Shown here: positions 1 through 64,000 of the stretch, in pieces | How positions within the stretch are numbered: the stretch's first letter is position 1 | How the letters are laid out: every line of letters starts with the position of its first letter | Source of the DNA: Nanobdellota archaeon | GTDB lineage: Archaea > Nanobdellota > Nanobdellia > Pacearchaeales > GW2011-AR1 | DNA length: 64,000 nt | Direction of reading: 5' to 3' | NCBI GenBank assembly: GCA_049324275.1 | Contig: JBMOLG010000001.1 | Span: 47,606 to 111,605, forward strand | Notes under the pieces: generated by a model | Database searches by the model: none | Told to the model about the DNA's origin: nothing | What the model saw: only the letters and a program-made list of their open reading frames with translations | Position numbers and translations under genes: made by a program

Positions 1-632
1 TACAAAGATTAAGTGAACTTACAAAGATTAATCGTGTAACTCTTTACAGCATTTTAGATAATTTAATAAAAAAAGGAGCTGCGGGGAATACCGTTATTGA
101 ATATGCAAAACATTTTTATGCAATTGAACCAGAAAAAATTCTGAGCCAATTAGAAGAAAAAAATGAAAAGTTCAGAAAGATTCTCCCTTTGCTAAAAGAG
201 AAACAAAATACAATTGGATTAAAACCAGAAATTGAATTTTATGAAGGTGAAAAAGGTATTATCTCAGTTGAATCAGAAGTATTGAAATCAAAAAAAGATT
301 TCTTTGCATATGGTTCTTTTGAAATTTACAATAGGATTTTAGAGTATTCTGGTTTAAGTTTTAGGAAGAAAAGAATCTTAAATAAAATCACTGTTCAGTG
401 CATTACTGATGATTCTGCAAAGAATCATGAAATGTTCAATAAACCAGAATATAAAAGATACACAAAAGTAAGAATTTTAAATTCTCTTAAGGACATGCCC
501 TCCTGGACCTATCTATTCGATAATAAGGTTGTGATACTTTCTTTTGAAAAAGAAAACCCCATTGCAATTCTTATTAATAGTGAAGCTGTATATTTAAAAG
601 AAAAAATTATTTTTGATTTAATGTTAAAATGA
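1..632 (+). CDS. TrmB-family transcriptional regulator, 5'-partial (continues upstream of window; in frame from nt 3)
   Basis: Open frame from nt 3 with no stops. N-terminal HTH-like segment LSELTKINRVTLYSILDNLIKKGAAG is followed by a TrmB-like C-terminal domain. Listed ORF 189..632 is only the TTG-initiated tail of the same frame. Confidence 0.6.
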   Translation, partial: QRLSELTKINRVTLYSILDNLIKKGAAGNTVIEYAKHFYAIEPEKILSQLEEKNEKFRKILPLLKEKQNTIGLKPEIEFYEGEKGIISVESEVLKSKKDFFAYGSFEIYNRILEYSGLSFRKKRILNKITVQCITDDSAKNHEMFNKPEYKRYTKVRILNSLKDMPSWTYLFDNKVVILSFEKENPIAILINSEAVYLKEKIIFDLMLK

Positions 633-802
633 GAATCGAAAACTAATTTGCCTTAGAATAATTATATCCTATATCCATTGTTCCTCGCCCTCCCACACAT
701 AAACATAAGAATATATGTATATATACATATATTCATTTCTGCCACTTTCACTGACTCTTGGCGATTTTACCGACGATCATCTCTTAAAATCATTTTCACA
801 TC

Positions 803-1324
803 TCACTGCCAGTTTTCATCGATTTTAGCCACTCCACGTTCATGCATAATCCTGTCAATTTTACCAATAACATTTCTTTTTGTAAATGTCTTTCCATATC
901 TTTTATATGACTTCAACAAATTTCTGTCAGTGATCACAAAGAACCATCGCCTTCCATAATCTTCTTTCAGCGCTTCAACCTTTTCCAAGAACTGGTTTTT
1001 ATTTTTCTTTAGCACAATTCCAGTTTCAATCTCAACAGCCCACTCTTCCTTATTAATCACAAAAACAATGTCAGGCTTTCTTGTCAAATACTCCTTAACA
1101 TTTTTTGTGTATGTCCTTAAATATTCTGCAACTTCAAAAACAAGAATTCCATGCCTTGCAGTCTCATGAAAAAAAGGCTTGAAATAATATGATTCATGAT
1201 TGCCCTGAATATTTTTGCTTTCTACAAAATAATATCCTGAGTGTTCAAGATCCCATTTCAACGCTTTTTTAATAGCATCATCAAAACGATAAACTCTGGG
1301 TTTTGCTTTAAACCTCCAACTCAA
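803..1324 (-). CDS. hypothetical protein adjacent to integrase (possible nuclease-like fold, unsupported)
   Basis: 173-aa ORF overlapping the integrase stop by 17 nt. Segment DIVFVINKEEWAVEIETG is vaguely PD-(D/E)xK-like but lacks a clear E-x-K. Confidence 0.4.
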   Translation of the reverse strand: MSWRFKAKPRVYRFDDAIKKALKWDLEHSGYYFVESKNIQGNHESYYFKPFFHETARHGILVFEVAEYLRTYTKNVKEYLTRKPDIVFVINKEEWAVEIETGIVLKKNKNQFLEKVEALKEDYGRRWFFVITDRNLLKSYKRYGKTFTKRNVIGKIDRIMHERGVAKIDENWQ

Positions 1325-2504
1325 AATTTATTTTCATTTGGGCATAAAGCCTTTTTGTCAGTTCTGCTATTTTCTGGATTTGAATCTTCATCAGGTCATT
1401 GTCTTCTCTTAACAATTGATTTTCTTTTTCAGCATTATCTAATCTTTTCTCAAGGTCTATTTTAGTAATATCTATTAGTAAATCTTCTTCAGAGATTGTA
1501 TCTTTCATTCCTAAGAGTTCAGAATAATAATGAATCTTGTCAGACTTTTTCCAGCCGAATCTGTACTTTAAAGCAGATTCAGACTTATATCGCGGAAGCC
1601 AGTAACAGCAAGAACAATGCCTAAAGTCATACATTGTCAGCTGAGAATACTTTGCACCTGCCGGACTTTTCTTGTCCCCAAAAATTCTTCTTGCCAGTCT
1701 TTTAATATATTTATTGACTGAATATGGCGCAGTCTTAAATAAATAATCTTCAGGAGAAAGGTTATTGTTTAAAACATAATCTTTGATTAAATCAGAGCAG
1801 ATCAATAATTTAATTCTTCTGCCAAAAGTCTTGCTAATTTCATCACGAATATTCAATTCCTTAAAGTTATTATAAAAATCAGAAACTTTAATATTCATCA
1901 ATTCTGTTGGAGCCCTTATGCCTGAATCAAACAAAAACCAGATTAATACCTGATATTCATATTTTGCAGATTTGCATAGCTGTTTTATCTGTGATTCATT
2001 CAAATAAACCCATTCAGGCTTTTCTCCAGATGTATCCAGGTCTAAGGTTATATCTTGAACTTCAATTCCTGCCTTTCTGTTTCTTTTCTGATGCCAATGC
2101 CAGAATGCCTTAAAATCCTTTACAAAGTCCTTTGTGGACTTAAATTTTAAGCCATCCGCTCTTGTAATAATCCCATGTCTCATGTCTAGAAAAAACCCAA
2201 AAAGCTGTGATTCGTTCACTTCAGTTATAATTTTAAGATTAAATCGCTTTTCAAACTCTTTTGCCATAAAAGTCATCCTTTGCCTTAAGACATTAAGCCT
2301 TACAAAGCTTCTTGCGCCCTTTTTACTGCTTGTTGATACATTCATCCCGCTTTCCATGTCACTTAGATATTCTTTTATTAAATCAGAATTTAGCTTGCTT
2401 ATTTCAGGGATTCCTGATTCAGTTTTATTTTTCCATGTCAAATATTTTTCCTTGTTTTTATGCGGGTCTATTTTGGACATTTGTGTGTTGTCCATGGAAG
2501 GCAT
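1308..2504 (-). CDS. tyrosine-type site-specific integrase/recombinase
   Basis: 398 aa. Box I Arg in DSGIRAPTEL; H-x-x-R in YDFRHCSCC; C-terminal HYYSELLG holds the candidate catalytic Tyr. Phage-integrase family layout. Confidence 0.8.
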   Translation of the reverse strand: MPSMDNTQMSKIDPHKNKEKYLTWKNKTESGIPEISKLNSDLIKEYLSDMESGMNVSTSSKKGARSFVRLNVLRQRMTFMAKEFEKRFNLKIITEVNESQLFGFFLDMRHGIITRADGLKFKSTKDFVKDFKAFWHWHQKRNRKAGIEVQDITLDLDTSGEKPEWVYLNESQIKQLCKSAKYEYQVLIWFLFDSGIRAPTELMNIKVSDFYNNFKELNIRDEISKTFGRRIKLLICSDLIKDYVLNNNLSPEDYLFKTAPYSVNKYIKRLARRIFGDKKSPAGAKYSQLTMYDFRHCSCCYWLPRYKSESALKYRFGWKKSDKIHYYSELLGMKDTISEEDLLIDITKIDLEKRLDNAEKENQLLREDNDLMKIQIQKIAELTKRLYAQMKINFELEV

Positions 2505-3189
2505 TTATATATTTTGTCGAGATTGAATGCATGCAACAGAATTGATGGATTGTGCCAATATTTAAAAAGATAAAATCTGAATAATGAATATGCAAGACAT
2601 CGCTTGAATATGCCCTTTGGTTATCGTCAGCGGTCCGCGCATTTTTATTAAACGTGACAAGAATTTTTGGTTTCTAAATGAATGTAAATCATTCCTTTAT
2701 CGTAAATTAGTTATTACAACTTTAGAAAAAAGTTAGCATTAATAAAAATGGAAAAATATCCACATTAAATTTTCCTGTTAAAAATCCATATAAAAATATT
2801 AAAAAGAATATTATTGAAATAATCAATCCAATCTATGCATAAGATTTGCCTTCTAAATCATGCCTTTTAATTTTAACTAAACCAAAAATTCCTGTGATAA
2901 TTCCAACTAATGGCAAAACCATGATAACTCCGGTACTCCTAATAAAGCGAATATTATTATAGGCTATATTAGAATTGTTTCAATAATATTTCCTATATAA
3001 GGAATTCTTGAAAAGAGAGGGTTGGAAAATAATATCGCAAAAATTAAAATTTGCAAAATCCCAATGATAAAAGAAGTAATTGCAAGTTTACTTTTTCATG
3101 TTTTCTTAAATATAAGTTTATTTAAAAATATTTCTTTCATTGATTTCTATTGACAAATAGCTTAATTCGGGAAAAACTTAAATTCTGAT

Positions 3190-3489
3190 TTGCCTTTTAA
3201 TTATATGCCAAGCAAAAAATTGAAAACCCAAATAAAAAATGTTAAAAAAGAAGCATCAAATTTCAAAAAAGAATTTAAAAAACAAACGTTTACAGCAATC
3301 TCCGCTGCATTGGGATTCTTAATCGCATTGAGCTGGAGAGAGCCTATTTCAGATCTGATAACAAAAATTGTGGAAGAAGCAGGTCTAACAAAAGATTTAA
3401 TCCGTTATAAATTTTTATCTGCAATAATCATCACTGTTATTTGTGTTTTATTCCTAATTATAATTTCCAAATGGTCGAGTAAAAATTGA
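3190..3489 (+). CDS. small membrane protein (two predicted TM helices)
   Basis: 99 aa. Lys-rich N-terminus followed by hydrophobic helices AISAALGFLIALSW and AIIITVICVLFLIII. Confidence 0.4.
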   Translation: MPFNYMPSKKLKTQIKNVKKEASNFKKEFKKQTFTAISAALGFLIALSWREPISDLITKIVEEAGLTKDLIRYKFLSAIIITVICVLFLIIISKWSSKN

Positions 3490-3589
3490 TTAACAATATT
3501 TAAAAACTCAAAATTGATAAATCAATCTATTTTATATATGTCTAAAAAAATACAGCACTCAAATAAAAATGGGGGGATTATAGACGAAT

Positions 3590-4258
3590 ATGGGGAAATG
3601 GAGAAGACACTTCGAGCACTATGATTTTTTTCGCTTAAACTCTGATAGATACCTCGCTACGCTTCAAAAACATTTAGATTTATTGAAAGGATTCAAGTAC
3701 ATTATTGATACTGGTGCAGGTTCGGGCAATCTAACTTTAAAACTTTTGGAGCGGGGGCATTTTGTTAAAGCAACTGATGTGGATGAAGAAGTTTTAGAAC
3801 TGTTAAAAGAAAAATGCAAGGATTATGAAAATTTATTGGATACTGAAACAATGGACTTAAACGAAAAGATGCCTTTAAAATCAAATTCATTTGATGCAGC
3901 AAATTCAATGTTTGTAATTCCATTTGTAAATCATGAATTATATTTTTTAGAAATATTCAGAATCTTGAAATCGAATTCAAGATTCATATTATCTGCATGG
4001 GCTCCCGTGGAAAATACATGGGACGGAGTAATAATTGGGTTGGAAAGAGAATTAACAAGAAAGGGAATCCTGCCCAAAAATCAAGAAGAATGGAAGGAAT
4101 TCAAATTGGCAAACAGCAAAAGAGTTGCCGAAGTTAAAAGAGGACCAAGTCCACAAAAAATAATAAAAACCCTAGCTGATGCCGGATTTAGCAACATAAC
4201 CATGCCTGAAAATCCTTACGGCCATTTAGCTTATACGGTCATTTGTGAAAAGAAATAA
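3590..4258 (+). CDS. class I SAM-dependent methyltransferase
   Basis: Motif I IIDTGAGSGNLTLKLL, then an acidic residue at the end of the next beta-strand (VKATDVDEE). Confidence 0.7.
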   Translation: MGKWRRHFEHYDFFRLNSDRYLATLQKHLDLLKGFKYIIDTGAGSGNLTLKLLERGHFVKATDVDEEVLELLKEKCKDYENLLDTETMDLNEKMPLKSNSFDAANSMFVIPFVNHELYFLEIFRILKSNSRFILSAWAPVENTWDGVIIGLERELTRKGILPKNQEEWKEFKLANSKRVAEVKRGPSPQKIIKTLADAGFSNITMPENPYGHLAYTVICEKK

Positions 4259-4322
4259 TTAATTTAACTTTCTAGTAGTAAATCATACAAAAATTTAAAT
4301 ATTCAAAATTCCAATTAATTAA

Positions 4323-5012
4323 ATGGAAAAGCTTTGTGTTTATTCTTTTGAAGAACATTTTGATTCGAAAACATATCCAAAAAAACTTAGTGGGGAAGAA
4401 ATTAATGGAATATTCCCTGCAGATTTGGAAAATTTTAGGGGGCTTCAAAGAAATGTTCATTATTCATTGAGCCTTACTGAAGATAGCAATAAATCTTTAT
4501 TATTCAGAATATTAGATCCTAATTATTTTTATTTTTTTAAAAAAGAATGGCCCAATAATTGGAATGAGTATCTTAATAATGATGATGTAATTGATTCAGG
4601 AATTGTATTGTTGCCAGCGAGGGAAATAAGCCAGGAATTAGATTTATGTTTAGAAGATTTGCATTTTAGCAGAGAAGAATTAGATAGAATGAATAATGAA
4701 AGTGATAATTTATTTAATAATGTATGTAGGCATATGCCATTTACAAAACCACTTTATAGAATAAAGTTTGATACCCTGAACTTAAATCCATTTTACCGTT
4801 TAAATTTGCCAATTCCATTACCTGCCTATGGAGTAAAACTTACTGCCCCTAGCTGTTCGATTGAAATGCTTAATATGAAAACTAAAAAATGGATTGATAC
4901 GGGAGAAAGGCATAGCATTAACCCATTGGAATTTATTTCTTTTTTAAAAGGAAATCATTCAATAAATTGCATACTCAATGAAAGAAAAAAATATTTGCAT
5001 TTGTTGCACTGA
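4323..5012 (+). CDS. hypothetical protein
   Basis: 229-aa ORF with plausible coding composition and no recognisable motif. Confidence 0.4.
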   Translation: MEKLCVYSFEEHFDSKTYPKKLSGEEINGIFPADLENFRGLQRNVHYSLSLTEDSNKSLLFRILDPNYFYFFKKEWPNNWNEYLNNDDVIDSGIVLLPAREISQELDLCLEDLHFSREELDRMNNESDNLFNNVCRHMPFTKPLYRIKFDTLNLNPFYRLNLPIPLPAYGVKLTAPSCSIEMLNMKTKKWIDTGERHSINPLEFISFLKGNHSINCILNERKKYLHLLH

Positions 5013-5117
5013 TTATTCTTATACTTTTTACTTAAATCATGTTTGATTTAAGATAACTTCGGTGATTAAAGATGCAGATAAAAATCTTTTTATACTATTT
5101 AAAGCAATTTCTAATAT

Positions 5118-5189
5118 GGTGGTTGTAGTTTAGTGGCAGAACATGTGGCTGTGGCCCGCATAGCGAGGGTTCGATTCCCTCCTTCCACC
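5118..5189 (+). tRNA. tRNA-His (anticodon GUG) with encoded G-1; acceptor stem has two U-U mispairs by eye
   Basis: Anticodon stem TGTGG/CCGCA with loop CTGTGGC (U33, GUG, G37). T-arm GAGGG-TTCGATT-CCCTC. G-1:C73 pair typical of tRNA-His. Acceptor GTGGTTG vs CTTCCAC leaves two U-U mismatches. Confidence 0.55.
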
Positions 5190-5212
5190 CTGAAAATTAA
5201 AAAAAAATAAAA

Positions 5213-5419
5213 TTATTCAACTTCTCCAATACTCTTGCTTAAATCTGCAGGACTTTCGTATTCTCTATCTTCAATTTGTTTTAAAACATCTACTATTTCA
5301 TCTGGGGCGTCATTGTCTTTAGCAATTTTTATAAGTTCGTCTTTTGTTTTTGGATAGTCTACATCTCCAAGATGTTTTTGAATTTCTGCCGGGCTTGGTT
5401 TATGGTTGTTTTTTTTCAT
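5213..5419 (-). CDS. DUF2795-family small protein
   Basis: 68 aa: KHLGDVDYPKTKDELIKIAKDNDAPDEIVDVLKQIEDREYESPADLSKSIG matches the DUF2795 pattern. Confidence 0.65.
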   Translation of the reverse strand: MKKNNHKPSPAEIQKHLGDVDYPKTKDELIKIAKDNDAPDEIVDVLKQIEDREYESPADLSKSIGEVE

Positions 5420-5564
5420 TTTAAGATTTGCTGTTTAGTTAGCAATATAAGATTTATTCTCGTTAAAAATCTGTTTTGTATTAAAAAATACATGACTACC
5501 CGAGGTAAAAAATCAGAAATAAACTAAAAACATTTATAAAACTCTTTAGCATTAAATTTAAAAG

Positions 5565-6428
5565 ATGGTGAATAAAATTCCTAAAAATAAGAATCCTTCT
5601 GAAGAAAAGACCCAAAAACAAACTTTGTCCATCATGAAGGAAGAAGATATTGCATTAGACTTTGGAACAAAGGTTTATAAAAAATTTGATAAAATCATCA
5701 AATCTATTATTTTATTTGGAAGCACTGCAAAAAAGATTGCACAACCTACCTCTGATATTGATATTATAATTATTATTGATGACGTGGCTGTGAGCTGGGA
5801 TGATGAATTAATAGCATGGTATAGGGAAGAACTTGGAAAGATAATTGCAAATAATCCTTATAAGAAAGAGCTTCATGTAAATACAGTAAAACTCTCAACT
5901 TGGTGGTCTGACTTAATAAAGGGAGACCCCATAATAATAAGCATCTTAAGATATGGCCTTCCAATTATTGACTTTGGAGGTTTTTTTACACCATTAAAAA
6001 TTCTGCTAAGAGACGGCAAAATTAAATCAACACCAGAAGCAATTTATACTTTGCTTCAAAGAGCACCAACTCACATGGCAAGAACTAAAACATCTTTATT
6101 CGCTGCAATTGATGGATTATATTGGGCAATGGTTGATTCTGCTCATGCTGCAATAATTGCTGCGGATTTAACTCCTGCTTCCCCTGAAGAGATCCCTGAA
6201 ATATTAAAGATTAATTTTGCAGAAAAAAAATTGTTAAAGATAAAATACGTTGAATATTATTCTGAGCTTCATGAATTGGCAAAATCTATAATTCATGGAA
6301 AAACTGTTGAAGTTAATGGGAAGATTATAGATGAATGGACAGAAAAGATTGATGATTTTATCAAGACAATGGCCGAACTTATCAGCAATTTATTAGATGC
6401 GAAAAAAGAGCTTAAGCAGATAAATTAA
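5565..6428 (+). CDS. nucleotidyltransferase (Pol-beta superfamily) with an uncharacterised alpha-helical C-terminal domain
   Basis: LFGSTAKKIAQPTSDIDIIIIIDD fits the GS-x(n)-DxD minimal NTase motif. About 170 aa of extra C-terminal sequence. Confidence 0.6.
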   Translation: MVNKIPKNKNPSEEKTQKQTLSIMKEEDIALDFGTKVYKKFDKIIKSIILFGSTAKKIAQPTSDIDIIIIIDDVAVSWDDELIAWYREELGKIIANNPYKKELHVNTVKLSTWWSDLIKGDPIIISILRYGLPIIDFGGFFTPLKILLRDGKIKSTPEAIYTLLQRAPTHMARTKTSLFAAIDGLYWAMVDSAHAAIIAADLTPASPEEIPEILKINFAEKKLLKIKYVEYYSELHELAKSIIHGKTVEVNGKIIDEWTEKIDDFIKTMAELISNLLDAKKELKQIN

Positions 6429-6480
6429 ATCTTTGTTTTTTAATTAGTTTTAATTGTTGTCTAGATAAATAGAAAACTTA

Positions 6481-6867
6481 TTATTGAACAGGAGCTTCTT
6501 CTTTTTTCAAAAAATCTTCAAATTTCTTTTTTCCTTCTTTCAAAACTTTTGTATTAATTTGAACCGTATCAAGAGAAATAGCATTTCCTCTTACAGTTTT
6601 TCTTAATTTAATCCCTTTTCTTGTATCTTTCATTCCTTTTCCTCTCTTTAACAATGCTTTTTTTAATCCAGGTCCTTCAAATTGCTTTAATCCGGGAAAT
6701 CCCGCTTTGTCACTTGTTCCGGTTATTTCTAATTCATATCCATCCAAATCTGAAGAAATCTCTTTACCATCAATTTTAGAGTTTAATTTTGTATCGATTA
6801 AGCTTTCGTTATCTGATTCAAATTTTGCTGTTTTTCCTTTAAGGGATACGTTTATTTTAAATGCCAT
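6481..6867 (-). CDS. rps6e: 30S ribosomal protein S6e
   Basis: GYELEITGTSDKAGFPGLKQ...RKTVRGNAISLDTVQINTKV matches the S6e signature (KLKITGGSDKDGFPM...RKSVRGC). Confidence 0.85.
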   Translation of the reverse strand: MAFKINVSLKGKTAKFESDNESLIDTKLNSKIDGKEISSDLDGYELEITGTSDKAGFPGLKQFEGPGLKKALLKRGKGMKDTRKGIKLRKTVRGNAISLDTVQINTKVLKEGKKKFEDFLKKEEAPVQ

Positions 6868-6939
6868 ATTTATTCCTGGGATAAAGGGTTTTTAAAGATT
6901 TTTGTTTGATGTTTGAGGCTTCCCTTTGTTTGATTACAA

Positions 6940-7164
6940 TCAGATAAGTAAAACATCATAAATCTCCTTAGCGTTACTTTTGCAAGAATCAATTATCTTT
7001 TCATATTTTGGAGCGATTCTTGACAGGTATTCTCTCGTATGTTCTTCAAATTTTTGACCATTAAAACCTTCCAATGCAAGATTATACCAATTCCTAAAAA
7101 ATTTTTTATTCTCCAAAGAAACTTCTTTTCTAAATTGCTTATAATCCTTTGCAAACTCTAACAT
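6940..7164 (-). CDS. hypothetical small protein
   Basis: 74-aa ORF between rps6e and the TrmB fragment. No motif recognised. Confidence 0.3.
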   Translation of the reverse strand: MLEFAKDYKQFRKEVSLENKKFFRNWYNLALEGFNGQKFEEHTREYLSRIAPKYEKIIDSCKSNAKEIYDVLLI

Positions 7165-7201
7165 TTGAGGGTTATTTGTAACATCTGAAATATTAAAGGC
7201 A

Positions 7202-7546
7202 AAAAAAGATTTTTTTGCATATGGTTCTTTTGAAATCTATAATAAGATTCTATCTTATTCCGGATTAAATTTTAGAAAAAAAAGAATTTTGAGTAAAATA
7301 ATAGTCCAATGCATAACAGATGACTCTGCTAAAAATCATGAACTCTTTAAAAAACCTGAATATAAAAAGTATACCAGAATAAAAATTCTGAACTATCTAA
7401 AAATCATGCCCTCGTGGACATATTTATTTGATAATAAAATAGCGATAATCTCTTTTGAAAGAGAGCAGCCTGTGGCTATTCTTGTCAATAGCAAATCCGT
7501 TTACTTGAAAGAAAAGATGATATTTGATTTAATGTGGAAGAATTAA
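7202..7546 (+). pseudogene. N-terminally truncated paralog of the TrmB-like regulator C-terminal domain (no HTH; no ATG start)
   Basis: About 75% nt identity to nt 289-632. Protein segment KKDFFAYGSFEIYNKILSYSGLNFRKKRIL...VYLKEKMIFDLMWKN is colinear with copy 1. The frame is open from 7169 but has only a TTG start at 7289. Confidence 0.5.
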
Positions 7547-8092
7547 TTATTCCAAAACATAATCCCAACCGGGCTGCCAGGCTTTTCTTTTTCTCCAATC
7601 TTCTTCAAAAGATTCTGCCCAAGTTTTATTTTTAAGCAAAACATCTAAAGCTAATTGAGGAGCTTTATGCGCAACAATTGCAATATTTTGCCCATCATAA
7701 TTTTTCTTTAAAAATTTCAAAAAATCTTCAATTCTTTTTTTAACATCTTCATAGCTTTCCCCTCCTGGAAATTTTTTTGCAATGCACTTCTCCTGCATAG
7801 GCTCAACAATTCCCGATGATTTTGCGTTGAACTTTCCATAGTTGCATTCCCTCAATCTTTTGTCTTGAATAATTTTATACTTTTTTCCAAAGCTAATTTC
7901 TGCGGAATCAATAGCTCTCTTTAAATCAGAGCAAAAAACAACATCAAAATTTTTTTCTTTAATCTGTTTAAGAAGCTTTTTAGATTGTTCAATGCCTAAT
8001 TCAGAAAGTCCAACATCATTCCAGCCTGAAGAAATGTTTTTCTCATTGTCTGTTGTCGTTCCATGAACAAAGTAAATGATTTTTACGGCCAT
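7547..8092 (-). CDS. histidine phosphatase superfamily protein (phosphoglycerate-mutase-like)
   Basis: N-terminal IYFVHGTTTDN (H of the RHG motif present, R replaced) and later AHKAPQLAL, typical of the family. Confidence 0.55.
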   Translation of the reverse strand: MAVKIIYFVHGTTTDNEKNISSGWNDVGLSELGIEQSKKLLKQIKEKNFDVVFCSDLKRAIDSAEISFGKKYKIIQDKRLRECNYGKFNAKSSGIVEPMQEKCIAKKFPGGESYEDVKKRIEDFLKFLKKNYDGQNIAIVAHKAPQLALDVLLKNKTWAESFEEDWRKRKAWQPGWDYVLE

Positions 8093-8216
8093 AGATTATA
8101 GTTTGCAAATATTTATTTAAACTTTCTTGTCTGATAAAACTTATACTATTTTAATAGCAATCCATTGAGTAAAGAATATCCTTAAATGAAATACAAGTCA
8201 AAATTGAATAAGAAAA

Positions 8217-9332
8217 TTATTTTATTAAAACTCTAATGCTAGTTATATTGTTGTCATTATTTTCAGGATAAATTGTCAGATCATAATATTCTAATGTTGG
8301 AAAACAGTCATATAAAATTTTTTCGAGATATTCTTCGCTAGTTAATGGTTTTTTGCATCCAAGATTTTTTCCTTCTTTCTCGTAAATTCTATTTGCTTCA
8401 TTAAATCTATCTGAACCATAATTGGGAACAGTAATTCTTTGCTTATCAAGTCTTCTTGAATTTTCAATTATATTTTGGCACAAATAATTTTTATGCATTG
8501 AATAAAGTTCGCTTCTATTGTTGCATATTTTATTAAAAATATTAAAATTAGAAATAGCTTCGTTCATCCAATCTTGATAAAAATTATTGCCTTGAATTAT
8601 GGTAATGTGATAAGCTTCATTAAATCCTCTAAAATAATCCATTAATTTTTCTGTTTGTTTTAACATTCCAATTGCATCAAAGATTTTTAATGCAGCTTCA
8701 TCTTTTGAAGAATTATTTTTATAAAATTGTCGTAAACTTGGATCAGCCAAAGATTTCATGTATTCTAGCCAATCCATCTCATTTAATGATTCAACATATT
8801 TCTTATCAAATTCAAATGATCTGTCATTTTGTTCTTTTTTGCCAATGGCCTTAACTTTAAATACAATTGGCTTAAACTGTTCCAGATAAATATCTGCCCT
8901 AATTTTTCCTTGAATTTCATTAGTAAAAAAATCAGATAAAATCTCTTCAATCTCTTTCCGCTTTTTTATAATAGCTAAATAAGTAGTTTGTTTAATCTCT
9001 GCAATTACATTAAAAGGAAATGTATCATTGGAAAGTTTCTCAAATGGGTCGGAAATAAAAATACCCATAATCTCCGCATAATTTTTATAAAAATTTGAAG
9101 CTAAATAAAGGGAATCTGATAATTTCTCTTTTTCTTTTTCATGAACCTCACAAGATTTGCTACCTATTTGAGTATGAATTTGATTGCCAACAACTTTTCT
9201 GTAAAAATTAACTCCTTCATTGAATACATAGTTTAGCGCCCCGGGAATATCATCATTTTCTAAAATCCGTTCTTTCATTATTCCAATAGGAACTTCGGGA
9301 TTCATATTTATCTGCACTTCTAGATTAACCAT
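8217..9332 (-). CDS. hypothetical protein
   Basis: 371-aa ORF. No motif recognised. Confidence 0.4.
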   Translation of the reverse strand: MVNLEVQINMNPEVPIGIMKERILENDDIPGALNYVFNEGVNFYRKVVGNQIHTQIGSKSCEVHEKEKEKLSDSLYLASNFYKNYAEIMGIFISDPFEKLSNDTFPFNVIAEIKQTTYLAIIKKRKEIEEILSDFFTNEIQGKIRADIYLEQFKPIVFKVKAIGKKEQNDRSFEFDKKYVESLNEMDWLEYMKSLADPSLRQFYKNNSSKDEAALKIFDAIGMLKQTEKLMDYFRGFNEAYHITIIQGNNFYQDWMNEAISNFNIFNKICNNRSELYSMHKNYLCQNIIENSRRLDKQRITVPNYGSDRFNEANRIYEKEGKNLGCKKPLTSEEYLEKILYDCFPTLEYYDLTIYPENNDNNITSIRVLIK

Positions 9333-9446
9333 TAAAGAAAAAGTGAAGTTTAATTTATAAATCTTTATAATGTCATGACTTTATAGTTATAATAATATAT
9401 ATTCCACAAGATAAAAGCTTAAAAATTATCTTTTTAAAAATCTTGG

Positions 9447-10235
9447 ATGGAAAATAAGAATCTTAAATTTGATGGATATGTTGCTGTTGTGCCGAATGAA
9501 ATTTACAGATCAAAAAAGATTATTCCCTTATATGATGACATTAAAGTTGTAGAAATTATGACTTTAAAAAGGCTGGAAATAAAAAGCCAGCAACAGGTTT
9601 TAGATTTTATTCAACAAAGCATTGAACAATATCTTTCAAACCCTGCTAAATTAAATCCAAAATTAGTTGAATCAATAAAGAATCTTCCGGAAAAAGAGAT
9701 TCATGCAATTAAAAATAAGGAATCTGAAATATTGGAACATTTAACGCTACATGATTACCCCAATACTTCTTCTCCGACGGGTTATCTTATTATAAAAAAT
9801 GGATGGATGGAAAATAAATCCAGAAATCAAAAGAAAATCAGGGATGAAGATCTTATACAAAACAGTCTTTGGAGCTTATACCTTCAGGCAGATAAGATTT
9901 TTGACAAACATTTATTGGAAACATTTATTGAAAATAAAGTAACCTTAAGCCAGACACTTTCTGTTTCAGGCAATTATGAAAACTATAGTACGGTTGCAGA
10001 TGAAATAAGGATAATTTATAATACTCTTGATTCTCCTGAAAAAATCTTTAAAATAACAGATATAAGCCAGAAATCATTGGAGGACAGGGTTTCTTTTGTT
10101 ATAGCCAGCACTGCAACTTGCTTGGCAAAGGAAGGTTTAGCAAAAGTTATTTTCCATGGAATGCAATCTGTAACAGATAAGGGAGATAATAACCCTGAAA
10201 CAAATCTGAATTTTTCCCCTAATGAATTTAATTAA
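9447..10235 (+). CDS. hypothetical protein
   Basis: 262-aa ORF. No motif recognised. Confidence 0.4.
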   Translation: MENKNLKFDGYVAVVPNEIYRSKKIIPLYDDIKVVEIMTLKRLEIKSQQQVLDFIQQSIEQYLSNPAKLNPKLVESIKNLPEKEIHAIKNKESEILEHLTLHDYPNTSSPTGYLIIKNGWMENKSRNQKKIRDEDLIQNSLWSLYLQADKIFDKHLLETFIENKVTLSQTLSVSGNYENYSTVADEIRIIYNTLDSPEKIFKITDISQKSLEDRVSFVIASTATCLAKEGLAKVIFHGMQSVTDKGDNNPETNLNFSPNEFN

Positions 10236-10237
10236 TC

Positions 10238-11965
10238 TTAAATTCCCCAAGTTGGATTAAATTTTCTTTTTATTTCTGCAATTTCCTGAAGAATTTTAAC
10301 TTCATCTTGTGAAAGAAGATTCTTATGTTCCTTGAATTTTCTAAATTGGCTTTCTGATAAATTTGAATATAAATACTGAGATTCCTTTAATTGCCTTTCA
10401 AAATTTACTCCTGGAATTGAGATTGCTATTTCTTTTCCTTTTTCAGCCTGTGAAAGAGTAGATTTATCTTCCTGGATTGTTTTTATTCTTCCAATCTTTT
10501 CATCATCTTGATTGATTAATTCTATCTCTTGCTTTAATATTCCCCCGTCAATCCTAACTCCGAAAATTGCAGGGTTAGAGTTTCGGAACACAAATTGAAG
10601 TATTGTAATTTTAGCAAGATTTGGAAGTTCTTCTAATTTTCCTCTTTCAATCTCTTTTAACTTTTGGCTTTTCCATTCCTCAAAGTCTTCAATAATTTTG
10701 AAAACAACAGGATTAGTAATAATCTTGATTTCTTTGAGTTCTTTTTCATCAATCTCTTTTTCTACTTCAACATTAAATCCTAAAATCACCTTGTCCTCTT
10801 CAGCATTTATTGATGCCTGATAAATATCTTTTTTAGTTATATTCCCAATTCCTGCTTTTATTACTTTTATCTGTTTTTGCCTTAACAAAAATAAAAGCGC
10901 TTCAAGGCTTCCCAATGATTCTGCTTTAATCAAGATTCCCTGATTATCCGTCTGTATTTCTTTTTCTAATTCTTCTGAAAACTCCTTTTTTAACTCTTCA
11001 AAATTATTTTCTATTTTTTGAAACCTCATCCCCGGCAGAACTTCTTCTTTTGAGGTTATTTGAAGCCTCAAACCGGATGCTGCCGATGAGTTTTCAACAG
11101 ATTTGTATCCTTTTGACAATGGAAGGGCTTCTTGTACGCTTCTTACCTTTGTTACAATTGGAATCCCAAGATTTGCGATTATTATTTCGTCATTCAATTT
11201 CAAAGTCCCATCATAAAGAATTGACTCAATATAATTCATGGCCTTTTCTTTTTTAACTTCAAGAATAACCCCCTTTGCGCTTTCATGCAGGGAAATTCTT
11301 TGTTTTAAAAATTTCTGGGATAGTGCACATAAAATTGCGAGAATTTCAGAGATTCCCTCTTTAGTCTTGGCGGAGCACGGGACTATCGCTATGTTTTTTG
11401 TGAAATCGGTTATTTTAGTGTAAAGTTCTGCATCAAATTTATAGGAACTTAATGAGCCTATCAATGTATAAAGCTTCTCGTCAAAAATTTCCCTAATTCG
11501 GATTGCCTGCTTTTCAATGTTTTCAAAAAAAAATTCAGATGATGACTTCCATCCCGAGATGTTATCTATTTTATTTAATGCGATAATAAATGGTGTTTTG
11601 TTTGCTCTAAGTATTTGAAGTACCTCTGAAGTTTGTGGCTTTATTCCTTCATTTATATCAATAACTAAAACAGCAAGGTCTGCTAAGGAGCCACCCCGTT
11701 TTCTAAGATTTGTAAAAGCTGCATGACCTGGCGTATCAATATAAAGAAATCCGGGAATTTCCAGAGGAACTCTAAATTTTTCAAGTACTGCTCCTGCACG
11801 TTCAATAATTATTTCAGCTGGCATAAATGTGGACGAAATTTTTTGTGTGATTCTTCCTGCTTCCTCGTCTGCAATTTTTGTTCCTCGTATACTATCCAGT
11901 ATGCTTGTCTTTCCATGATCCACATGCCCGCAAACCGTAACAATTGGGCTTCGTATTTTTTCCAT
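10238..11965 (-). CDS. infB: translation initiation factor aIF5B (IF2 homolog)
   Basis: SPIVTVCGHVDHGKTSILDSIRGT (G1), DTPGH (G3), NKID (G4). 575 aa with the C-terminal beta-barrel region typical of aIF5B. Confidence 0.9.
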   Translation of the reverse strand: MEKIRSPIVTVCGHVDHGKTSILDSIRGTKIADEEAGRITQKISSTFMPAEIIIERAGAVLEKFRVPLEIPGFLYIDTPGHAAFTNLRKRGGSLADLAVLVIDINEGIKPQTSEVLQILRANKTPFIIALNKIDNISGWKSSSEFFFENIEKQAIRIREIFDEKLYTLIGSLSSYKFDAELYTKITDFTKNIAIVPCSAKTKEGISEILAILCALSQKFLKQRISLHESAKGVILEVKKEKAMNYIESILYDGTLKLNDEIIIANLGIPIVTKVRSVQEALPLSKGYKSVENSSAASGLRLQITSKEEVLPGMRFQKIENNFEELKKEFSEELEKEIQTDNQGILIKAESLGSLEALLFLLRQKQIKVIKAGIGNITKKDIYQASINAEEDKVILGFNVEVEKEIDEKELKEIKIITNPVVFKIIEDFEEWKSQKLKEIERGKLEELPNLAKITILQFVFRNSNPAIFGVRIDGGILKQEIELINQDDEKIGRIKTIQEDKSTLSQAEKGKEIAISIPGVNFERQLKESQYLYSNLSESQFRKFKEHKNLLSQDEVKILQEIAEIKRKFNPTWGI

Positions 11966-12035
11966 CTATCTTTTTGTTCACAGTCATATTTAAAAGTTGA
12001 CCTTAATCAGACATATTAAAAGAACATAAATTAAA

Positions 12036-12383
12036 ATGACGCAAGCAATACAAAAGCTTATCAGATCTGAAAAAGAATTCTTAGAACTGAAAGGGAATTT
12101 TACAGAAACGGTACGATTAAAATTTTATCCCAATGATCATAAAAAGTTTAATGGCAGATATGTTTATGAAAAAACAAACAGCAATTATACATTTGTAAGA
12201 AAAGGCGATGAACTTGATTCAATATATCTAATTAGTTGTGACATTAAATATCTTAGCTTTGATAAAGAAGGAGTATTTCCCAATTCATTTAATTATAATT
12301 TTCATCTATTGAAGTCTTCTGATGAAGGATATGGGCAGGTAAAAAAAAGACTAGAATCAATTGATGAATGGAAAACTGATTAA
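12036..12383 (+). CDS. hypothetical protein
   Basis: 115-aa ORF. Confidence 0.35.
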   Translation: MTQAIQKLIRSEKEFLELKGNFTETVRLKFYPNDHKKFNGRYVYEKTNSNYTFVRKGDELDSIYLISCDIKYLSFDKEGVFPNSFNYNFHLLKSSDEGYGQVKKRLESIDEWKTD

Positions 12384-12438
12384 ATTTGTCTAAAACTATA
12401 CTATCAACATTTTTACAATAATTTTAATTTTTTGCTTT

Positions 12439-12891
12439 ATGAAGAATCATTTTTTATTAAGCATAGGGCTTTTAATTTTTCTTTTAGGCTTTGTAAGCGC
12501 GCAGCTTTATCAAAATTATCGTGAAACTGAATACAATTTTAATATAAAAAAAGTCTCTTCGTCTGAACAGGAGATAATTGACAATTGCAAGGATAAAGAG
12601 ATAATAAGCGCATCATATTGCTTAAAAGATAATGTCAAAACTTTTTATAAGTATAAAAAAACATGGGATTCTAATTCCCTAAATTTTTCAGAGCTAAAAG
12701 AAAATGGAGGGGATTGCAAAAACTATGCTGAACTCTACGAAAAACTTGGAACTCAGCTCGGATTTAATGCAGAAATTAGCAAAATAAAAATTGATTATAC
12801 AAAAGCTCACGCTTTTACTGTCTTGTCTAATGAGGATGCTTATTGTGTTATAGATATGTTAGATGTCAAATGCACTGAATTTGCCCATTAA
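12439..12891 (+). CDS. hypothetical secreted/membrane-anchored protein
   Basis: N-terminal hydrophobic signal-like segment LLSIGLLIFLLGFVSA. 150 aa. Confidence 0.4.
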   Translation: MKNHFLLSIGLLIFLLGFVSAQLYQNYRETEYNFNIKKVSSSEQEIIDNCKDKEIISASYCLKDNVKTFYKYKKTWDSNSLNFSELKENGGDCKNYAELYEKLGTQLGFNAEISKIKIDYTKAHAFTVLSNEDAYCVIDMLDVKCTEFAH

Positions 12892-12925
12892 TAAGTTTAT
12901 AAATATTGCAGTTAATAACAACTTA

Positions 12926-13372
12926 ATGAAACAAGAAAATTCTGCAGGAGCTTTAATATTTTATTTTGATAAGGAGCAATTCGAGCCAAATTTTCTTCTT
13001 TTAAAATATACTAATTATTGGGGATTTCCAAAGGGCTGGATTGAAAAAAATGAAACTGAAAAAGAAGCAGCTATAAGGGAAACAAAAGAGGAGACAAATT
13101 TAGATGTTGAACTGATTCCTGATTTTAAGGAGATTCAAAGATGGATTTTTCGTGCCAAGGATGAGTTAATCAAAAAAGAATGCACTTATTTTTTGGCTGA
13201 AATAAGTGAAGATGATTCAAAAAAAGTTAAGATCTCAAATGAGCATGAAGAATTTATTTTCATAACATTAGAAAAATCAAAAGAATATATCAAAATAAAA
13301 TCAAATAAAGAAATGTTAAAAAAGGCTTTTGATTTCATTAAAGAGAAAAAAAAGCAAAAAACATTATTTTAA
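12926..13372 (+). CDS. NUDIX hydrolase
   Basis: Nudix box GFPKGWIEKNETEKEAAIRETKEETNL (G-x5-E-x7-REUxEExGU). Start placed at the internal ATG 12926 rather than 12863, to avoid overlap with the upstream ORF. Confidence 0.75.
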   Translation: MKQENSAGALIFYFDKEQFEPNFLLLKYTNYWGFPKGWIEKNETEKEAAIRETKEETNLDVELIPDFKEIQRWIFRAKDELIKKECTYFLAEISEDDSKKVKISNEHEEFIFITLEKSKEYIKIKSNKEMLKKAFDFIKEKKKQKTLF

Positions 13373-13696
13373 ATGAACCTCATTAAGACATTAGTTGCAA
13401 CAAGTGTTTTAGGAACCACATTTTATCTAGTCAAAAATTATCCTTATTTCTCATGCTGTATATATGAGTCTCAAATAGCCTGCGCATTTTCAAATTATTA
13501 TTCTTTTGTTAGAAATAAAGATTATTATGAAATTTTAAGAAATAAAATTGAAATGGAATTCAGCAGATTTACGCCAGAAGAAAGAGCTTTAATTAAAAAA
13601 TTTAAAGCAATGACTCCTGAAGAAAAAAAAGAGAAGATGCAAAAGGCAAAAGAGATATTTTTAGAATTTTTGAAAAATAGAGATGAATTTAATTAG
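13373..13696 (+). CDS. hypothetical protein
   Basis: 107-aa ORF starting right at the Nudix stop. Confidence 0.35.
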   Translation: MNLIKTLVATSVLGTTFYLVKNYPYFSCCIYESQIACAFSNYYSFVRNKDYYEILRNKIEMEFSRFTPEERALIKKFKAMTPEEKKEKMQKAKEIFLEFLKNRDEFN

Positions 13697-14612
13697 AATT
13701 CATTAAGAAAGATAATAATGACATCCTAATATAAAGTCCATTCTCGACCTGCCTGAAATAAGCTATTCTCGAATCATTTTCTTCGATTTTTATCGGAATA
13801 TCTATCTCTTCAACATGAGGCAATGGATGCAAAATTCTTGCATCAGATTTTATTAAATTTAGATTTTCAGAATTGATGATGTATTTCCCTTTTGCTTTTT
13901 CATAATCCTCAAGGCTTATTCTTTCTTTTTGTATTCGGGTCATATATGCAATATCAACTTCAGGCAAAATTGAATTCAAATTATTTTCTTCATTAAATTG
14001 AACATTATGTTTGTTCAAATAATCTTTAATGTCTTCTTTCATTCGTAAATTTTCAGGCGAAACAAAAATAATTTTAATATTCTCAAATTTTCCAAAAAGA
14101 TAGCACAAAGACCGGACAGTTCTTCCTGAAGACAAGTCTCCGACCATCGCAATTTTGAAATTATCAAGCCGGCCTATTTCCCTATAAATTGTATAAGCAT
14201 CTAAAAGCGCCTGAGTTGGATGCTGGCCTTTTCCATCGCCTGCATTTATTATTGGAACTTTGCTGATTTTGGATGCTTTCTTTGCAGTACCTTCTTCATA
14301 ATGCCTTATAACAATGCAATCGGAATAACTTCCAACGGTTCGTATAGTATCTTCAATTGATTCACCTTTAATCGCAGATGAATATTCTTTTGCATTTTCT
14401 GTAGATATGACATTTCCCCCTAACCTCATCATTGCAGATTCAAAACTCAATCTTGTTCTTGTGCTTGGCTCATAAAAAAGCGTTGCAAGAATTCTCCCAT
14501 CTAATATCTTTGAATATTTTTTTCTTTCATCTCTTAACTCATCTGCCCTTGAAAATAAGCTAAACATGAGTTCTTTAGTCAACTGCTGTGATTCAACAAG
14601 ATGATTTACCAT
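13689..14612 (-). CDS. pyrB: aspartate carbamoyltransferase catalytic subunit
   Basis: STRTRLSFESAM (carbamoyl-phosphate binding), HPTQALLD, and HPLP near the C-terminus (PyrB-type rather than the OTC HCLP). Confidence 0.85.
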   Translation of the reverse strand: MVNHLVESQQLTKELMFSLFSRADELRDERKKYSKILDGRILATLFYEPSTRTRLSFESAMMRLGGNVISTENAKEYSSAIKGESIEDTIRTVGSYSDCIVIRHYEEGTAKKASKISKVPIINAGDGKGQHPTQALLDAYTIYREIGRLDNFKIAMVGDLSSGRTVRSLCYLFGKFENIKIIFVSPENLRMKEDIKDYLNKHNVQFNEENNLNSILPEVDIAYMTRIQKERISLEDYEKAKGKYIINSENLNLIKSDARILHPLPHVEEIDIPIKIEENDSRIAYFRQVENGLYIRMSLLSFLMNSN

Positions 14613-14833
14613 TTTAAAATTTAAGATGGAGGGGGCTTTTTAAGGATTTAGGTTTTGTTGTCTAAACAATTTATTTTTTCCATTATAACTTTAATAATTG
14701 TAGAATAAAAAGAATAAAAACCTGTCAATAAAAATGCCGATTAGGATAATGATTCTGATCAAAATAATTAAACCGAAACTAGATAGTCAATCCTGCCCCA
14801 CAAAAAATCATCGAGAAATTTTAAAATTACATT

Positions 14834-16021
14834 TTATCTTGTAATAATCTCTATTCCGTCTCTATTTTTCAAAATATGATCCTTGCCGACGATTTGTTTT
14901 GTTTTTGCATTAATGGCCTTGATGAAATTATTTCCAATATCTGTATGAAGTTTGTATGCAAAGTCTAATGCAGTTGTCCCGCTTGGAACCAAAAAGCAAT
15001 CGGGCAAAATATTTCCCTTTGAATCAGCGAGCTTGCTTGCGCCTGCAGGAAAAACTGCAATATATCTTAAAATTTCAAATACTGCTTTGTTTAAAATTTC
15101 CTGAATCCCGGTAGAGCCATAGACATCTAAAATATTTTTCTGAATGCTTTCTAAAGCTTGTTTTTGCTTTTCATTAACTTTTGATTCATTGATTTTAAAA
15201 TTTGAATCACCAGGAATATATTCAATTAATCCGGCTTTTGATGCTTCCCTTAATGCAAGTTCAGAATCAGCAGAGCAGGGAATTATTGTTAATTGAGGAT
15301 AAAATTCTTTTAGTTTATCCAGATTTTCCTTAGAATCTTTTTTGTCAATTTTATTAGCTGCAATTATCATTGGCTTTGTCAAATGCCTTAAAGCGTGTGC
15401 AAAATTCATCAGCTGTTCATCACTCCATTCGGCAGGCTTTTCTGCATTGTAACTTAATTTTAATAAGACGTGCTTGATATCATCTTCATTTACCTTTAAT
15501 CCTGAAAATTGTTTTGCAACTGCTTTCGCAAAATTTTCTTTTCTATTTTGGATTGTTCTCGCAAATGATTTCCAGACTTTTTTTAATATGCCTGCATACC
15601 ATAAGTCTAATTCATTTTCAAGCATTTCAACGTCCTGCAAAATATTATGAGACCGAGTTTCTTTTCCTTCTTCATCTGTTGTTCCTGAAACATCTACAAT
15701 ATGGATAAATAAATCTGCTTGTCTTAAATCATCGAGAAATTGATTGCCCAATCCTCTGCCTTCACTTGCTCCTTTAACCAAACCTGCAACATCCATTAAA
15801 TCAACCGGGACGAATCTTATATGGTTGACACAATAGCCAGTTCTTGGCATGCATTGAACCCCGAAATCTTTGTCAATGCAGTCCACCTTTACATAGCCGA
15901 CACCATGATTCGGCTTTATTGTCGCAAAAGGGTAACTTGCAATCAGAACATCAGCGAGAGTTGCAGCTTTGAAAAATGTTGACTTTCCACATGAAGGCTT
16001 TCCGACTAATCCAAGTAACAT
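14834..16021 (-). CDS. ychF: YchF/OLA1-family P-loop GTPase with C-terminal TGS domain
   Basis: GLVGKPSCGKSTFF (P-loop), YPFATIKPNHG, DVAGLVKGASEGRGLGNQFL (close to the YchF signature). C-terminal TGS-like segment. Confidence 0.75.
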   Translation of the reverse strand: MLLGLVGKPSCGKSTFFKAATLADVLIASYPFATIKPNHGVGYVKVDCIDKDFGVQCMPRTGYCVNHIRFVPVDLMDVAGLVKGASEGRGLGNQFLDDLRQADLFIHIVDVSGTTDEEGKETRSHNILQDVEMLENELDLWYAGILKKVWKSFARTIQNRKENFAKAVAKQFSGLKVNEDDIKHVLLKLSYNAEKPAEWSDEQLMNFAHALRHLTKPMIIAANKIDKKDSKENLDKLKEFYPQLTIIPCSADSELALREASKAGLIEYIPGDSNFKINESKVNEKQKQALESIQKNILDVYGSTGIQEILNKAVFEILRYIAVFPAGASKLADSKGNILPDCFLVPSGTTALDFAYKLHTDIGNNFIKAINAKTKQIVGKDHILKNRDGIEIITR

Positions 16022-16092
16022 AGTTCTATCTGGTGAATAGGGTATAAAAAGATTAAGATTAATACTTAATTCCGAGCAGAAGATAAGATTTA

Positions 16093-16635
16093 TTATTCTT
16101 TTTTTAGAAATTCTCTATAACTTATCAACAATTTATTTGATGTCTTCTTAATATCGCTTAATACCTCTTCAAGTCCCGGATGAATATTGCCATAATTAAT
16201 CTCATTAGTTTTTATCCAGCAATAGCCTGAATGCTCCCAATTAAGATTAGGTTCAAAATTTAATCTTTCTTTCTTATTAATTACAAGAAGAAAAGTGTAA
16301 TAAGTTAATCTTGAATTTGCATATGCGAATGGATTTGTCAGGAGTTTTCCATTTGGCAGATATCCCATTTCTTCAAATGATTCTGCAACTGCTGTTATAA
16401 TTGGGCTTTCTAAATTATTTTTATATAATTTACTCATTCCTCCTGAAATGGAAAGAATTCCCGGATTTCTGACTCTCAAGGATCTTTCTAAGGCTAAAAA
16501 TTCTTTTGTCTCTGCTGAATAAATTAAAATGCCTGCCCCAACTTTTCTTTCAAAGTTATCTGGAATATTTTTTCCTAGAGAGTAATCTTTCAGTTGAGAG
16601 TATTGCTGATATGTTAGGGAGGAATTATTTTGCAT
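16093..16635 (-). CDS. hypothetical protein, possibly a divergent Nudix-fold protein
   Basis: GGMSKLYKNNLESPIITAVAESFEEMGY resembles a degenerate Nudix box (AExxEExGY). Last gene of a four-gene overlapping operon. Confidence 0.3.
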   Translation of the reverse strand: MQNNSSLTYQQYSQLKDYSLGKNIPDNFERKVGAGILIYSAETKEFLALERSLRVRNPGILSISGGMSKLYKNNLESPIITAVAESFEEMGYLPNGKLLTNPFAYANSRLTYYTFLLVINKKERLNFEPNLNWEHSGYCWIKTNEINYGNIHPGLEEVLSDIKKTSNKLLISYREFLKKE

Positions 16636-17464
16636 TTTGTTCTCCCGGATTAAGTTTAGTTGAATCTAATGCCCTAATATAAAATTGAGAAAACTCATTT
16701 AATCTGCTTACAGGAAATTCTATATCAAATATACTTAGAGATTCTTTTCTTGGATTAAACAAATCCCGTCGCTTATGAGCTGCATATTCAACATCTTCTA
16801 ATGTATATACTAATCTAAATAATGAATTTACATTCATTTTTCTTTCTTCCATCTGGCCAAAACGATATTCTTTGAAAAAATTTCTTAATTGATCAGAAAT
16901 AAATTCATTTGAATTTGATTTTGAAATATCTGCTTCAATGATCTCAAATCTATTGAATTCATGAATATATAGATCTCTTGCATCTCCATAATATTTGAAC
17001 GAATGAGTCCAAAAAGATTCAGAATAAAAAAATATATTTGAAACTTGCCCTTCTGAATCTATTGCTCTAAATATCAAATTATTTTCTATTCCAATCGTAT
17101 GATCTCGTGAAACAGAGCTTTGTTGATTAAAATCTCTTTCTTTTTTAAGAATGGGGACAAAAATCTTTGCATTTTCTTCTCGAAGATTCAGAAAATTAAC
17201 AAAATTAACTTTGCATGAATCTAATTGCTCCCAATCTATCAATCTGTATATGTCTGTACTTAATTCAGTAAATCTAATCAAAGGGCTCATCTGCAAATAA
17301 TTATCTCTTAATACTTGAGCTATTTCTCCCTGCTTTAAAGATTCAAAAATAGAAGCATGAAAATTTTCAACCAACAAATTTCTTTCTGGGTCAATTTGCT
17401 TTTCCTTTTCTTCTAATTGGCTAATCTTTCTTCTCAATTTTGTTGACTGTTCTTCTAAGTTCAT
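16625..17464 (-). CDS. hypothetical protein, paralog A of a tandem pair (coiled-coil N-terminus)
   Basis: Starts MNLEEQSTKLRRK. Shares FRAID...N(I/V)FFY and ExxISxSxSxxFI blocks with the upstream gene. Confidence 0.5.
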   Translation of the reverse strand: MNLEEQSTKLRRKISQLEEKEKQIDPERNLLVENFHASIFESLKQGEIAQVLRDNYLQMSPLIRFTELSTDIYRLIDWEQLDSCKVNFVNFLNLREENAKIFVPILKKERDFNQQSSVSRDHTIGIENNLIFRAIDSEGQVSNIFFYSESFWTHSFKYYGDARDLYIHEFNRFEIIEADISKSNSNEFISDQLRNFFKEYRFGQMEERKMNVNSLFRLVYTLEDVEYAAHKRRDLFNPRKESLSIFDIEFPVSRLNEFSQFYIRALDSTKLNPGEQNAK

Positions 17465-18240
17465 TTTTGTTCTATCGAGTTTGATTTAGTTGAATTGTCA
17501 TTGATTTTAACAGGATAGTCTAATCCTCTGATCAAATATTCTGTAAATTTAGATAATCCATGAAATGGATACTCTATTCCAAAAACTTTTAGTGATTCTT
17601 TCTTCGGGCTAAATATATCTGTCCTATGGTGATCGACGTACTTTGTATTTGTAACTTCAGTTTTTATTTGAAAGATTAAATCAAACTTTATCTTAGTCTC
17701 CCTTCCATCAAAATCATCAAAAAATCTTCTTGCCTGATTCAATATAAAATCTTCTGAATATGATTCTGAAATTTGCGCTTCAGCTATCTTTAATATCCTA
17801 ACGTCTCTATCCTCAAGGTCATATAGCCCTTTATCTTCAGGATAATCATAGAGATATGCCCTGGTATTGGTTGATTCACGATAAAAAAATACATTCGACT
17901 TGTTTAGATTTGCATCTATTGCCCTAAAGAAAAACTTGTCATTAGAACCAACTCTGGAATCTCTTGAATTCCCATACCTTTTGTTTAAGCTTTCAGATTC
18001 GTGTGAACATGGCATAAAACCGCCATAGTTTAGAAAATCTCCTAATTTTATTTCATAAAGATTGTTCTCCTTCTTACAAGTATCCCTGGGCAAATAGTTT
18101 TCACTTAGAATTTTTGAGATATCCTCTCCTTTCAATGATTCGAAAACTGATTGAAAAAATTTATTCTTTAGGATATTCTTTTCATTCTCTAACTGTTGTA
18201 GTTCTCTCATTAATTTTGTTGACTGTTCTTCTAAGTTCAT
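17461..18240 (-). CDS. hypothetical protein, paralog B of the tandem pair
   Basis: Starts MNLEEQSTKLMRE. The first ~27 nt are identical to paralog A. 4-nt start/stop overlaps on both sides. Confidence 0.5.
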   Translation of the reverse strand: MNLEEQSTKLMRELQQLENEKNILKNKFFQSVFESLKGEDISKILSENYLPRDTCKKENNLYEIKLGDFLNYGGFMPCSHESESLNKRYGNSRDSRVGSNDKFFFRAIDANLNKSNVFFYRESTNTRAYLYDYPEDKGLYDLEDRDVRILKIAEAQISESYSEDFILNQARRFFDDFDGRETKIKFDLIFQIKTEVTNTKYVDHHRTDIFSPKKESLKVFGIEYPFHGLSKFTEYLIRGLDYPVKINDNSTKSNSIEQK

Positions 18241-18917
18241 TTTCTTCCTCCTTCAACTCGGCTACAAAGAATATCATAGCTATCAATCTCATAACCGTCA
18301 CAAGTTTCAACGTCACAATAATCCAATTTCAGATATAATGAAGATTTCTTATCTCCAAATTTTATTTTTGGAAAATATACTGCAATCCTTGGATTGTGTA
18401 GAACGTCAATAGCTTCTCTGAGATTTTTGACTTTGCCTTTGTCAGCAATTCTACCTGGTTCTATTAACTGAACTTTTGTTTTTTCAAGTGCTTCCTCAAT
18501 TCTTTTATTTCGAAAATCTGAACCGATTACATATTTATCTATTTCTGAGTTTAATCCTAAAAGTATCCATAAAGCATGGTCTTCAAAATCTTCGGGTTGC
18601 CAGGAGCCTAAAATGCTTCTATTAGAATAATCTTCCCAATCTAAAAAGTCATGAAAATCCTCCCAATCAGACATGACTGAATTTTTTAACAAATTTCTTG
18701 CACCATGCTTCCAAGCTCTAAAATAATTCTGGTCTCTCTTTGAATAACTGGCATAAGCTTTCCCTATACCTCCTATTAATTCTACAGGGCTAAGCTTTTC
18801 CCATTCAATCTGTTGTATTTTGTTTTCCATAGTATCTTCTATGAAAATCTTAATTAATATCTTTCTGCTATCTCTAATATTAAACATATTAAAATTAGAA
18901 ATCTTTAAATAACACAA
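18237..18917 (-). CDS. hypothetical protein (first gene of the four-gene operon)
   Basis: 226-aa ORF. True start may be an internal Met (MENKIQQIEWEKL). Confidence 0.4.
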   Translation of the reverse strand: MCYLKISNFNMFNIRDSRKILIKIFIEDTMENKIQQIEWEKLSPVELIGGIGKAYASYSKRDQNYFRAWKHGARNLLKNSVMSDWEDFHDFLDWEDYSNRSILGSWQPEDFEDHALWILLGLNSEIDKYVIGSDFRNKRIEEALEKTKVQLIEPGRIADKGKVKNLREAIDVLHNPRIAVYFPKIKFGDKKSSLYLKLDYCDVETCDGYEIDSYDILCSRVEGGRK

Positions 18918-18932
18918 AGATTACATAAAATT

Positions 18933-19835
18933 ATGGAAAGAAAATTGATCAAACAAGGGATAGGCGGGCTTACATTTTATGTGCCGAACAAATGGGTAAA
19001 AGAAAGAAATCTCAAGGCAGGGGATATGATTAATGTTGAAGAGACCGAAGATAAACTTATTCTATCTAGCAAGAAATTGCAAAAGAAACAAGAGATAGAA
19101 ATAAAAATTGAAAGCGAAAGTAAAGAATTTATAAGAAATTACTTAAATCAGCTTTATCGCCTTGGATTTGATAAAATAAAAATAGAATCAAATAATTCTG
19201 AAAAGCTTTTGCTATGCCAAAAGTTTTCCCAAATGTTTCTATTAGGATTTGAAGTTACAGAAATCAAAAAAAATTTTTGCATAATAGAAAATGTTTCTGA
19301 ACCAAGCGATGAAAAACAGCCAATGATACTAAGAAGAATTTTTTTATTAATAGAAAATTCATTCGAGCTTCTTAAAAATGATTTGGCAAAAAACAAGCCG
19401 GAAAATCAAAAAGAAATCAACAGGAATACAAAAAAAGTCACTCAATATGACAATTTCCTTAAAAGAAATCTCGCAAAGAATAATTTAGCTTTCGGAAAAG
19501 AATTTTTCAATTGGGAAATCTGTAATTTTCTCTTGCTTATACAGCATTCTTTTTTTCATATTTACGAAGACTGCAATCTGGCAAAAAATGAAAAAATTTT
19601 ATATGACTTTATTTTACAGATAGAAAAAAATTTTCAGGGGATTTATGAAGCTTTTTATAAAAAAGATTTCCAAGGATTGGACGGATTTCAAAAGCAGGCA
19701 AATGATATCTTAATAAAAATTCAAAAATCCAAGTTGAAAGAAATTAATTTCTTTCATTATATCTGTGAACTTTCAAGACTGCAGTATCTTTTATGCTCTC
19801 CAATTATAAGTTCTTTTTTGACAATCAAAAACTAA
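18933..19835 (+). CDS. hypothetical protein
   Basis: 300-aa ORF. Confidence 0.4.
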   Translation: MERKLIKQGIGGLTFYVPNKWVKERNLKAGDMINVEETEDKLILSSKKLQKKQEIEIKIESESKEFIRNYLNQLYRLGFDKIKIESNNSEKLLLCQKFSQMFLLGFEVTEIKKNFCIIENVSEPSDEKQPMILRRIFLLIENSFELLKNDLAKNKPENQKEINRNTKKVTQYDNFLKRNLAKNNLAFGKEFFNWEICNFLLLIQHSFFHIYEDCNLAKNEKILYDFILQIEKNFQGIYEAFYKKDFQGLDGFQKQANDILIKIQKSKLKEINFFHYICELSRLQYLLCSPIISSFLTIKN

Positions 19836-20494
19836 TTATTTTCTATCCAACTCCAGAATTTATCCCGCCCAATGATAACGTGATCTAATACTTTTATATC
19901 TATTATTTGTCCTGCTTCAATTATCTTTTTTGTTATCTCGATGTCTTCTTCGCTTGGATGCGGATCTCCTGATGGATGATTATGAACAATGATTATTCTA
20001 GATGCCGAATTTTTTATTGCAGGCCTGAAAATTTCCCTTGGGTGGATGATTGTTGAATCAAGAATTCCTTTTGAAACTAAAAAATCATTCAAAATATTAT
20101 TTTTATTATTCAATAAAAGAACGATAAAATTTTCCTGTGTCTCACTTTTAAGTTTTTCATGGAATAAATTAAAAACATCTTCTGCATTTTTTATCTGTGT
20201 TATTTTCTTTTTCTTTTGATTATATCTTTTTCCCAACTCTGAAATTGCAAGAATTTGCATTGCTTTAATTTGTCCAATTCCTTTTATTGTTTGCAATTCT
20301 TTTAATGAACAATCAAATAATTTTTCCAATCCAAATTTATTTATTAATCGATTAGACATATCAATCACGTTTTCTTCAAATGTTCCTGTTCTTAGAATGA
20401 TTGCAAAAAGTTCGGCATCTGATAAAGCTGAAGGGCTTAATTTAAGAAATCTCTCACGCGGGCGATTTTCCTTAGATATTTCAGATATCTTCAT
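19832..20494 (-). CDS. radC: RadC-like JAB/MPN domain protein
   Basis: LSDAELFAIILRTG N-terminal motif and the JAMM motif HNHPSGDPHPSEEDIEIT. Confidence 0.8.
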   Translation of the reverse strand: MKISEISKENRPRERFLKLSPSALSDAELFAIILRTGTFEENVIDMSNRLINKFGLEKLFDCSLKELQTIKGIGQIKAMQILAISELGKRYNQKKKKITQIKNAEDVFNLFHEKLKSETQENFIVLLLNNKNNILNDFLVSKGILDSTIIHPREIFRPAIKNSASRIIIVHNHPSGDPHPSEEDIEITKKIIEAGQIIDIKVLDHVIIGRDKFWSWIENN

Positions 20495-20582
20495 TTAAAA
20501 TTTTAGCATTGAAAGATTTTATATTTATCTTATTATAAAAAAATAAAAACATTTATAATTTAATATTATTTTAAAATTAGAG

Positions 20583-21485
20583 GTGAAAATGTTTGACGTT
20601 ATAACTTTTGGTTCTGCAGTCATAGATATTTTTGTAGATACAGATGTCAGCGAGAAAAAAAATTTTATAAGTTATCCTGTTGGAAGCAAGATTTTAATTA
20701 AAGATTTAAAATTTGATATTGGTGGAGGAGGAACAAATACTGCTGTTGCCTTTGCAAGGTTGGGATTAAAAACAGGATATATTGGAAAACTTGGAAGAGA
20801 TGAAAATGCTTATGAAGTTTTAAGATTGCTAAAAAAAGAGCATATAAAATTTCTAGGAACACAAGAAGGAATTACAGGACATTCAATTATTCTTGACAGC
20901 AAAGGAGGGGAAAGGACAATTTTAACTTATAAAGGGGCAAATGATAATCTTGAATTAAAAGATATAAATCTTAAAAAAGTAAAGACTAAATGGTTATATT
21001 ATTCTTCTTTGCTGGAAAAAAGTTTTGAAGCTCAGAAAAGACTTGCTGAAATATTGACTAAAAAAAATGTAAAGTTAGCATTTAATCCTAGCGAATATTT
21101 AATCAAAGAAAAAAACTTGTCTTCTTTGCTGAAAATTACAGAAATTTTAATTTTGAATAAAGATGAAGCAAAATTATTAACAAAAGAAAATGATTTATTT
21201 TTAGGCTTGCAGAGATTAGGGCCAAAGATTATAGTAATAACAGATAAAGATAAGTTGATTGAGTCTTATGATTCTTATTCAAATAAAAAATATTTTTTAA
21301 AACCTCACAAGATTAAAGTGGTGGAAAGAACAGGGGCAGGAGATGCTTTTGCTTCGGGCTTTGTTGCAGGGCAAATCGTTGGAAAAACAATTCCTGAAAG
21401 TCTGGGGTTAGGATTAAAGGAAAGCGAATCTGTAATCAGATATTTTGGCGCTAAAAATAATTTGTTAAGGATAAGATTAAGATAG
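20583..21485 (+). CDS. PfkB-family carbohydrate kinase (ribokinase-like)
   Basis: GGGGTNTAVAFARLG N-terminal motif and the GAGDAF anion-hole motif. Confidence 0.8.
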   Translation: MKMFDVITFGSAVIDIFVDTDVSEKKNFISYPVGSKILIKDLKFDIGGGGTNTAVAFARLGLKTGYIGKLGRDENAYEVLRLLKKEHIKFLGTQEGITGHSIILDSKGGERTILTYKGANDNLELKDINLKKVKTKWLYYSSLLEKSFEAQKRLAEILTKKNVKLAFNPSEYLIKEKNLSSLLKITEILILNKDEAKLLTKENDLFLGLQRLGPKIIVITDKDKLIESYDSYSNKKYFLKPHKIKVVERTGAGDAFASGFVAGQIVGKTIPESLGLGLKESESVIRYFGAKNNLLRIRLR

Positions 21486-21490
21486 ATTTT

Positions 21491-22084
21491 TTACAGCCAC
21501 ATTTTGCTCATTTCAATTTTTTTAAATGAAATATTAATAGCATTTGAATATAAGTCAGATAATCTTTCCAGGATTTTTTTCCATTTAGACAAATCATCCA
21601 ATGAAGCATCTATGCCATCAAGATTATCAATAAACTTTTGGCCGTAATCTGAAAAACCCCTGCAATATTTGTATGTTTTGATGCGCAATTCTTCTTTTTG
21701 AATTTCTGATTCGAGCAAATGCTTAGATGATTTAAATCCCCGTTTCCATGCAACAGGATTCAGAACAATTTTAGAACATTTAAATGCCGCACTTACAATT
21801 TCCTGCGGGGCAATTTCAATTAACTTTTCCAAGGTGCGTTCCTGACGTGATATTTTTTCAAAATCAGAGTACAACATGAATAATTTTTCCCTTACCATTC
21901 CCAGATATTTTTCATGTGAAATTATTTGTCCAGAAATATATGTTGGATCTTCTTTTGCTCTTGCATAATTATATTCCAATGTAACATCCCTGGCTGAAAC
22001 AACAGCTTTATTAGTTACATCAAAATGTAACTGCACAGGTTCGCCTTCAAAATTTATTTCTAAATCCAGGAAAAATATTGCCAT
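21491..22084 (-). CDS. hypothetical protein
   Basis: 197-aa ORF. Confidence 0.35.
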   Translation of the reverse strand: MAIFFLDLEINFEGEPVQLHFDVTNKAVVSARDVTLEYNYARAKEDPTYISGQIISHEKYLGMVREKLFMLYSDFEKISRQERTLEKLIEIAPQEIVSAAFKCSKIVLNPVAWKRGFKSSKHLLESEIQKEELRIKTYKYCRGFSDYGQKFIDNLDGIDASLDDLSKWKKILERLSDLYSNAINISFKKIEMSKMWL

Positions 22085-22159
22085 AATAAAATCTTTCCTT
22101 AGCTTTTATAAATTTATATTTAATTAACAATAGAGGAAAAATATATAAAAATAGAATTT

Positions 22160-22794
22160 TTGCGAACAGAGATGGCTAATATAAAAATTGTTTCTGTTGA
22201 CTTTCAAAAAGATTTTACATCAGAAAAAGGACATTGGTATAAACCCCGGCCAAGCGTAAAATTTTTGAAAAATACATTTTTGCCATTTTTAGCTAAAAAT
22301 AACATTAAGGTTGCAGAAATAATTTCTGATTATCGCCCACCAAGACTTGGAGATCCTGGAAAGGGATGTTATCCGGTCAATTTGGATATGAATCTGAAAT
22401 TCCTAAAGAGATAAAAGGAAAAAACATTTGGGTAAAATGCATGAATTCACCAATATGGATAAGGAAAAATATTGGAAATCCGAATAAAAATCCCGGCATG
22501 CCTTATCAAGATCCCAAAAAATTTTCAAAATGGGCTAAAACAACAATAGGAAATCCTAAAGAAATTGATTTTATTGCCTTAATAGGATTAACACTTGACT
22601 GCTGTGTCTCATTTGCAGCACAAGAATTAACATGGAGAGGATATAAAGTTAAAATTTTAAAGCAAGCAACTGACACATTTATTTATTCGGGAATAAAGGA
22701 AAAAGAAATAATCTTATCGACAATAAAAGCAAATCATTGGGCAGATATTATTGAGTGGAAAGATCTTAAGAATCTATGCAAAAAAAATTTTTAA
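22160..22794 (+). pseudogene. isochorismatase-family cysteine hydrolase split by a frameshift near 22366-22414
   Basis: ORF 22160..22414 carries the N-terminal VDFQKDF block. ORF 22366..22794, in a different frame, carries KxxxSxF (WVKCMNSPIW) and the catalytic-Cys block IALIGLTLDCCVSF. The two overlap by about 50 nt. Confidence 0.5.
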
Positions 22795-22816
22795 AAGAAA
22801 GATTAGTAGATAAACG

Positions 22817-23413
22817 ATGAAAAAAGAATCTAACATTCTTATTGAATTAAAAGAACACATACCTTTTACAGCATTGGCAACATTTATTGCAATAGTTATA
22901 ACAGGCATTTTTTATTTTTCCAATAAAGAATCTATAAGCATTATAACTTCGTTATTCTATATTTTTCATCCGATGCATATATTTTTCTCATCTCTTGTTA
23001 CAACAGCTATATTCTACAAATACAAAAAAAATTTTTTCCCAGCAGTAATAGTCGGAATTTTAGGCTCAATTATAATTGGAAGTTTAAGTGATATTATTCT
23101 CCCATATTTAGGCGGAACTTTGTTAGGATTTAATACTGCATTTCATTTAGAAGCGATTGAAGAGCCAATTTTAATTTTTGGAGTCTCATTCATAGGATGT
23201 TTAACAGGAATTTTTATAAAAACAACTAAATTCCCCCATTCTATTCATGTATTTTTATCAGTATTTGCTACTTTATTCTATGTTCTTGCATTTAGCATTA
23301 ATCTAAACTTTTCATCAATCATAGTATTATTCTGCATTGTTTTTATAGCTGTCCTGCTTCCTTGCTGTTTTAGTGACATTGTTTTTCCCTTGCTATTTAT
23401 GAGAGAAAAATAA
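22817..23413 (+). CDS. hypothetical integral membrane protein
   Basis: 198 aa with about six hydrophobic helices. Confidence 0.45.
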   Translation: MKKESNILIELKEHIPFTALATFIAIVITGIFYFSNKESISIITSLFYIFHPMHIFFSSLVTTAIFYKYKKNFFPAVIVGILGSIIIGSLSDIILPYLGGTLLGFNTAFHLEAIEEPILIFGVSFIGCLTGIFIKTTKFPHSIHVFLSVFATLFYVLAFSINLNFSSIIVLFCIVFIAVLLPCCFSDIVFPLLFMREK

Positions 23414-23449
23414 ATTTATAAGCAGATGATTCTTTAATTTTGAAAAGAG

Positions 23450-24205
23450 ATGAAAATTCCAAATCTTAAAAAAATCACAACAAATGGAAGAGCGATATAC
23501 CTGGCATATGACCAGGGGCTTGAGCATGGGCCTGCAGATTTTAATGATAAAAATGTAAATCCATGTTATATCATTGATATTGCAAAAAAAGGACGATTTA
23601 ATGCTGTAATTTTTCAAAAAGGTATTGCTGAAAAGTATCATGAAGAAATAAGAAAATCAAAAGTTCCTTTGATTGTCAAATTAAATGGAAAAACAAATCT
23701 TGTAAAAGGAGAGCCCATATCGCGATTATTATGCACAGTCGAAGAAGCATTGAAGTTAGGCGCTTCAGGGATTGGATATACAATTTATATTGGAAGTGCT
23801 CATGAAGACGTGATGCTTGAAGAGTTTGAAATAATTCAAAAAAAAGCTCATGAAAAGAATCTTCCAGTTATAGTATGGATTTATCCACGAGGCAAATCTG
23901 TTGAAAAAAAATCTTCCAAAGATTTGATGGCTTATGCATGCAGAGTTGGGCTTGAGATTGGGGCAGATATAATAAAGATTCAATATAATGGAGATAAAAA
24001 AGATTTGGAATGGGCTATAAAAAATGCAGGCAAAACAAAGGTAGTAATCGCAGGGGGAATTAAAAAAGATTCAAATGATTTGTATAAGCAAATAAAAGAA
24101 ATTATGCAGACAGGAGCAATTGGCCTTGCGATTGGAAGAAATATTTGGCAGGCAAAAAACCCGTTGGAAATAAGCGAAAAAATTAGGGGGATAATCATGA
24201 AATGA
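23450..24205 (+). CDS. fba: class I fructose-bisphosphate aldolase, archaeal DhnA type (or paralogous ADH synthase)
   Basis: LAYDQGLEHGPADF N-terminal signature, Schiff-base Lys region IIKIQY, 251 aa. Adjacent to tpiA. Confidence 0.75.
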   Translation: MKIPNLKKITTNGRAIYLAYDQGLEHGPADFNDKNVNPCYIIDIAKKGRFNAVIFQKGIAEKYHEEIRKSKVPLIVKLNGKTNLVKGEPISRLLCTVEEALKLGASGIGYTIYIGSAHEDVMLEEFEIIQKKAHEKNLPVIVWIYPRGKSVEKKSSKDLMAYACRVGLEIGADIIKIQYNGDKKDLEWAIKNAGKTKVVIAGGIKKDSNDLYKQIKEIMQTGAIGLAIGRNIWQAKNPLEISEKIRGIIMK

Positions 24206-24831
24206 AACCTACAATAATTATAAATTTTAAAACATACAAACAGGGCACTGAAGTCTTAAGATGGGCAAAGATAATTGAAAAGATTAACAGAGACATAATT
24301 ATAGGCATACAAGCAACGGATCTCTTCCAAATGTCACATAATACAAAAATAAAAATTTATGCACAACATACTGATTACTTTGAACCTGGGAGAAATACAG
24401 GATTTATTTTGCCTGAATCTTTAAAAGCGAATGGTGCAGATGGGACTTTTTTGAATCATTCAGAGCATAGGTTAGATTTCAAAGTTTTAGAAAAGACAAT
24501 TGACAGATGCAAAAAAATAAAATTAAAGACAGCAGTTTTTGCAAAAAATCTAAACGAAGCAAAAAAAATTGAAAAACTGAAACCCGACTTGCTGATAATT
24601 GAACCACCGGAATTAATTGCAGGAAATGTTTCTGTTTCAGATTCAAGACCTGAATTAATCAAGAATATTGCTAAAAGTCTTAAAACAAATTTTTTAGTCG
24701 GGGCAGGAATACATTCAAATCAAGATTTAAAGGTCGCATTGAAGTTAGGCGCTTCAGGTATTGCTTTATCATCTGCGATTATGACTTCTAAAAATCCTGA
24801 AAAAATTTTAAAAGAGTTAATTTACGGATGA
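24202..24831 (+). CDS. tpiA: triosephosphate isomerase (archaeal type)
   Basis: IINFKTY, NHSEHR (catalytic His), IIEPPELI (catalytic Glu), GAGI. 209 aa, typical of short archaeal TIM. Confidence 0.85.
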   Translation: MKPTIIINFKTYKQGTEVLRWAKIIEKINRDIIIGIQATDLFQMSHNTKIKIYAQHTDYFEPGRNTGFILPESLKANGADGTFLNHSEHRLDFKVLEKTIDRCKKIKLKTAVFAKNLNEAKKIEKLKPDLLIIEPPELIAGNVSVSDSRPELIKNIAKSLKTNFLVGAGIHSNQDLKVALKLGASGIALSSAIMTSKNPEKILKELIYG

Positions 24832-24936
24832 TTGTTTTACACAAAAGTTGTGATTACTTTATAATAGTCGTTGGTTTAAATATATATTTAAAAATGTAAA
24901 ATTCCATAAAATTATTCAAAATTCAGGGAAAGAAAT

Positions 24937-25263
24937 ATGCATGAAATATTGTTTGCTCAGGAATTGTTAAATCAGATTGAAAATAAAGATAATGTTCAGA
25001 GCATTGAATTGGAAGTGGGAGAATTAGCTGAGATCACAGCAGAAGAACTTAGAAATGTAATAGAAGATTTAATGGGTTGGGAGGTAATTGTTGAAAATGT
25101 TTTGGCAAATGTTGAATGCGGTTGCTGTGGATTTACTGGAAGGCCAAAGATTACAGAAAGAAATCAGGATTTTGTGATTTATGAATGTCCGCAATGCAAG
25201 GGGCTACCTCGAGCAAAAGCCGGAAAAGAGATAATTATTAAGAAGATTATTTATTTTGATTAA
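24937..25263 (+). CDS. hypA: hydrogenase nickel-insertion protein HypA
   Basis: Starts MHE. 108 aa. C-x2-C...C-x2-C zinc site (ECGCCGF...ECPQCKG). Confidence 0.6.
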   Translation: MHEILFAQELLNQIENKDNVQSIELEVGELAEITAEELRNVIEDLMGWEVIVENVLANVECGCCGFTGRPKITERNQDFVIYECPQCKGLPRAKAGKEIIIKKIIYFD

Positions 25264-25330
25264 ACCTATTAATAGTTTAATTTTTCAAAATTTACAATAA
25301 ATATTTATAAGAAAAAATAAGAATAAATAT

Positions 25331-25990
25331 ATGTGCTTAACTTTACCAGGGAAGATTATAGAGATAAACCAAGAAATTACAATAGACTATGGGGATGAAA
25401 AAAGAAAAGCAGAAACAAGCGTTGTTGATATTAGTATAGGGGATTATGTTATTGTTAAGGAAGGCATCATAATTGGAAAAGTTGATAAGCAAAGAGCGCA
25501 AGAATTTATAAAAATGTTAGAAAAAAAGATTTGGACTTATGAGGAAGTTTTGTTTAGATTTAGTATTTCATGCTTAGAAGATAGATATAATTCAGGAAGA
25601 ATGGATAAACAAAGATTTGAAAAAATTGTGGAATATGCACAAAAAAGTGAAATCCCCCCAATCGATTTAATCAAAGAATTTATACAAAATGCCATAAAAA
25701 AAATTCATCCAAAAACTCCTGAAGCAGTTGAAGATTATTTCTTAAAAGAACACAATAATTTAATTGACCGGCGTGAGGAGGAATATGCAAATTGCCCTGA
25801 AGAAATTTGCGAGATATGCAAGGCAAAAAAAGGAATTGTCAAAGAAATCCTTGATAGAAACTTACCTACGTATTTGATTGAATGTGAAGATGGTTCACTA
25901 GACTATACTGTGCATAAATATTTTCCAGAACAAATAAAAGTTGGAGATAAAATTATAAGCCACAATAAAATTTTTGTGAAAAAATTATGA
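25331..25990 (+). CDS. hypC: HypC-like hydrogenase maturation protein with a second HypC-like C-terminal domain
   Basis: Starts MCLTLPGKIIEI (Cys2 motif). The first ~70 aa form a full HypC. The C-terminal domain repeats the pattern (CEICKAKKGIVKEI...VGDKIISHNKIF). Confidence 0.55.
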   Translation: MCLTLPGKIIEINQEITIDYGDEKRKAETSVVDISIGDYVIVKEGIIIGKVDKQRAQEFIKMLEKKIWTYEEVLFRFSISCLEDRYNSGRMDKQRFEKIVEYAQKSEIPPIDLIKEFIQNAIKKIHPKTPEAVEDYFLKEHNNLIDRREEEYANCPEEICEICKAKKGIVKEILDRNLPTYLIECEDGSLDYTVHKYFPEQIKVGDKIISHNKIFVKKL

Positions 25991-26346
25991 AAATATTATG
26001 CCTCGGCAATGAATTTATCGAACAGGATTCTTCAGCAAAAAAAATCGGAGAAGAATTAGCAGATTTAGGCTATGAAGTTATACTTATTCAGGATAGCTTT
26101 GAATTGATTTTACATTTAAAAGAGAAAGATATAATCATACTTGATGTTGCTGAAAATTTAAATCACGTTCAGGAATTAAAAATAGACGAATTAAAAGATA
26201 ATCCAACTTTAACGGCACATGATTTTGATGCACAATTCATTTTAAAATTATTGAATGCGGATGTGAGAATTGTCGGCGTCCCTTGTGGGTGTAATACAAA
26301 TGAGGCCATCAAAGAAATTAATTATTTGTTGAAAGTCTTTCTCTAA
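25987..26346 (+). CDS. hycI: hydrogenase maturation endopeptidase (HycI/HyaD-like)
   Basis: ILCLGNEFIEQD (GN-x-D metal ligand region), IILDVAEN, and TAHDFDAQFILKLL (H ligand). Confidence 0.5.
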   Translation: MKILCLGNEFIEQDSSAKKIGEELADLGYEVILIQDSFELILHLKEKDIIILDVAENLNHVQELKIDELKDNPTLTAHDFDAQFILKLLNADVRIVGVPCGCNTNEAIKEINYLLKVFL

Positions 26347-26688
26347 ATTCATAAATTTGGTAAATTCAATTCTTTTTGGAGAATCTTCCATATTATGCAT
26401 TTCCATGATTTTCTTTCCTAATCTTCCCACTTTTTCCAAATCCCCAGCACAGGAATAAGGATAAACTGCTCTTGAAAAAAATTTTTCAGCTAATGAGTAA
26501 AATCCAATTGATGCACATTTCTGGGCAAATGATTCGATTAATTCTCCTGCCTCTAAAAAATGGTTTGATTCTTTTAAGACTTCTTGTGCAATAAAAGGGA
26601 TTTCACATTTTCTAAAAAACTCCGATAGCTTTGCAGCATAGGTTAAATATTGAGGATCAGGGTCTTCATTATAAATCGGAATTCCCAT
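26248..26688 (-). CDS. hypothetical protein (doubtful; 99-nt convergent overlap with hycI)
   Basis: 146-aa ORF with no motif. Its 3' end overlaps 26248-26346 of the + strand gene. Confidence 0.25.
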   Translation of the reverse strand: MGIPIYNEDPDPQYLTYAAKLSEFFRKCEIPFIAQEVLKESNHFLEAGELIESFAQKCASIGFYSLAEKFFSRAVYPYSCAGDLEKVGRLGKKIMEMHNMEDSPKRIEFTKFMNLEKDFQQIINFFDGLICITPTRDADNSHIRIQ

Positions 26689-26739
26689 AATATACTGAAG
26701 AATTCTGATTTTTTAAAGGTTTTTAGTATAAAAAAATAA

Positions 26740-27255
26740 TCAAAATGAGATTTCTAAAATCATCAATTCTTCAAAAAAAATTTTTTTTGTTGCAAGAATC
26801 TTGGGCTTGAATTTTTTTATTTGAGTAAATGGAGTTTGAGAGGATATCAACAAGAAAATTTTTCCTTCTTTTTTCAAAAAGTGTTTTGCTTGAATTAGGA
26901 ATTTTAACGAAGTTTCATCTCCATTTTTACCCCCTGAAGTATCTTTTTGCTTGTCAAATCTGTGTTCTGGAAGATAAGGAGGATTAAAAGTTATTATATC
27001 AAATTTTTTTTGTGGAAGTTCTGAAAACAGGTCCGATTTAATCACATCAAATCCTTTGTTCTTCACATAATCAACAGATTCTTCATCAATGTCTACAGCT
27101 AATATCTTCTTGATTCCAGAATCACGGGCAATTTCGGACAAGATTCCAGAGCCAGTCCCCATATCTAAATAATTAATATTTTTGTCTGATAATCGAATAA
27201 AATAATTTTTAAGGAAATTTGCAAAAAACAAAGAATCTTCCCCTGGAAAATACAT
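26740..27255 (-). CDS. HemK/Mtq2-like methyltransferase (NPPY motif)
   Basis: DMGTGSGIL (motif I) and ITFNPPYL (motif IV), characteristic of N5-glutamine/N6-adenine MTases. Confidence 0.7.
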   Translation of the reverse strand: MYFPGEDSLFFANFLKNYFIRLSDKNINYLDMGTGSGILSEIARDSGIKKILAVDIDEESVDYVKNKGFDVIKSDLFSELPQKKFDIITFNPPYLPEHRFDKQKDTSGGKNGDETSLKFLIQAKHFLKKEGKIFLLISSQTPFTQIKKFKPKILATKKIFFEELMILEISF

Positions 27256-27256
27256 T

Positions 27257-27559
27257 TTAAAATAAACCTATTAATTTATCCCAATAAAGCCAGACGAGGC
27301 CTGCAGAAATCAAGATTAATGCAAGAATTAAAATTATTATGATATATTTAAGTTTTTTTGCAGACTTTTTAGGAGGTTGTGCGGCAATTGGCAAGGGGGG
27401 AAAATTTTTTTGGTTAGTTTCTGGCTCAGCTTGGCTTGGCTTAACAGATAATAAAGCTTTTTCAATATCCTGCGCATTATATCCTGCATTAATAAAACTC
27501 TGTTTTATTCTTTCAAGATTATTATCGTGTTCAAGTGCAATTTTAATCCCGCCAATCAA
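27257..27559 (-). CDS. small membrane-anchored protein (C-terminal TM helix, Pro/Lys-rich linker)
   Basis: 100 aa with C-terminal YIIIILILALILISAGLVWLYW. Confidence 0.4.
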   Translation of the reverse strand: MIGGIKIALEHDNNLERIKQSFINAGYNAQDIEKALLSVKPSQAEPETNQKNFPPLPIAAQPPKKSAKKLKYIIIILILALILISAGLVWLYWDKLIGLF

Positions 27560-27606
27560 ATCATCAATATTAGAATTATTTGCTTTTCCGGAATTTGCCG
27601 AAATAT

Positions 27607-28938
27607 CTATAATTTTAAAACCTCCCCATCCTCAATCAAATGACATTGTTTACCTAATTTATATCCTAATTCCGATGCAAGTTCTGCCATTGGCTGTGTT
27701 TTATCCAATCCCCCATGAGCTGGAATTATATGCTGAGGTGAAAGCAGATTAATCATATCCCTCAAGTCTTCTCTGCCAGCATGACCTGAAACATGAACAT
27801 CACGAAATATCCTGGCTTTTCTTTTTTTTAAGCGATTTTCCATTTTTTCAAAATTGGCTATATTAACATCTGTCGGAATTACACTTGAAGAAAATATTAC
27901 ATTGTCACCATGATTTACTCTTAATGGCAATTGATTTTTTGAAATCCTTTCCAATATGGAGCCTGGCTCTCCCTGATGGCCTGTGCAGACAACAAGATAT
28001 TTACTTCTATTTTTCTCAACATTCTTCAAAATTTTTTCAACCTGCCTTCGATATTTAAACATCTTTACCCCGTCTAAAAATGGAGCCAAATTAGATTCTC
28101 TCGCTGCAGTTACATATTTATCTAAACTTCTCCCTAAGAATATAACTTCACGGTCTAATTTTTTTCCAAACTCAACAACACTTTTAAGACGCGCAATATG
28201 GGAAGAGAATGTGGTCACAATTATCCCAGAATTTTTATTTTGAATATTAAGCAAAGATTCTTCAAGCAGGGCACGCGCGATTTTTTCAGAGGGAGTTTTT
28301 CTATCTGTGCCAGAGTATAAGGAATCTACAATAAAAGCATATACTCCTTCTTTTGCGATTTCCATTAACTTACTATAATTTGGCTTTAAACCTACAATAG
28401 GATTATTGTCTAATTTGAAATCATTTGCATATAAAACAACGCCTTTATTCGTATGAATTGCTACCAAACAAGTCTGCAACGTTGAATGCGTCATATTGAT
28501 AAAATCAACTTTATACTTTTTTTCCTTCCCTTTAATGAAAAAAGAATTGTTTGGTGGAATTTGTTTGATGTTGTTTTTTAAGTTAAGGTCGTTGTCTTTC
28601 AGTAGAGAATTCAAAACTGAAAGTGTGAATGGAGCACCATAAATAGGGGCATTATATTTATCTGATATAAATGGAACTGCACCAATGTGGTCAAGGTGAG
28701 CATGTCCAATGAACTGTGCCCGAACTTTATTCCTTATATCATTTATAACTGAATCTTCAGGAATTGCCTGAATAGATTTTAATTTTTTTTCGTTATAGTG
28801 GACTTTCTCTTTTTCCTCTAACTGAACTATGGGCGGAAGATGAAATCCTTCATCAAAAATAAATGCATCATCTCCAGTTTCCAATGCAACCATATTTTTA
28901 CCGACTTCACTAAAACCGCCAATTGTATGAATTTTCAT
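27607..28938 (-). CDS. rnj: ribonuclease J (archaeal type; metallo-beta-lactamase/beta-CASP)
   Basis: IGHAHLDHIGAVPF (HxHxDH), later DSLYSG, and HVSGHA at the C-terminus. 443 aa. Confidence 0.8.
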   Translation of the reverse strand: MKIHTIGGFSEVGKNMVALETGDDAFIFDEGFHLPPIVQLEEKEKVHYNEKKLKSIQAIPEDSVINDIRNKVRAQFIGHAHLDHIGAVPFISDKYNAPIYGAPFTLSVLNSLLKDNDLNLKNNIKQIPPNNSFFIKGKEKKYKVDFINMTHSTLQTCLVAIHTNKGVVLYANDFKLDNNPIVGLKPNYSKLMEIAKEGVYAFIVDSLYSGTDRKTPSEKIARALLEESLLNIQNKNSGIIVTTFSSHIARLKSVVEFGKKLDREVIFLGRSLDKYVTAARESNLAPFLDGVKMFKYRRQVEKILKNVEKNRSKYLVVCTGHQGEPGSILERISKNQLPLRVNHGDNVIFSSSVIPTDVNIANFEKMENRLKKRKARIFRDVHVSGHAGREDLRDMINLLSPQHIIPAHGGLDKTQPMAELASELGYKLGKQCHLIEDGEVLKL

Positions 28939-29026
28939 ATTTTTCTTTTATGTATTATTATTTATATATTTTTAAATTTGTTCAATTTCAATATATCATT
29001 TAGAATTTAAATTTTTTAATCAAAGA

Positions 29027-29210
29027 AATCAATGGCCCTGAGGGTCCTAAAAAATCTTCGATTTTTGGGAACTTCAATTATTACAAATTGAAGTGATTTG
29101 AACCTACAACCTCCAGCGGGTTCTAGGAGTCCAGCAACCAAAACACAACCTCCAGCGGGTTCTAGGAGTCCAGCAGCCTAAGAAAAAATCCAATGGCCCT
29201 GAGGGGATTT
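29027..29210. repeat. three direct copies of the tRNA-Lys 3'-end/trailer sequence plus a two-unit tandem repeat of period 39 nt
   Basis: aatccaatggccctgaggggattt at 29187-29210 is identical to 29308-29331 inside the tRNA. A degenerate copy sits at 29027-29044. 31-nt units acaacctccagcgggttctaggagtccagca at 29106-29136 and 29145-29175. Confidence 0.8.
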
Positions 29211-29314
29211 TACTCACAATTTGCATTTCAAATAATGTTAATAAGATAGTTTTTCAAAGCGAATTGCTCGCCCCCGACTAGAACTTATTTGAATTAATGT
29301 GGGTTCAAATCCAA

Positions 29315-29389
29315 TGGCCCTGAGGGGATTTGAACCCCCGACACCCAGGTTAAGAGCCTGGTGCTCTAACCGAGCTGAGCTACAGAGCC
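29315..29389 (-). tRNA. tRNA-Lys (anticodon CUU)
   Basis: Reverse complement folds as acceptor GGCTCTG/CAGGGCC, D-arm GCTC...GAGC, anticodon stem CCAGG/CCTGG with loop CTCTTAA, T-arm GGGGG-TTCAAAT-CCCCT, discriminator A. Confidence 0.85.
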
Positions 29390-29479
29390 TCATTAAAAAT
29401 TAAAAGTGTTTAGTTTAAAAAACTTAGGTATGAAATGATTAATAATAAATTTTAAAAATCTAAAAAACGCAAAAATAAA

Positions 29480-29707
29480 ATGGAAAATTTAGAACAAATT
29501 GAACAAAATGCATTAAATCTATTAGATTTTAAACTTGAAGGTAACGTGAAGGCCTTATCTCATATGTCTGCTGAAAGTTTTGAATTAGCTTTAGATTTTT
29601 TGTTAGGTAAAAAATATTTAATTCAAAGAGGACAAACAGCTAAATCCTTAAGGTATGAAATAACTCTTGAGGAAGTAGATTATCATTCAAGAAATTTTAA
29701 ACAATAG
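29480..29707 (+). CDS. hypothetical small protein
   Basis: 75-aa ORF upstream of rps19e. Confidence 0.35.
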   Translation: MENLEQIEQNALNLLDFKLEGNVKALSHMSAESFELALDFLLGKKYLIQRGQTAKSLRYEITLEEVDYHSRNFKQ

Positions 29708-29737
29708 GTTTATAAATATTAATCCTAAACTAATAAA

Positions 29738-30175
29738 ATGACAAAGGTAGTTTTTGAACAAAATCCTGTGGAATTTAATGCAAAATTAGTAGAAGAGCTT
29801 AAAAAAATCAAGGAATTTCAGATTCCCGAATGGTCTCTTTATGTTAAATCCGGAGTTTCAAGGCAAAGAGTTCCTGAAGATCCAGATTTTTGGTATAAAA
29901 GAGCTGCATCTATTTTAAGGCAACTTTATATTAAAGGAGTTATAGGGGTAAACAGGTTGAGAACAAGATATGGCTCAAGGAAAAACAGAGGAGTAAGGCC
30001 TGATAAATTTAAGAGAGCAAGCGGAAAAATTATCCGGACAATATTGCAACAAGCAGAATCAGCAAATTTAGTAGAAAAAGTTTCAAACCAGCAACATGGA
30101 AGAAGATTAACACCAAACGGAAGAAAATTTTTAGATTTAATCTCAGAAAAAACGAAAAATGGCAAAAAAGCATAA
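29738..30175 (+). CDS. rps19e: 30S ribosomal protein S19e
   Basis: WYKRAASILRQLYIKGVIGVNRLRTRYGSRKNRGVRP...GRRLTPNGRKFLD is the S19e pattern. Confidence 0.85.
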   Translation: MTKVVFEQNPVEFNAKLVEELKKIKEFQIPEWSLYVKSGVSRQRVPEDPDFWYKRAASILRQLYIKGVIGVNRLRTRYGSRKNRGVRPDKFKRASGKIIRTILQQAESANLVEKVSNQQHGRRLTPNGRKFLDLISEKTKNGKKA

Positions 30176-30368
30176 TCAAAAAAGCAAGAAAAAACATTTG
30201 GAAAAAGTCGGAAAGCAGACAAAATGGGCTCCATTTTGGGCAGTTATGAGAAAATTCGGCAATGGAAAAAAAGTTCATCCATCTTCAATAACCCATGTTA
30301 AAAGAAGCTGGAGAATAAGAAAATTAAAATTCAAGCCTAGAAGGGCTGTAAAGAATTATTTAGGTTAA
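30159..30368 (+). CDS. rpl39e: 50S ribosomal protein L39e
   Basis: Small basic protein (KWAPFWAVMRKFGNGKKV...VKRSWRIRKLK) in the conserved archaeal L39e-L31e order. Confidence 0.6.
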   Translation: MAKKHNQKSKKKHLEKVGKQTKWAPFWAVMRKFGNGKKVHPSSITHVKRSWRIRKLKFKPRRAVKNYLG

Positions 30369-30369
30369 A

Positions 30370-30909
30370 ATGGCAAAGACACAAGAGGAAAAAATTGAAT
30401 TAGAAAGGGAATATGTCATCCCATTAAGACGTAAGGTTCAAAAAGTTCCCAGATATAGAAGAGCAAAAAAAGCTGTAAAAGTCTTAAAAGAATTTTTGGC
30501 AAAAAATATGAAGGTTGAGGAAAGGGATTTTGGAAAAATAAAAATTGACAAATTCCTTAATCAAGAAATTTGGTTTAGAGGAATTAAGAATCCTCCTGCA
30601 AAAATAAAAGTTAAAGCAATTAAAAAAAATGGCATTGTTTATGCAGAGCTTGCAGAAATTCCTGAAAAGGTTAAATGGGATATAGAAAAAGAAAAGAAGA
30701 AAAAAGTTGAAATTAAAAAAGAAGATAAAAAAGAAACAGGAAAAGTTGAAGAGAAAAAAGAAATTACCAAAGAGACAAAGGAAAAAGAAGAAGCTGCGGT
30801 TGAGATGGGATTAAAAGAACAGAAATTAGAAGCTCATCAAATGAAACATGAAGCAAAGCCAAAACAAGCAAAAACTGAAGAGTTTCACAGAAAATCATTG
30901 AAGAAGTAA
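30370..30909 (+). CDS. rpl31e: 50S ribosomal protein L31e with a long Lys/Glu-rich C-terminal extension
   Basis: REYVIPLRRKVQKVPRYRRAKKAVKVLKEF...NQEIWFRGIKNPPAKIKV is the L31e core. About 90 extra KE-rich residues. Confidence 0.8.
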   Translation: MAKTQEEKIELEREYVIPLRRKVQKVPRYRRAKKAVKVLKEFLAKNMKVEERDFGKIKIDKFLNQEIWFRGIKNPPAKIKVKAIKKNGIVYAELAEIPEKVKWDIEKEKKKKVEIKKEDKKETGKVEEKKEITKETKEKEEAAVEMGLKEQKLEAHQMKHEAKPKQAKTEEFHRKSLKK

Positions 30910-31617
30910 TTAAATTATTCTAGGAAAAAGATTTTGCAGTAGAGATTTATTTTTTATGTATAAATCGCTTATAGATTCTAAACTTCTCGCATTCCCATTT
31001 CCAAATAGAATATCCGATGCTTTAAAGATTGGGCGAATATTTGGATTTGATAACACATAATCAGGAAGTTTTTTTTGATACTGAATATTCATATTTTCAA
31101 TTGATTCTGCTATTTTTTTGCTTAATGATTTGATTTTATTATTCGAATCTTCAGTATATTTTATAAAAGTCTTGCATTGAAAAGGCAGAAATGGATGAAT
31201 CCCACCGGTTTTATCAGTTAATTGGCCATAAGGGCTTCTCACGTCTGTCCTAAAAGCAACTACTGGAAGGCCCATTAGAGCGCTATAGCATATTTCAACA
31301 TTAACTCCACTGTCAATTGGTTCATCAAGATTTGCGACAATGATATCACTTTTTGGCAGATTATATCCGATGTCAAAAATGTAAATGATTGTGTTTACCG
31401 CCTGGCTTAATTCTTCTGGAGGCAATTTTCCATTTAACTTGTCAGATAATTTGTTGAATTCAAACCCATCTCGTTGAGGAAGAAAAACATTATATTTTTT
31501 TTCTAATTCATTAGCTAATTCCAAATTAAAAGATATTTCCCGCATACTAAACAGCGAAGCCGCAAAATAAATTTTGGTTTTTTCATTATTTCCGTTCATA
31601 AGACTAATGTCAAACAA
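30910..31617 (-). CDS. hypothetical protein (weak resemblance to nucleoside 2-deoxyribosyltransferase-like fold)
   Basis: KIYFAASLFS...NVFLPQRDG resembles the YFAG...LPQ pattern. Weak. Confidence 0.3.
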   Translation of the reverse strand: MFDISLMNGNNEKTKIYFAASLFSMREISFNLELANELEKKYNVFLPQRDGFEFNKLSDKLNGKLPPEELSQAVNTIIYIFDIGYNLPKSDIIVANLDEPIDSGVNVEICYSALMGLPVVAFRTDVRSPYGQLTDKTGGIHPFLPFQCKTFIKYTEDSNNKIKSLSKKIAESIENMNIQYQKKLPDYVLSNPNIRPIFKASDILFGNGNARSLESISDLYIKNKSLLQNLFPRII

Positions 31618-31636
31618 TAGTTTAAATTGTTTTATA

Positions 31637-32602
31637 TTATGGAAAATAATTTAGAATGCCTTCTTCAAAAATCAATAAGGATTCATGTTTCTTGATAAAA
31701 TTTGAGAATTTTTCTTTTATTTCGTCCAAAATTTTTCTGAATTCATCCACATCTTTAACCTCCATTTCTATAGACAAATCGTAATATCCAATTGTTTTTG
31801 TTGCCCAAATTATATTTGGATTTTGCTTAAAGTATAAAAGAAGTTTCTGAAAATTTTCCGGATTAATATTTTTCAAAGAAAACCAAACCTTGTAAAATTT
31901 ATAGCCCATTTTTGAGAAATCAACCAAAATCCTTGAACCTTGTATTATTTGTTCTTTCTCTAACTTTTTAATTTTGTAAGAGATATTCTTAGGGTTCATC
32001 TTTAATTCATCTGCGATCTCTATTAACGGTTTTCTTGCTTTTGACGACAAGATCTTCAAAAGCTTATAGTCCAATTCATCAAGTTTAATCTTTTGTGAAT
32101 CATTCTGTCCTGTCGTTACGGTTTCATTTGAGGGTTTATTAAGCCAAAAACCTCTTTTAAAATAATAAATCTCTGTTGTGATTAAAATATGTTTTTCACC
32201 AATATATTCGTCAAACTTAGAATAGAACTCATCTAAAAACTTCTTTATCTCAAAATTATTTTTAGCAATCAAAGCAAGATTAATGTCCCAATTCCCCTCG
32301 CTCTTTGTCAGCCATGAAACAAACTTATTCTTTTTCAAAAAATCATAAATTTTATTTTCAATTTCAGGGTTTGTATTCTGATATCTTATCAGCATAGGGT
32401 AAAACTGATATCCAAGCTTGTAAATATCCACTTCTGTTAAATAATTTTTGATTATCCCCAATTTCTCAAGATTTTTCATACGATGAAAAACAGTCTCTTT
32501 TTTCAGCCGAACTTTCTTTGCAATCTCCTGCAGAGATTGCCTGCTGTCCTGTTCAAGCTCATAGAGTATTCTTCGATTTTTCAAATCTAAATTTTCTATC
32601 AT
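31637..32602 (-). CDS. Lrp/AsnC-family transcriptional regulator with two tandem HTH-RAM modules
   Basis: LDLKNRRILYELEQDSRQSLQEIAKKV...LEKLGII and a second copy LDELDYKLLKILSSKARKPLIEIADEL...LEKEQII. Confidence 0.75.
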   Translation of the reverse strand: MIENLDLKNRRILYELEQDSRQSLQEIAKKVRLKKETVFHRMKNLEKLGIIKNYLTEVDIYKLGYQFYPMLIRYQNTNPEIENKIYDFLKKNKFVSWLTKSEGNWDINLALIAKNNFEIKKFLDEFYSKFDEYIGEKHILITTEIYYFKRGFWLNKPSNETVTTGQNDSQKIKLDELDYKLLKILSSKARKPLIEIADELKMNPKNISYKIKKLEKEQIIQGSRILVDFSKMGYKFYKVWFSLKNINPENFQKLLLYFKQNPNIIWATKTIGYYDLSIEMEVKDVDEFRKILDEIKEKFSNFIKKHESLLIFEEGILNYFP

Positions 32603-32770
32603 GAAACAAAATGACTATTTTAGTATATAAATTTTTCTTTTTGTTAAAAATTTTCTAGCAAAATCTTTAATAAATTTGTTAAATTTGTTACTATTAATTA
32701 GAAACAAAAATATTATAAAAAATGAAGCACGACGCAATGACGCAGGCCAAAAGGTCAACAACGGAGGAAA

Positions 32771-33130
32771 ATGAAAATGGTTAATTGTAGAAATGAAAAT
32801 TCAGAAAGATGTAACGAAAGAAAACAAAAGTTTACAAGTTTCAGAGACAACGATAAATATACTTTAGTTGTAAATTGCAAATTTCCTGAAGAGTGTAAAA
32901 GTTTATGTCCAGTTTATGATGTCTATGTAAATGATAGCTTATATTTATCAAGAGTAAGTTTTGAATTTTTAAGTCCTGTAAAAGAAACAATAATAGGTAC
33001 AATTCATGATGATAGAATGGGTAGATTGCACAAAGTATTTGAGTATTATAATCAGCATGGACTCGTAGATGGCGAATACCCTCAAAAGAATGAACCTTTT
33101 GTTCCAGGAGTTGACTTTGATGACTATTAG
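32771..33130 (+). CDS. hypothetical Cys-containing protein
   Basis: 119-aa ORF preceded by GGAGG. Eight Cys residues. Confidence 0.4.
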   Translation: MKMVNCRNENSERCNERKQKFTSFRDNDKYTLVVNCKFPEECKSLCPVYDVYVNDSLYLSRVSFEFLSPVKETIIGTIHDDRMGRLHKVFEYYNQHGLVDGEYPQKNEPFVPGVDFDDY

Positions 33131-33376
33131 TGATTCATATTATAATTTTTATTTTTTCTTTTATTTTTTAAGCTTAAGCGAGTAAAGAAATTTCCTAACT
33201 AGCTCCCCGAGAAGATCCTCAAAAAGTAATAAAATAAATCATAATAGGCAATACTAATTTAATATAATCCTTATATTTAATTTATTTTTTTCTTTTTGTT
33301 AAAAATATTAAAAGAAATTTTTAATAATATTCAAGTTGTCATTATTGTTAAGAAGTAAATCTTCTCGAAGAATAAG

Positions 33377-33997
33377 ATGGAAGACATAAAAGAAAAAATT
33401 GAAAGAAACATAGATTCTGAGACTATCTGGCTGATTGATAACTTCAGAACTTTTTGTGCCCCTCATGATGATAGTTATAATCTTGCAATCAATGGCTTGA
33501 CCGACAATGGTAAACCTTTTCCGGAATATGCAGAAATATTAAAAAATTCTCAGATAATCAATATCGGTTGTGGCCATGACCTTGATTCAGCGAAACTTTC
33601 AGATTTTCTTTTCAAGGCATTTAAGATCTCCAAATACCTTGGTGTTGACCCTTACTCAGAAAATTTATGGGATTTACCTAACAAAGAAAAGATAGATGGC
33701 CTCGGTTATCTTGTTAAACAATCCGACAACTCTGCAAATATTATTACCTTTGGATTAGACACTTTCATAATACAAAACAAATCTTATGCTGAAAAGTTAG
33801 TTGGCGAAATATTTCGAGTAGTTCCTGAAGATGGGATCTATCTAAGTAGCGGTTCTACATTTCTTGAAATCTATGCAGACAAGCTTTTTCCCATCAAAAA
33901 TGAACTTGGGTATAATCTTCAGACTTACATGAAAAAACCAACTAAATCTCTGAAAGTAACAGATGCACTTAATACTTATTGTAAGGAGGTAAAATAA
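33377..33997 (+). CDS. hypothetical protein
   Basis: 206-aa ORF, first of three tightly packed unknown genes. Confidence 0.4.
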   Translation: MEDIKEKIERNIDSETIWLIDNFRTFCAPHDDSYNLAINGLTDNGKPFPEYAEILKNSQIINIGCGHDLDSAKLSDFLFKAFKISKYLGVDPYSENLWDLPNKEKIDGLGYLVKQSDNSANIITFGLDTFIIQNKSYAEKLVGEIFRVVPEDGIYLSSGSTFLEIYADKLFPIKNELGYNLQTYMKKPTKSLKVTDALNTYCKEVK

Positions 33998-33999
33998 AA

Positions 34000-34230
34000 A
34001 TGGAAAATAGTAAACTTATCGAAACAATTGAAAAATTAGAGAACAAAGCTAAGAACTTGGAACAATCCAAATCAACCGGCAATCTTCAACAGATTGCTCG
34101 TGCATATTTTAATGCAGGAATCTTGAGCGAAAGAGTCGGATTAAAAGAAAAAGCACAATTAAACTATGCTAACGCCTCAAGATATGTACTTGAATTAGCT
34201 AAAGATGTTTATGCCGGAGCTTTTCAATAA
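34000..34230 (+). CDS. hypothetical small protein
   Basis: 76-aa ORF starting 3 nt after the previous stop. Confidence 0.35.
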   Translation: MENSKLIETIEKLENKAKNLEQSKSTGNLQQIARAYFNAGILSERVGLKEKAQLNYANASRYVLELAKDVYAGAFQ

Positions 34231-34250
34231 TTTTATTTTTAGTTAGATAA

Positions 34251-34619
34251 ATGGAAAACATAGAAGAAAAAATATATCAAGAATTGAAAAATGGTTCGAA
34301 AGAGATCTATGACGAAGGAATTTACATAATTCAAAACGGAATAGAAATAGGAGGGCATATTGAAACAAGACATTATAATGCAATGCTTGCTATCCCGGAG
34401 GCATACCAAATTGCTGAAGCAGAACTTGATGATGTAGATTGCGCAGAGAATGCAATTTTCAGATACATAAAATATCAATCAAAAGCAATTACGGCAATAA
34501 CAAATGCTTATTCAAGATACATAAGAGAAACAAGTTTAACAGAAAAAGATAAATCAGAAATTTATGATGTATTTAGAATTTTCTTGCCTAGTATAGATGT
34601 GAGCAATTTAAGTCTATAA
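34251..34619 (+). CDS. hypothetical protein
   Basis: 122-aa ORF. Confidence 0.35.
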   Translation: MENIEEKIYQELKNGSKEIYDEGIYIIQNGIEIGGHIETRHYNAMLAIPEAYQIAEAELDDVDCAENAIFRYIKYQSKAITAITNAYSRYIRETSLTEKDKSEIYDVFRIFLPSIDVSNLSL

Positions 34620-34665
34620 TTGTTATAATATGAAGTTCTTAAATTATTGAATTAATGAAAATTAT

Positions 34666-36012
34666 TTATTGTAATTCTTTTTTTAATATATTTTTTAAAG
34701 CCCTTATATTTCCTTCTTTTTCTGCGATTTCTTTTAGGAAAAGCTCTTTAGCTAATTTTATTCTTCTAGACATTTCTTCTTCTAATCTAGATCTAATTTC
34801 AAAGCTTAATTTTTCATATTTACATCCAAATTCTCTTTCGGCTGTTTTTATCTCCGCTTCTTTAATCTGATGTGGCATTAATTTTGCATCAAATAAGAGT
34901 AATTCTTGGACATGAGGATCTAATAATCTTTCATGCCTTCTAGATAAGTCTTCAAGAATGCTTTGTTTAAGCATTTTTAATGGGAAATTACATTCTATTG
35001 CAATTTCTTTTAGAGTTTTTACCCATTTATCCTTATCATTAATCCAATTTAATCCATTTAATCTTTCTTTTAATTTAATCGCAATGTCCTCGATTCTTAT
35101 AGCATTAATATCTGGGGGATGTTCCTGTTCTGTATAAATTCCTTTAAATAAATGAGGAGTATTTTGCCGTTGTTTATTCAACTTTCCGGATTTTGCCTTA
35201 TTAATATGCTGAATATCTTTTACATATGCAGGAAAATAATCTGATAACAAATCTTGGCCAAATTCTTCCAGGATAATTAATTTTTCTTCGTCAATCCCGT
35301 GTGATGTTTTTCTTTCAGCTTTTTCTTCAAGTTTTCTTTCTGAATCTTTTTGTTTTGCCTTTGCAATATAAGCCATAAGGCCTTTTCTTACTGCCATGTA
35401 TTTTTCATAAGCATTTCTAAATTCGCCATTGCCTTCTTTGAATCCCTTGCTTATAATTTCAAATTGTGGATTTATTTCTGATAATGCTTCAAAATAATCT
35501 TTGTTAAAAGGAGCGCAAACATTTCCTTTCAGCCAGTTTAAAATTGTATCCCAAGTTACGCATGAAGTATTTGTTTTTGAGGAATATTTTTGAATCAGCC
35601 CATAGGTTAAATCTGAATATGCAAGATATTCTTCAGTTGAAAAATCATCATTATTTTTTAGTATTTTATCTTCGTTTGAATCAAATCCCCTAAACAATAA
35701 ACATCTTAGTTTTGGAATCCAAATTCCATTATTATTTTTTTCAAAGAGCAATTTTTTCGCTTCCCTGTAATTTTCCGCACGTAATTCTAATGTTTCATCA
35801 ACTTTGTTCAAGGGAATCTTTATGTATTCTTTTCTGTATAATACAACGTCTCCCTTTTCCAGATATTTTCCGGTAATCTTTACATAAGTATCTCCCTGAG
35901 AAATGTAAACCGGCATATTCCCATCTATAAAAGTGTTTCCTGCATCTGTAATGATATTTAATAGAGTCATGTTACTATTTAATAGTAGAACTCTTTTTTT
36001 AAATTTTTGCAT
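34666..36012 (-). CDS. hypothetical protein (448 aa)
   Basis: Long ORF at the end of the valS-led same-strand gene string. No motif recognised. Confidence 0.45.
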   Translation of the reverse strand: MQKFKKRVLLLNSNMTLLNIITDAGNTFIDGNMPVYISQGDTYVKITGKYLEKGDVVLYRKEYIKIPLNKVDETLELRAENYREAKKLLFEKNNNGIWIPKLRCLLFRGFDSNEDKILKNNDDFSTEEYLAYSDLTYGLIQKYSSKTNTSCVTWDTILNWLKGNVCAPFNKDYFEALSEINPQFEIISKGFKEGNGEFRNAYEKYMAVRKGLMAYIAKAKQKDSERKLEEKAERKTSHGIDEEKLIILEEFGQDLLSDYFPAYVKDIQHINKAKSGKLNKQRQNTPHLFKGIYTEQEHPPDINAIRIEDIAIKLKERLNGLNWINDKDKWVKTLKEIAIECNFPLKMLKQSILEDLSRRHERLLDPHVQELLLFDAKLMPHQIKEAEIKTAEREFGCKYEKLSFEIRSRLEEEMSRRIKLAKELFLKEIAEKEGNIRALKNILKKELQ

Positions 36013-36046
36013 TAAAACATTAAAAAATTCAGATTAAATTATAATA

Positions 36047-36442
36047 TTACCAAAACTCTCTTTCTCCAATAAGTCCCGGATAAGTCCTGTTTTTGCGATT
36101 TGAATCATAATTTGGATAATTCATTCTCATCACAATTTTCTCTTCTTTTGCATATAATTCGTCTAATTTAGAAGAAATTAGACGATTATAATAAATTTCT
36201 TCGCGAGGGCTTGGCTTGCCAAAATATTCGCATTTTCTTGATTTTAGATTATGTTTATTAGCGATTAATTTTTTCATTGCAAATCCCCAATAGCATCTCC
36301 ATTCATTCTTTTCATTCTGGCACCATGGGCAAAAACTACAATATTTTGTAATATATTTGAATTTTCCATAAAACCTGCTCTTAGAACCAATTTGTTTCAT
36401 TTCTTCTGACAAGGCAAAATCTATCTCATTAAACATATTCAA
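36047..36442 (-). CDS. small Cys-rich (putative zinc-binding) protein, RCYWG family paralog 1
   Basis: KYCSFCPWCQNEKNEWRCYWGFAMK...RKCEYFGKP. Shares the RCYWG and C...YYG/YFG blocks with the next gene. Confidence 0.45.
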   Translation of the reverse strand: MNMFNEIDFALSEEMKQIGSKSRFYGKFKYITKYCSFCPWCQNEKNEWRCYWGFAMKKLIANKHNLKSRKCEYFGKPSPREEIYYNRLISSKLDELYAKEEKIVMRMNYPNYDSNRKNRTYPGLIGEREFW

Positions 36443-36692
36443 TAATTAATCTCTTTAGTTGATATTTTATATCTTTTGGCCGAGGATTCCCATAATATTG
36501 ACAGTTTCTAAATTTTTTTGGTTCATTCAGGACTTTCATGGTAATCCCCCAATAGCATCTTCTTTCATTTTTATCTTCTATATAAATATGCCATTCACAA
36601 TCATCGCAATCTTTTGTCAAATCTTTTGGAGTTCCACCAATCATTAGACTTATCGTGCCATTTTCTAATTCTTCTAAAGTATGAAGAACCAT
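36429..36692 (-). CDS. small Cys-rich (putative zinc-binding) protein, RCYWG family paralog 2
   Basis: DCDDCEWHIYIEDKNERRCYWGITMK...RNCQYYGNP. Starts 2 nt after the valS stop. Confidence 0.45.
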   Translation of the reverse strand: MVLHTLEELENGTISLMIGGTPKDLTKDCDDCEWHIYIEDKNERRCYWGITMKVLNEPKKFRNCQYYGNPRPKDIKYQLKRLIIEYV

Positions 36693-36693
36693 T

Positions 36694-39072
36694 TTAATTT
36701 ACAAGATTATGTGCAGAAATTAAATCTTTTTCAAATTTTTTTAGTTCAATAGGAATTTTTATTCCTGAAATCTCATTTCTTAAGCTTATTCCCTTTTCTT
36801 TTTTAATTTTCCAAATCAGGCTATTAAATTCAACTAAACTTTCGATTAATTTAAGATTAGATTTTCCTTTTTTTGATTTAGGAAATTCAATTGAGAATAA
36901 ATCAATCTTTATCTCATTTGCAATCGTGCCTGACAACATAGGAAGAATAGGATAAATCAGAGTTAATAATCTTTCAAGCAAATAATAAAGAGTATATTTG
37001 GCAGAATCACTTTCTTGTTTAGTAAATTTATTTTCCTGATTGTATGCTCTTGATTTAATAACTTCAATATAATGTGAGGCAAATAAGTCCCAGACAAATT
37101 TTCTTAATTCAATAGCAGGATGATAAAAATCGTATTTCTCGTAAGACTCTTCGGTCCTTGAAGTCAAATCTTCAATGTAATCTATGAATAGTTGATCTAA
37201 ATCTGCAATCTGTTTGACAATGGGCTTTTCAAATAAAAAAACAAATTTTGAAATGTTTAAAATTTTATTAATTGTTTTTAATTCTGCTTTGATTCTTTCT
37301 TCAGAACATTTTAAGTCCTGCTTGGATAAATCTCCTTCTATTGCAGACCAGAACCTTATAGCTTCTCCGCCATAATCTTTCAATAATTTTTGCGGGCTGA
37401 TGACATTGCCTTTTGATTTAGACATTTTTAATCCGTTTTCATCAACAATATGCTGATTAATCCAAACGTCATTAAAGCAAGATCTGCTTGTTTCCAAATA
37501 TCCCCTTAATAATGTGTAATAAAGCCAGGTTCTTATTATTTCCTTGCCCTGTGGCCTCAATGAAACAGGATAGGATTTATCAAAAAAATCTTTTTCCTGC
37601 CTATATTTGATCATGTATAATTCAGAAATAGATGAATCCATCCAAGTATCAAATACCCTTGTCTCGCCAATCCATTCTTTGTTAAAATCTTTTGCAAAGC
37701 CTAACTTTTTTCCGTTTTTGTAAACTTCAAAATCTTTTTCAGGGTTAACTTTCCAAGGCTCATGATATTTTCCTTCTTTTCCCAATGCAACCATATTTTC
37801 ATCATCTTTTGCATGCCATATAGGAATAGGGGTGGCATAGAATCTTCGTCGTGATATTGGCCATTCTATGGAAACAGATTCAATCCAATCAATTAATATT
37901 TTTTTAGATTCTTCTGGGTAAAAATTGATTTCATCAGAAATTTTTTTCATTTCTTTTTTGAATTCAATCTGCTTCAAATAAAATTCAGGCATTTCAATAA
38001 ATTCTATCTCTGCTCCAGATCTTTCTGAAACAGGCGTCCTATGCAAGATATTTTCCTGCTTGATTAAAAGATTTTTCTCCTTTAATTCGCAGATAATTTT
38101 CAGCCTTGCATCTTTTATTTTCAAGCCTTTCAAGAATCCTGCATTTTCATTCATAGTTCCATTTTTGTTTATTGCTATAACTGGCTTCAAATTTTGCTCT
38201 CTGAAAAATTGAATATCTGATAAGTCGCCTGCAGAACACATCATAACCAGGCCTGTTCCCTTGTCAATTTGCGCAATAGGGTGGGACTTGATTTTAATTT
38301 CTTTTCCAAACAAAGGAGAAATGACAGTTTTATTTTCTAAATGCTTATATCTTTTGTCTTCAGGATTAAAAATTACCATTCCACATGTGCAAATCAGTTC
38401 AGGACGTGTTGTTGCAATGATAATCTCTTCTTTTGTTTCCTTAACTTTCCATTTAACAAAATTAAATGTCGAAGGAATATCTTTATATTCAATTTCAGAA
38501 TCAGCAATTGTTGTCTGCAATTTTGTATCCCAGTTGTTGATGCGTATATCTTCAAAAACCAATCCTTTCTTAAATAAATCGATAAATGTAGCTTGCGTTA
38601 ATTTTCTGAATTCAGGAGAATCTGTTTTGTATACTGCACCGATATGATCTCCTTCTTTGTACGATGTAAATGAGATTCCCAATTTTGAAAAAGTATCCTG
38701 AGTTTCGGTACCTGCTTCATCCAATAGTTTTTTGCAGAGTTCAATAAATTTATCCCTTCCTAATTCCAATGCAGAGATGTTAAATTTTTTTTCAGCAGAA
38801 ATTTCAATAGGTAGCCCGTTATTGTCTAATCCTAATGGAAAAATTACCTGATTGCCTTTCATTCTTTTGTATCGCGCAAAAAAATCCATGTAGCAATAAG
38901 TAATTGCCTGGCCGATATGAATTGGAGCATTTACATAAGGCGGAGGGGTATCAATTGAGTAAGTTTTCTTTTTGCTTTTTGCATTGAAATTAAATCTTTC
39001 AGATTTTTTCCATTCTTCAGCAATTGGCTTTTCAATTTCAGCAGACCAATTTTTTATGTCTTTTAATTGCAT
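36694..39072 (-). CDS. valS: valyl-tRNA synthetase (class I aaRS; Val most likely, Ile/Leu not excluded)
   Basis: HIGQA (HIGH variant) after PPPYVNAPIHIGQA, KMSKSKGN, and the editing-domain region. 792 aa. Confidence 0.7.
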   Translation of the reverse strand: MQLKDIKNWSAEIEKPIAEEWKKSERFNFNAKSKKKTYSIDTPPPYVNAPIHIGQAITYCYMDFFARYKRMKGNQVIFPLGLDNNGLPIEISAEKKFNISALELGRDKFIELCKKLLDEAGTETQDTFSKLGISFTSYKEGDHIGAVYKTDSPEFRKLTQATFIDLFKKGLVFEDIRINNWDTKLQTTIADSEIEYKDIPSTFNFVKWKVKETKEEIIIATTRPELICTCGMVIFNPEDKRYKHLENKTVISPLFGKEIKIKSHPIAQIDKGTGLVMMCSAGDLSDIQFFREQNLKPVIAINKNGTMNENAGFLKGLKIKDARLKIICELKEKNLLIKQENILHRTPVSERSGAEIEFIEMPEFYLKQIEFKKEMKKISDEINFYPEESKKILIDWIESVSIEWPISRRRFYATPIPIWHAKDDENMVALGKEGKYHEPWKVNPEKDFEVYKNGKKLGFAKDFNKEWIGETRVFDTWMDSSISELYMIKYRQEKDFFDKSYPVSLRPQGKEIIRTWLYYTLLRGYLETSRSCFNDVWINQHIVDENGLKMSKSKGNVISPQKLLKDYGGEAIRFWSAIEGDLSKQDLKCSEERIKAELKTINKILNISKFVFLFEKPIVKQIADLDQLFIDYIEDLTSRTEESYEKYDFYHPAIELRKFVWDLFASHYIEVIKSRAYNQENKFTKQESDSAKYTLYYLLERLLTLIYPILPMLSGTIANEIKIDLFSIEFPKSKKGKSNLKLIESLVEFNSLIWKIKKEKGISLRNEISGIKIPIELKKFEKDLISAHNLVN

Positions 39073-39102
39073 ATCTGTTGGAGAAAAGAGGAATTTAAAA
39101 GA

Positions 39103-39438
39103 TTATCTATAATCAGATAATTCCCGAACATATATATTTTCTTTTGAAGCCTGTGGCAGAAAAAATGTATAAACAAAATTTGAATCTCTGTCTCTTAAGA
39201 CAAGTGCTGAAGGCTCTTTTGTATTTTCAATGATTTTTCTTAATCCATTAAAATCAATTTCCCCAGATTGATCTAATGGAACAGATTTTATTTTAATATC
39301 ATAAGGATATTGCGAATAACATTTTCTAAAGAAATGATTTGTAAAAACGGCGCATTGATAATTATTTGAATGAAGAACAGAAATTTCCAATAGCTGGATT
39401 ATTAATGTTAAGTTATTTTTTGATAATGTTATTTTCAT
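39103..39438 (-). CDS. hypothetical protein
   Basis: 111-aa ORF. Confidence 0.3.
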   Translation of the reverse strand: MKITLSKNNLTLIIQLLEISVLHSNNYQCAVFTNHFFRKCYSQYPYDIKIKSVPLDQSGEIDFNGLRKIIENTKEPSALVLRDRDSNFVYTFFLPQASKENIYVRELSDYR

Positions 39439-39454
39439 TTTATGAAATTTTTAA

Positions 39455-39718
39455 TTATTTCAAATATTTAACTTCATAAGAATTTCCATCATAGTAAATA
39501 TGAATTTCATTTTGTTCAATTTTCTTGTTATTATTCTCATCATTAATAATTATTTCAAGTGGATTTTTTTGTTCAATTGTTAATTCAAATTTGCCCGGCT
39601 TTATATATTTTTGATTAACATTTATGGAAGATTCAGAAGGGATAATGCTAAAAGTAACAATTACAAGAGCTAAATTTATTCCGGTATATGAAAGTTCTTT
39701 GATAAATTTTCTATTCAT
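39455..39718 (-). CDS. hypothetical small secreted protein
   Basis: 87 aa with N-terminal hydrophobic segment. Confidence 0.3.
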   Translation of the reverse strand: MNRKFIKELSYTGINLALVIVTFSIIPSESSINVNQKYIKPGKFELTIEQKNPLEIIINDENNNKKIEQNEIHIYYDGNSYEVKYLK

Positions 39719-39756
39719 CGAAGTTTATTTTGTTTTAATTTATAAGGCTTTCGAAA

Positions 39757-40089
39757 TTATAAGAGAAGAGGATTCATTTTTAAGAAAATCTGCCAAAGTA
39801 AAGCAAAAAGAAATACTAAAACAGGCATTATCCAAGCCATAAAAAATTTTAATTTTTTCTTGTCCACATTAATTCCTAAAAGGACCAGATATTGATAATA
39901 AAAAGTCATGTAAGGATCTTTTCCAAACTGTATTTGGGTTAGTATGCATCCATGATAAATTAATTGCTGCAAATAGAGAAAAACTACTCCGATAAAGATT
40001 AATTTCCAATTAAAAAGGAATGGTGATGAATATGCAGTGATTATTAAAACTAAATGGACCCAAAAGATAAATCCAAAATTATTTTCCAT
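39757..40089 (-). CDS. hypothetical membrane protein
   Basis: 110 aa with three hydrophobic helices. Confidence 0.35.
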   Translation of the reverse strand: MENNFGFIFWVHLVLIITAYSSPFLFNWKLIFIGVVFLYLQQLIYHGCILTQIQFGKDPYMTFYYQYLVLLGINVDKKKLKFFMAWIMPVLVFLFALLWQIFLKMNPLLL

Positions 40090-42276
40090 TTATTTTTTAT
40101 CTTTTTTTAAATTCTTATTTTTTTCTGAGGCAGAATTTTTGGCACTTTGTTTGATAGGCTTTTCTATTGACTTAGAAACAGTTTCTAATGCATAATCAAA
40201 ATCTTCTTTTAAAATTTTTAATGACTCTGATTTTTTTATTTTGTAAAATCGCTTGATGGAATTCAGCCCTGCATTTCTACAGACTGCTTCAATATCCGCA
40301 CCAGTCCAGCCTTCTGTCTTTTCAATATATTCATTAATATTGACGGACTTATCAAGAGGCATATTTCGTGTATGCACTGCAAATATTTTTTCTCGCGTTA
40401 TTTTATCTGGAAACGGAAGCTCAAGAATAGAATCAATTCTGCCTGGCCTTAATAATGCCGGATCTATCAAATCTTTTCTGTTAGTTGCAGCAATTATTAT
40501 TACTTTTTCAAGTTCTTCAATGCCATCCAGTTCTGTAAGCAATTGATTTACAACCCTTTCTGTAGAGTCAGTCAAGGAACTGCCACGCGCTTTTGATATG
40601 CTGTCAAATTCATCAAAAAATATTATTGAAGGAGATACCTGCCTTGCTTTTTTGAAAATTTCACGAACATGTTTTTCAGATTCTCCTACCCATTTGCTGA
40701 TTAATTCAGGGCCTTTTACTGAAATAAAATTTGCATTTGCTTCATTTGCGACTGCTTTTGCCAACAGGGTTTTTCCTGTGCCAGGGGGCCCTGTCAATAA
40801 AACTCCCTTAGAAGCTTTGATTCCTGCTGAAACAAATAAGTCCGGCCTTAACAAAGGCAATTCAACCAATTCTCTTAATTTTTCCTTTGCCTCTTCCAAG
40901 CCTCCAACATCATCCCAAGTCACGTGAGGTTTTTGTATGAGGACTTCACGCATTGCCGAAGGCTCCACTGATTTAAGGCCTTCGATAAAATGATTTCTTT
41001 TTACTTTTATTTTATCCAAAATTTGTGTAGGGACTTTTTCCTGAAGATTTTTCAATTCGTTAAAATAAGGCTTAATGGACTTTAATGCCGCTTCCTTGCA
41101 GAGAACTTCGATATCTGCACCCGTAAATCCAATAGTCTTTCTTGCAATTTCTTCAAAATTCACATCTTTATCAAGGGGCATACCCCTTGTATGGATCTGC
41201 AAAATTTCTTTTCTTCCGGATTCATTAGGGGGATTAATTCTCAACTCTCTGTCAAATCTTCCCGGTCTTCTTAAAGCTTCATCAATATCATCGGGTCTAT
41301 TAGTCGCAGCCATCACGACTACTTGTCCTCTTGTTTTCAGCCCATCCATCAAAGTTAAAAGCTGGGCTACAATTCTCCTTTCTGTCTGGTCTGTTCCCTC
41401 CCCTCTTTTAGGAGCTATTGAATCAATTTCATCAATAAAAATTATTGCAGGCGCACTTTTTTCAGCTTTATCAAATACATCTCTTATATGTTTTTCAGAT
41501 TCACCATAATATTTCGACATGATTTCAGGCCCTGCTATTGAAAAAAATGCAGAATCAGTCTCATTTGCGACTGCTTTTGCCAACAGGGTTTTTCCTGTGC
41601 CAGGGGGCCCTGTCAATAAAACTCCCTTAGGGGCGCCAACCCCTAATTTTTGAAAAACTTCGGGATGCTTCATCGGCAATTCAACCATTTCTCTTATTAA
41701 TTCAATCTCTTCTTTCAAGCCCCCAATGTCTTCATACGATACGCCTGTCGCCTTTAATTCCCCGCTGTAAGGGACATCGGAAACAGTGATCTTTGTCGAA
41801 GGCGTGACAATTACATAAGTTTTTGGATTTGTTTTTGAAACTACATAACCCAATCTTGTGCCAAAGACATCAATAACTGTTTTTTGATTTTGGGCCAATG
41901 GCTTGTGCATAAGCTTTGAATGAAAATATTCTGTTGGATCATCGCTGAATCTTACCTCTTCGAGAGGGGAAAGAACAATAGATTTTGCTTCTTCAATTTT
42001 TATTTTGCTGACAACAATTTTGTCTCCAATTGAAGCGCTTATATTTGAACGCACAGTCCCATCAAGGCGAATGATATCATTTTTTTCATCTTTAAGGGAT
42101 CTCATTGCCTTGACAACGCTTGTTCCTTTAGCTTTAATTTCTAAAATATCTCCTGATACTAAACCAAAATAATCCATAACTTTAGATGGAATTCTAGCTA
42201 TTCCCTTATCAATATCTTCCTGAATAGATTCTGCAATTTCAAGCTCTATTTGATTTGGATTTTTTTCAGTTGTCAT
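40090..42276 (-). CDS. cdc48: Cdc48/VAT-type AAA+ ATPase (two AAA domains)
   Basis: Two Walker A sites [22 protein letters not shown], two Walker B sites ([18 protein letters not shown]), and an N-terminal double-psi barrel region. Confidence 0.9.
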
Positions 42277-42875
42277 CTTATAAGCCTAACTTTTTCATTT
42301 AAAATTAACAATGCTTCACCATCTTTTAATCTATATATTGATTGAGAAATTTCTTTTTCAATTTTACTAATTCTCTTTTCCCTATCCTTTGCATAATGAG
42401 GAGCAATTATCATGCCCGTTAAATTTATCCCTGCATAATTTTTTAACTTAATATTATTATTATCAAATGCGATCCGAATATCCGGACCTGCAATAATCGT
42501 TCCTGCACTTACTCCTACATATGCAACTCCTTTATTTACTAATTCACAAATTTTATCTGAAAATTTAGTTTCATTTAATCTCTTCATTAGATAAAAAGTG
42601 TTACCTCCTTCGATGTAAATAGAATCTATGTTATCTAACACTTTATAATCTGGATTTCTATCTAAATCAAATTCAAATAAATTTTTTTTGCTTATACCTG
42701 AATTGAATATTTCAATTTTATTTTCTTCTACATAGAATTTATCTTTCTCTACGTTTGAAGCTGTAGGAATGTATAATATTTTTATTTCTTCCTTAGGCTT
42801 ATCAATAATCTCAAAAAATTTATCTCTAACTTTTTCATTATCAAAGCCAGTGGAAGTTAATAATAATTTTTTCAT
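42273..42875 (-). CDS. pepE: peptidase S51 (dipeptidase E-like)
   Basis: GGNTFYL, GVSAGT (Ser nucleophile) and APHY (His). Confidence 0.65.
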   Translation of the reverse strand: MKKLLLTSTGFDNEKVRDKFFEIIDKPKEEIKILYIPTASNVEKDKFYVEENKIEIFNSGISKKNLFEFDLDRNPDYKVLDNIDSIYIEGGNTFYLMKRLNETKFSDKICELVNKGVAYVGVSAGTIIAGPDIRIAFDNNNIKLKNYAGINLTGMIIAPHYAKDREKRISKIEKEISQSIYRLKDGEALLILNEKVRLIR

Positions 42876-43261
42876 TTTTTCTTTTCAAATTTTAATTCAA
42901 GTACTCCATTTTTCATTGTATGGCTGAATTTTTTTGCATCAACAAATGGAGGGAGAATTTTCTTAATCAAAATTCCGTGCTTAAGCTTAGACATTAAATA
43001 TTCCTGAACCCCTCCATCTTCAGACTTTGAAGCTTTTATCATCAGTTCTTTCCCTTTTGTATCAATGCTTATATCTTTTTCATCATAGCCAGGGAGTTCA
43101 AATACAATAAAAATATGTTTTCCTGTTTCAATAAAATCTATTATTCTATCTTCTTCTTCTCCTTTTATTATGGTTTCCCTCTCTCGCCCACCCCTTCGAG
43201 GTCCAAAAAATTCTCTAATCAAATCTTCAAACGGATCTTTCTCTCCAAAAAAGTCTGCCAT
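42872..43261 (-). CDS. hsp20: Hsp20/alpha-crystallin small heat-shock protein
   Basis: ACD pattern IFIVFELPGYDEKDISID...LMIKA...GVLELKF. Confidence 0.8.
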   Translation of the reverse strand: MADFFGEKDPFEDLIREFFGPRRGGRERETIIKGEEEDRIIDFIETGKHIFIVFELPGYDEKDISIDTKGKELMIKASKSEDGGVQEYLMSKLKHGILIKKILPPFVDAKKFSHTMKNGVLELKFEKKK

Positions 43262-43305
43262 TTTTCACCTTATATTAAAATTATGAAAGATAACTTATAA
43301 ATTTT

Positions 43306-43656
43306 TTGTTTAATTTTTTAATTTATTGTAACTACAAGTTATTTAAACTTAACAAACTTATAACTGTAATGTATGACATAGACCAAAATTCTGATTGCAG
43401 ATTGATTTTAACAGGAGATAATGGGCCTGAATTAAAGAAAATCCAGACTAATTTTATTAATGATTTAAATTGGTTATTACAAGAACAAAAGGTTGAATCA
43501 TTTAAAGCTTCGTTCAGTTTCCCTTCTATTTTTGGATTTTTTCTTTATGGATGCAAATGGATGGAGATTGAAGCTGTAAAAGAAGGCAGAAAATCGAAAA
43601 TTATCTCACATGCGAAGTATGGGTTTATTCCTTATCTTATAGGCGGACCAACTTAA
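43306..43656 (+). CDS. hypothetical protein
   Basis: 116-aa ORF. Confidence 0.3.
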   Translation: MFNFLIYCNYKLFKLNKLITVMYDIDQNSDCRLILTGDNGPELKKIQTNFINDLNWLLQEQKVESFKASFSFPSIFGFFLYGCKWMEIEAVKEGRKSKIISHAKYGFIPYLIGGPT

Positions 43657-43759
43657 CAATATATATAGAATGATTATCCTAAGTCAGAATCGCTAGATAT
43701 GTTATTAAAGAATGAATTAAAAGTTTAGGGGATTTTTTTAGAAAAGAATATATGAAAAT

Positions 43760-44056
43760 TTAGCACAACCTTATTCCCCTTAATTTCATCAATGAACTGA
43801 AATCATCAAAGGTTGCGTGATACGGATAAATTAGATATTGAGACTTTCTACTTTTCATGTTTCCTTCAATTTTAAATATAAATCTTCGCCCATTATCTAC
43901 GCATATGGAATAATCCCTAAAATCCCCCCTGCTCTCAAATTCCAGGCTTGAACCAGGCACTATGTGCTGATATAATTCCAACAATTCCTTGGCAGCTTCT
44001 TCTATATTTGCAGGTTTCAATGTAAAATTAAATTTTAATCCTCTATGATGTGTCAT
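43760..44056 (-). CDS. hypothetical protein
   Basis: 98-aa ORF. Confidence 0.3.
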   Translation of the reverse strand: MTHHRGLKFNFTLKPANIEEAAKELLELYQHIVPGSSLEFESRGDFRDYSICVDNGRRFIFKIEGNMKSRKSQYLIYPYHATFDDFSSLMKLRGIRLC

Positions 44057-44157
44057 AGATATCCCAAAAAAGAATGATTTTTAAATCTATTGAAATTTAA
44101 GAATGATAAAAATTTATAAATAAAGTTGACTTATTAATATAACTTTAGAGTAGTAAT

Positions 44158-44562
44158 ATGGGAAAAAAATTAGCAATATTAAGTATAGGAGCATTAGCAT
44201 TTCTAGCTTTTAGCATGCATGAGCCAAATTTGGAAAAAAAGCCCTTGAATAAAGGTTATAACACAATAAATTATATGACTAAGCATAATACGCAAAGGAC
44301 TGCGAAATTAGAAGGCACAGTTATGGACATTGAAAAATACCCATATTTAATTCACAGCAAAAACAATAAGCAGAACCTAGAATCTGCAGATGTATTGCAT
44401 ATTGAAGCAAAAGATGGCGAAGATTATATTATAATCTCAAAAAAGCATTTTCAGATAGGGCAAGGAATAAAAATTGATTATTATCCTTTAGATAATTCAA
44501 GAGAGCAATATAAAATTCCGGATTCTGACTTGATTATCATTGCTAATGGGGTTGCCCAATAA
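44158..44562 (+). CDS. hypothetical secreted protein
   Basis: 134 aa with signal-like LAILSIGALAFLAFS. Confidence 0.35.
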   Translation: MGKKLAILSIGALAFLAFSMHEPNLEKKPLNKGYNTINYMTKHNTQRTAKLEGTVMDIEKYPYLIHSKNNKQNLESADVLHIEAKDGEDYIIISKKHFQIGQGIKIDYYPLDNSREQYKIPDSDLIIIANGVAQ

Positions 44563-44591
44563 AAATATAAATCTTTAATTTATTTAATCTT

Positions 44592-45164
44592 ATGGATTTG
44601 GATTACAAAAAGTTCCGCTGGTTTAAAACTTCTTCTGGAAAAATTGTGATTGGCGGAAAGAATGAAGATCAAAATGAAGCTATTGTCAAAGAGTTTATCG
44701 GAAAGAATAATATTATAATACATACTGAAGAGCCAGGAAGTCCTTTCTGCATAATTATGAATGAAAAAGCAAGCAGAGAGGATATAGAAGAAGCATCAAT
44801 TTTTACAGCCAGCTTTTCCCAACAATGGAAAAAGAAAAAATCAAAGGCTCAAGTCAATATTTTTTCCGGAAAAGATGTTCATAAAGAGAAAAGCATGAAG
44901 ACAGGAACTTTTGGTGTAAATAATTCGAAGAGAAAAAATGTTGAATTAAAATTAAAGATTGCTGTTCAGGATGAAAAGATTAGGGCTATCCCGCTTAATG
45001 CAGAATCTGAAATAAATTTGCCGGAGATCATTTTAAGCCCTGGAATGATTCCCAAAGCAGAAGTTTCAAAGCTTATAAAACAAAACTTAAAAAATTACAA
45101 TTTTTCCTTAGAAGATATTGAACAAGCCATACCTTCTGGAGGGTTTAATATAAGAAAAATTTAA
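44592..45164 (+). CDS. DUF814/NFACT-R domain protein
   Basis: IVIGGKNEDQNEAIVKEFIGKNNIIIHTEEPGSPFCII matches the NFACT-R pattern (GkNaxeND...HaxxxpGsHvvi). Confidence 0.5.
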   Translation: MDLDYKKFRWFKTSSGKIVIGGKNEDQNEAIVKEFIGKNNIIIHTEEPGSPFCIIMNEKASREDIEEASIFTASFSQQWKKKKSKAQVNIFSGKDVHKEKSMKTGTFGVNNSKRKNVELKLKIAVQDEKIRAIPLNAESEINLPEIILSPGMIPKAEVSKLIKQNLKNYNFSLEDIEQAIPSGGFNIRKI

Positions 45165-45733
45165 TTTCCTCTTCTTCTATTTGCCCTTAATGAAGGTCTA
45201 ACTTTTGGAGCTTTTATTGAAGAATTCCTTAATCCTCTCGCCCGCTTTCCTGCAGAAGTTATCCCTCTAAAGGACTTGTTTTTTGGCGAATTTGAAACAT
45301 AAGAGAGCTGTTTGTCTGATTTTATTTCAGGAGCATTTCTATCTGCTAATATTACTTCAAAGAAATAATGCATGCCATCCTTTCCAATTTGGTAAGAGTT
45401 TATTACTTCCATGTTAGGGTATTTTCTTGCCACTCTTTGTTCTGCGACTTCTCTATAATTCATTTTAAGAATTTTCTTTATAGTCATTCTCTTGCTTCTT
45501 CTTCCTTTTTCAGGCCTTGGCTTTTTTCTTCCCCCCCTGATTAATCTAACTCTGACAACAATGATTCCCTTTTTTGCTTTATAGCCAAGTTCATGTGCTC
45601 TATGCAATTTTAATGGCTTTTCAACTCTGACAATTACAGGAGATTTCCTCCATTCAACCATCCTTTGTTTTAATGTATCATTATCAGGATTTTTCCATGT
45701 TTCTCTCTGATAGTAATATGAACCTTTTACCAT
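45161..45733 (-). CDS. rpl15e: 50S ribosomal protein L15e
   Basis: YQRETWKNP...LGYKAKKGIIVVRVRL...GRRSKR...PSLRANRRRG is colinear with L15e. Confidence 0.9.
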   Translation of the reverse strand: MVKGSYYYQRETWKNPDNDTLKQRMVEWRKSPVIVRVEKPLKLHRAHELGYKAKKGIIVVRVRLIRGGRKKPRPEKGRRSKRMTIKKILKMNYREVAEQRVARKYPNMEVINSYQIGKDGMHYFFEVILADRNAPEIKSDKQLSYVSNSPKNKSFRGITSAGKRARGLRNSSIKAPKVRPSLRANRRRGN

Positions 45734-45791
45734 TTTAACACATAATGAATAGGGTTTTTAAAGCTTTTTGAGAATTTAATATAACAATTAA

Positions 45792-45912
45792 TGAGCCTGC
45801 GCAGATTCGAACTGCGGACCCCTGCCTGTCTGAAATCAATTGATTTCGGACACCCAAAATCTTGATTTTGATGTTATCAGAGCAGTGCTCTACCTGGCTG
45901 AGCTACAGGCTC
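45792..45912 (-). tRNA. tRNA-Ile (anticodon GAU) with a ~47-nt intron at the canonical 37/38 position
   Basis: Reverse complement folds as acceptor GAGCCTG/CAGGCTC, D-arm GCTC...GAGC, anticodon stem CTGCT with loop CTGATA|intron|A, 3' stem GGCAG, T-arm CGCAG-TTCGAAT-CTGCG. The intron contains the 16-nt palindrome GAAATCAATTGATTTC. Confidence 0.75.
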
Positions 45913-45958
45913 ATATTAAGTGAAAAAATAGCACTTATTTAAAGGTTTCTTATTATTT

Positions 45959-47221
45959 TTACATCCAATTAACCCGCAAAAAATGAGTAGAACACGAAAA
46001 GCAGGGATCATATGCCCTGATTAATTTTTCTATCTCAAGAACAAGATTTTCTTTGCTTATTTTTTTGTTTTTCTCTAAAAGATATTCGACAAAATTCTTA
46101 ATGTCCTGTTCGAGCATTGCGAGATTTTGGGCAGTGGGAGTTATAATGTTGCAATAAGAAATTTTTCCAGTATTATCAATTTTATACTCATGAAACAAAG
46201 TTCCGCGCGGGGCTTCAACAGCTGAAATTCCGCTTCCGGACTTTATTTTTATCTTTTGCTCTTTGTTGTCTGAATTTAATTTTTTTAATAATACCAATGC
46301 TCTCTGCCTGAAATAAGAAAGTTCTATAGCCTGAGCAATAATGTTGTGAAATGGATTTTTAGATGGAAATCTATTTTTAAGGAAATGTTTTGAATGCTCA
46401 TCTAAAGATTCGAGATTGTTGTTTATTCTGGAGATTGCACCGACCATAAATGGTTTAGAGTTCTGCAAAACGAATTTTGATGTGGCATATTCTTTAATGT
46501 TCTCCTGCAGATATTTCTTGTAATCATCGACTTCGACTAATTTATCAGCAGAACCAATCTTTCCAGAAATTGTCGCATATTCAGAGTCTTTTAATGACAG
46601 ATAAAAAGATTCCCTTTCAAAACCATGATAATCTAAATTCGAAAATAAATTTATTGTTTCATCAATCAATTCTTTTGACTCTTCTAATTTCTCAATCAAT
46701 TCTTTAAAGTTTAGATCTTGAGGCAGGCTTTTGTTCATGCATAAAAATGGATGAATTTCTCTTCCTCCAAAGATTTCAACAATTTTGTTTCCCAATGAAA
46801 TTAAAGATAATGCATTATCAATTTTTTCCCGGTGTTTTTTTGACATTTCTAAAGCAGAACTAAAGCCAAAATAATCAGGAAGCGAGAAAAAGTATAAATG
46901 AGTTACGTGACTTCGTATTCTTTCCCCGATCATTAATAATTCACGGATAATTTTCTGCTGTTCTGCTGGCTTAATTCCCAAAGCATTTTCGAGCGCCTGA
47001 ATGCATGCGATTGTATGGGCAGAAGAGCAAATCCCGCAAATTCTTGAAACAATTTCCTGAATGTCTTCCACATTTCTGCCTAAAACTAATGCTTCAAAAA
47101 ATCTTGCGCCTTCTGCGGCTTTCAATTCACAGGTTTTTATTTTATTGCCTTCAATTTTCAGGCTTAAATGCGCATGCCCTTCTATTTTGCAGATGTGATT
47201 TAAGTTTATTTCTTTGACCAT
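45959..47221 (-). CDS. [NiFe] hydrogenase large (catalytic) subunit, group 3
   Basis: N-terminal RICGICSSAH (L1, Ni-Fe ligands) and C-terminal DPCFSCSTH (L2). 420 aa. Confidence 0.85.
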   Translation of the reverse strand: MVKEINLNHICKIEGHAHLSLKIEGNKIKTCELKAAEGARFFEALVLGRNVEDIQEIVSRICGICSSAHTIACIQALENALGIKPAEQQKIIRELLMIGERIRSHVTHLYFFSLPDYFGFSSALEMSKKHREKIDNALSLISLGNKIVEIFGGREIHPFLCMNKSLPQDLNFKELIEKLEESKELIDETINLFSNLDYHGFERESFYLSLKDSEYATISGKIGSADKLVEVDDYKKYLQENIKEYATSKFVLQNSKPFMVGAISRINNNLESLDEHSKHFLKNRFPSKNPFHNIIAQAIELSYFRQRALVLLKKLNSDNKEQKIKIKSGSGISAVEAPRGTLFHEYKIDNTGKISYCNIITPTAQNLAMLEQDIKNFVEYLLEKNKKISKENLVLEIEKLIRAYDPCFSCSTHFLRVNWM

Positions 47222-47264
47222 TCTCTTTTAAATCTAAAATAAAAAAGAGTTTTTATATTCATCG

Positions 47265-47633
47265 TCACAAATATTCCTTCCAGTTATTTTTATGATCTTT
47301 ATACAAGACTAATCTTTCTCTTCTTTCTATTTTGCGGTGATTATAGACTTCAATGAAAACATCTGTAACATCTACAAGATATTCAGCTGAAGCTTTATTA
47401 GTTGAAGGCGATTCAAGAATAAACAGGTAATTCATGTCCTGCGAATGGCTATTAGGAATCTTAAGATTCCTTTGCTTTTTTATTTCTTTTAAAGATTCTA
47501 TTGAATAAATGTCAATAAAAAGTCCGGATCCGAATATTTCTTTCCTGATTAATTCAAGGGTTTTTTGAATTTGGAATGGCTCCAGATGAAGATGAACAAA
47601 TGCGTAAGCTTCCCCCAACCCCTTCTGATTCAT
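47265..47633 (-). CDS. hypothetical protein, paralog 1 (G-x-A-[YF]-AF family)
   Basis: 122 aa starting MNQKGLGEAYAFVHLHL. Immediately upstream of the hydrogenase large subunit. Confidence 0.35.
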   Translation of the reverse strand: MNQKGLGEAYAFVHLHLEPFQIQKTLELIRKEIFGSGLFIDIYSIESLKEIKKQRNLKIPNSHSQDMNYLFILESPSTNKASAEYLVDVTDVFIEVYNHRKIERRERLVLYKDHKNNWKEYL

Positions 47634-47746
47634 GTGCAGAATTATATTCTTCTGTATAAAAGTTTATTTGAAAGAAAAATCAAAGGCAAATATATTTTTT
47701 AAGTTCCGAAATATCAAATTAATACGCTAAATTAGAACATCAAAGA

Positions 47747-48085
47747 TTACATTATTACTTTATAGGAATCCCTTTCCTTATAGAAAATTTGAGCTTGGGC
47801 TCTTTCCCCATTATTATAAAGTCCTGAATCTTCTAACTTACTCACAACAGAAGATAATTCTTTTGCAGTTTTTCTATTATCCAAATTAGGATCTGTAGAT
47901 ATTAATACATAGTTTGCTTTAGGAGAATGCTTAATTTTCTTTGGCAATTCCAATTTTTTAAAATCATCACTCGCATAAAGTTCTAAGCTCCTCTTTTCAG
48001 GAGTATTTAATTCTCTTGCAACGTCTTCTGGCTTGGCACTGCAACTGAAAAATGCAAATGCCTGTCCAACTGGTTTATTTTTCAT
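47747..48085 (-). CDS. hypothetical protein, paralog 2 (G-x-A-[YF]-AF family)
   Basis: 112 aa starting MKNKPVGQAFAFFSCS. Confidence 0.35.
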   Translation of the reverse strand: MKNKPVGQAFAFFSCSAKPEDVARELNTPEKRSLELYASDDFKKLELPKKIKHSPKANYVLISTDPNLDNRKTAKELSSVVSKLEDSGLYNNGERAQAQIFYKERDSYKVIM

Positions 48086-48162
48086 GCAAAAATTCAGAAA
48101 AACTCTCTTTATAAACTTTTTTATTTTTTGTTACTTTAAAGTTAAATCAAATATTTAAAGTT

Positions 48163-49863
48163 TTAGCTTTTCAACTTCTTAAAAATAAAATTAAAATAAT
48201 CTGTTTTAAAAGAATTTGCCATTTTCTCGACAATTAACTCGGGAGTTGAATGCGCCAACCTTCCGATTACAGGGTTATGATCTACAATCAATTCAAAATT
48301 ATCATCAAGCCCTTTGGCTTCTATGCCGTCAATCCTTGCCCCTTTTGGAAGTGACTTTTGAATTTCAAATCCCAAGTGTGTTGCTATAACTAAAAAGCAA
48401 TCTTTAGAAATGAAATACTCTGCTGTAGCAGAAATGATATTGCCTGCAACGCCTGGCTCTGTTACTGATTCAATTTCATCTGCTAAAATCAAAGTTTTTC
48501 CTTCAGGATTAATTTGCGACATTTGAGTCAAGAGGGTTTCAAAGGCGCCCTTGCTCATTGAGCCCTTGTTTTTTGCAAAATAATAGACCTGATTAAAAAT
48601 AGGAAGATTCAAATTTCCTGAAACAGGAAGGCCTATTTGAGACAATGTAACTAATTGAATAATATGTTCCAACAGAGTTGTTTTTCCTCCTGAATTTGCT
48701 CCAGTTAAAATAGAGCACTTATGCTCATTATTCAGATTAAAACAAACTGGTTGGGCGTTTTCCAAAAAAATATTTTTTGAATTTGTAAACTTAAGTTCTT
48801 CAGCATGTTTAGGATAATTTTCAAAGCTTGAGATAAAGTTAGAGATTCCGGATATAAAATCAAATATTAAAAGTTCGGCTGAAATTTTTTTTAATTTTTC
48901 AGGAGCGGATTTGAGGCTTTTAGAATTCTGCTTTAAGATTGCGGATTTATCTGTGAATTCCGACGTATTTTGGCGTTTTATAAAATTGTCAAGCTCTCGT
49001 TCATCAACCTCAAGAGGAATTGAGATGCTGAACAAATGAGATGGAATTTTTGTTTTGGAAATCTCAGAATTGATGATTTCTTTTAATTCACAGGGAATTC
49101 CTTTTTTTAAAATTGAAAGCAAGGATTCACCAGAAACAGTCATTGTTTTTATTTGTGAAAAGATTTTTTCGTTGATATTTTCCAGCTCTTCAAAGATTTT
49201 TTCTTTGCTTAAGATTTCTGTTTTAGACCTGACAAGATTCAGGATTGACAAAAGTTCTTTGATTGTTTCCTGCTCAAAATTGTTATTCATTAAGACTTCA
49301 AAATTCTCCTGCCAAGATGAAAGCAAGATAAGATAACGCTCTAAATAAGCATCTTCTAGGTTATTTACAAAAATTGCTTGCGGGAGGCTTTCTAAGAAAT
49401 TTGAAAATTGATCGCAATCAACAACATAAACTAAATCGTATCGCTCAAGATAGGCAATATCATTTTCAGTTGCAATGAACTTGACTGTGCATCCAAATTC
49501 CTGCAGTTTTGAAAGATTCTTTTCATTTTCCGTAACAATAACTGCATCATAATTTGGCTTCCATGAAGATTTCGGCACAGAAATTTTTTTTAAGAATTCA
49601 TTGTCAATATTTTTAGCGATAGACTTAAAAAAATCCTGGCGGTTTTTTATCTCTTCAAAATCTGGCGTGAAAGGGAAGCAGGTTAACAAATTAGAAGTGT
49701 CTGCAAAGTAGAAGTTAGAGTTGATTGCACTGATTACTTTGTTATAAACAGATTTTGCATCCTTTGTTTTGAATATTGTTTCTTTTGCATTCACGCTGGT
49801 TTTTGTTTTATTGAACGGGGAGAGATTATTTTTTTCTATATAATCAAGCATCTTTTTTTCCAT
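48163..49863 (-). CDS. MutS-like ABC ATPase (MutS domain V; archaeal MutS2-like)
   Basis: Walker A GANSGGKTT, Walker B LILADEIESVTEP, and a MutS-type signature region upstream. Confidence 0.65.
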   Translation of the reverse strand: MEKKMLDYIEKNNLSPFNKTKTSVNAKETIFKTKDAKSVYNKVISAINSNFYFADTSNLLTCFPFTPDFEEIKNRQDFFKSIAKNIDNEFLKKISVPKSSWKPNYDAVIVTENEKNLSKLQEFGCTVKFIATENDIAYLERYDLVYVVDCDQFSNFLESLPQAIFVNNLEDAYLERYLILLSSWQENFEVLMNNNFEQETIKELLSILNLVRSKTEILSKEKIFEELENINEKIFSQIKTMTVSGESLLSILKKGIPCELKEIINSEISKTKIPSHLFSISIPLEVDERELDNFIKRQNTSEFTDKSAILKQNSKSLKSAPEKLKKISAELLIFDFISGISNFISSFENYPKHAEELKFTNSKNIFLENAQPVCFNLNNEHKCSILTGANSGGKTTLLEHIIQLVTLSQIGLPVSGNLNLPIFNQVYYFAKNKGSMSKGAFETLLTQMSQINPEGKTLILADEIESVTEPGVAGNIISATAEYFISKDCFLVIATHLGFEIQKSLPKGARIDGIEAKGLDDNFELIVDHNPVIGRLAHSTPELIVEKMANSFKTDYFNFIFKKLKS

Positions 49864-49960
49864 TCGTTAAAAAAACCCGCAGGGTTTTTAAGTTTCGCTG
49901 TGATGTTTTGGATAATTTTAAAAACTCATTTTTTATTAATGAATTAGCAAGAATTCTAAG

Positions 49961-50614
49961 ATGAAAAATTTACTGCAAAACTTTCTGCCATGGGTAGAAG
50001 AGAAAAATGAGAACTTTCAGGTAAAAATAATAGATGGAACGACAAGAGAAGAAAGAAATTTTGAAGAGACTAATATTGAAACAAGAAATTATGGGATGTA
50101 CCCAAAGACAGGGGATTGGATACAAATTGCGAGATATGCAGTCAGGGGGCCTGAAAGCATTTACATTCCTGCAAGGGTTGTCATAACAAAAGAAAATCCA
50201 ATAGTTTATATTGATTTAATGGATTGGAAAATGCCGATAGTCCATAACGCAGACTCATATTCAAATTTCATAAGCCCTGCTAGTTGTGAAAAAGGATACA
50301 TGGCACTGAAAGAAGAGGAGGAGCGATTAAGAGGAAAAGGAGTTGGTTATGAAATTATTTTAAGGGATGCTTTTGAAAAAACAATTGCAATTAAGAGAAT
50401 GCCTTTTTTGAAAAATTATTGGGAATTGACACTAACAAATTATCAGGCAGGCAAGCCTCCTTTTCCTGAGCTATTTAATTCAGATGATTTATTTGATGAG
50501 ATTAATGGATTATCAAAAGAAGAGTTAATAGTTGAGGCAGTTTTACATCCGATTGTTGGTTTGCCAAAGGTTTTGGTGTTAGATGTTGAGGAAAAGGATA
50601 TTTTTAGGTTCTAA
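49961..50614 (+). CDS. hypothetical protein
   Basis: 217-aa ORF. Confidence 0.35.
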   Translation: MKNLLQNFLPWVEEKNENFQVKIIDGTTREERNFEETNIETRNYGMYPKTGDWIQIARYAVRGPESIYIPARVVITKENPIVYIDLMDWKMPIVHNADSYSNFISPASCEKGYMALKEEEERLRGKGVGYEIILRDAFEKTIAIKRMPFLKNYWELTLTNYQAGKPPFPELFNSDDLFDEINGLSKEELIVEAVLHPIVGLPKVLVLDVEEKDIFRF

Positions 50615-50693
50615 TGATTTTTATTGTTTGGGTTTTTGGGGGAAGAGTTTAGATAAAAAGTAACTTTTATAATGTAGATTTTTATTTACTTTT

Positions 50694-52241
50694 ATGCCAA
50701 CATTAAACTGGATTGGAAAAGAAGCAGTCATAAATCATGATAAAGAGGTTCCATTCAAACTTCTCAAAAAGGTTAAAGCATATTCTGTGGGAAATAATTC
50801 TCAAAATTTAATTATCAAAGGAGATAATTTAGAAGGGCTTAAAGCACTAATGCCTTATTATATTGGAAAAGTAAAATGTGTCTATATAGATCCGCCATAT
50901 AACACAGGAAATGAAAATTGGGTTTACAATGATAAAGTAAATTCTCCTAAAATAAAAAAATGGCTCGGAAAAGTTGTCGGAGGAGAAGCTCAAGATTTAT
51001 GCAGACATGACAAATGGCTTTGCATGATGTATCCTCGACTTAAGCTTTTGAGAGATTTGTTGAGTGATGATGGCGTGATCTTTGTTAGTATTGATGATAA
51101 TGAGAATCATAATCTCAGATTTTTATTAAATGAAATTTTTGGCGAAGTGAATTATATTCAAGAGATAGTCTGGCATAGTAAGTACACAGTATCAAATGAT
51201 GCAAAATTCTTTTCAAGACAACATGAATATGTTTTATGTTATGCTAAAGATATTCAAAAAGTATCCGCTGTTTTCTCTGTTCCAAGAACTGATGAGGCAA
51301 ATAATAGATATTCAAATCCAGATAATGATCCACGAGGCCCATGGAAAGCCACCCCACTGCATGCAAAAAGTGGAAAAGAAGAAAATAATTTTGAATATGT
51401 TTTTAAAAATGGAATAAAATAGAAACCTCCTAAGGGACGCTATCATCGCTTTAATAAAGAAAGTTTAGAAAGATTAGATAAAGAAAATCGATTATGGTTT
51501 GGAAAAGATAAAAAAGCAATGCCTTCCGTAAAAACTTTTCTATCAGAAGTTTCCGAAAAAATGAAATCTGGAAGCATCCTCCCATTTAATTTAGTAGGAC
51601 ATACTCATAAAGCAAATGAGCAACTTGCAAATTTAATGGACAAAGGAACATTTGATAATCCAAAATCAGTAGATTTAATTAAAATTTTAAGTTCAATGGT
51701 AACTTCCACTTCCGACATAATTCTCGACTCATTCGCAGGTTCGGGAACAACGGGACATGCGGTTTTAGACTTGAACAAAGAAGATGGGGGAAACAGAAAA
51801 TTTATTTTGATTGAGATGGAAGATGATATTGCTAAAAATATTACAACTGAACGAATCAAAAGGGCAATAGAAAAATATGATTACAAAGACGGATTTGAAT
51901 ATTGTGAATTAGACAAGCCTCTATTCGATGAGAACGGGCAGATAGAGGAAACTTGCGAGTTTAATCAGTTTGCAACTTATATTTATTTTACCGAAACCCA
52001 AACAAATATAGACAAGAACAAAATAGACAAAAACTTCATCGGAGAATTTGGAGAAACAGAATATTATCTTATCTATAAAGAAAAAATGAAAAATGTTTTA
52101 GATAAGAAGTTTTTATCTAAGTTAAAAAAGACAAAAAATAAAAAAGTCATTTATGCTGACTTTTGTATGATTGATGAAGATACATTAAAAATTTCTAACA
52201 TTCAATTTAAACAGATTCCTTATGAGGTGAAGGTTTATTGA
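50694..52241 (+). pseudogene. mod: Type III-like N6/N4 DNA methyltransferase (Mod) interrupted by a single in-frame TAG at 51420-51422
   Basis: ORFs 50694..51422 and 51519..52241 are in the same frame. The sequence reads through as ...FKNGIK*KPPKGRYHRFNKESLERLDKENRLWFGKDKKAMP.... Motif IV VYIDPPYNTG precedes motif I FAGSGTTGHAV (beta-class order), with the LNWIGKE start typical of this family. Confidence 0.75.
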
Positions 52242-52715
52242 ATGATAAAAAATAATTACATAAAACTTTTTGAAAAATTATCTGAACAAGAACCAAATTC
52301 AATAATCCTTATTGAAAAATTTGAGGATTTAGGCTTCTTTTTAACAGATTTTGAATCAATGCATGAAGAGAAATTTATATTTTTGCAAAAGATTAGAGAA
52401 AAAAATAAAGGGGGTAATTGGATAGAAAAATTTTATATTAAATTAGCCCCAAGAGGGTTCTCTTCTTTAGAAGAATTTAATAAAAATGAACAGCAAGAGA
52501 AATTTAATCATAAGACTCTTAAGGCAACAATAATAATTACAATTGCAACAGCTTTAAATGTTTTAGTAACTCTTTTTATATTTCTATTGAATTTGGAAAA
52601 ATCAAATTGGGCAAAACCTGCATCCCTTATACTAATTGGAATTTTTATTAGTTTTCTAACAGGAATATTAATTAAAGAAATTTGGTATTTTATATTTTTC
52701 AAAGAAAATGATTAA
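52242..52715 (+). CDS. small membrane protein encoded between mod and res
   Basis: 157 aa: soluble N-terminal part plus two C-terminal TM helices (IIITIATALNVLVTLFIFLL, LILIGIFISFLTGILI). Its start abuts the mod stop. Confidence 0.45.
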   Translation: MIKNNYIKLFEKLSEQEPNSIILIEKFEDLGFFLTDFESMHEEKFIFLQKIREKNKGGNWIEKFYIKLAPRGFSSLEEFNKNEQQEKFNHKTLKATIIITIATALNVLVTLFIFLLNLEKSNWAKPASLILIGIFISFLTGILIKEIWYFIFFKEND

Positions 52716-52768
52716 CACAAATAAAATAAAAGAAATAGTTAAATTTACAAAGAACTCAATTAAATAAA

Positions 52769-55039
52769 ATGGTAGAACTAAAAAAATATCAGCGAAAATC
52801 AATAGACATATTAAAAGATTATCTTAAGGAATTGGAGAAAAATGGAAGCAAGAGGGCGTTTATGTATATTACTGAAACGCCGTATAAATCTGAATTTTTT
52901 AATGAGGTTCCTTTTGTTTGCATAAAAATACCTACAGGAGGGGGAAAAACCTTTGTTGGTTGTCATTCTGTTGTTGAGATTATGTCTTCTATCTTAAAAC
53001 ATAAAATGGATAGAGGTATTGTTATGTGGTTTGTCCCATCAGAAGCAATAAAATCACAAACCCTAAAAAAATTCAAAGACCGAAACGATTGGCACAGAAA
53101 AGTTTTAGACGAAGCATTTGACAACAATATAAGAATTTTCTCAAACGAAGAAGCATTAAGAATAAGAAAAGAAGATGTTGAAGATAATATCTGTATAATA
53201 ATTTCAAGTTTAGAAGCATTTAGAAAAGAAAAAGCAATTCAAAATAAATACAAAGTTTATCAAGAAAATGGAGCACTATTAAGCCATTTTGAAAATTTAG
53301 AAGAAAAAGATTTTTTAGAAAAGGACGAACATAATACAATAATAAATTCTCTTGCAAATGTCATAAAATTATCAAATCCTTTAATTGTAATAGACGAAGG
53401 GCATAAAACAAAAACAAAACTTTCTATTGAATTTATGAGAGACTTGAACCCAAGTTTTATTATTGAGTACACAGCAACGCCAAGACCAGAAAGCAATATT
53501 TTAGTTGAGATTCACTCTTCTGAACTAAAAGGAGAACAAATGGTTAAGCTCCCGATTGTTCTTGAAAGTACAGCTCAATGGCAAAATTCAATTTTAAGAG
53601 GAGTTTTGAAAAGAGAAGAGCTAGAAAAAGAATCAAAAAAGAACAAATCTGAATATATAAGACCAATAGCACTTTTACAAGCAGAACAAGAAAAAGAATC
53701 AGATAATAAAATTACTGTCCAAAAGATCAAAGATTTTTTGATAAAAGAGAGAAAAATTCCAGAAGAAGAAATTGCAATTAAAACTTCAAGCATTAATGAA
53801 TTAGAAGGAATTAATCTTTTTAGCCAACAATGTAAAATAAGATATATTATAACTGTTAATGCTCTTGCAGAGGGGTGGGATTGTTCTTTTGCTTATGTTT
53901 TAATTTCTGTCGCAAATATTGGCTCAAAAATAGCAGTTGAACAGATTATTGGAAGAATTGTAAGAATGACTAATGCTCGAAGAAAAGAAAACGAAGCATT
54001 AAACAGGAGTTATATTTTTGCATCAGCAAAGAATTTTCAGGAAGCAAGCGAACAGATAATTTTGGGATTAGAGAGCAACGGATTTAGCAAGCTAGATTTA
54101 ATCAATGCAACAAACGAAGATCAAACACATGAATTAGATGTTGAAAAAGCTGTAAAAGAAAATTTATTTGTTCCCATGCTCGCTTTTGAAGATGAAAAAT
54201 TATCTTTTGAAGATTTAATCGGAGAAGAGTTTGAACTTGCAAAACAAAATGCAGAATTTGATTTTACTATTAATTATGATAATGATGGAAGAGCATTAAT
54301 TGATATTCAAGGCCAAGACAAATGGGTAAAAAGTGCTCAACAAATCTTAAAGATAACTTACAAAGATAAAAATTTTTCAAAAGAGGAACTTATCCAATGG
54401 TTAGACAAAAAACTAAGATTTACTATTTTAGAAAAATCAGACAAAATTAAATTTATACAAAAAGTTATAGAATATCAATTAAAGAAAAAATCTCTTTCTG
54501 AACTTTCAGTAAACAGATATGTTTTAGTTACAAAATTAAGTGAGATAATAAATCATATATTGGAAGATTATGCTAAAAAGAGATTTGATGAATTCATTAA
54601 AAATAAAAAAATAAGTGTGAAAGATTTTGAAAAATTCCCGGAAAAAATAACACTTTTCCAAGAGATATTTCGGGGATTTAATAAAAATTATTATTCAAAA
54701 ATAGACAGGTTGAATAAAGAAGAATTAAAATTTGTTGAAAGATTAGATTTAGAAACATTACCAAATATTAAATTTTGGATAAGAAATAGAGAAAAGAAAG
54801 ATCCTTTTTTCATACAAGGCTGGAAAAAAAATAAATTTTATCCAGATTTTATTGCTGTAACTAAGAATAATAATATTATTGTTTTAGAGTGGAAAGGAGA
54901 AGATAGAAAAAGCAATGAAGATACACAATATAAGGAAGAAATAGGAAAAATATGGGAATCAATAGATAAAAATTTGCATTTTTTCTTAGTCCATAATGGA
55001 AATATTGAAGAAATATTATCTAAACTAAAAAATTTATAA
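52769..55039 (+). CDS. res: Type III restriction enzyme Res subunit (SF2 helicase plus C-terminal PD-(D/E)xK nuclease)
   Basis: Walker A KIPTGGGKTF, DEGH box LIVIDEGHKT, motif VI QIIGRIVR, and a C-terminal nuclease-like YPDFIAV...VLEWKGE. Confidence 0.7.
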   Translation: MVELKKYQRKSIDILKDYLKELEKNGSKRAFMYITETPYKSEFFNEVPFVCIKIPTGGGKTFVGCHSVVEIMSSILKHKMDRGIVMWFVPSEAIKSQTLKKFKDRNDWHRKVLDEAFDNNIRIFSNEEALRIRKEDVEDNICIIISSLEAFRKEKAIQNKYKVYQENGALLSHFENLEEKDFLEKDEHNTIINSLANVIKLSNPLIVIDEGHKTKTKLSIEFMRDLNPSFIIEYTATPRPESNILVEIHSSELKGEQMVKLPIVLESTAQWQNSILRGVLKREELEKESKKNKSEYIRPIALLQAEQEKESDNKITVQKIKDFLIKERKIPEEEIAIKTSSINELEGINLFSQQCKIRYIITVNALAEGWDCSFAYVLISVANIGSKIAVEQIIGRIVRMTNARRKENEALNRSYIFASAKNFQEASEQIILGLESNGFSKLDLINATNEDQTHELDVEKAVKENLFVPMLAFEDEKLSFEDLIGEEFELAKQNAEFDFTINYDNDGRALIDIQGQDKWVKSAQQILKITYKDKNFSKEELIQWLDKKLRFTILEKSDKIKFIQKVIEYQLKKKSLSELSVNRYVLVTKLSEIINHILEDYAKKRFDEFIKNKKISVKDFEKFPEKITLFQEIFRGFNKNYYSKIDRLNKEELKFVERLDLETLPNIKFWIRNREKKDPFFIQGWKKNKFYPDFIAVTKNNNIIVLEWKGEDRKSNEDTQYKEEIGKIWESIDKNLHFFLVHNGNIEEILSKLKNL

Positions 55040-55124
55040 ATTAGTCTACCGAACTATCCTTCTTACATCCAGTTAACCTGAAAAACCCAACAAAACTTTT
55101 AAACATCATACGCAAATCAAATAG

Positions 55125-56912
55125 ATGGCAGAGATAATTATCAATGAATCATTTTCAGACGATGATTTTCTTTTTGACAGGGTTGAAAATGGGGAGTTTG
55201 AATCACCTGAAATCCTCAAGCTGAAAGTTGATGCAGAGGAGATTGTGAAGGACAAAAAAATCAACGAGCTTATTTCTTATGACATAATAAAGAAAAATCT
55301 AGAGTATAAGCTTCCCTACCAGACTAATGGGGCTTTAAGAATTTTGAGGGACTTTAATGGCTCTGCTCTTCTTGCTGATGAGGTCGGGCTCGGCAAAACA
55401 ATAACAGCAGGGTTGGTATTGAAAGAGAGTATTGTGAGGGGATTTGTAACTAAGGCTTTGATTTTAACTCCTCCGTCGCTTGTGGACCAATGGGTTTCTG
55501 AATTAAAAGAAAAGTTTGAGCTTGATTTTAAGATTATTGAGAATCCATCAGACTGGAAAAAAGCCAATTTTGCCATAGCTTCGATAGATAGAGTAAAGGC
55601 TTATGATAAAGAATTAAGAAGATTCCGCCATGAAGAGGCCCATAATATTTCATGGGATATCTTGATTGTCGATGAGGCTCATAAGTTGAAAGAGAAAAAC
55701 ACAATTCGGTGGAAGTTTATTGACAGCATTCCAAAAAAGAGATTTTTAATTTTAACAGCAACGCCATTCCAAAATGACCTGATTGAATTATACAATCTGC
55801 TTCATTTGCTGAAAAAAGGGCATCTCGGGACAATAAAAGAGTTCAGAAAAAAATTTTTGCATAAGGGAAACAAAAGATATCCGTTAAATCCAAAGGAATT
55901 GAAAGCAAAGCTCGATGAAGTGATGATAAGAAGAAGGAGATATGAAACAGGAATTAATTATAAAAAAAGAATACCAAGAATTGAAGTTGTCGAATTAACT
56001 GATGAAGAAAAAGTCATCTATGACAATACATGCGAGCTTCTGAAGTCAAATTATTTTTCAGCAGGCGGAAGCGAGATTAACGGGCATTTGATAATTTATG
56101 CTATTTTACCGAAGATAACAAGCTCATCAAAGTCAGCAATGGAATCGCTGAACAAGATTGCTTCTGATGAGAAGTACCATAAGGCAACAAGAGAACTGGC
56201 AGAAGGCATTTTAGAAGATTATAAAAAGCTGAAAAGAGATTCTAAGATTGAAAAATTAGTTGAAATTGTTGAAAGGATCTTAAAAGAGGATGCTGAATCA
56301 AAAATATTAATTTATACAAAACATCCTACCACTCTTGAGTATATAGCAGAAAAATTAAAGCCATACAATATTAAGGTTGTAGAATTTACAGGGGGGCTTA
56401 ACAGAGAGGAGAAAACTGAAAAGATAAAAGAGTTCAAAGAGAATGCACAAATAATGATTAGCACTGAGACGGGTTCAGAGGGGCTTAATTTTCAGTTTTG
56501 CAACAATCTCATAAATTATGACCTGCCATGGAATCCCATGTCTGTTGAGCAGAGGATAGGAAGGCTTGATAGAATCGGGCAAAAGAAAGACATGAACATA
56601 TTCAGCCTCGCAACAAAAGGCACAATGGAAGAGCATGTGGTAGACCTGATAATAAACAAGATGTGTTGTGTAGGCTTAGTAATTGGAGAGCTTCCAATTA
56701 TCTTGTTTAACCTCGGGCTTGACAGCGAAGGAGTTACAGGAAGGAGCAGAATAGAAGAGCATTTGATGAATTCGTTTATAGATTCAAAGAACAATTTAGA
56801 CAAATTTGCAATGGAAATTGAAAAAATAGGGAAGCTTATACAAAGAGGAATAGACGATTATAAAGAAATAAATGAACAAAACTCACAATTACTAGATGAA
56901 AAGCGAAATTGA
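55125..56912 (+). CDS. SNF2-family helicase
   Basis: All SNF2 hallmark blocks: DEVGLGKT (I), LIVDEAHKLK (II), LTATPFQNDLIELYNLLHLL (III), QRIGRLDRIGQKKDMNIFSL (VI). Confidence 0.9.
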   Translation: MAEIIINESFSDDDFLFDRVENGEFESPEILKLKVDAEEIVKDKKINELISYDIIKKNLEYKLPYQTNGALRILRDFNGSALLADEVGLGKTITAGLVLKESIVRGFVTKALILTPPSLVDQWVSELKEKFELDFKIIENPSDWKKANFAIASIDRVKAYDKELRRFRHEEAHNISWDILIVDEAHKLKEKNTIRWKFIDSIPKKRFLILTATPFQNDLIELYNLLHLLKKGHLGTIKEFRKKFLHKGNKRYPLNPKELKAKLDEVMIRRRRYETGINYKKRIPRIEVVELTDEEKVIYDNTCELLKSNYFSAGGSEINGHLIIYAILPKITSSSKSAMESLNKIASDEKYHKATRELAEGILEDYKKLKRDSKIEKLVEIVERILKEDAESKILIYTKHPTTLEYIAEKLKPYNIKVVEFTGGLNREEKTEKIKEFKENAQIMISTETGSEGLNFQFCNNLINYDLPWNPMSVEQRIGRLDRIGQKKDMNIFSLATKGTMEEHVVDLIINKMCCVGLVIGELPIILFNLGLDSEGVTGRSRIEEHLMNSFIDSKNNLDKFAMEIEKIGKLIQRGIDDYKEINEQNSQLLDEKRN

Positions 56913-58290
56913 ACAAATACAGGAATTTACAATTAATTTCTTCAAAAATCTGAAATGCAAAATTTCAGACGGAGAAATCATAATTATAGAAAATGTTCCA
57001 AAAGATTTTGAAGAATTCTTCAAAAAAAAATCACCTTATCAACTTGCCTTTTCAGAAGAAAGCAAAACTGAAGAATCAATTTTAGTTGCAAAAGGAAGCA
57101 GTTTATTGAATGCAATCCGGTCATTTTTAGAAAAAAGCGGAAGCACTACATTATTGAAAATAGATTTTGATGTTGACTATAAAGATTTTGTGAAAAAATA
57201 TTGTTTTAAAAATGCAGAGATTTCAAATGTTCAGGTGAAGAAAAAAAATAATTTCTTTTCAAGGTTTACTTTTTTGACTACATTCCAATATCTTAATGAT
57301 AAAGAACAAATCTTAAATGAACTTTATGTGCACAATGGAGAAATTGTAGAGGGAGATTTGCATGGGTATGAGGTGGTTGAGGGAAGAAAAGAAGATGTTT
57401 CTGTTGAAAAAATTGAAGAAGATTGCAATATTGCGAAGCAAAATCTTAAGCTGAGAATTGAAAAGAAAACAGAAGAGGTAAAGAATTTTTTGAATCAAAG
57501 ACTGGAAAAAGAAATTTCCAGAATTCAAGGGCATTATATTAATCATTCAGAAGAATTAAAGGCAGGATTAATTGAAGAGCTCAATAAACTGAAGCAAGCC
57601 GGGGAAAAAATTTCAAATGAAGATGAAAAATACAAGCTTAATAATAAGATAAATGAAGTGCTGAAAAAAATTGATTCATTGGAGCGAGGAGAAACATTTG
57701 AAAAAATTGAAAAAGAAAAAAGTTCGGCAATCAACGGAGAAACACAAAAGCACAGCCTCAATATCCATAATAAACTTATTAACACAACAATAATATATTA
57801 TCCGGTGTATCATTTTGAAATTCTTTTGAAAAATAAGTTTGCAAACAGAGTTGTTACAATAATTCATAATCCATTGACCCAAGAAACAAATTCATTGTTT
57901 TGCGAGTCATGCAAATTACAAACTGATGATTTATATTTATGCTCCTCAGGCCATATATCGTGCATCAAATGCATGAATCGATGCATGAGCTGCAGTGGCG
58001 AGTTTTGCGAGCCATGCCTTAAAAAAAGGTGTGAATATTGCGGGGCTAAATTATGCAATAATTGCGGGGAAAGATGCTTTAGCTGCGGAAAAACTTTTTG
58101 CCAGAATCACATGAAAAATGATTCAATTACAGGAAGAAGAAGTTGCATTAACTGCCTTAAGCAATGCCCTAAGTGCTTTGAATATTCCGCTCCAAGAAAT
58201 TTCAAGAAAGATAAGAATGGCATGCAGATATGTCCAAGATGCTTTTCAAAAGAGTTTGGAAGAAATGTTGCAAGAAGAATTTTCGAATAA
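56896..58290 (+). CDS. hypothetical protein with coiled-coil middle and a C-terminal cluster of about 10 CxxC pairs (multi-zinc-ribbon), translationally coupled to the SNF2 helicase
   Basis: 464 aa. Start overlaps the SNF2 stop by 17 nt. The C-terminus reads CESCKLQ...CSSGHISCIKCMNRCMSCSGEFCEPCLKKRCEYCGAKLCNNCGERCFSCGKTFCQNH...CINCLKQCPKCF...CPRCF. Confidence 0.5.
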   Translation: MKSEIEQIQEFTINFFKNLKCKISDGEIIIIENVPKDFEEFFKKKSPYQLAFSEESKTEESILVAKGSSLLNAIRSFLEKSGSTTLLKIDFDVDYKDFVKKYCFKNAEISNVQVKKKNNFFSRFTFLTTFQYLNDKEQILNELYVHNGEIVEGDLHGYEVVEGRKEDVSVEKIEEDCNIAKQNLKLRIEKKTEEVKNFLNQRLEKEISRIQGHYINHSEELKAGLIEELNKLKQAGEKISNEDEKYKLNNKINEVLKKIDSLERGETFEKIEKEKSSAINGETQKHSLNIHNKLINTTIIYYPVYHFEILLKNKFANRVVTIIHNPLTQETNSLFCESCKLQTDDLYLCSSGHISCIKCMNRCMSCSGEFCEPCLKKRCEYCGAKLCNNCGERCFSCGKTFCQNHMKNDSITGRRSCINCLKQCPKCFEYSAPRNFKKDKNGMQICPRCFSKEFGRNVARRIFE

Positions 58291-58352
58291 TTAGTACTAC
58301 TTTAAAAAAATAACAAAATAAAGTTTAAAAACTCATTGGACAATTTTTATTT

Positions 58353-58997
58353 ATGAAATATAAATATTTAGCATCATCTGAGGCGAGAAATGAAATAAGA
58401 GCTATCTCAAATAATTTAGCCGAATATCTGCATGAAAATCAAATCAAAAGCATTATTTTTTTAGACCGGTCGGCCAGGCTCGGCTATATCGGACTTAGAT
58501 ACGCATGGAGCGACTTGTACCCTAATGAAAAATGCCCCGATGTTTATTTTACAAATCCTGAAGTGTATAAGAGAAATAGAAAGATTGCCATAAAAGAATT
58601 TGATGGGAAATACAAAAGATTAGCTAAGAATAAAGAATCTAAGATCATGTTATTTGACACTTATATATGTACGGGGGACACAATTTATTCTGTAAAGAAA
58701 GTTATGAATAAAACAGGATATAAAAATATTGAACTAGGAATATCAAAACCTAAAAGCCCAAACATTTTAGCAGTATTAGCGAGAAAAATTAAATTTCAAG
58801 ATAAAACAAATTTTCATGCTTTAAATTACATCCCCAATTATATGTGCTGTCCATTTGGAAAAGATTCAATGGTTGAAAAATCAAAAAATAAAATATTTTC
58901 ATCAAGAACAAAAAGCATGATTAATAGAAAAAAATCTTTAGAACTCAGGGCGGAAATAAAAGATATTTTTGAAACATGGTTAAGTTTGAAAGAATAA
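58353..58997 (+). CDS. hypothetical protein with phosphoribosyltransferase-like motif
   Basis: IMLFDTYICTGDTIYSV resembles the PRTase PRPP-binding motif (hhhhDDhhxTGxT). Confidence 0.35.
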   Translation: MKYKYLASSEARNEIRAISNNLAEYLHENQIKSIIFLDRSARLGYIGLRYAWSDLYPNEKCPDVYFTNPEVYKRNRKIAIKEFDGKYKRLAKNKESKIMLFDTYICTGDTIYSVKKVMNKTGYKNIELGISKPKSPNILAVLARKIKFQDKTNFHALNYIPNYMCCPFGKDSMVEKSKNKIFSSRTKSMINRKKSLELRAEIKDIFETWLSLKE

Positions 58998-59221
58998 TAA
59001 CAGAACTATTTGATAAGTATACATATGGAAAGATAAAGGCATTAAACAGAGCATCAGAAATGCAAGAGGGCGGTCAAATACAGTTGATATACCTCAAAGA
59101 TAACGAAGCAAAATACAGGATTCGGAGAGAACAACTTATTGATGGACAGTCAGAGACCATTACTTACTATATTTATTTTGTAAAGGATGAGAATGGACTT
59201 TGGAAGATTGATAGGTTTTAA
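58976..59221 (+). CDS. hypothetical small protein
   Basis: 81-aa ORF overlapping the previous gene by 22 nt. Confidence 0.3.
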   Translation: MVKFERIITELFDKYTYGKIKALNRASEMQEGGQIQLIYLKDNEAKYRIRREQLIDGQSETITYYIYFVKDENGLWKIDRF

Positions 59222-59233
59222 CAGTAGAAACGA

Positions 59234-59332
59234 AAGTATTTTAAAGTCAATTGATTAACCATCTGTAAAGTTGCATCCTGCAATTGAGATGGAGGAAGTA
59301 TTTTAAAGTCAATTGATTAACCATCTGTAAAG
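59234..59332. repeat. two identical 37-nt direct repeats separated by a 25-nt spacer, in the intergenic region upstream of the 59364 gene
   Basis: aagtattttaaagtcaattgattaaccatctgtaaag at 59234-59270 and 59296-59332. Each contains the palindrome TCAATTGA. Confidence 0.8.
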
Positions 59333-59363
59333 AGGTGAATAGTACGGATTACAAATCCCAAAG

Positions 59364-59684
59364 ATGAACGATAAAAAAACAGAGGTGAAAGAATACTCTT
59401 ATTCCTTAATTGCAAGTCTTATTTGTTCAACTTTAGGTAATTATATTGGTATTTTGATATTGTTTGGGTTATCAAAGATGCCTTTACAGTATGACTGGAT
59501 TTTTGCTATCATCCTTTTTTTACTCTCATTTTTTCTAAGGCTAGGGTTAGGGATTCTATTCTCGGTATTGAGTATCAATTATTTTTGTAAAAAATACCAT
59601 TTTTCTTTAATAGCTAAGATTTTCCTAATTTGTACTAATGTTATCTGGTTGGTTTTTTTTATCTTCTTTTTACATCATTGGTAA
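59364..59684 (+). CDS. hypothetical membrane protein
   Basis: 106 aa with three hydrophobic helices. Confidence 0.35.
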   Translation: MNDKKTEVKEYSYSLIASLICSTLGNYIGILILFGLSKMPLQYDWIFAIILFLLSFFLRLGLGILFSVLSINYFCKKYHFSLIAKIFLICTNVIWLVFFIFFLHHW

Positions 59685-60118
59685 CAGGAATTCAAGATTT
59701 AGATCTTGAAAAACATTTTCAGGTAATTGATCCAAGCTTTAAAAGAATTTTGCCATACAAGAATTCAGGTTATTTTATCACTAGTTTATCTAGAAAAGAT
59801 TATCCATTTTCAAATTATAATGACTTAATATTAGGAGATTACTCTTTAAACCCGTATCTTAAATTTTCCGATAAAGCGTGCAGGAAAAGGCCTATTGGAT
59901 TTAATGATGAAGGGAAATTAGTATTCTTGACAGCAAGTTTTCATGATTTAATGGGATTGAAAACACAAGACTTTAATCCAAAAACAATTTTATGCCTGAA
60001 ATTTAAGGAAAGGCAAAGTAGTTATGAACGAGATTATGAAACAATTTGGAATGATTTAAGTTTTATTCAAAATAAAAAATTAGAAGATCTAGTGTATAGG
60101 TCAGAGAGATTCCATTAA
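59678..60118 (+). CDS. hypothetical protein
   Basis: 146-aa ORF overlapping the previous gene by 7 nt. Confidence 0.35.
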   Translation: MVTGIQDLDLEKHFQVIDPSFKRILPYKNSGYFITSLSRKDYPFSNYNDLILGDYSLNPYLKFSDKACRKRPIGFNDEGKLVFLTASFHDLMGLKTQDFNPKTILCLKFKERQSSYERDYETIWNDLSFIQNKKLEDLVYRSERFH

Positions 60119-60152
60119 AAGAGACTAATAAGCCTTTAATTTTTAATTATAA

Positions 60153-60734
60153 TTAAGAATATTTTTGCATCAGGCCTTCAAACCAATTTGTTAAAGTTTT
60201 ATTGCTCTCGTCAATATCCCACAATCTTATTCCCTCTAAAATTTTTAATTTCCCCACTTCTTTATCTTCCGCATTTCTTATGTGCAATAAAGCATGATTT
60301 AGATGATATAAATTTTTTATCAGGCTTTCTAAGAAATGAGTCTTGAAAATTTTTAAAGAGTTACAAGTTGCAGTTTTGGCTGGAAAAAAATTTATCTGAT
60401 TTATTTTTCCCCCTTCAAATATTGTTGCATTATCTTTTTCATTAGGAACTGGGATAAATGGCCAATATCCCTTAGGTTGAAATGTTTTTTTGTTTTCATT
60501 AAATTCATAACTGATAGTCGAATGAGGTATAACCCCATTATTTCTACAGTCTACAGCATACCTTTCAGGTTGAGAAGTACTAAAATCAATACCAAGCGCC
60601 AGAAATTCAAGTCTTTGAATACACGCATCAAAAGGCAGAGTTTGAATAGTTTTGAGATATATGCCTTGGGAATGCTTGTTTGTAAAATAATCCATATAAT
60701 TACACTTTAAGTTAATTTTTAAAGATTTTGACAT
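60153..60734 (-). CDS. hypothetical protein
   Basis: 193-aa ORF downstream of the hydrogenase small subunit on the same strand. Confidence 0.35.
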   Translation of the reverse strand: MSKSLKINLKCNYMDYFTNKHSQGIYLKTIQTLPFDACIQRLEFLALGIDFSTSQPERYAVDCRNNGVIPHSTISYEFNENKKTFQPKGYWPFIPVPNEKDNATIFEGGKINQINFFPAKTATCNSLKIFKTHFLESLIKNLYHLNHALLHIRNAEDKEVGKLKILEGIRLWDIDESNKTLTNWFEGLMQKYS

Positions 60735-60759
60735 AGTATTATATTTTTTGAATTATAGA

Positions 60760-61506
60760 TTAGCCTTGAAAATCTAAGCCTGCAAAAGTTTGAATCTGAT
60801 TTTGAAAACTTTTTTCAGAATACCCTTTTTCTTTTAAGATTTCTACAAATGATTTTATGTTTGCGTCTTTGCATGGACCCCTGCATCCATAGCATTTAGT
60901 CTTATTTGAAGGGCACAATGCTTTGCATCCGCCATTTGTTATCGGTCCAAGACATATCTCGCCTTTTTCAAGAAGACATGCATTTGATTTTTTTCTGCAT
61001 TCAAAACAGACCGGATCTTCATAAGGATTAAATGGGATTCCTAAAACGAAACATTTAATGAATCTTAAGATTTCTTCCTTTGAAGGCGGGCATTGAGGGA
61101 TATAATAATCAACTTTTATATGCTTGTTTATAGGCGTAGGGTCTTCTGATTTTAAATGATTATATCTCGGATAAACAAAACTCATTACTTTTTCTTGATC
61201 TGAAAAATTTTTTATTGACGGGACGCCGCCAAAGCATGCACATGACCCTAAAGCAATTATTTTATCTGCCCGTTTTCTTAAATCATTTAAAACAATTATG
61301 TCTTCATCAAAACACACGGTTCCTTCAATAAACAATAAATCAAAATTTCCATTATAATTGTTTTCCTTAACAAGAGGGAATGCTTTTATTTCAACAAGTT
61401 CACAGATTTCCTTGAATGTGTCTTCAAAAAGGATCGAAAGCATGCAGCCGGCACATCCAGATATGCCGTATACTCCGATTGTTGGCTTTTTATTTTTAGT
61501 TTTCAT
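60760..61506 (-). CDS. [NiFe] hydrogenase small subunit (group 3, delta-like)
   Basis: IGVYGISGCAGC (proximal-cluster CxxC), ALGSCACFGGV, and a C-terminal Cys-rich Fe-S region (CLGPITNGGCKALCP...CYGCRGPC). Confidence 0.7.
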   Translation of the reverse strand: MKTKNKKPTIGVYGISGCAGCMLSILFEDTFKEICELVEIKAFPLVKENNYNGNFDLLFIEGTVCFDEDIIVLNDLRKRADKIIALGSCACFGGVPSIKNFSDQEKVMSFVYPRYNHLKSEDPTPINKHIKVDYYIPQCPPSKEEILRFIKCFVLGIPFNPYEDPVCFECRKKSNACLLEKGEICLGPITNGGCKALCPSNKTKCYGCRGPCKDANIKSFVEILKEKGYSEKSFQNQIQTFAGLDFQG

Positions 61507-61786
61507 TTTTCTTTTTCTTTAATTTATCCTCTTTTCCATATAAAAACCATCCATAAAGAACAAATAAAATTGTCAAAGTCGCAAATGTATTACTGATAAT
61601 AATTGGACTGCTTTTTATTTCGATACCATATAATAACCAAATGATTATAGATGTAGTCTGAAATGAATATGTTAAGATTGAAAGGTCTTTTGCACTTTGC
61701 CTTTTGAAAATTTTATAAGCCTGCGGAATGTTTGAAAATCCTTCGCCAAGCCCAAAAATTGTCGCTAATATTGATAAGAGAGTCAT
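61496..61786 (-). CDS. SemiSWEET/PQ-loop family small transporter
   Basis: 96 aa, three TM helices, PQ motif in NIPQAYKIFKRQSAKDLS. Confidence 0.6.
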   Translation of the reverse strand: MTLLSILATIFGLGEGFSNIPQAYKIFKRQSAKDLSILTYSFQTTSIIIWLLYGIEIKSSPIIISNTFATLTILFVLYGWFLYGKEDKLKKKKNEN

Positions 61787-61851
61787 TATTCACCTCATCA
61801 AACCAAATTTATAATTTTATTTAAATTTAACTAAATAAAATATTCATTAGC

Positions 61852-62676
61852 TTATACTTTACTAAGAGTAGTCAGTCTATTTTTTGAACAACTGATTTTC
61901 TTGGCATAATTATCATTGGCAAATCCTGCATTTAATAAATCAACACTACATTCCAATCCATGCAATGTAATAGCTCCTTTTGGTGTTACCCTATAAATTT
62001 CATCGGCTAATTTTTGTTGATATTTAACAAGCGCTTCAAATCCTGACTCTGCACCATATAAAACTCCTGATTCTAAAACACCAAAACTGCATATTATTGC
62101 AGAATTATCATCTTGTCTCATCAAATAAGTCAAACCATCGAAATTATAATTAGGATCAACAGATTCATAATTCTTAGCTCCAAGTTTCAAAAAAAGATTT
62201 TTATTAATTTGTCGTCCGGCATCTCCTAATTCTATAATATTGCGTCCATTAATTTGTTCTCCTAAATATTCCCTGAATTTTCTGTTTGAATTGCATATTG
62301 TGTACAAATCATAAGATGCACCCGGTTCTTGAGTAGATGTTGAAGGCACTGAAATAAAATATTTAATTAAATTATAAGCTTCTTTCTTAGTAAAATGTCT
62401 TAATAATTCAGGGGAAATTTTCTCATGGATTGCTTCAGCCTCCATTTTTCTTTGTTCTTGTTTGCTCACTACTTCATTGCCAACAGGTTCGTTATTAATC
62501 CAGTCAGGCATCTCATCAGAATTATCATCTACTGTCAAAATTGAAGGGCTTTGATAAAGTGGCTTATCAGATTTTGATCTAGCCATATAAGAACGTGATA
62601 TTATTGGTTTCTTAAGCAGTCTTGCCTTTGGGGCTTCCGGCCTAAGAATATCTTTTTTGTTTTTTGATTTTTCCAT
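61852..62676 (-). CDS. hypothetical protein
   Basis: 274-aa ORF. Confidence 0.35.
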   Translation of the reverse strand: MEKSKNKKDILRPEAPKARLLKKPIISRSYMARSKSDKPLYQSPSILTVDDNSDEMPDWINNEPVGNEVVSKQEQRKMEAEAIHEKISPELLRHFTKKEAYNLIKYFISVPSTSTQEPGASYDLYTICNSNRKFREYLGEQINGRNIIELGDAGRQINKNLFLKLGAKNYESVDPNYNFDGLTYLMRQDDNSAIICSFGVLESGVLYGAESGFEALVKYQQKLADEIYRVTPKGAITLHGLECSVDLLNAGFANDNYAKKISCSKNRLTTLSKV

Positions 62677-62743
62677 AGACGCTAATAATAATTCGCCTAT
62701 TTAAATCTTTCTTTTTGTAACTACTTTTTAATAATTAAAAATA

Positions 62744-63556
62744 CTAAAGATATTCTGTTTTATTTGCACTTGCTTCATTCTCTAATTTGGGCTTCAAAAT
62801 ATCATAGCGGAATACTGGCCCATCTTTGCAGACATAAATATCTTGTATCAAACATCTTCCACAGTTACCCATTCCGCATTCCATCCGTCTTTCCATGCTC
62901 CAATAAATTTTGTTATTTTTTAATCCAAAATTGTTCAAAACTTCTGAAACAGAGGACATCATTATTTCAGGCCCGCATAAAAATGCAATTGTATCTTTTA
63001 CTGAAAATTTGTTTTTTGAGATTATTTGATGCAAAAATCCTTCTTGAAAATTATTCTTTTTTTCTTTTTTATCCAGGCAAATTGTGACATCAAATTTTTT
63101 TTGCCATCTGTCAATTTTACCTTTCAACAAAATATAGTTTTCATTTCTGAATCCAAAGAATATTTTTACATTTCCAAAATCTTTTCTGTTTTTCTCTACA
63201 TATTCAATCAAGGAAGTAATTGGCGCAATCCCTGTTCCTCCTGCAATCGTAATTAAATTTTTTTTCTTTAACTTTTTGATTGGGAATCCTTTTCCATAAG
63301 GTCCGCGGATAAAAATCTCATCATTTTCTTTTAGATTAAATAAAGCAGAGGTAACAGAACCTGCATCCCTTACAAGAATGTCTAAATAATTATTTTCATA
63401 AGAACATGAAGCCAGAGGGCATTCGCCTATTCCCAAAATTGAGACTTCAAAAAATTGCCCAGGCAAAGGGTTTAAATTAGATTTGACCCGGATTAATTTG
63501 ACGTCAGGCGTGAATTTTTTTATATTGATAATTTTGTATTTTTGCGGAATGTACAT
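62744..63556 (-). CDS. hydrogenase gamma-like FAD/NAD(P)-binding oxidoreductase subunit (PyrK/sulfhydrogenase-gamma type) with C-terminal 2Fe-2S Cys cluster
   Basis: FR-type FAD-binding N-terminal domain, GTGIAP (NAD-binding), and C-terminal CGMGNCGRC...C. Confidence 0.65.
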   Translation of the reverse strand: MYIPQKYKIINIKKFTPDVKLIRVKSNLNPLPGQFFEVSILGIGECPLASCSYENNYLDILVRDAGSVTSALFNLKENDEIFIRGPYGKGFPIKKLKKKNLITIAGGTGIAPITSLIEYVEKNRKDFGNVKIFFGFRNENYILLKGKIDRWQKKFDVTICLDKKEKKNNFQEGFLHQIISKNKFSVKDTIAFLCGPEIMMSSVSEVLNNFGLKNNKIYWSMERRMECGMGNCGRCLIQDIYVCKDGPVFRYDILKPKLENEASANKTEYL

Positions 63557-63624
63557 GTAAGTTTAATTTCCTCTTTTATATAATAGTAGAATTTATTTTA
63601 TTTAAACTTTTCAATATGTGAAAA

Positions 63625-64000
63625 TTATCTTTTTTGAAAAATTGAAAAATAGTTATGACCATAATAAAATTTATCAGAATAATCAATCATTTTCAAACCA
63701 AGTGGATTGAATAATCCTTCTAAAGATTTTTTATCATAAAGCCTTGCGTTAGGAATAAGTTTAAGCTTATTAACCTCATAAACTAACTCAAATTCTTTTT
63801 TAAGCTGATTAAATAAATTTTTCTTTTCTAAGTCTATTTTTATATTATTAAATAAATCTTCAGTTGAAATTAAACTTTTTGGGCCTGAAACCGTTATGAT
63901 TCCATCCGATTTCAAAACATTATACAGTCTTTCTAAATATTTTTCAGGGCTTTTTAGATGGTATAAAACATCCATCATATTGATTCCAGAAAACATAATT
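63625..64000 (-). CDS. SAM-dependent methyltransferase, N-terminally truncated by the window edge
   Basis: DVLYHL and VLKSDGIITV are post-motif-I class I MTase blocks. The reading frame stays open to the window end. Confidence 0.45.
   Translation of the reverse strand, partial: IMFSGINMMDVLYHLKSPEKYLERLYNVLKSDGIITVSGPKSLISTEDLFNNIKIDLEKKNLFNQLKKEFELVYEVNKLKLIPNARLYDKKSLEGLFNPLGLKMIDYSDKFYYGHNYFSIFQKR

Follow-up and report, generated by a model that had tools for sequence, protein, structure and literature searches.

Organization of the four-gene locus

The locus lies within a 64,000-nt window, which is the whole stretch of DNA analysed here, from the metagenome-assembled genome of an uncultured member of the Nanoarchaeota (DPANN). 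It comprises four minus-strand genes, denoted g1, gB, gC and g4, which are listed below together with the elements around them.

16093-16635, minus strand: g4 (ACOYT4_00435), divergent, predicted Nudix-fold hydrolase, 180 aa, pI 8.8
16625-17464, minus strand: gC (paralog C, ACOYT4_00440), 279 aa
17461-18240, minus strand: gB (paralog B, ACOYT4_00445), 259 aa
18237-18830, minus strand: g1 (NCBI ACOYT4_00450), orphan protein, 197 aa
16642-16646, minus strand: GGGAG upstream of g4
18247-18251, minus strand: Shine-Dalgarno-like GGAGG, 6 nt upstream of the gB ATG, putative ribosome-binding site
18831-18932: AT-rich divergent intergenic region of 102 bp between g1 and an AbrB/SpoVT-like gene
18853-18860: TATA-like ATATTAAT, 23-30 nt upstream of the ATG at 18830, candidate promoter element
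18933-19835, plus strand: AbrB/SpoVT-like gene, with a weak AbrB/MazE match (E 7.6e-4) under the Pfam cutoff

The ORF positions and the overlaps of 4-11 nt that had been proposed for these genes in the original prediction matched the ORFs and our reading of the sequence. Successive genes overlap by 4, 4 and 11 nt, where the g1/gB and gB/gC overlaps are both ATGA and the gC/g4 overlap is ATGCAAAATAA. The start of g1 was placed differently depending on the source. The longest ORF, whose coordinates (18237-18917) had been used in the original prediction, begins with TTG and encodes 226 aa, and the alternative starts are the ATG at 18830 annotated by NCBI (197 aa) and the ATG at 18887 chosen by the Logan gene caller (216 aa). 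No Shine-Dalgarno-like motif was read at the gC start. The sequence supports a single translationally coupled operon, in which the transcript would run in the order g1-gB-gC-g4 and translation would be coupled where stop and start codons overlap.

The neighbouring genes encode a YchF-type GTPase, PyrB, RadC, a PfkB kinase, the AbrB-like regulator and further orphans. The operon genes have a GC content of 0.28-0.34 and a GC3 of 0.18-0.27, like the neighbouring genes, and their composition is native. The flanks of the operon contain no convincing direct or inverted repeats of the att-like or mobile-element kind, and no tRNA gene lies within 10 kb. On the two Logan contigs many genes lack a Pfam match, as do all five neighbours tested. 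The ORFs at 22160-22794 were considered as a split isochorismatase gene, and this assignment was dropped for want of a Pfam match.

Searches for homologs of the encoded proteins

A combined gB and gC profile, searched exhaustively with HMMER against 1.84 billion representatives (of about 15 billion proteins), retrieved only the two paralogs and one weak match to a repeat protein. In a word-indexed search of 5.8 billion clusters, gC, g1 and g4 gave self matches only, with no close homolog of g4 among them, and for g1 and g4 the searches were less complete than the exhaustive HMMER search for gB and gC. No homolog of the unknowns of the operon came up when GTDB genomes, JGI metagenomes and IMG/VR were scanned with sequence patterns and tblastn, and a tblastn search of 50,697 phage records with g1 and gC was also negative. 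Across 44 loci around the neighbouring YchF gene in related DPANN genomes, tblastn and phmmer searches of all ORFs detected none of the four genes. For g1, gB and gC, no homolog was detected in any collection searched. The original prediction had recognised no known system with this layout, and likewise none was matched in Pfam, NCBIfam, PADLOC or PHROGs.

The g1 protein is acidic (pI 5.5), rich in Trp and soluble, with no hydrophobic segment. It matched no Pfam, NCBIfam or PADLOC family (best PHROG E 0.07) and no PDB sequence, and its AF2 model, with a pLDDT of 33.7, was unusable. We also considered g1 as a distant paralog of gB and gC, which was rejected based on an hhalign probability of 0.8%.

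Diverged tandem paralogs gB and gC

The two middle genes, gB and gC, are paralogs with 35% identity in BLASTP (E 3e-44), and their alignment is invariant over the FRAID and SNxFFY blocks, so that the earlier description of diverged tandem paralogs sharing FRAID/NxFFY blocks was borne out. In gB, a leucine-zipper-like helix at the N-terminus precedes a beta-rich region that holds both blocks, and gC has the same architecture with insertions after residue 57. A coiled-coil N-terminus had also been proposed. This holds for a short leucine-zipper-like heptad (L3, L10, L17, L/I24) and for nothing beyond it, and the predicted N-terminal helices of the paralogs come from a low-confidence model. The AF2 model of gC was unusable as a whole (pLDDT 43), its best part being a long beta-meander at residues 100-180 with a pLDDT of 50-59, and a Foldseek search of PDB with this model returned no useful match (best E 0.08, TM 0.2). 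Neither protein rose above noise in Pfam, NCBIfam, PADLOC or PHROGs, and the window yielded no further paralog.

We compared codons at which the two proteins carry the same amino acid. Outside the first 10 codons, 51 of 93 such codons were identical, against 48.1 expected from codon usage. Considering that these values are close, synonymous sites outside the shared start are saturated, and the tandem duplication is therefore old. Since the leucine-zipper-like N-terminus is common to both proteins, gB and gC probably work as a pair.

An identical 32-nt tract at the paralog starts

Despite this saturation, the two genes begin with an identical tract, AAAATGAACTTAGAAGAACAGTCAACAAAATT, which occurs at the following positions.

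18212-18243, minus strand: repeat copy 1, 32 nt exact, -3 to +29 of gB, including the g1 TGA stop
17436-17467, minus strand: repeat copy 2, the same 32 nt exact, -3 to +29 of gC, including the gB TGA stop

The run consists of AAA upstream plus 29 coding nt and is present nowhere else in the window. The original prediction had described a 27-nt identical 5' end; the identity and its non-random character stand, and the length is corrected to 29 coding nt (32 exact). The 32-nt repeat did not occur in any of 100 shuffles, and after it the longest stretch of identity in the gB/gC codon alignment measures 11 nt. Inside the tract, gB and gC agree in 9/9 full codons (P = 2.8e-3 given identical amino acids), and in a codon-wise permutation of the GENECONV type the longest run averaged 12.6, with a probability of 1.7e-4 for a run of at least 29. 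The 3' boundary is sharp, with synonymous differences starting again directly after the tract.

We also considered whether the tandem order or the tract itself could be an assembly artefact, for example divergent alleles of co-existing strains chained through a shared k-mer. In favour of this, the genome was assembled from the metagenome of one sample, and the Logan k=31 assembly (SRR32167786) cannot settle the order across the repeat; however, one of its contigs (L046) ends 30 nt into copy 1 and the other (L001) starts at nt 3 of copy 2, and both ends fit a true 32-nt repeat to the nucleotide. Since k=31 contigs break exactly where a 32-nt exact repeat must break the graph, the repeat is real in the reads. 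Moreover, assemblers break at repeats and do not make 32-nt duplications that are in frame, gB enters the repeat at its 3' end with its own stop inside it (ATGA) and is followed by gC and then by g4 with the 11-nt overlap as a coherent operon, and the locus is spanned by one 128-kb NCBI contig. An artefact is thus extremely improbable.

The tract had been suggested to reflect either gene conversion or a shared regulatory or translational element. For the latter, the identical initiation region (-3 to +29) would be held by selection at the nucleotide level, yielding matched subunit amounts or providing a shared site for a trans-acting RNA or protein. In agreement with this, the tract covers the exact start-codon region in both paralogs, each of which has an ATGA stop-start overlap, and neither start region has appreciable structure (MFE -10.9 and -6.2 kcal/mol; z +0.35 and +0.47), as expected of efficient initiation sites. 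The gC start, having no Shine-Dalgarno motif, would therefore depend on coupling or on its own start region, and the paralogs plausibly pair via the same N-terminal zipper. On the other hand, initiation efficiency seldom requires 32/32 identity including every synonymous site, and the GGAGG upstream of gB, against none at gC, means that the initiation contexts are not equalised. There was also no Rfam family and no significant structure at the starts, and a structured or known RNA at this position was rejected (z about +0.4, no Rfam match).

We found two further patches of this kind in the same window at non-start positions, which point to a general copying process. The Walker A regions of Cdc48 D1 and D2 share 70 nt exactly, with flanks about 60% identical, while exact D1/D2 runs reach at most 12 and 26 nt in two other DPANN genomes. 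The adjacent aldolase and triosephosphate isomerase (TPI) genes match at 27/28 nt, with flanks at the random level. By comparison, Markov-shuffled windows contained essentially no repeated 23-mers. Because of these two patches between nearby sequences, short-tract gene conversion is favoured over a regulatory element, and the sharp boundary and the lack of RNA structure also speak against such an element, so that we regard nucleotide-level selection as unlikely.

The 32-nt identity is therefore most likely a short gene-conversion patch. Classical homologous gene conversion requires identical flanks, and those of the tract are only about 58% identical or unrelated between the copies. The 32 nt would have been copied as a short and non-reciprocal gene-conversion or template-switch patch, with its 5' edge where the gB/gC homology ends, and the patch at the paralog starts would be one among several such patches in the genome.

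A divergent, predicted Nudix-fold hydrolase

The last gene, g4, matched Pfam NUDIX PF00293 with 24.2 bits (E 3.7e-5), above the gathering cutoff of 21.1 bits, where residues 30-159 aligned to profile positions 2-131 of 134. Other matches were to phrog_1198 MutT/NUDIX (1e-8) and, weakly, to the Ap4A hydrolase 5cfi in PDB (E 0.014). The box of g4 reads G66-x9-E76-x7-A84-E85-S-F-E88-E89-M-G91-Y92 and did not match a regular expression for the canonical G-x5-E-x7-R-E-U-x-E-E-x-G-U. All four Glu (E76, E85, E88, E89) are kept, whereas Ala takes the place of the Arg and the spacing from Gly to Glu is 9 instead of 5. With a Pfam score above the cutoff and an altered box, the degenerate Nudix-like box that had been read in this gene was confirmed. 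The alteration lowers confidence in a canonical activity of g4, not in its predicted Nudix fold. Since the metal-binding glutamates are kept, g4 is probably catalytic, and it would supply the only recognisable chemistry of the operon, namely hydrolysis of a nucleoside-diphosphate-X compound.

The window encodes another Nudix protein, in which the same regular expression found a canonical box at residues 58-80 and to which g4 is unrelated at the BLASTP level (E 0.37). This canonical housekeeping protein matches the PHROG of g4 more strongly than g4 does, so the PHROG match of g4 is non-specific, and a viral origin of g4 was rejected.

A nucleotide-signalling or defence module had been proposed for the locus. 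In such a conflict module, a nucleotide signal or an NAD/ADP-ribose derivative would be degraded or remodelled by the Nudix enzyme, and the fast-evolving orphans would be sensors or effectors. That no homolog was detected for the three orphan partners would fit very rapid evolution of the arms-race type, none of the 44 YchF loci of related genomes has this gene order, and Nudix domains are known in phage NAD+-ADP-ribose conflict systems (PMC9503650). However, none of the four proteins fits a PADLOC model (0 families in PADLOC-DB at E <= 1), and the PHROG match of g4, weaker than that of the genome's canonical Nudix protein, runs counter to this reading. No defence, integrase or mobile genes are adjacent, the neighbours include housekeeping genes, and the composition is native with no flanking repeats. 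In addition, orphans are the rule in this neighbourhood, and orphan status is therefore no special signal. The proposal of a signalling or defence role was thus left unsupported, and we consider a conflict module quite improbable.

Proposed nature of the operon

Taken all together, our preferred reading, to which we assign a probability of about 0.55, is a native, lineage-restricted DPANN operon of three cytoplasmic orphans and a divergent Nudix-fold pyrophosphohydrolase, in which gB and gC would be old tandem duplicates and the 32 nt a copying patch. A bolder version, which we hold to be very unlikely, is that the operon encodes a DPANN-specific cytoplasmic machine of a kind not seen before, for example for sensing of nucleotide derivatives or for conflict, whose paralogs are kept in step by a nucleotide element at their starts, and that, separately, the genome has an unusually active copying of 25-70-nt stretches between nearby and even barely related sequences.

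If the preferred reading is true, the locus is one more lineage-specific operon among many uncharacterised DPANN genes, and its single biochemical handle is the atypical Nudix enzyme g4, which is open to assay. If the patches reflect active short-tract copying, they bear on how reduced archaeal genomes maintain and reshuffle their sequence, and also on fragmentation by metagenome assemblers using small k.

Comparison with known systems

The segment of gB and gC from FRAID to SNxFFY aligns with the repeat hairpin of a bacterial Ig-like repeat protein (P0004; G-x-Y-Y-F-R-x-x-D-x-A-G-N-x-S). In hmmsearch, the gB and gC profile matched this protein with an E of 3.6e-4 summed over 4 repeats, and hhalign aligned 32 columns with a probability of 50%. 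In contrast with P0004, gB and gC have no signal peptide, and only one hairpin aligns while the rest of the domain does not. An Ig-like domain was not adopted for the paralogs, considering that the similarity is limited to this one 32-residue hairpin motif and does not suffice to infer homology.

Nudix enzymes of virus-host conflict systems (NAD+/ADP-ribose networks, NARP-type) resemble g4 in standing in an operon with non-housekeeping partners. The partner families of those systems are absent from the present operon, which has no PADLOC match and no specific PHROG match, stands in a context that is neither mobile nor viral, and belongs to an archaeon whose genome is reduced.

For the tract, a precedent is given by mtrA-1 and mtrA-2 of one archaeal mtr operon, which show domain-limited and long-lasting gene conversion (PMC4632066). 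Both cases concern two old paralogs in one archaeal operon, of which one part is homogenised and the rest is divergent. They differ in that a whole domain is homogenised in mtrA, as documented across many species, whereas the gB/gC tract comprises 32 nt at the extreme 5' end and comes from one genome, and its flanks have diverged too far to sustain ordinary homologous recombination.

Finally, g4 shows a weak sequence affinity to the Ap4A hydrolase 5cfi and departs from the Nudix superfamily in its displaced first Gly and in the Ala at the position of the box Arg, but it matches the PF00293 domain end to end and keeps the E-x7-x-E-x-x-E-E-x-G-U core.

Operon organization and genomic context

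The window, part of a Nanoarchaeota (DPANN) genome assembled from a metagenome, has a GC content of about 30%. The four overlapping genes described in the original prediction were recovered as four consecutive minus-strand ORFs, whose proteins are ACOYT4_00435 to ACOYT4_00450 in NCBI (contig of 128,139 bp), and are denoted here in transcription order:

18237-18830, minus strand: g1, NCBI start, 197 aa
17461-18240, minus strand: gB, ORF, 259 aa
16625-17464, minus strand: gC, ORF, 279 aa
16093-16635, minus strand: g4, ORF, 180 aa

Alternative starts of g1 are an ATG at 18887, used by the Logan gene caller, and the furthest TTG at 18917, from which the gene was originally drawn. The g1/gB and gB/gC junctions are both ATGA with a 4-nt overlap, and the gC/g4 junction, ATGCAAAATAA, overlaps by 11 nt. 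GGAGG lies upstream of gB and GGGAG upstream of g4; on reading the sequence, no motif of this type precedes the gC start. Between g1 and a divergent AbrB/SpoVT-like gene lies a 102-bp AT-rich stretch, and a TATA-like ATATTAAT located 23-30 nt upstream of the g1 ATG at 18830 is a putative promoter of the operon. At the other end, g4 is followed by a 71-nt spacer, the gene of a YchF/YGR210-type GTPase and pyrB. The four genes form one translationally coupled operon.

The GC and GC3 contents of the operon genes match those of their neighbours, which are housekeeping genes (GTPase, PyrB, aIF5B/IF-2, ribosomal protein S6e, RadC, PfkB kinase, DeoC-family aldolase and TPI), and no integrase-type genes, flanking repeats or nearby tRNA were found around the operon. 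No counterpart of any operon gene was present at 44 loci around the YchF orthologue in related DPANN genomes (up to 75% identity), across which synteny of this region is generally poorly conserved. Many genes on two Logan contigs assembled at k=31 from run SRR32167786 of the same sample (L046 and L001) have no Pfam match, and neither have the five neighbouring ORFs that were tested. Considering that orphans are the rule in this neighbourhood, a run of unknown genes is unremarkable in this genome.

Two other regions of the window were noted. The overlapping plus-strand ORFs 22160-22414 and 22366-22794 (84 and 142 aa; 80 and 142 aa in the Logan gene calls), which match no Pfam family, may represent one gene split by a frameshift or a pair of small orphans. 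A 121-nt match to the Rfam tRNA model at 45792-45912 on the minus strand (52.9 bits), not reported by ARAGORN, has a length that suggests an intron-containing archaeal tRNA gene.

Relatives of g1, gB and gC

For g1, gB and gC, we found no family in Pfam, NCBIfam or PADLOC, no meaningful PHROG and no PDB sequence relative, and a word-indexed search of 5.8 billion clusters returned only self matches. An exhaustive HMMER search with a gB+gC profile against 1.84 billion representatives (about 15 billion proteins) yielded the two paralogs and one weak match, P0004, a repeat protein whose four repeats together give E 3.6e-4. This match was not taken as homology, as hhalign aligns only one β-hairpin motif (probability 50% over 32 columns). 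No relatives came from scans of GTDB genomes, JGI metagenomes, IMG/VR or phage records either. AlphaFold2, run without a usable alignment, reached a pLDDT of 43 for gC and 34 for g1, and the Foldseek matches to the low-confidence gC model were noise (best E 0.08, TM about 0.2). None of the four operon proteins has a membrane-like segment, and all are hydrophilic; g4 is basic and the other three are acidic.

The paralogous relationship proposed for the two middle genes was borne out by BLASTP (35% identity, E 3e-44) and by invariant blocks including FRAID, SNxFFY and a C-terminal H-x-R-x-D-x-F-x-P-x-KESL. Both proteins open with MNLEEQSTKL, and Leu or Ile at positions 3, 10, 17 and 24 makes up a short leucine-zipper-like heptad. 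Among codons for shared residues beyond the first 10 codons, 51 of 93 are identical against 48.1 expected from codon usage, so that synonymous sites are saturated and the tandem duplication is old.

The Nudix-like protein g4

The degenerate Nudix box that had been noticed in the last gene is supported by a match of g4 to Pfam PF00293 above its cutoff (24.2 against 21.1 bits) that covers nearly the full profile, by phrog_1198 MutT/NUDIX (1e-8) and by a weak PDB sequence match to the Ap4A hydrolase 5cfi (E 0.014). In the non-canonical box, G66-x9-E76-x7-A84-E85-S-F-E88-E89-M-G91-Y92, the arginine is gone and the glycine is displaced, and all four glutamates are retained. Judged by its sequence, g4 is a predicted Nudix-fold protein and a putative enzyme with intact acidic residues.

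A second Nudix hydrolase, encoded at 12863-13372 on the plus strand, is distinct from g4: its box (residues 58-80) is of the textbook kind, and the two sequences are not closely related. Homologs of this second enzyme lie near YchF in related genomes (L003, L014 and L019), and it is likely the organism's house-cleaning Nudix.

An identical tract at the paralog starts

The identity of the gB and gC 5' ends, first put at 27 nt, measures 32 nt exactly: AAA plus the first 29 coding nucleotides, at 18212-18243 and 17436-17467. No further copy occurs elsewhere in the window or in shuffles, and the longest identical aligned run between the genes outside the tract is 11 nt. The probability of nine codons agreeing given the same residues is 2.8e-3, and that of a run of at least 29 in codon-wise permutation is 1.7e-4; the identity is not due to chance. 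On the 3' side it ends sharply, with synonymous differences returning within the next few codons. The 5' edge, upstream of which lie the g1 and gB 3' ends respectively, coincides with the end of gB/gC homology, which is where one would expect conversion to end. Neither RNA structure (z +0.35 and +0.47) nor an Rfam family was detected at the tract.

The L046 contig includes g1 and breaks off 30 nt inside the repeat, and L001 starts at repeat nucleotide 3 and carries gC and g4. An exact repeat of 32 nt forces a de Bruijn graph built at k=31 to break at precisely these points, and the repeat is therefore present in the reads rather than a product of the MAG assembler. The tandem gB-gC order rests on the NCBI contig. 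An artefact in which alleles were chained is extremely improbable, because the gB stop codon falls within the repeat and the locus is a coherent overlapping operon.

Other short identical patches in the window

An exact-repeat census of the window showed that the 32-nt tract is not the sole patch:

40742-40811 and 41561-41630, minus strand: 70-nt exact direct repeat inside a Cdc48/VCP-like gene (40090-42276)
23747-23774 and 24736-24763, plus strand: 27/28-nt patch (23 nt exact) encoding ALKLGASGI in adjoining aldolase and TPI genes

The 70-nt repeat lies in the Walker A regions of AAA domains D1 and D2 and encodes the same 23-residue segment in both, with flanks only about 60% identical. The longest exact D1/D2 runs in two other DPANN genomes (L036 and L023) are 12 and 26 nt, and the Cdc48 repeat has the appearance of a patch converted recently within the gene. 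The second patch joins two different TIM-barrel genes, an aldolase-like gene (DeoC-family or class I, 23450-24205) and triosephosphate isomerase (24202-24831). As identity in its flanks is at the random level, ordinary homology does not explain it. Repeated 23-mers are essentially absent from Markov-shuffled windows.

The three patches share the same orientation, with partners 0.8-1.0 kb apart, which argues for a general process of short-patch copying, by gene conversion or template switching, and against an element specific to the starts of gB and gC. The position of the tract on the translation start would suit an identical initiation region that keeps gB and gC expression matched; we consider this unlikely. 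Under short-patch copying, a caveat applies to conversion, in that homologous recombination of the ordinary kind should not initiate in flanks this divergent.

Further repeats were observed. Beside tRNA-Lys (29315-29389, minus strand), 25 nt of sequence spanning its 3' end recur 121 nt away (29186 and 29307), and a 31-nt direct repeat with a spacing of 39 occurs at 29106 and 29145. The tRNA was all that an Rfam E-value scan around 29100-29335 found, and these repeats may be what is left of an old integration or a duplicated tRNA fragment. A 37-nt exact direct repeat, AAGTATTTTAAAGTCAATTGATTAACCATCTGTAAAG, is located at 59234-59270 and 59296-59332 (62-nt spacing). A 23-nt exact repeat (303-325 and 7214-7236, 6.9 kb apart) lies inside a longer stretch of about 75-80% identity, which is another, closer paralog pair.

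Proposed function and comparison with known systems

In the model we favour, gB and gC would act together, probably pairing through their N-terminal zipper, and g4, made in coupled fashion with them, would hydrolyse a nucleoside-diphosphate-X substrate; g1 would be a further subunit or accessory, and the 32-nt patch would be a side effect of copying between nearby sequences. The defence or nucleotide-signalling module raised in the original prediction, for which we found no positive evidence, is quite unlikely. A more novel reading, in which the operon encodes a DPANN-specific machine with its own element at the starts or short-patch copying is unusually active, is very unlikely. As a single genome without comparators and with low-confidence models, the locus renders no open question testable.

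Taken together, g1, gB and gC are new in the sense of having no detectable relative, and no new kind of system is shown. The parts that can be assigned to a class are a divergent Nudix-superfamily protein, lineage-specific orphans of the sort typical for DPANN genomes and a conversion-like tract, a known phenomenon. The tract resembles an archaeal precedent, the partial and long-lasting conversion between mtrA-1 and mtrA-2, likewise two copies in one operon (PMC4632066).

Follow-up and report, generated by a model that had tools for sequence, protein, structure and literature searches.

The window, by which we mean the whole 64-kb stretch of DNA analysed here, has a GC content of ~30%. Among its genes are those for three archaeal ribosomal proteins (S19e, L31e, and L15e), a beta-CASP nuclease of the RNase J type, and the large subunit of a hydrogenase together with the maturation proteins HypA and HypC, as well as an intron-containing tRNA. 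The locus under study locates within a 541-nt intergenic region (28939–29479), between the RNase J gene on one side and a short ORF followed by S19e and L31e on the other. In this region, an intact gene for tRNA-Lys(CUU) is followed by further copies of its own 3' end. Read along the minus strand, the order is the tRNA with copy 1, segment A, copy 2 with a T6 run at its trailer end, segment B, another T6 run, and copy 3. Beyond copy 3, 87 nt of DNA with 10% GC lead to the start codon of RNase J. The coordinates of these features are collected in the table.

The other two tRNA genes of the window, tRNA-His (5119–5190) and the intron-containing tRNA (45792–45912), have plain trailers, and their ends are not duplicated. 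The latter gene, on the minus strand, is 121 nt long, carries an intron of ~46 nt after the anticodon loop, and scores 52.9 bits with Rfam. It is missed by ARAGORN in the bacterial setting, and its anticodon, judged by eye, looks like GAU (Ile).

We notice several further features in the surroundings. The 75-aa ORF between the tRNA and S19e (29480–29707, plus strand) has no match in Pfam or PHROGs. We rejected its assignment as YhbY: the YhbY-like gene found ahead of S19e in two of the three relatives we examined is a different one. In two of these three relatives, YhbY is itself preceded by NFACT-R, which lies 15 kb away in the present genome (44592–45164). Six consecutive ORFs at 32771–36442 (119, 206, 76, 122, 448, and 131 aa) gave no match in PHROGs (0/6), and the four of them compared with Pfam gave none there; the same genes on the Logan contig L059 are likewise without a Pfam entry. 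At 50694–58290 on the plus strand, two adjoining ORFs, each with a match to one part of the N6_N4 DNA methylase family, point to a gene that is split or frameshifted. Downstream of them follow a ResIII helicase-type protein, a SNF2/helicase protein, and a 464-aa ORF without a Pfam match, and the group as a whole looks like a restriction-modification or defence-type island.

Table. Features of the tRNA-Lys(CUU) repeat locus and its borders, in window coordinates
Feature	Coordinates	Strand	Description
RNase J gene	27607–28938	minus	one border of the intergenic region
Copy 3, putative oldest displaced tRNA 3' end and trailer	29026–29044	minus	19/20, one deleted base
Segment B, putative 141-nt remnant	29045–29185	none	43% GC, no terminal inverted repeats
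AT-rich 9-bp hairpin	29069–29094	none	ACTTCAATT / AATTGAAGT; -8.2 kcal/mol, z = -4.65; in segment B
T-arm-like fragment	29089–29116	minus	75% identical to the tRNA over 28 nt; 14/16 at 29089–29104
Tandem unit 1	29106–29142	none	37 nt, 54% GC; in segment B
Tandem unit 2	29145–29181	none	37 nt, 57% GC; in segment B
Copy 2, attR-like, putative displaced earlier tRNA 3' end	29186–29210	minus	25/25 identical to copy 1
Segment A, putative 96-nt remnant	29211–29306	none	33% GC, no ORF
Dyad-symmetric site, candidate recombinase core-type	29301–29337	none	GGGTTCAAATCC, 13-nt spacer, GGATTTGAACCC
Copy 1, attL-like	29307–29331	minus	minus-strand sequence AAATCCCCTCAGGGCCATTGGATTT
tRNA-Lys(CUU), intact, no encoded CCA	29315–29389	minus	ARAGORN; Rfam RF00005, 69.1 bits, full length, model positions 1–71
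Trailer sequence carried by the repeat			TTGGATTTGAACCC
Trailer sequence associated with copy 2 as candidate ancestral tRNA end			TTGGATTTTTT
75-aa ORF, then S19e and L31e	from 29480	plus	other border of the intergenic region

Direct repeats and the dyad-symmetric site

The exact direct repeat is 25 nt long and consists of the last 17 nt of tRNA-Lys(CUU) and 8 nt of its trailer. On the minus strand, the tRNA end with copy 1 reads AAATCCCCTCAGGGCCA and then TTGGATTT, while the trailer end of copy 2 merges into the T6 run as GGATTTTTTCTT. Copy 3 retains an exact core of 15 nt (29030–29044), and its match of 19/20 includes a 1-nt gap. All copies share the orientation of the intact 69-bit tRNA and lie downstream of it on the minus strand. 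The repeats are real and far beyond chance; for the 25-nt repeat, 100 shuffles gave no match. None of the repeats at the locus, including the 25-mer, the core of copy 3, and the tandem unit, recurs elsewhere in the 64-kb window.

The original prediction, made from the letters of the DNA, had placed a tRNA-Lys(CUU) gene here, with a 24-nt repeat (17 nt of tRNA and 7 nt of trailer) at 29187–29210, a degenerate copy further downstream at 29027–29044, and a 12-bp inverted repeat at the tRNA 3' end. ARAGORN and the Rfam tRNA model confirm the gene, the repeat proves to be one base longer than proposed, the degenerate copy is found at 29026–29044, and the inverted repeat is perfect.

Comparing copies 1 and 2 revealed that identity is complete inside the repeat (25/25) and falls to 2–3/10 in each flank. 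Because the identity drops at once at the repeat edges, the copies bear the signature of site-specific recombination or target duplication and not that of decaying gene duplicates. Decayed tandem tRNA genes were rejected on account of these sharp borders.

The two 12-bp arms of the dyad-symmetric site (29301–29312 and 29326–29337) form the longest perfect inverted repeat with a loop of 3–20 nt in the whole 64 kb. As an RNA hairpin, the site reaches -19.8 kcal/mol (z = -2.2). Copy 1 can also be read as GGGTTCAAATCCAAT, GGCCCTG, and AGGGGATTTGAACCC, that is, as 15-bp arms (13/15 symmetric) with a 7-bp spacer. Around GGCCCTG, 14/20 positions are symmetric in copy 1, 12 of them contiguous, compared with 9/20 in copy 2 and 5/20 in copy 3. 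The core sites of tyrosine recombinases are composed of two inverted arms around an overlap of 6–8 bp. Copy 1 displays this arrangement, which is weaker in copies 2 and 3, and by this resemblance copy 1 may represent a recombinase core site.

Two other sequence similarities are observed around the copies. A 14-nt inverted repeat, 93% complementary, links 29095–29108 (GATTTGAACCTACA) with 29298–29311 (TGTGGGTTCAAATC); it encloses a 217-nt stretch with the tandem units, copy 2, and segment A, and is the dominant element of the long-range fold predicted for the region on either strand. In addition, CCTAAAAAATC just after copy 3 (29046–29060) resembles CCTAAGAAAAAATCC just before copy 2 (29176–29190) on the plus strand. 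This low-complexity motif thus occurs on opposite sides of the two repeat cores, and the resemblance may be due to chance.

Segments between the repeats

The two segments bounded by the repeats contain no credible ORF and differ in composition from their surroundings. The native intergenic DNA on the two sides has 10% and 14% GC, far below segments A and B and the tandem units. In a genome of 30% GC, this contrast suggests foreign or recently acquired sequence, and it points to either recent foreign DNA or DNA under constraint. We infer that segment A is the remnant of the most recent insert and segment B that of an older one.

Segment A carries imperfect terminal inverted repeats of 23–28 nt (~29212–29239 and 29282–29304), which start 1–2 nt from each terminus and read ACTCACAATTTGCATTTCAAATAATGTT at one end and ACCCACATTAATTCAAATAAGTT in the reverse complement of the other. 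Their alignment score of 24 is reached by 7/2000 shuffles, a post hoc test to which we give moderate weight. The corresponding score of segment B is reached by 1559/2000 shuffles. A second copy of segment A is absent from the 64-kb window and from 532 kb of relatives. Segment A also departs from MITEs, which are defined by dispersed copies and a target duplication of 2–10 bp, in being single-copy in the 64 kb and flanked by a repeat of 25 nt.

Runs of five or more T are found at just two places downstream of the tRNA on the minus strand, at the trailer end of copy 2 and shortly ahead of copy 3; segment A has none. The T6 run of copy 2 (an A-run at 29183–29188 on the plus strand) overlaps the trailer end and extends just past the copy. 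Oligo-T tracts serve archaeal RNA polymerases as terminators. By this token, copy 2 and its T6 run look like the former end of the tRNA, terminator included, and the present tRNA looks to be 121 nt away from this former terminator.

Segment B contains the AT-rich hairpin and the tandem units. The two units repeat with a period of 39 and are 35/37 identical, the first 31 nt being exact. TCCAGC, read directly from the sequence, occurs twice per unit and four times in all. The units are absent from the TRF listing. Their folding is unremarkable, with z-scores of +0.6 and +0.7 for the single units and of -1.1 and +1.45 for the pair. The two units of 31 identical nt with a period of 39 had been predicted correctly, but the hairpin proposed for them (CTCC...GGAG) is no better than in shuffled sequence. 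The T-arm-like fragment, also in segment B, does not fold as a T-arm. It contains one of the three occurrences of GGTTCAAATC in the 64 kb (29095–29104, minus strand), all of which lie at the present locus, against 0.23 expected.

Search for a mobile agent and for related loci

We compared ~65 ORFs of the window with Pfam or PHROGs and observed no integrase, Cas1, PolB, or viral hallmark. In particular, no tyrosine or serine recombinase gene lies in or beside the repeat-bounded segments, which are only 96 and 141 nt long, and a tblastn search with an integrase from the locus of a relative was negative. Exact-pattern scans of IMG/VR with the 25-mer, the 3' 20-mer of the tRNA, and the tandem unit gave no match, and scans with both ends of segment A returned chance matches in unrelated phage contigs. 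A single scan of JGI metagenomes with the 20-mer hit the coding region of an unrelated organism on four contigs, and blastn against phage and plasmid collections yielded nothing meaningful. An attP-bearing element was found in none of these collections.

The closest relatives, MAGs of Woese-, Pace-, and Nanoarchaeota, reach protein identities of at most 75% for RNase J and at most 73% for S19e. We compared 58 GTDB loci obtained via the RNase J gene, 51 of them scanned with ARAGORN, and three S19e loci. None of the 51 scanned loci has a tRNA-Lys in the 4-kb flanks of RNase J, and the three S19e loci have no tRNA. Neither an S19e homolog near RNase J nor sequence homologous to the region upstream of RNase J is present in any of the 58. 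Gene order upstream of RNase J varies among the relatives themselves, so that the break in synteny at the tRNA carries little weight.

Logan contigs of the same strain (SRR32167786) break twice in the locus, one (L060) ending at 29135 and the other (L059) starting at 29302. The first break is explained by the 31-nt identical units in an assembly with k=31. The second is not accounted for by any 30-mer repeated within the window, and may reflect microdiversity to the left of 29302 or low coverage. A look-up of the spurious ORFs that span the repeats, made in search of variant contigs, returned nothing on record.

Origin of the repeat locus

Taken together, we lean towards site-specific insertion at the 3' end of tRNA-Lys(CUU), at least twice in succession, with the 96-nt and 141-nt segments as the surviving remnants; the enzyme would most likely be an integrase of the tyrosine-recombinase type. 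Under this reading, which we hold slightly more credible than its denial, mobile DNA would have entered the tRNA 3' end at least twice, and the 290 nt downstream of the tRNA would be stacked scars. Recombination would take place within the short block of identity, with a likely crossover at or close to CAGGGCC, a 7-bp spacer of the acceptor 3' strand that is bordered by the inverted arms of T-arm and trailer. The reconstructed attP would read GTGAGTAAAATCCCCT-CAGGGCC-ATTGGATTTGAACCCAC. Each element would provide the tRNA with a fresh 3' end and trailer, the earlier ones being shifted downstream. The resulting order on the minus strand would be the tRNA with copy 1, remnant A (the newest), copy 2, the older remnant B, copy 3, and finally the original trailer. 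The bodies of the elements would have been deleted later, leaving 96 and 141 nt. With the same somewhat favourable confidence, we regard the present tRNA-Lys(CUU) as the regenerated target gene, and the scars are probably without present function.

The original prediction had likewise proposed successive integrations. The sharp repeat edges, the GC contrast, and the displaced T6 run fit this proposal, as does the extension of the repeat 8 nt beyond the tRNA end, which includes the trailer. The distal copy 3 is the most degenerate, as suits the oldest displaced end. A tyrosine recombinase is favoured by the dyad symmetry, which extends through the repeat and mirrors the T-arm. Against the proposal, neither a mobile-element gene among the ~65 scanned ORFs nor an attP-bearing element in the collections searched was found. 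Moreover, it is a demanding history for two elements each to be cut to ~100 nt while the 25-nt repeat stays perfect. Terminal inverted repeats of 23–28 nt are not a usual feature of the attP arms of integrases, and this counts against integration in the case of segment A.

The same inverted repeats lead to a different explanation, in which segment A and one repeat together (121 bp) constitute a miniature non-autonomous element. Such an element would have been inserted by a staggered cut that duplicates a 25-bp target at the tRNA 3' end, in the manner of a family-2 casposon, with new insertions always landing at the copy proximal to the tRNA, so that the direct repeats would be target-site duplications. 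We consider this, the main rival, unlikely, although it would explain the imperfect terminal inverted repeats of segment A and the perfect 25-nt repeats on both sides of it. Target duplications of casposons span 14–35 bp and overlap tRNA 3' ends, the T-loop region serves as the upstream recognition segment, and tandem insertion is known (PMC5137440, PMC4779613); the 25-nt repeat with its 17 nt in the tRNA falls in this range. Family-2 casposons, as those at tRNA-Pro of Aciduliprofundum boonei and tRNA-Leu of Methanosarcina, include solo terminal inverted repeats and tandem insertions. The present locus shares with them the overlap of the repeats with the tRNA 3' end, the T-loop immediately upstream, the candidate terminal inverted repeats of segment A that abut the direct repeats, and the presumed stacking proximal to the tRNA. 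However, family-2 casposons are 8–20 kb long, whereas the element here would be 96 nt, and the overlap of the repeat with the tRNA is 17 nt here and 5 nt in A. boonei. Neither of the casposon hallmarks, the Cas1 casposase and the family B polymerase, was detected in Pfam scans of the 64-kb window, and the older segment B has no terminal inverted repeats. The dyad symmetry runs into the repeat (AAATCC/GGATTT) and matches the T-arm of the tRNA perfectly, as predicted for the core site of a recombinase and not for a target duplication derived from the host. The single occurrence of segment A in the window and the 532 kb of relatives, and the post hoc nature of its inverted-repeat test, also weigh against this explanation.

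A more specific form of it appears improbable to us. The 121-bp unit would be a non-autonomous mobile element (a mini-casposon, or else a miniature integrative element moved in trans) that specifically targets the tRNA-Lys 3' end of a DPANN archaeon and stacks proximal to the tRNA like spacers at a CRISPR leader. The break of the Logan contig at 29302 would then reflect heterogeneity of a live site in the population.

Replication errors at the quasi-palindromic trailer of the tRNA, by template switching and slipped duplication, would create the locus without a mobile element and would include the tandem 39-nt units. The perfect 12-bp palindrome arm could come from correction of a quasi-palindrome, a plain tandem duplication is present in the locus, and no mobile-element gene was found. 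But slippage copies contiguous DNA, while here the recurrence is limited to 25 nt, and the intervening stretches of 96 and 141 nt are related neither to each other nor to the body of the tRNA. The intervening DNA also differs in composition from the native intergenic DNA. We rate an origin by replication error as unlikely too, a little below the miniature element.

In AT-rich archaeal genomes, an island of high GC is often the mark of a structured RNA, and the GC values of segments A and B would fit this. The region might have a function, as a small RNA or a long structured 3' trailer transcribed together with tRNA-Lys, or as a regulatory leader or protein-binding iteron array upstream of RNase J. 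The fold of the whole region somewhat exceeds shuffles in stability (z-scores of -2.0 and -2.6 on the minus and plus strands), the tandem units hold four copies of TCCAGC, and no terminator-like T-run interrupts the stretch from the tRNA to copy 2. The fold signal, however, stems from the repeats and inverted repeats, and the units and segment A alone give z-scores from -1.1 to +1.45. Beside the tRNA, the permissive Rfam scan returned only matches far below gathering scores, and the absence of homologous sequence upstream of RNase J in the 58 relatives also speaks against a function. The 12-bp trailer hairpin competes with the T-arm and acceptor of the tRNA, and would hinder function rather than serve it. 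A functional RNA or regulatory role, supported by nothing beyond composition, is very improbable. We also considered and rejected a C/D-box sRNA, as C or D boxes are not visible in the sequence by eye, and the primer-binding site of a retro-element, as the plus strand, judged by eye, is without a complement of CCA.

The T-loop-like minus-strand sequence noted in the original prediction (29090–29140 there, 29089–29140 here) is indeed present, with 14/16 identity to the T-arm region of tRNA-Lys, but its suggested role as half of a split or permuted tRNA is effectively refuted: ARAGORN and the permissive Rfam scan detect no tRNA-like fold in 29020–29314, Rfam at E<=10 over 28900–29450 gives no tRNA-clan match besides the real gene, the would-be T-stem GTAGG/CACTT is unable to pair and no acceptor strand follows, and the complementary partner half is absent from the window.

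If successive integration is the true origin, the locus preserves traces of two or more past invasions at the tRNA-Lys(CUU) gene of a reduced DPANN genome. The 25-nt att sequence, together with the candidate 7-bp crossover and its arms, would then be a bait for the integrating elements of this lineage. For annotation, the tRNA 3' fragments here would have to be taken as scars and not as genes. No general picture is altered by the present locus.

In its architecture, copy 1, with 15-bp arms and a 7-bp spacer, is like the loxP, FRT, and dif-like core sites, in which inverted arms flank an overlap of 6–8 bp. The likeness is one of architecture only; neither a recombinase nor a product of recombination was observed.

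The closest known counterparts are the attL/attR scars of tyrosine recombinases, as in Islander-type islands and in Thermococcaceae and Thaumarchaeota. Fragments of tRNA 3' ends are pervasive as attR scars in archaea (PMC9897764). Archaeal att repeats can be short (the median in Thaumarchaeota is 17 bp), and re-use of one site leads to arrays (PMC6563490). The present locus differs from these scars in that it holds no integrase or cargo and its segments are just 96 and 141 nt, and its block of identity covers only the last 17 nt of the tRNA and 8 nt of trailer. Its host belongs to the DPANN archaea, and our literature searches gave no description of such a site in DPANN; the locus is most likely a known kind of genomic fossil in a lineage for which these searches returned none. 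It has in common with the known scars the co-oriented 3'-end repeats behind a regenerated tRNA, a repeat length within the archaeal range, a site re-used as an array, and a most distal copy that is the most decayed.

Follow-up and report, generated by a model that had tools for sequence, protein, structure and literature searches.

[quoted passage not shown] Such systems cut DNA in an ATP-dependent reaction requiring two unmethylated sites in inverse orientation, and they hemimethylate an asymmetric site. Recognition of the DNA site is the task of the Mod subunit, which guides Res there, and expression of Mod raises the amount of Res, probably via stabilization (PMC3874151). Mutagenesis of the P1 lysogen gave r-m- or r-m+ phenotypes only; a lethal r+m- phenotype came from c2 mod mutants, with purified Mod that had no methylase activity because it failed to bind SAM (PMC3874151). 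In phase-variable Type III systems a premature stop switches mod off and res is left in place (PMC3874151).

Here we examine a mod-res locus of an uncultured archaeon, on a 128,139-bp contig of a metagenome-assembled genome (MAG) that is labelled Nanoarchaeota archaeon at NCBI (locus tags ACOYT4_00685 to 00725). Throughout, the window is the whole stretch of DNA that was analyzed, 64,000 nucleotides long. By gene content, order and motifs the system in the window is a Type III R-M system. As in EcoP1I and EcoP15I, its Mod belongs to the beta class of N6-adenine methyltransferases, with the order DPPY, recognition region, FxGxG, and it matches EcoP15I Mod (4zcf, E 1e-49) as well as another solved Mod (6k0w, E 7e-66). 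Like EcoP15I-type systems, it has mod ahead of res with both genes on one strand, and its Res is an SF2 helicase carrying a PD-(D/E)xK motif in its C-terminal part. Both of its subunits are shorter: the solved EcoP15I Mod chain has 644 aa and this Mod 515 aa, and EcoP Res is of about 106 kDa and this Res has 756 aa; a sequence-level search of the PDB gave no match for this Res. The locus also differs from EcoP1I and EcoP15I in having an extra 157-aa ORF between mod and res, in its host, a Nanoarchaeota (DPANN) archaeon, and in that mod is broken.

The locus resembles phasevarions in that mod is likewise stopped early with res in place. However, phasevarions shift frame reversibly through simple-sequence repeat tracts, whereas this mod has a base substitution, which would revert only at the ordinary point-mutation rate. 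Between 50000 and 58500, Tandem Repeats Finder (minimum score 30) detected only arrays of 2.0-2.5 copies, with periods of 6-15 bp and scores of 30-56, and as there is no simple-sequence tract we rejected repeat-driven phase variation. R-M pseudogenes caused by point mutations occur in Helicobacter pylori and other bacteria. With these the locus shares a single disabling mutation, an R-M pair that is otherwise intact and the absence of further decay; there is no difference in kind, the window being an archaeal example in a MAG.

Results

Layout of the divided mod gene

The mod gene comprises 515 codons (50694-52241, + strand) and is cut by one in-frame TAG (Table 1). In the translation of the ORF from 50694 the frame stays open for 272 more codons past this TAG, up to the TGA at 52239-52241; around the TAG it is ...FKNGIK-stop-KPPKGRYHRF... 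The window has about 30% G+C and a stop-triplet density of 0.064 per codon, and at that density a run of 272 codons free of stops would occur by chance with a probability of about 1e-8.

Both halves match adjoining parts of the same profiles. In Pfam N6_N4_Mtase (PF01555) the N-terminal half covers profile positions 1-148 (E 5e-25) and the C-terminal half 97-217 (E 4e-14), and the PADLOC model MTase_III (PDLC03644, 542 positions) is matched over 1-232 by the N-terminal half (E 5.5e-103) and over 250-541 by the C-terminal half (E 2.4e-74). The catalytic motif IV, DPPY (50889-50900, residues 66-69), precedes the TAG, and the AdoMet-binding motif I, FAGSGTT (51732-51752, residues 347-353), follows it, so that the joined mod has motif IV upstream of motif I (FxGxG), the arrangement of a beta-class N6/N4 methyltransferase. 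A Type III Mod is an uninterrupted single polypeptide, and this one is interrupted at codon 243. The first-pass annotation, which had described a single TAG dividing an otherwise intact mod with the expected motifs in one frame on both sides of the stop, was thus accurate on this point.

The 242-aa fragment, MFZ5954921.1, carries the public name "site-specific DNA-methyltransferase", and the C-terminal piece is absent from the NCBI proteins. Annotating the pair as a single pseudogene would be more fitting.

Table 1. Coordinates of the mod-res locus, given as positions in the window
Feature	Position	Strand	Evidence or remark
mod, N-terminal 242 codons	50694..51419	+	Pfam, PADLOC; deposited as MFZ5954921.1
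Premature TAG, codon 243	51420..51422	+	Sequence; W in homologues; TGG in L001, L002, L003, L006
mod, remaining 272 codons and natural TGA	51423..52241	+	In frame, undecayed; Pfam, PADLOC
First possible restart ATG after the TAG	51519..51521	+	ORF list; 240-aa product
157-aa ORF with two hydrophobic segments	52242..52715	+	Directly after the mod stop, between mod and res
res, 756 aa, intact	52769..55039	+	Pfam ResIII, Helicase_C; PADLOC REase_III, E 2.8e-84

The codon before the stop arose

The joined mod sequence matched thousands of homologues, and we used the best 120 of these (503-538 aa, 60-92% identity), all of which are uninterrupted single chains. Within this set the residue aligned to the TAG is W in 58 sequences, V in 31, F in 15, I in seven and Y in five, with T (two), S (one) and L (one) as the rarer residues; the 11 closest homologues all have W. 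Comparison of orthologous mod genes at this codon, a check that had been proposed earlier, gave TGG in four loci (L001, L002, L003 and L006), and L001 and L002 are about 85.5% identical to the window mod at the nucleotide level. Judged from these alignments the ancestral codon is TGG (Trp). Given TGG in the orthologues and W in the closest homologues, the stop arose by one G-to-A transition at 51421.

Age of the nonsense change

We estimated dN/dS by the Nei-Gojobori method with the closest orthologue, L001, as the reference (dS about 0.9-1.2). The ratio is 0.044 over the 242 codons before the TAG and 0.041 over the 272 codons after it, and the downstream half of mod contains no second stop, no frameshift and no excess of amino-acid changes. 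Since there is no second defect and dN/dS is equally low on both sides, the nonsense change is recent: by rough estimate, selection on the downstream half can have been absent for no more than a few percent of the time since the L001 lineage diverged.

Agreement between assemblies

An error would likewise leave a mod gene that is perfect except for one base, with equal dN/dS in its halves. The true or dominant gene might accordingly carry TGG and the system be functional, with the TAG as a sequencing or consensus error or as a minority or mixed allele; the source is, moreover, a MAG. A second assembly, the Logan assembly of run SRR32167786, contains a 17,663-bp contig (L009) that is 100% identical to window positions 41601-59263, TAG included, and a further Logan contig (L008) that is 100% identical to positions 238-17465. 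The Logan assembly and the NCBI MAG may share their underlying reads. Because the second assembly carries the same TAG, an assembler-specific error is unlikely.

Other observations bear on the quality of the window. Its coding density is 0.90; the housekeeping genes for CDC48, a class I aminoacyl-tRNA synthetase, S6e, S19e and aIF5B are intact, and among the genes examined in the 64 kb no other is split by an in-frame stop or a frameshift. With these housekeeping genes intact and the second assembly identical, we rejected poor assembly quality for the window. A collection of 15 billion proteins yielded no W allele of full length for this population: apart from three relatives of 538 aa, whose representative is 92% identical to the query, the 90% cluster holds only the 242-aa fragment. 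A pattern scan that left the variable base as N returned nothing from GTDB genomes and, from JGI metagenomes, only the 85%-identical L002, which has TGG. Agreement of the two assemblies base for base over 17.7 kb, the lack of further in-frame stops or frameshifts among the genes examined and the lack of a W allele in the protein collection all speak against an erroneous or mixed TAG, and we give that explanation a rather low probability.

Use of TAG in the window

Full conservation of the downstream half would also be seen if the TAG were decoded, whether by a suppressor tRNA, by pyrrolysine-type or other recoding or by programmed readthrough, with full-length Mod still being made, but no direct sign of decoding was found. 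The codon is, moreover, an ordinary stop elsewhere in the window. It terminates four other genes, those for a RadC-like protein, PfkB (gene end at 21483-21485, the case cited in the first-pass annotation), a beta-CASP RNase and a DHOD-B-like oxidoreductase. Each of these stops comes no more than a few residues from where a Pfam domain ends, and the readthrough tails beyond them are only 2-53 codons long. An internal TAG is found in just one of about 60 genes in the window, and the orthologues of mod have a plain TGG at this codon. No suppressor tRNA with a CUA anticodon is encoded in the window, where ARAGORN gives only tRNA-His and tRNA-Lys. Genuine TAG stops together with the lack of a CUA tRNA led us to reject recoding as far as one window shows, in keeping with the earlier opinion that genome-wide recoding is unlikely, and decoding of the mod TAG in any of these forms is very improbable.

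res and the mod-res cassette

Inactivating changes were also looked for in res, as the first-pass annotation had proposed, and none were found: the gene is full length and its motifs are conserved. It encodes the SF2 helicase motifs PTGGGKT (52931-52951), DEGH (53393-53404) and QxxGRxxR (53942-53965), followed by the C-terminal PD-(D/E)xK nuclease motif, PD...EWK (54839-54901). Over its whole length the protein can be aligned with two Res proteins encoded after intact mod genes, that of L003 (754 aa; BLASTP identity 69%, alignment identity 70%) and that of L006 (766 aa; 60-61% identity), and all four motifs are invariant across the three proteins. Compared with L002, res has a dN/dS of 0.095 over the overlapping part only.

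In the window mod lies upstream of res and both are on the + strand; in L003 and L006 the two genes abut or overlap. The 157-aa ORF that separates them in the window has no family match in Pfam, PADLOC or NCBIfam. The slot between mod and res varies among loci: it is occupied by two unrelated ORFs (156 and 269 aa) at positions 627-1908 of L002 and is empty in L003 and L006. The neighbors of the cassette differ as well. It is found beside aIF5B in L001, after a MutS-like gene in the window and after a GmrSD gene and two genes for MORC-like ATPases in L006. Homologues that are 60-65% identical have source names both of CPR bacteria (Parcubacteria, Gracilibacteria, Moranbacteria) and of DPANN archaea or Altiarchaeales. 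Together, the differing neighborhoods and the cross-domain names of the homologues suggest that mod-res is a mobile cassette exchanged across domains.

Neighboring genes

Directly after res, in the region 55125-58997, there is a gene for an SNF2-family helicase (595 aa). The best models for this helicase are BrxH, DrmD and DpdE, all scoring far below their curated cut-offs. Its gene overlaps a 464-aa ORF whose Cys-rich C-terminus has many CxxC pairs, and a 214-aa ORF comes next; no family was matched significantly by the 464-aa, 214-aa or 217-aa ORF. Neither NCBIfam nor PADLOC identified a named system beyond Type III among the neighbors, and 55125-58997 may represent a defence-island module of its own that is as yet undescribed. 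On the other side of mod, a 420-aa ORF (45959-47221, - strand) matches the nickel-dependent hydrogenase large subunit (PF00374, E 7.5e-35), being short relative to the 508-position profile.

Predicted phenotype of the locus

If the G-to-A change at 51421 has turned Trp codon 243 into TAG in the dominant genotype of the sample, translation would be expected to end after 242 residues. The product would retain the catalytic half with DPPY and would be without the rest of the target-recognition region and without the whole AdoMet-binding half; such a Mod would be unable to methylate DNA. By the genetics of EcoP1 and EcoP15, Res needs a Mod dimer for finding its site and for its stability, and the intact res would then be expected to be silent. 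The predicted outcome is an r-m- system, one that is switched off and not toxic. In other words, because Res depends on Mod for both site recognition and stability, the truncated Mod is expected to abolish restriction and methylation alike.

Could a functional methyltransferase be assembled from two pieces, the 242-aa fragment and a product restarted at the first ATG after the stop? This ATG sits 32 codons past the TAG, and for some other DNA methyltransferases complementation between fragments is known. A restart there would, however, drop 32 residues, including P245, P246, G248, R252, W268, F269 and G270, and these seven are conserved in 96-118 of the 120 best homologues, taken from thousands. 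Inspection of the sequence upstream of the ATG revealed no obvious Shine-Dalgarno-like motif, and the best 120 homologues are all made as one chain. Mainly in view of the conservation of the 32 skipped residues we judged a functional restart or a two-piece enzyme unlikely. The companion possibility, a Res that is active without methylation, is opposed by the behavior of P1, where r+m- kills the host: a genotype of this kind would not come to dominate a population. We regard the two, split enzyme or active Res, as scarcely credible.

Discussion

Our preferred reading is that the TAG is a real and recent TGG-to-TAG nonsense allele in a Type III mod-res pair that is intact in all other respects, a reading to which we assign a probability of roughly 0.78. 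Recent inactivation was among the possibilities raised by the first-pass annotation, and it is the best reading of the split mod, the undecayed C-terminal half being in its favor. The accompanying suggestion that res is a potentially toxic orphan finds no support: Type III Res depends on Mod (PMC3874151) and an r-m- state is expected. With that expectation, an intact res next to the truncated mod is neither surprising nor dangerous.

There is a slim chance that the TAG allele is instead an 'off' state present at intermediate frequency in the population, or that it is leaky through low-level readthrough. Were the 'off' state true, some cells would be without a restriction barrier and could take up DNA or tolerate a change of host or symbiont.

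Knockout of one R-M gene by a point mutation is a commonplace event, and the nonsense allele described here matters little beyond annotation. For annotation it means that the Type III system of this genome should be counted as inactive in surveys of defence systems or methylomes, and that toxicity should not be read from an intact res lying next to a Type III mod that is truncated.

Follow-up and report, generated by a model that had tools for sequence, protein, structure and literature searches.

The two genes at positions 55,125 to 58,290 of the window (the whole 64,000-nucleotide stretch of DNA that we analyzed) are real, and their products, a small SNF2 DNA motor and a partner rich in zinc fingers, together are the DPANN-archaeal form of the bacterial YqhH–YqhG pair. 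Our preferred reading, to which we assign a probability of about 0.6, is that these proteins make up a two-subunit SNF2 translocase of the YqhH/YqhG type and that their genes are a core pair in Pacearchaeota/Woesearchaeota-type DPANN archaea. Within this reading, we hold the identity of the module and its core status with high confidence, and we consider it probable that the partner serves as an adaptor for the motor, while RNA polymerase (RNAP), a lesion, and a chromatin protein are each at best a tentative candidate for the specific substrate. The first-pass annotation had described an SNF2 gene translationally coupled to that of a 464-aa protein with an N-terminal domain, a long charged coiled coil, and a Cys-rich C-terminus, and both the open reading frames (ORFs) and the three-part anatomy were borne out, with the following features:

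55097..55103, forward strand: TATA-like box TTTTAAA, read from the sequence, centered about 25 nt 5' of the SNF2 ATG
55125..56912, forward strand: SNF2 ORF, 595 aa (PF00176, E=4e-31; PF00271, E=1e-22)
56896..56912, forward strand: SNF2/partner overlap of 17 nt, from the partner start codon to the SNF2 stop codon
56896..58290, forward strand: partner ORF, 464 aa
56896..57390, forward strand: YqhG-like N-terminal α/β domain, residues 1-165 (AlphaFold2, alignment A1, hhalign)
57391..57756, forward strand: antiparallel helical hairpin (coiled coil), residues 166-287; charged, slightly acidic, pI 5.8
57757..57885, forward strand: long β-hairpin, residues 288-330 (AlphaFold2, alignment A1)
57886..58242, forward strand: predicted zinc array, residues 331-449; 12 Cys/His ligand pairs, pI 8.7, net charge +9
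58243..58290, forward strand: basic C-terminal helix, residues 450-464, then the stop codon; modeled helix 447-463, pI 10.7

The motor is a minimal SNF2-family ATPase of the YqhH type, consisting of two RecA-like lobes and a C-terminal tail of about 75 aa; Pfam finds SNF2_N and Helicase_C in it and no other domains, and the N- and C-terminal domains typical of RapA are absent. It is 36% identical over 571 aa to a Brevibacillus SNF2 that adjoins a YqhG family gene (E=8e-116) and 37% identical to YqhH of Bacillus sp. N5-665 (E=1e-104), whereas its matches in the PDB are weaker (SsoRad54, 2.5e-36; RapA, E~1e-33). Orthologs of the window SNF2 in 40 DPANN loci are 65 to 73% identical, and the partner-linked SNF2s from beyond DPANN show 34 to 48% mutual identity along their full length. 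The window protein has all the properties that define the YqhH-type subfamily (full-length collinearity, a length of about 560 to 600 aa, and SNF2_N plus Helicase_C as the only domains), and judged by its sequence it is an ortholog of the YqhH-type SNF2s.

That the two proteins form a functional pair had been no more than proposed, and a neighborhood census supports the idea, with the same SNF2 subfamily found beside partner homologs almost everywhere. SNF2 lies near the partner in 41 of 47 assessable DPANN loci (window included): in 30 it is the gene directly upstream, on the same strand, and in a further 11 it is 0.4 to 8 kb upstream with unrelated genes inserted between; at the other 6 loci no SNF2 is visible beside the partner. 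Lookups starting from SNF2 orthologs led in three of three cases to an overlapping partner-family gene (397, 521, and 464 aa). The arrangement also extends to distant relatives, as a YqhH-type SNF2 stands directly upstream in all six assessable bacterial and archaeal loci (the spore-former L057, the archaea L058 and L065, and the other bacteria L059, L060, and L063), as well as in the Bacillales loci of Brevibacillus (L061) and Bacillus (L062), and the window partner is likewise directly downstream of a YqhH-type SNF2. Pairing of SNF2 and partner is thus conserved across domains of life, and the module is ancient and common to Bacillota, other bacteria, and several archaeal lineages. No SNF2-partner fusions were found among the best 150 relatives in the profile search.

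The sequence at the junction of the partner ATG and the SNF2 TGA is …gATGAAAAGCGAAATTGA. Among 30 homologous loci with adjacent genes, about 18 show overlaps of 4 to 26 nt and the rest have gaps of 21 to 119 nt, and yqhH and yqhG of Bacillus (L062) overlap by 35 nt; it is from the overlap only that we infer translational coupling of SNF2 and partner. The TATA-like box suggests that the pair has its own putative leaderless or near-leaderless archaeal promoter, apart from the restriction-modification (R-M) genes upstream.

In the AlphaFold2 model of the partner (pLDDT 88.9), the α/β N-domain spans 1-165 and leads into a pair of long helices (189-237, 242-285); a β-hairpin (288-325) follows, then the zinc knuckles and finally one helix at the C-terminus. 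In A1, our alignment of 42 partner homologs at 35 to 56% identity, the N-domain is marked by the motifs FxxxFF, GKKSPYxLxF, KGSxLL, TTLLKIDF, and FSRFTFxTTFxYLNExEQ. The helical hairpin is modeled as helices 173-187, 189-237, 242-264, and 266-285, and its Foldseek matches are limited to analogues of the hairpin type (MacA, HlyD, and CT398, for example). The β-hairpin holds the best-conserved non-Cys motif of the partner, HSLNIxNKLINTTIIYYP, which has counterparts in ENHRLRV… of long relatives and in EPRITVQIINGGLFY at the C-terminus of Bacillus YqhG.

The first-pass annotation had stated that the partner matches nothing recognizable, and this is where our results depart from it: the motor is of the YqhH type, and transitive profile homology places the N-terminal part of the partner in the YqhG superfamily (PF11079). 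An exhaustive profile search with the partner family gave 1246 representatives at E<=1e-3, including relatives of 550 to 1050 aa whose N-terminal parts make up alignment A2. By hhalign, A1 matches A2 with a probability of 99.9% (E=1.7e-34), and A2 matches a bona fide YqhG from Brevibacillus with a probability of 98.5% (E=3e-15). This Brevibacillus protein scores 248 bits on PF11079 (E=1e-73), and one of the relatives, P0342, scores 36 bits, above the gathering score of 25. Neither the window partner nor any of the 42 A1 members matches PF11079 at E<=1, and because the direct comparison of A1 with two YqhG sequences is not significant (E=0.0036, probability 9%), the link runs through intermediates. 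We therefore read the partner as a probable member of the YqhG superfamily that lies outside Pfam PF11079 as now defined, with the N-domain, helical hairpin, and β-hairpin (its N-terminal two-thirds) homologous to YqhG by way of these intermediate sequences. The SWIM and DUF1998/MrfA models that had been singled out for comparison went unmatched: the window partner at E<=1 matches two Pfam families only, Apolipoprotein and EMC3_TMCO1, and SWIM and DUF1998 are also missing from the 25 Pfam families matched by most A1 members.

The array, expected to hold about ten CxxC pairs in about 110 aa, has ten CxxC plus C-x3-H (349-353) and C-x2-H (402-405) in residues 336-449, or 12 ligand pairs in 114 aa, from which about six zinc sites are predicted. 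This density of Cys pairs is far above chance: across window ORFs of 150 aa or more, Cys makes up 1.2% of residues, and none of the others exceeds three CxxC. Eighteen Cys and H353 are invariant in the 42 homologs, and conservation of the ligands C349, C424, C427, C446, and C449 is 90% or higher. In a Foldseek search with an array-only structural model (pLDDT 92.4), tandem LIM domains come out on top (E=3.6e-3, probability 0.89, TM 0.26), with PINCH1 LIM4-5 and LMO2 spanning the whole array (E=4e-3 to 8e-3, TM-scores 0.26 to 0.30) and no RING at E<0.1, and the array profile matches FYVE (1e-3), RING (0.009 to 0.03), and LIM (0.026) in the PDB.

In ligand spacing, the first four pairs are RING-like (C3HC4), with C-x2-C-x9-C-x3-H-x2-C-x2-C-x3-C-x2-C fitting the RING consensus (C-x2-C-x9-39-C-x1-3-H-x2-3-C-x2-C-x4-48-C-x2-C) in all spacings but one, the last loop being 3 versus at least 4, and Pfam RING-type models match 3 of the 42 A1 members, all at E>0.02. 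The last four pairs are LIM-like (C-x2-H-x11-C-x2-C-x3-C-x2-C-x18-C-x2-C, compared with C-x2-C-x16-23-H-x2-C-x2-C-x2-C-x16-21-C-x2-[CHD]); we rejected a LIM assignment for the array, of which these four pairs alone approximate the consensus and which has no Pfam LIM match. The array thus resembles tandem LIM, RING, and FYVE fingers weakly and belongs to none of them, and searches of Pfam, PDB profiles, and Foldseek placed it in no known family with an unrelated function. Across the superfamily, conservation within the array is highest in the RING-like first module, and relatives have anywhere between about 3 and more than 25 zinc units. Given that Bacillus YqhG wholly lacks a zinc array, we conclude that the array is not essential to the core mechanism.

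Within DPANN, SNF2 has a mean pairwise identity of 74%, compared with 59% in ProRS and 47% in the partner; SNF2 and partner both follow ProRS divergence (Spearman 0.73), and their identities are correlated with one another across 38 genomes (r=0.89). At other DPANN loci the pair is flanked by genes for ProRS, LeuRS, deoxyhypusine synthase, GatB, PEP synthase, and the thermosome. In these archaea the two genes behave as a core pair, strongly conserved and vertically inherited, and not as a phage-defense system, and because the motor is under greater constraint than a tRNA synthetase in genome-reduced organisms, we argue for an important housekeeping role.

We propose that the YqhG-like N-domain, hairpin, and β-hairpin would dock on the SNF2 motor and control it, and that the partner would supply targeting to a minimal motor that has no targeting domain of its own. 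The basic, rod-like array, with about six zinc sites and a length that varies among lineages, would bring the motor to its substrate, either a DNA-bound protein or DNA or RNA itself, and the motor could then translocate on duplex DNA, displacing or remodeling whatever obstructs it. Physiologically, the pair most likely serves genome maintenance, where it would clear damage-stalled or roadblock complexes. A bolder version, which we regard as quite improbable, is that ultra-small DPANN archaea depend on the pair as an essential DNA-protein remodeler of two subunits, conserved beyond an aminoacyl-tRNA synthetase, whose chain of RING/LIM-like binuclear fingers grasps an extended segment of a protein such as RNAP, an archaeal chromatin protein, or a repair factor. 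If this were true, YqhH-YqhG would be an ancient and previously unrecognized class of prokaryotic SNF2 holoenzyme, and the module could be the antecedent of eukaryotic SNF2s with embedded RING or zinc-finger modules such as Rad5/HLTF and Rad16.

The best-surviving alternative to a YqhH/YqhG-type translocase, though an unlikely one, is a RapA-like factor for RNAP recycling or removal that is split in two genes, with SNF2 as the motor and the partner in place of the RNAP-binding N- and C-terminal domains of RapA, its zinc ribbons docking on archaeal RNAP. RapA is among the closest characterized relatives of the window SNF2 (NCBIfam 197 bits; PDB E=1e-33), although the score of 197 on NF003426 compares with an equivalog cut-off of 576 and the ATPase core alone is aligned, and RapA_C is found in only 2 of the 42 A1 members (E=0.09). 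Local Foldseek matches to TFIIB/Brf-type zinc ribbons reach a probability of 0.90 to 0.98 but are generic, and the pair follows rpoE-spt4-rps24e at a single locus (L058). Bacillus subtilis YqhH has been named HepA/RapA and grouped with RNAP-interacting translocases (PMC7385302); however, given that the B. subtilis RapA homolog found experimentally to be RNAP associated is YwqA and not YqhH (PMC3797733, PMC12448304), the data do not support an RNAP-recycling role.

A tempting reading of the locus, and one that we consider rather improbable, is that SNF2 and partner form an anti-phage or restriction module that senses foreign DNA, possibly together with the adjacent type III R-M genes, after the model of the SNF2 components of DISARM (DrmD), BREX (BrxHI), and Zorya (ZorD). 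The window pair does lie directly downstream of type III Mod/Res, with a gene for a MutS2-like ATPase just upstream of Mod/Res and unannotated ORFs also among the neighbors of the pair. However, Res or Mod occurs within ±10 kb in none of 51 related loci, other genes replace R-M upstream of SNF2 in the close relative L026, and the window Mod gene has an in-frame stop; the adjacent R-M is incidental to the pair. BrxHI and DrmD are the best PADLOC matches of the SNF2, yet the scores are far under the curated cut-offs (DrmD, 217 versus 610; ZorD, 70 versus 1500) and reflect the generic SNF2 core only. No drm, brx, or zor genes are present among the window neighbors, and the sole PADLOC match of the partner is a weak one to a coiled-coil family, PDC-S06 (E=4e-4, 16.8 bits).

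Other branches look different. Nanohaloarchaeal relatives have a tight SNF2-partner-Mrr_cat string, preceded in L065 by an additional Mrr_cat+NA-iREase1 gene, a short relative adjoins type I-C-like cas genes, and one relative lies among transposase, terminase, and ParB genes; since Mrr-type nucleases, cas, and mobile-element genes adjoin some of them, the same module may have defense-type uses in these branches. The earlier suggestion that the array senses foreign DNA is accordingly divided: it is disfavored in the DPANN clade because of the housekeeping context, vertical inheritance, conservation of SNF2 beyond that of ProRS, all atypical of defense genes, and an R-M neighbor that is not conserved, and it may yet apply in branches with Mrr nuclease or cas neighbors. 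The companion suggestion, that the array may sense DNA lesions, would fit the UV sensitivity seen when yqhH is knocked out in B. thuringiensis (PMC10054049).

Very improbable is a split prokaryotic counterpart of the eukaryotic RING-bearing SNF2s (Rad5/HLTF, Rad16, SHPRH), in which the first zinc module, as a true RING, would recruit a ubiquitin-like conjugation enzyme at damaged DNA: the nearly C3HC4 spacing of this module with its 'C-x-x-GH-x-x-C-x-x-C' core, its superior conservation, BRE1, RNF125, and TRIM21 RINGs among the best PDB sequence matches (E=0.008 to 0.03), and the UV sensitivity of a Bacillus thuringiensis yqhH knockout (PMC10054049) are in its favor, but the E-values are borderline and Cys bias inflates them, the Pfam matches and last loop fall short of RING as described above, the array-only fold search favors tandem LIM, none of the neighborhoods examined showed an E1, E2, or Ubl gene, and Bacillus YqhG lacks zinc modules entirely.

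In Bacillus, YqhH and YqhG have long counted as 'y-genes' with almost no functional data. What is new here is that they form one module spanning bacteria and archaea, and that the widespread form of the partner bears a variable zinc-finger array missed by Pfam; the DPANN pair is a new, zinc-array-bearing archaeal variant of this known but uncharacterized module. The module is accessible in tractable Bacillus and offers a simple two-protein system for the targeting of a minimal SNF2 motor. Our results also correct a tempting misreading, in that R-M adjacency alone does not make the pair a defense island.

Among known systems, DISARM DrmD, BREX BrxHI, and Zorya ZorD have a generic SNF2 core in common with the window motor, and an Mrr nuclease is fused to ZorD much as Mrr lies beside some distant branches of the module; the window pair differs in its sub-cut-off scores, its lack of system genes, and its core-like behavior in DPANN. 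Treble-clef fingers of the tandem LIM, RING, and FYVE kinds are similar to the partner array as an extended chain of CxxC-based zinc sites, although the inter-pair spacings of x3-x4 in the array are much tighter than in LIM. The Sulfolobus protein SsoRad54 (PDB 1Z63) is an archaeal dsDNA translocase and the best solved-structure match of the window SNF2, to which it is much less similar than are YqhH-type proteins. We know of no YqhG-like partner of SsoRad54. This enzyme has been linked to RadA-mediated recombination (PMC2677860). Escherichia coli RapA (HepA) has a close characterized SNF2 core and is a prokaryotic SNF2 that acts on a DNA-bound protein complex, but its single chain runs to 968 aa and includes N-terminal Tudor-like and C-terminal domains, both lacking in the 595-aa window SNF2, and the window partner has no credible RapA_C similarity.

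The closest counterpart is the Bacillus pair. B. subtilis YqhH (HepA) has been described as a poorly characterized Swi2/Snf2 translocase (PMC7385302), the B. thuringiensis protein shows ATPase and unwinding activity and knocking out its gene causes UV sensitivity (PMC10054049), and the gene order is yqhH-yqhG-sinI-sinR (PMC6123443); in the literature we searched, we found no mention of YqhG together with SNF2. YqhH belongs to the same SNF2 subfamily as the window motor, with 560 to 600 aa and no accessory domains, and the two genes stand in the same order with a junction that often overlaps. YqhG (PF11079, 'Bacterial protein YqhG of unknown function') corresponds to the window partner, by transitive profile homology, in its N-domain, helical region, and terminal β-strand motif. 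YqhG has 271 aa, whereas the window partner is archaeal, has no PF11079 match of its own, and adds a longer helical hairpin and an array of about 120 aa with about six predicted zinc sites.

The SNF2 gene and its partner lie in a run of same-strand genes in the window's ORF table, and the ATG of the partner is placed 17 nt 5' of the SNF2 TGA. The first-pass annotation had described an SNF2 gene coupled to one for a protein with an N-terminal domain, a coiled-coil region and a C-terminal CxxC array, and this description is accurate, as the reading frames, the CxxC count and the modelled anatomy all agree with it. The translational coupling that had also been claimed is suggested by the overlap of the two genes. 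A TATA-like TTTTAAA approximately 25 nt 5' of the SNF2 ATG suggests that the pair may be driven by a promoter of its own.

The gene pair, and the parts of the partner in its AlphaFold2 model
55125-56912, forward strand: SNF2 gene, 595 aa, with Pfam SNF2-rel_dom (E=4e-31) and Helicase_C (E=1e-22)
56896-58290, forward strand: partner gene, 464 aa (ORF table)
Partner residues 1-165: α/β N-domain
Partner residues ~173-285: helical hairpin
Partner residues 288-325: long β-hairpin
Partner, C-terminal part: short zinc-knuckle elements in a chain, then a C-terminal helix

This model, built from an alignment of 42 homologs, reached a pLDDT of 88.9. The last 130 residues of the partner hold 10 CxxC, one C-x3-H and one C-x2-H, and these 12 ligand pairs all fall within residues 336-449. 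Cysteine makes up 1.2% of residues across the window's long ORFs, among which the partner alone has more than three CxxC. In the 42 homologs, whose identity is merely 35-56%, H353 and 18 cysteines are invariant, and the remaining ligand cysteines are at least 90% conserved.

A Nanoarchaeota MAG is the recorded source of the identical protein, and the assemblies that encode its close homologs are all of DPANN archaea (Pacearchaeota, Woesearchaeota or Nanoarchaeota). We carried out the gene-neighborhood census that the first-pass annotation had proposed by scanning one genome per GTDB species, which yielded 51 loci encoding partner relatives; these were searched by tblastn with the window's proteins, and their ORFs were clustered. 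Among the 47 loci with sufficient upstream DNA, the window included, partner homologs were found next to or near SNF2 in 41. An SNF2 of 65-73% identity was directly upstream on the same strand in 30 of these loci (about 18 of which overlap), and in another 11, likewise on the partner's strand, inserted unrelated genes placed it 0.4-8 kb upstream; no SNF2 was visible in the other 6 of the 47. Reverse look-up, with three SNF2 orthologs from long contigs as starting points, found an overlapping partner-family gene downstream of all three, and thus the pairing holds in both directions, while the lengths of these partners (397, 521 and 464 aa) indicate that the zinc array varies in length. We conclude that the finding is real and that the SNF2-partner pairing is strongly supported. 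Two of the three long DPANN contigs also encode a DEAD-box helicase (432-446 aa) at a distance of 2-3.5 kb on the upstream side of SNF2 (L052, 6697-8037; L054, 6375-7673), and this may be conserved synteny.

A type III restriction-modification (R-M) system sits directly upstream of the pair in the window, which at first sight looks like a defense island and raises the potential that the pair is itself a defense module. Alternatively, the two genes may belong to the core genome. Across 38 genomes, mean pairwise identity was 67% for SNF2 and 38% for the partner, and the two sets of identities correlated (r=0.89). Where prolyl-tRNA synthetase (ProRS) is encoded at the same locus (12 genomes), SNF2 was more conserved than ProRS (74% versus 59% identity; partner, 47%), and both members of the pair tracked ProRS divergence (Spearman 0.73). 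Such behavior marks the two as core genes that are strongly constrained and inherited vertically, and it is not that of a mobile defense system. Housekeeping genes flank the related loci, encoding ProRS, leucyl-tRNA synthetase, deoxyhypusine synthase, GatB, PEP synthase and thermosome, and homologs of Res or Mod were found in none of the loci when the DPANN neighborhoods were searched by tblastn with the window's proteins. Defense is therefore disfavored for the DPANN clade.

Genes around the pair in the window
48163-49863, reverse strand: MutS2/KamC-like ATPase (MutS_V P-loop domain), beyond the R-M genes and on the strand opposite to them
50694-52241: Mod methyltransferase, one frame with an in-frame TAG at 51420-51422
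52769-55039: Res, intact
58353-58997: 214-aa ORF directly downstream of the partner, weakly matched by PADLOC PRTase; its IMLFDTYICTGDT motif is PRPP-binding-like

A MutS2/KamC-like ATPase is also encoded near SNF2 in two related genomes (L026, 2092-3819; L038, 7-660). In L026, a close relative, the segment between this gene and SNF2 contains a pyrimidine-dimer DNA glycosylase, TspO and cyclophilin, with no R-M. Given these other genes in the L026 segment and the absence of Res/Mod from every related locus, the R-M system of the window is cargo in a variable insertion spot. The Mod halves on each side of the TAG match one PADLOC model, MTase_III (positions 1-232 and 282-541). Recoding of TAG was rejected as the cause of the split, since TAG is an ordinary stop in the window, where it closes 5 of 40 long frames, and the interruption thus looks like a nonsense mutation or a pseudogene. 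Between Mod and Res, a 157-aa ORF (52242-52715), hydrophobic in its C-terminal half and without a family match, begins immediately at the Mod stop. The 214-aa ORF is not conserved beside the pair in other loci. Elsewhere in the window, Rfam called a tRNA of 121 nt (45792-45912, reverse strand) that ARAGORN did not call, probably an intron-containing archaeal tRNA.

Pfam, NCBIfam and PADLOC scans of the partner returned nothing meaningful, and a per-member Pfam census of the 42 homologs returned coiled-coil and Cys-bias noise alone (for example, Fzo_mitofusin, Apolipoprotein and Siva). Foldseek with the full-length partner gave nothing below E=0.5 in the PDB; what it matched were TFIIB ribbons, CT398 and coiled-coil analogues. 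When 1.8 billion representatives were searched exhaustively with the profile, 1246 proteins were returned at E<=1e-3, and relatives of 550-1050 aa exist beyond the ~460-aa DPANN family. They come from bacteria (Armatimonadota is named for one), a spore-forming Firmicute and Nanohaloarchaeota, among others, and one is an acidic, haloarchaeon-like protein. These long relatives keep the N-domain, hairpin and β-hairpin, and their arrays are much longer, with units of C-x2-C-x4-C-x2-[C/H/D]. One of them, P0366, has 885 aa and is encoded on a 1.24-Mb contig; its array contains 11 perfect tandem 30-aa copies of CNSCKKQFCQTDRTRCAECDLEFCRNDAGE, with Asp at the fourth-ligand position, which shows that the repeat expanded recently. 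Past the array, several long relatives (P0339, P0345, P0353, P0360, P0372, P0375 and P0380) carry a small conserved C-terminal domain (…Y/W…I/V-V-x-D…G-K/R-x-I…R).

The Pfam family YqhG (PF11079, function unknown) was matched by 3 of 10 long relatives, with P0342 alone above the gathering threshold (36 bits, E=4e-9). We compared an alignment of the DPANN partner family (A1) with one of the long relatives' N-terminal parts (A2), and these matched at a profile-profile probability of 99.9% (E=1.7e-34, 296 columns). A2 in turn matched an annotated Brevibacillus "YqhG family protein" (itself PF11079 at E=1e-73) with a probability of 98.5% (E=3e-15). Among PDB sequences, the A2 profile had no credible match. 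Since a word-indexed A2 search gave 10 proteins only, plasmid and chromid records were searched by tblastn for bona fide YqhG sequences; compared directly with two of these, A1 was collinear, although not significantly so (E=0.0036). Because the chain from A1 through A2 to YqhG is significant and the direct comparison is not, we assign the partner to the YqhG superfamily via intermediates, but place it outside the Pfam family in its present definition.

Brevibacillus and Bacillus sp. N5-665 encode a 560-567-aa SNF2 directly upstream of yqhG (the overlap in Bacillus is 35 nt) that, as in B. subtilis, adjoins gcvT. Over nearly its full length, the window SNF2 shares 36-37% identity with these proteins (E=8e-116, 1e-104). 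Among solved structures, it matched SsoRad54 best (2.5e-36) and RapA at ~1e-33, and it fell far under the curated cut-offs for RapA, DrmD, DpdE and ZorD. A DrmD C-terminus lead in protein P0399 (weak NCBIfam match, E=6e-5) was dropped, as PADLOC lacked the match. In every assessable distant relative examined (L057, L058, L059, L060, L063 and L065), a YqhH-type SNF2 was directly upstream, and the partner-linked SNF2s share 34-48% mutual identity over their full length. Given these identities and the upstream SNF2 in all assessable relatives, the module is a YqhH-type SNF2 with a YqhG-superfamily partner, common to bacteria and archaea.

For other branches, a defense role is plausible; their loci have Mrr_cat, cas or mobile-element genes as neighbors.

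Neighborhoods of other branches
L058, 4253-8649, and L065, 184-6608: nanohaloarchaeal SNF2 and 673-674-aa partner, then an unspaced 208-aa Mrr_cat gene (restriction-endonuclease fold)
L064, 221-6369: short partner relative beside type I-C-like cas genes
L059, 525-8015: short partner relative amid transposase, terminase and ParB genes

The nanohaloarchaeal string may be a nuclease-armed, defense-like version of the module; L065 has an additional Mrr_cat+NA-iREase1 gene upstream. The idea that the window's 214-aa ORF corresponds to this Mrr_cat gene was rejected, as the two do not match. The short relatives (290-394 aa) have a degenerate zinc module and are paired with 773-775-aa SNF2s.

RapA-like recycling of RNA polymerase receives no direct support, as it is YwqA, rather than YqhH, that was found to be the RNA polymerase-associated RapA homolog of B. 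subtilis (PMC3797733, PMC12448304). A Rad5-like role as a RING E3 is unlikely. The first four ligand pairs, the most conserved part of the array superfamily-wide, come close to C3HC4 RING spacing, except that the final loop has 3 residues, and matches of the array profile to PDB chains were marginal only, to FYVE (1e-3), RING (BRE1, RNF125 and TRIM21; 0.008-0.03) and LIM (0.026) domains. An array-only model (pLDDT 92.4) was closest by Foldseek to tandem LIM domains (PINCH1 LIM4-5 and LMO2; E=4e-3 to 8e-3, probability ~0.8-0.9), with TM-scores of merely 0.26-0.30. We concluded that the array is best read as an extended rod built from a generic series of treble-clef-type zinc sites, outside the RING, LIM and FYVE families and also outside SWIM and DUF1998, the two models proposed earlier. 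It is basic (pI 8.7, net +9) with a basic helix behind it, in contrast to the mildly acidic N-domain and hairpin.

The module's orthology, pairing, core status and anatomy are established, and for its mechanism we propose the following. The proposal starts from the minimal SNF2 motor, which is without a targeting domain. The YqhG-like N-domain, hairpin and β-hairpin, being the sole parts found in all partner versions, probably bind and regulate the motor, and the lineage-variable zinc rod probably provides substrate recognition. Its target could be a peptide in extended form on a protein bound to DNA, the type of ligand that tandem LIM domains take, or, as the array is positively charged, nucleic acid. 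B. thuringiensis YqhH is reported to have ATPase and unwinding activity, and its knockout to be UV-sensitive (PMC10054049). This sole recorded phenotype and the core-gene behavior favor a role in genome maintenance, such as clearing stalled complexes or damage-associated roadblocks.

Literature searches on SNF2 in DPANN and on archaeal SNF2 with zinc ribbons found no description of the module, and the literature searched made no mention of YqhG together with SNF2. In B. subtilis the gene order is yqhH-yqhG-sinI-sinR (PMC6123443), and YqhH has been named "HepA," a poorly characterized Swi2/Snf2 translocase (PMC7385302). Bacillus YqhG (271 aa) ends in a β-strand motif, …EPRITVQIINGGLFY, the counterpart of the HSLNIxNKLINTTIIYYP motif of the DPANN partner, but unlike that partner it is without any zinc array; both lack the C-terminal domain of the long relatives. 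The pair is thus not categorically new: it is an archaeal, zinc-array-bearing variant of the known, uncharacterized YqhH-YqhG module.
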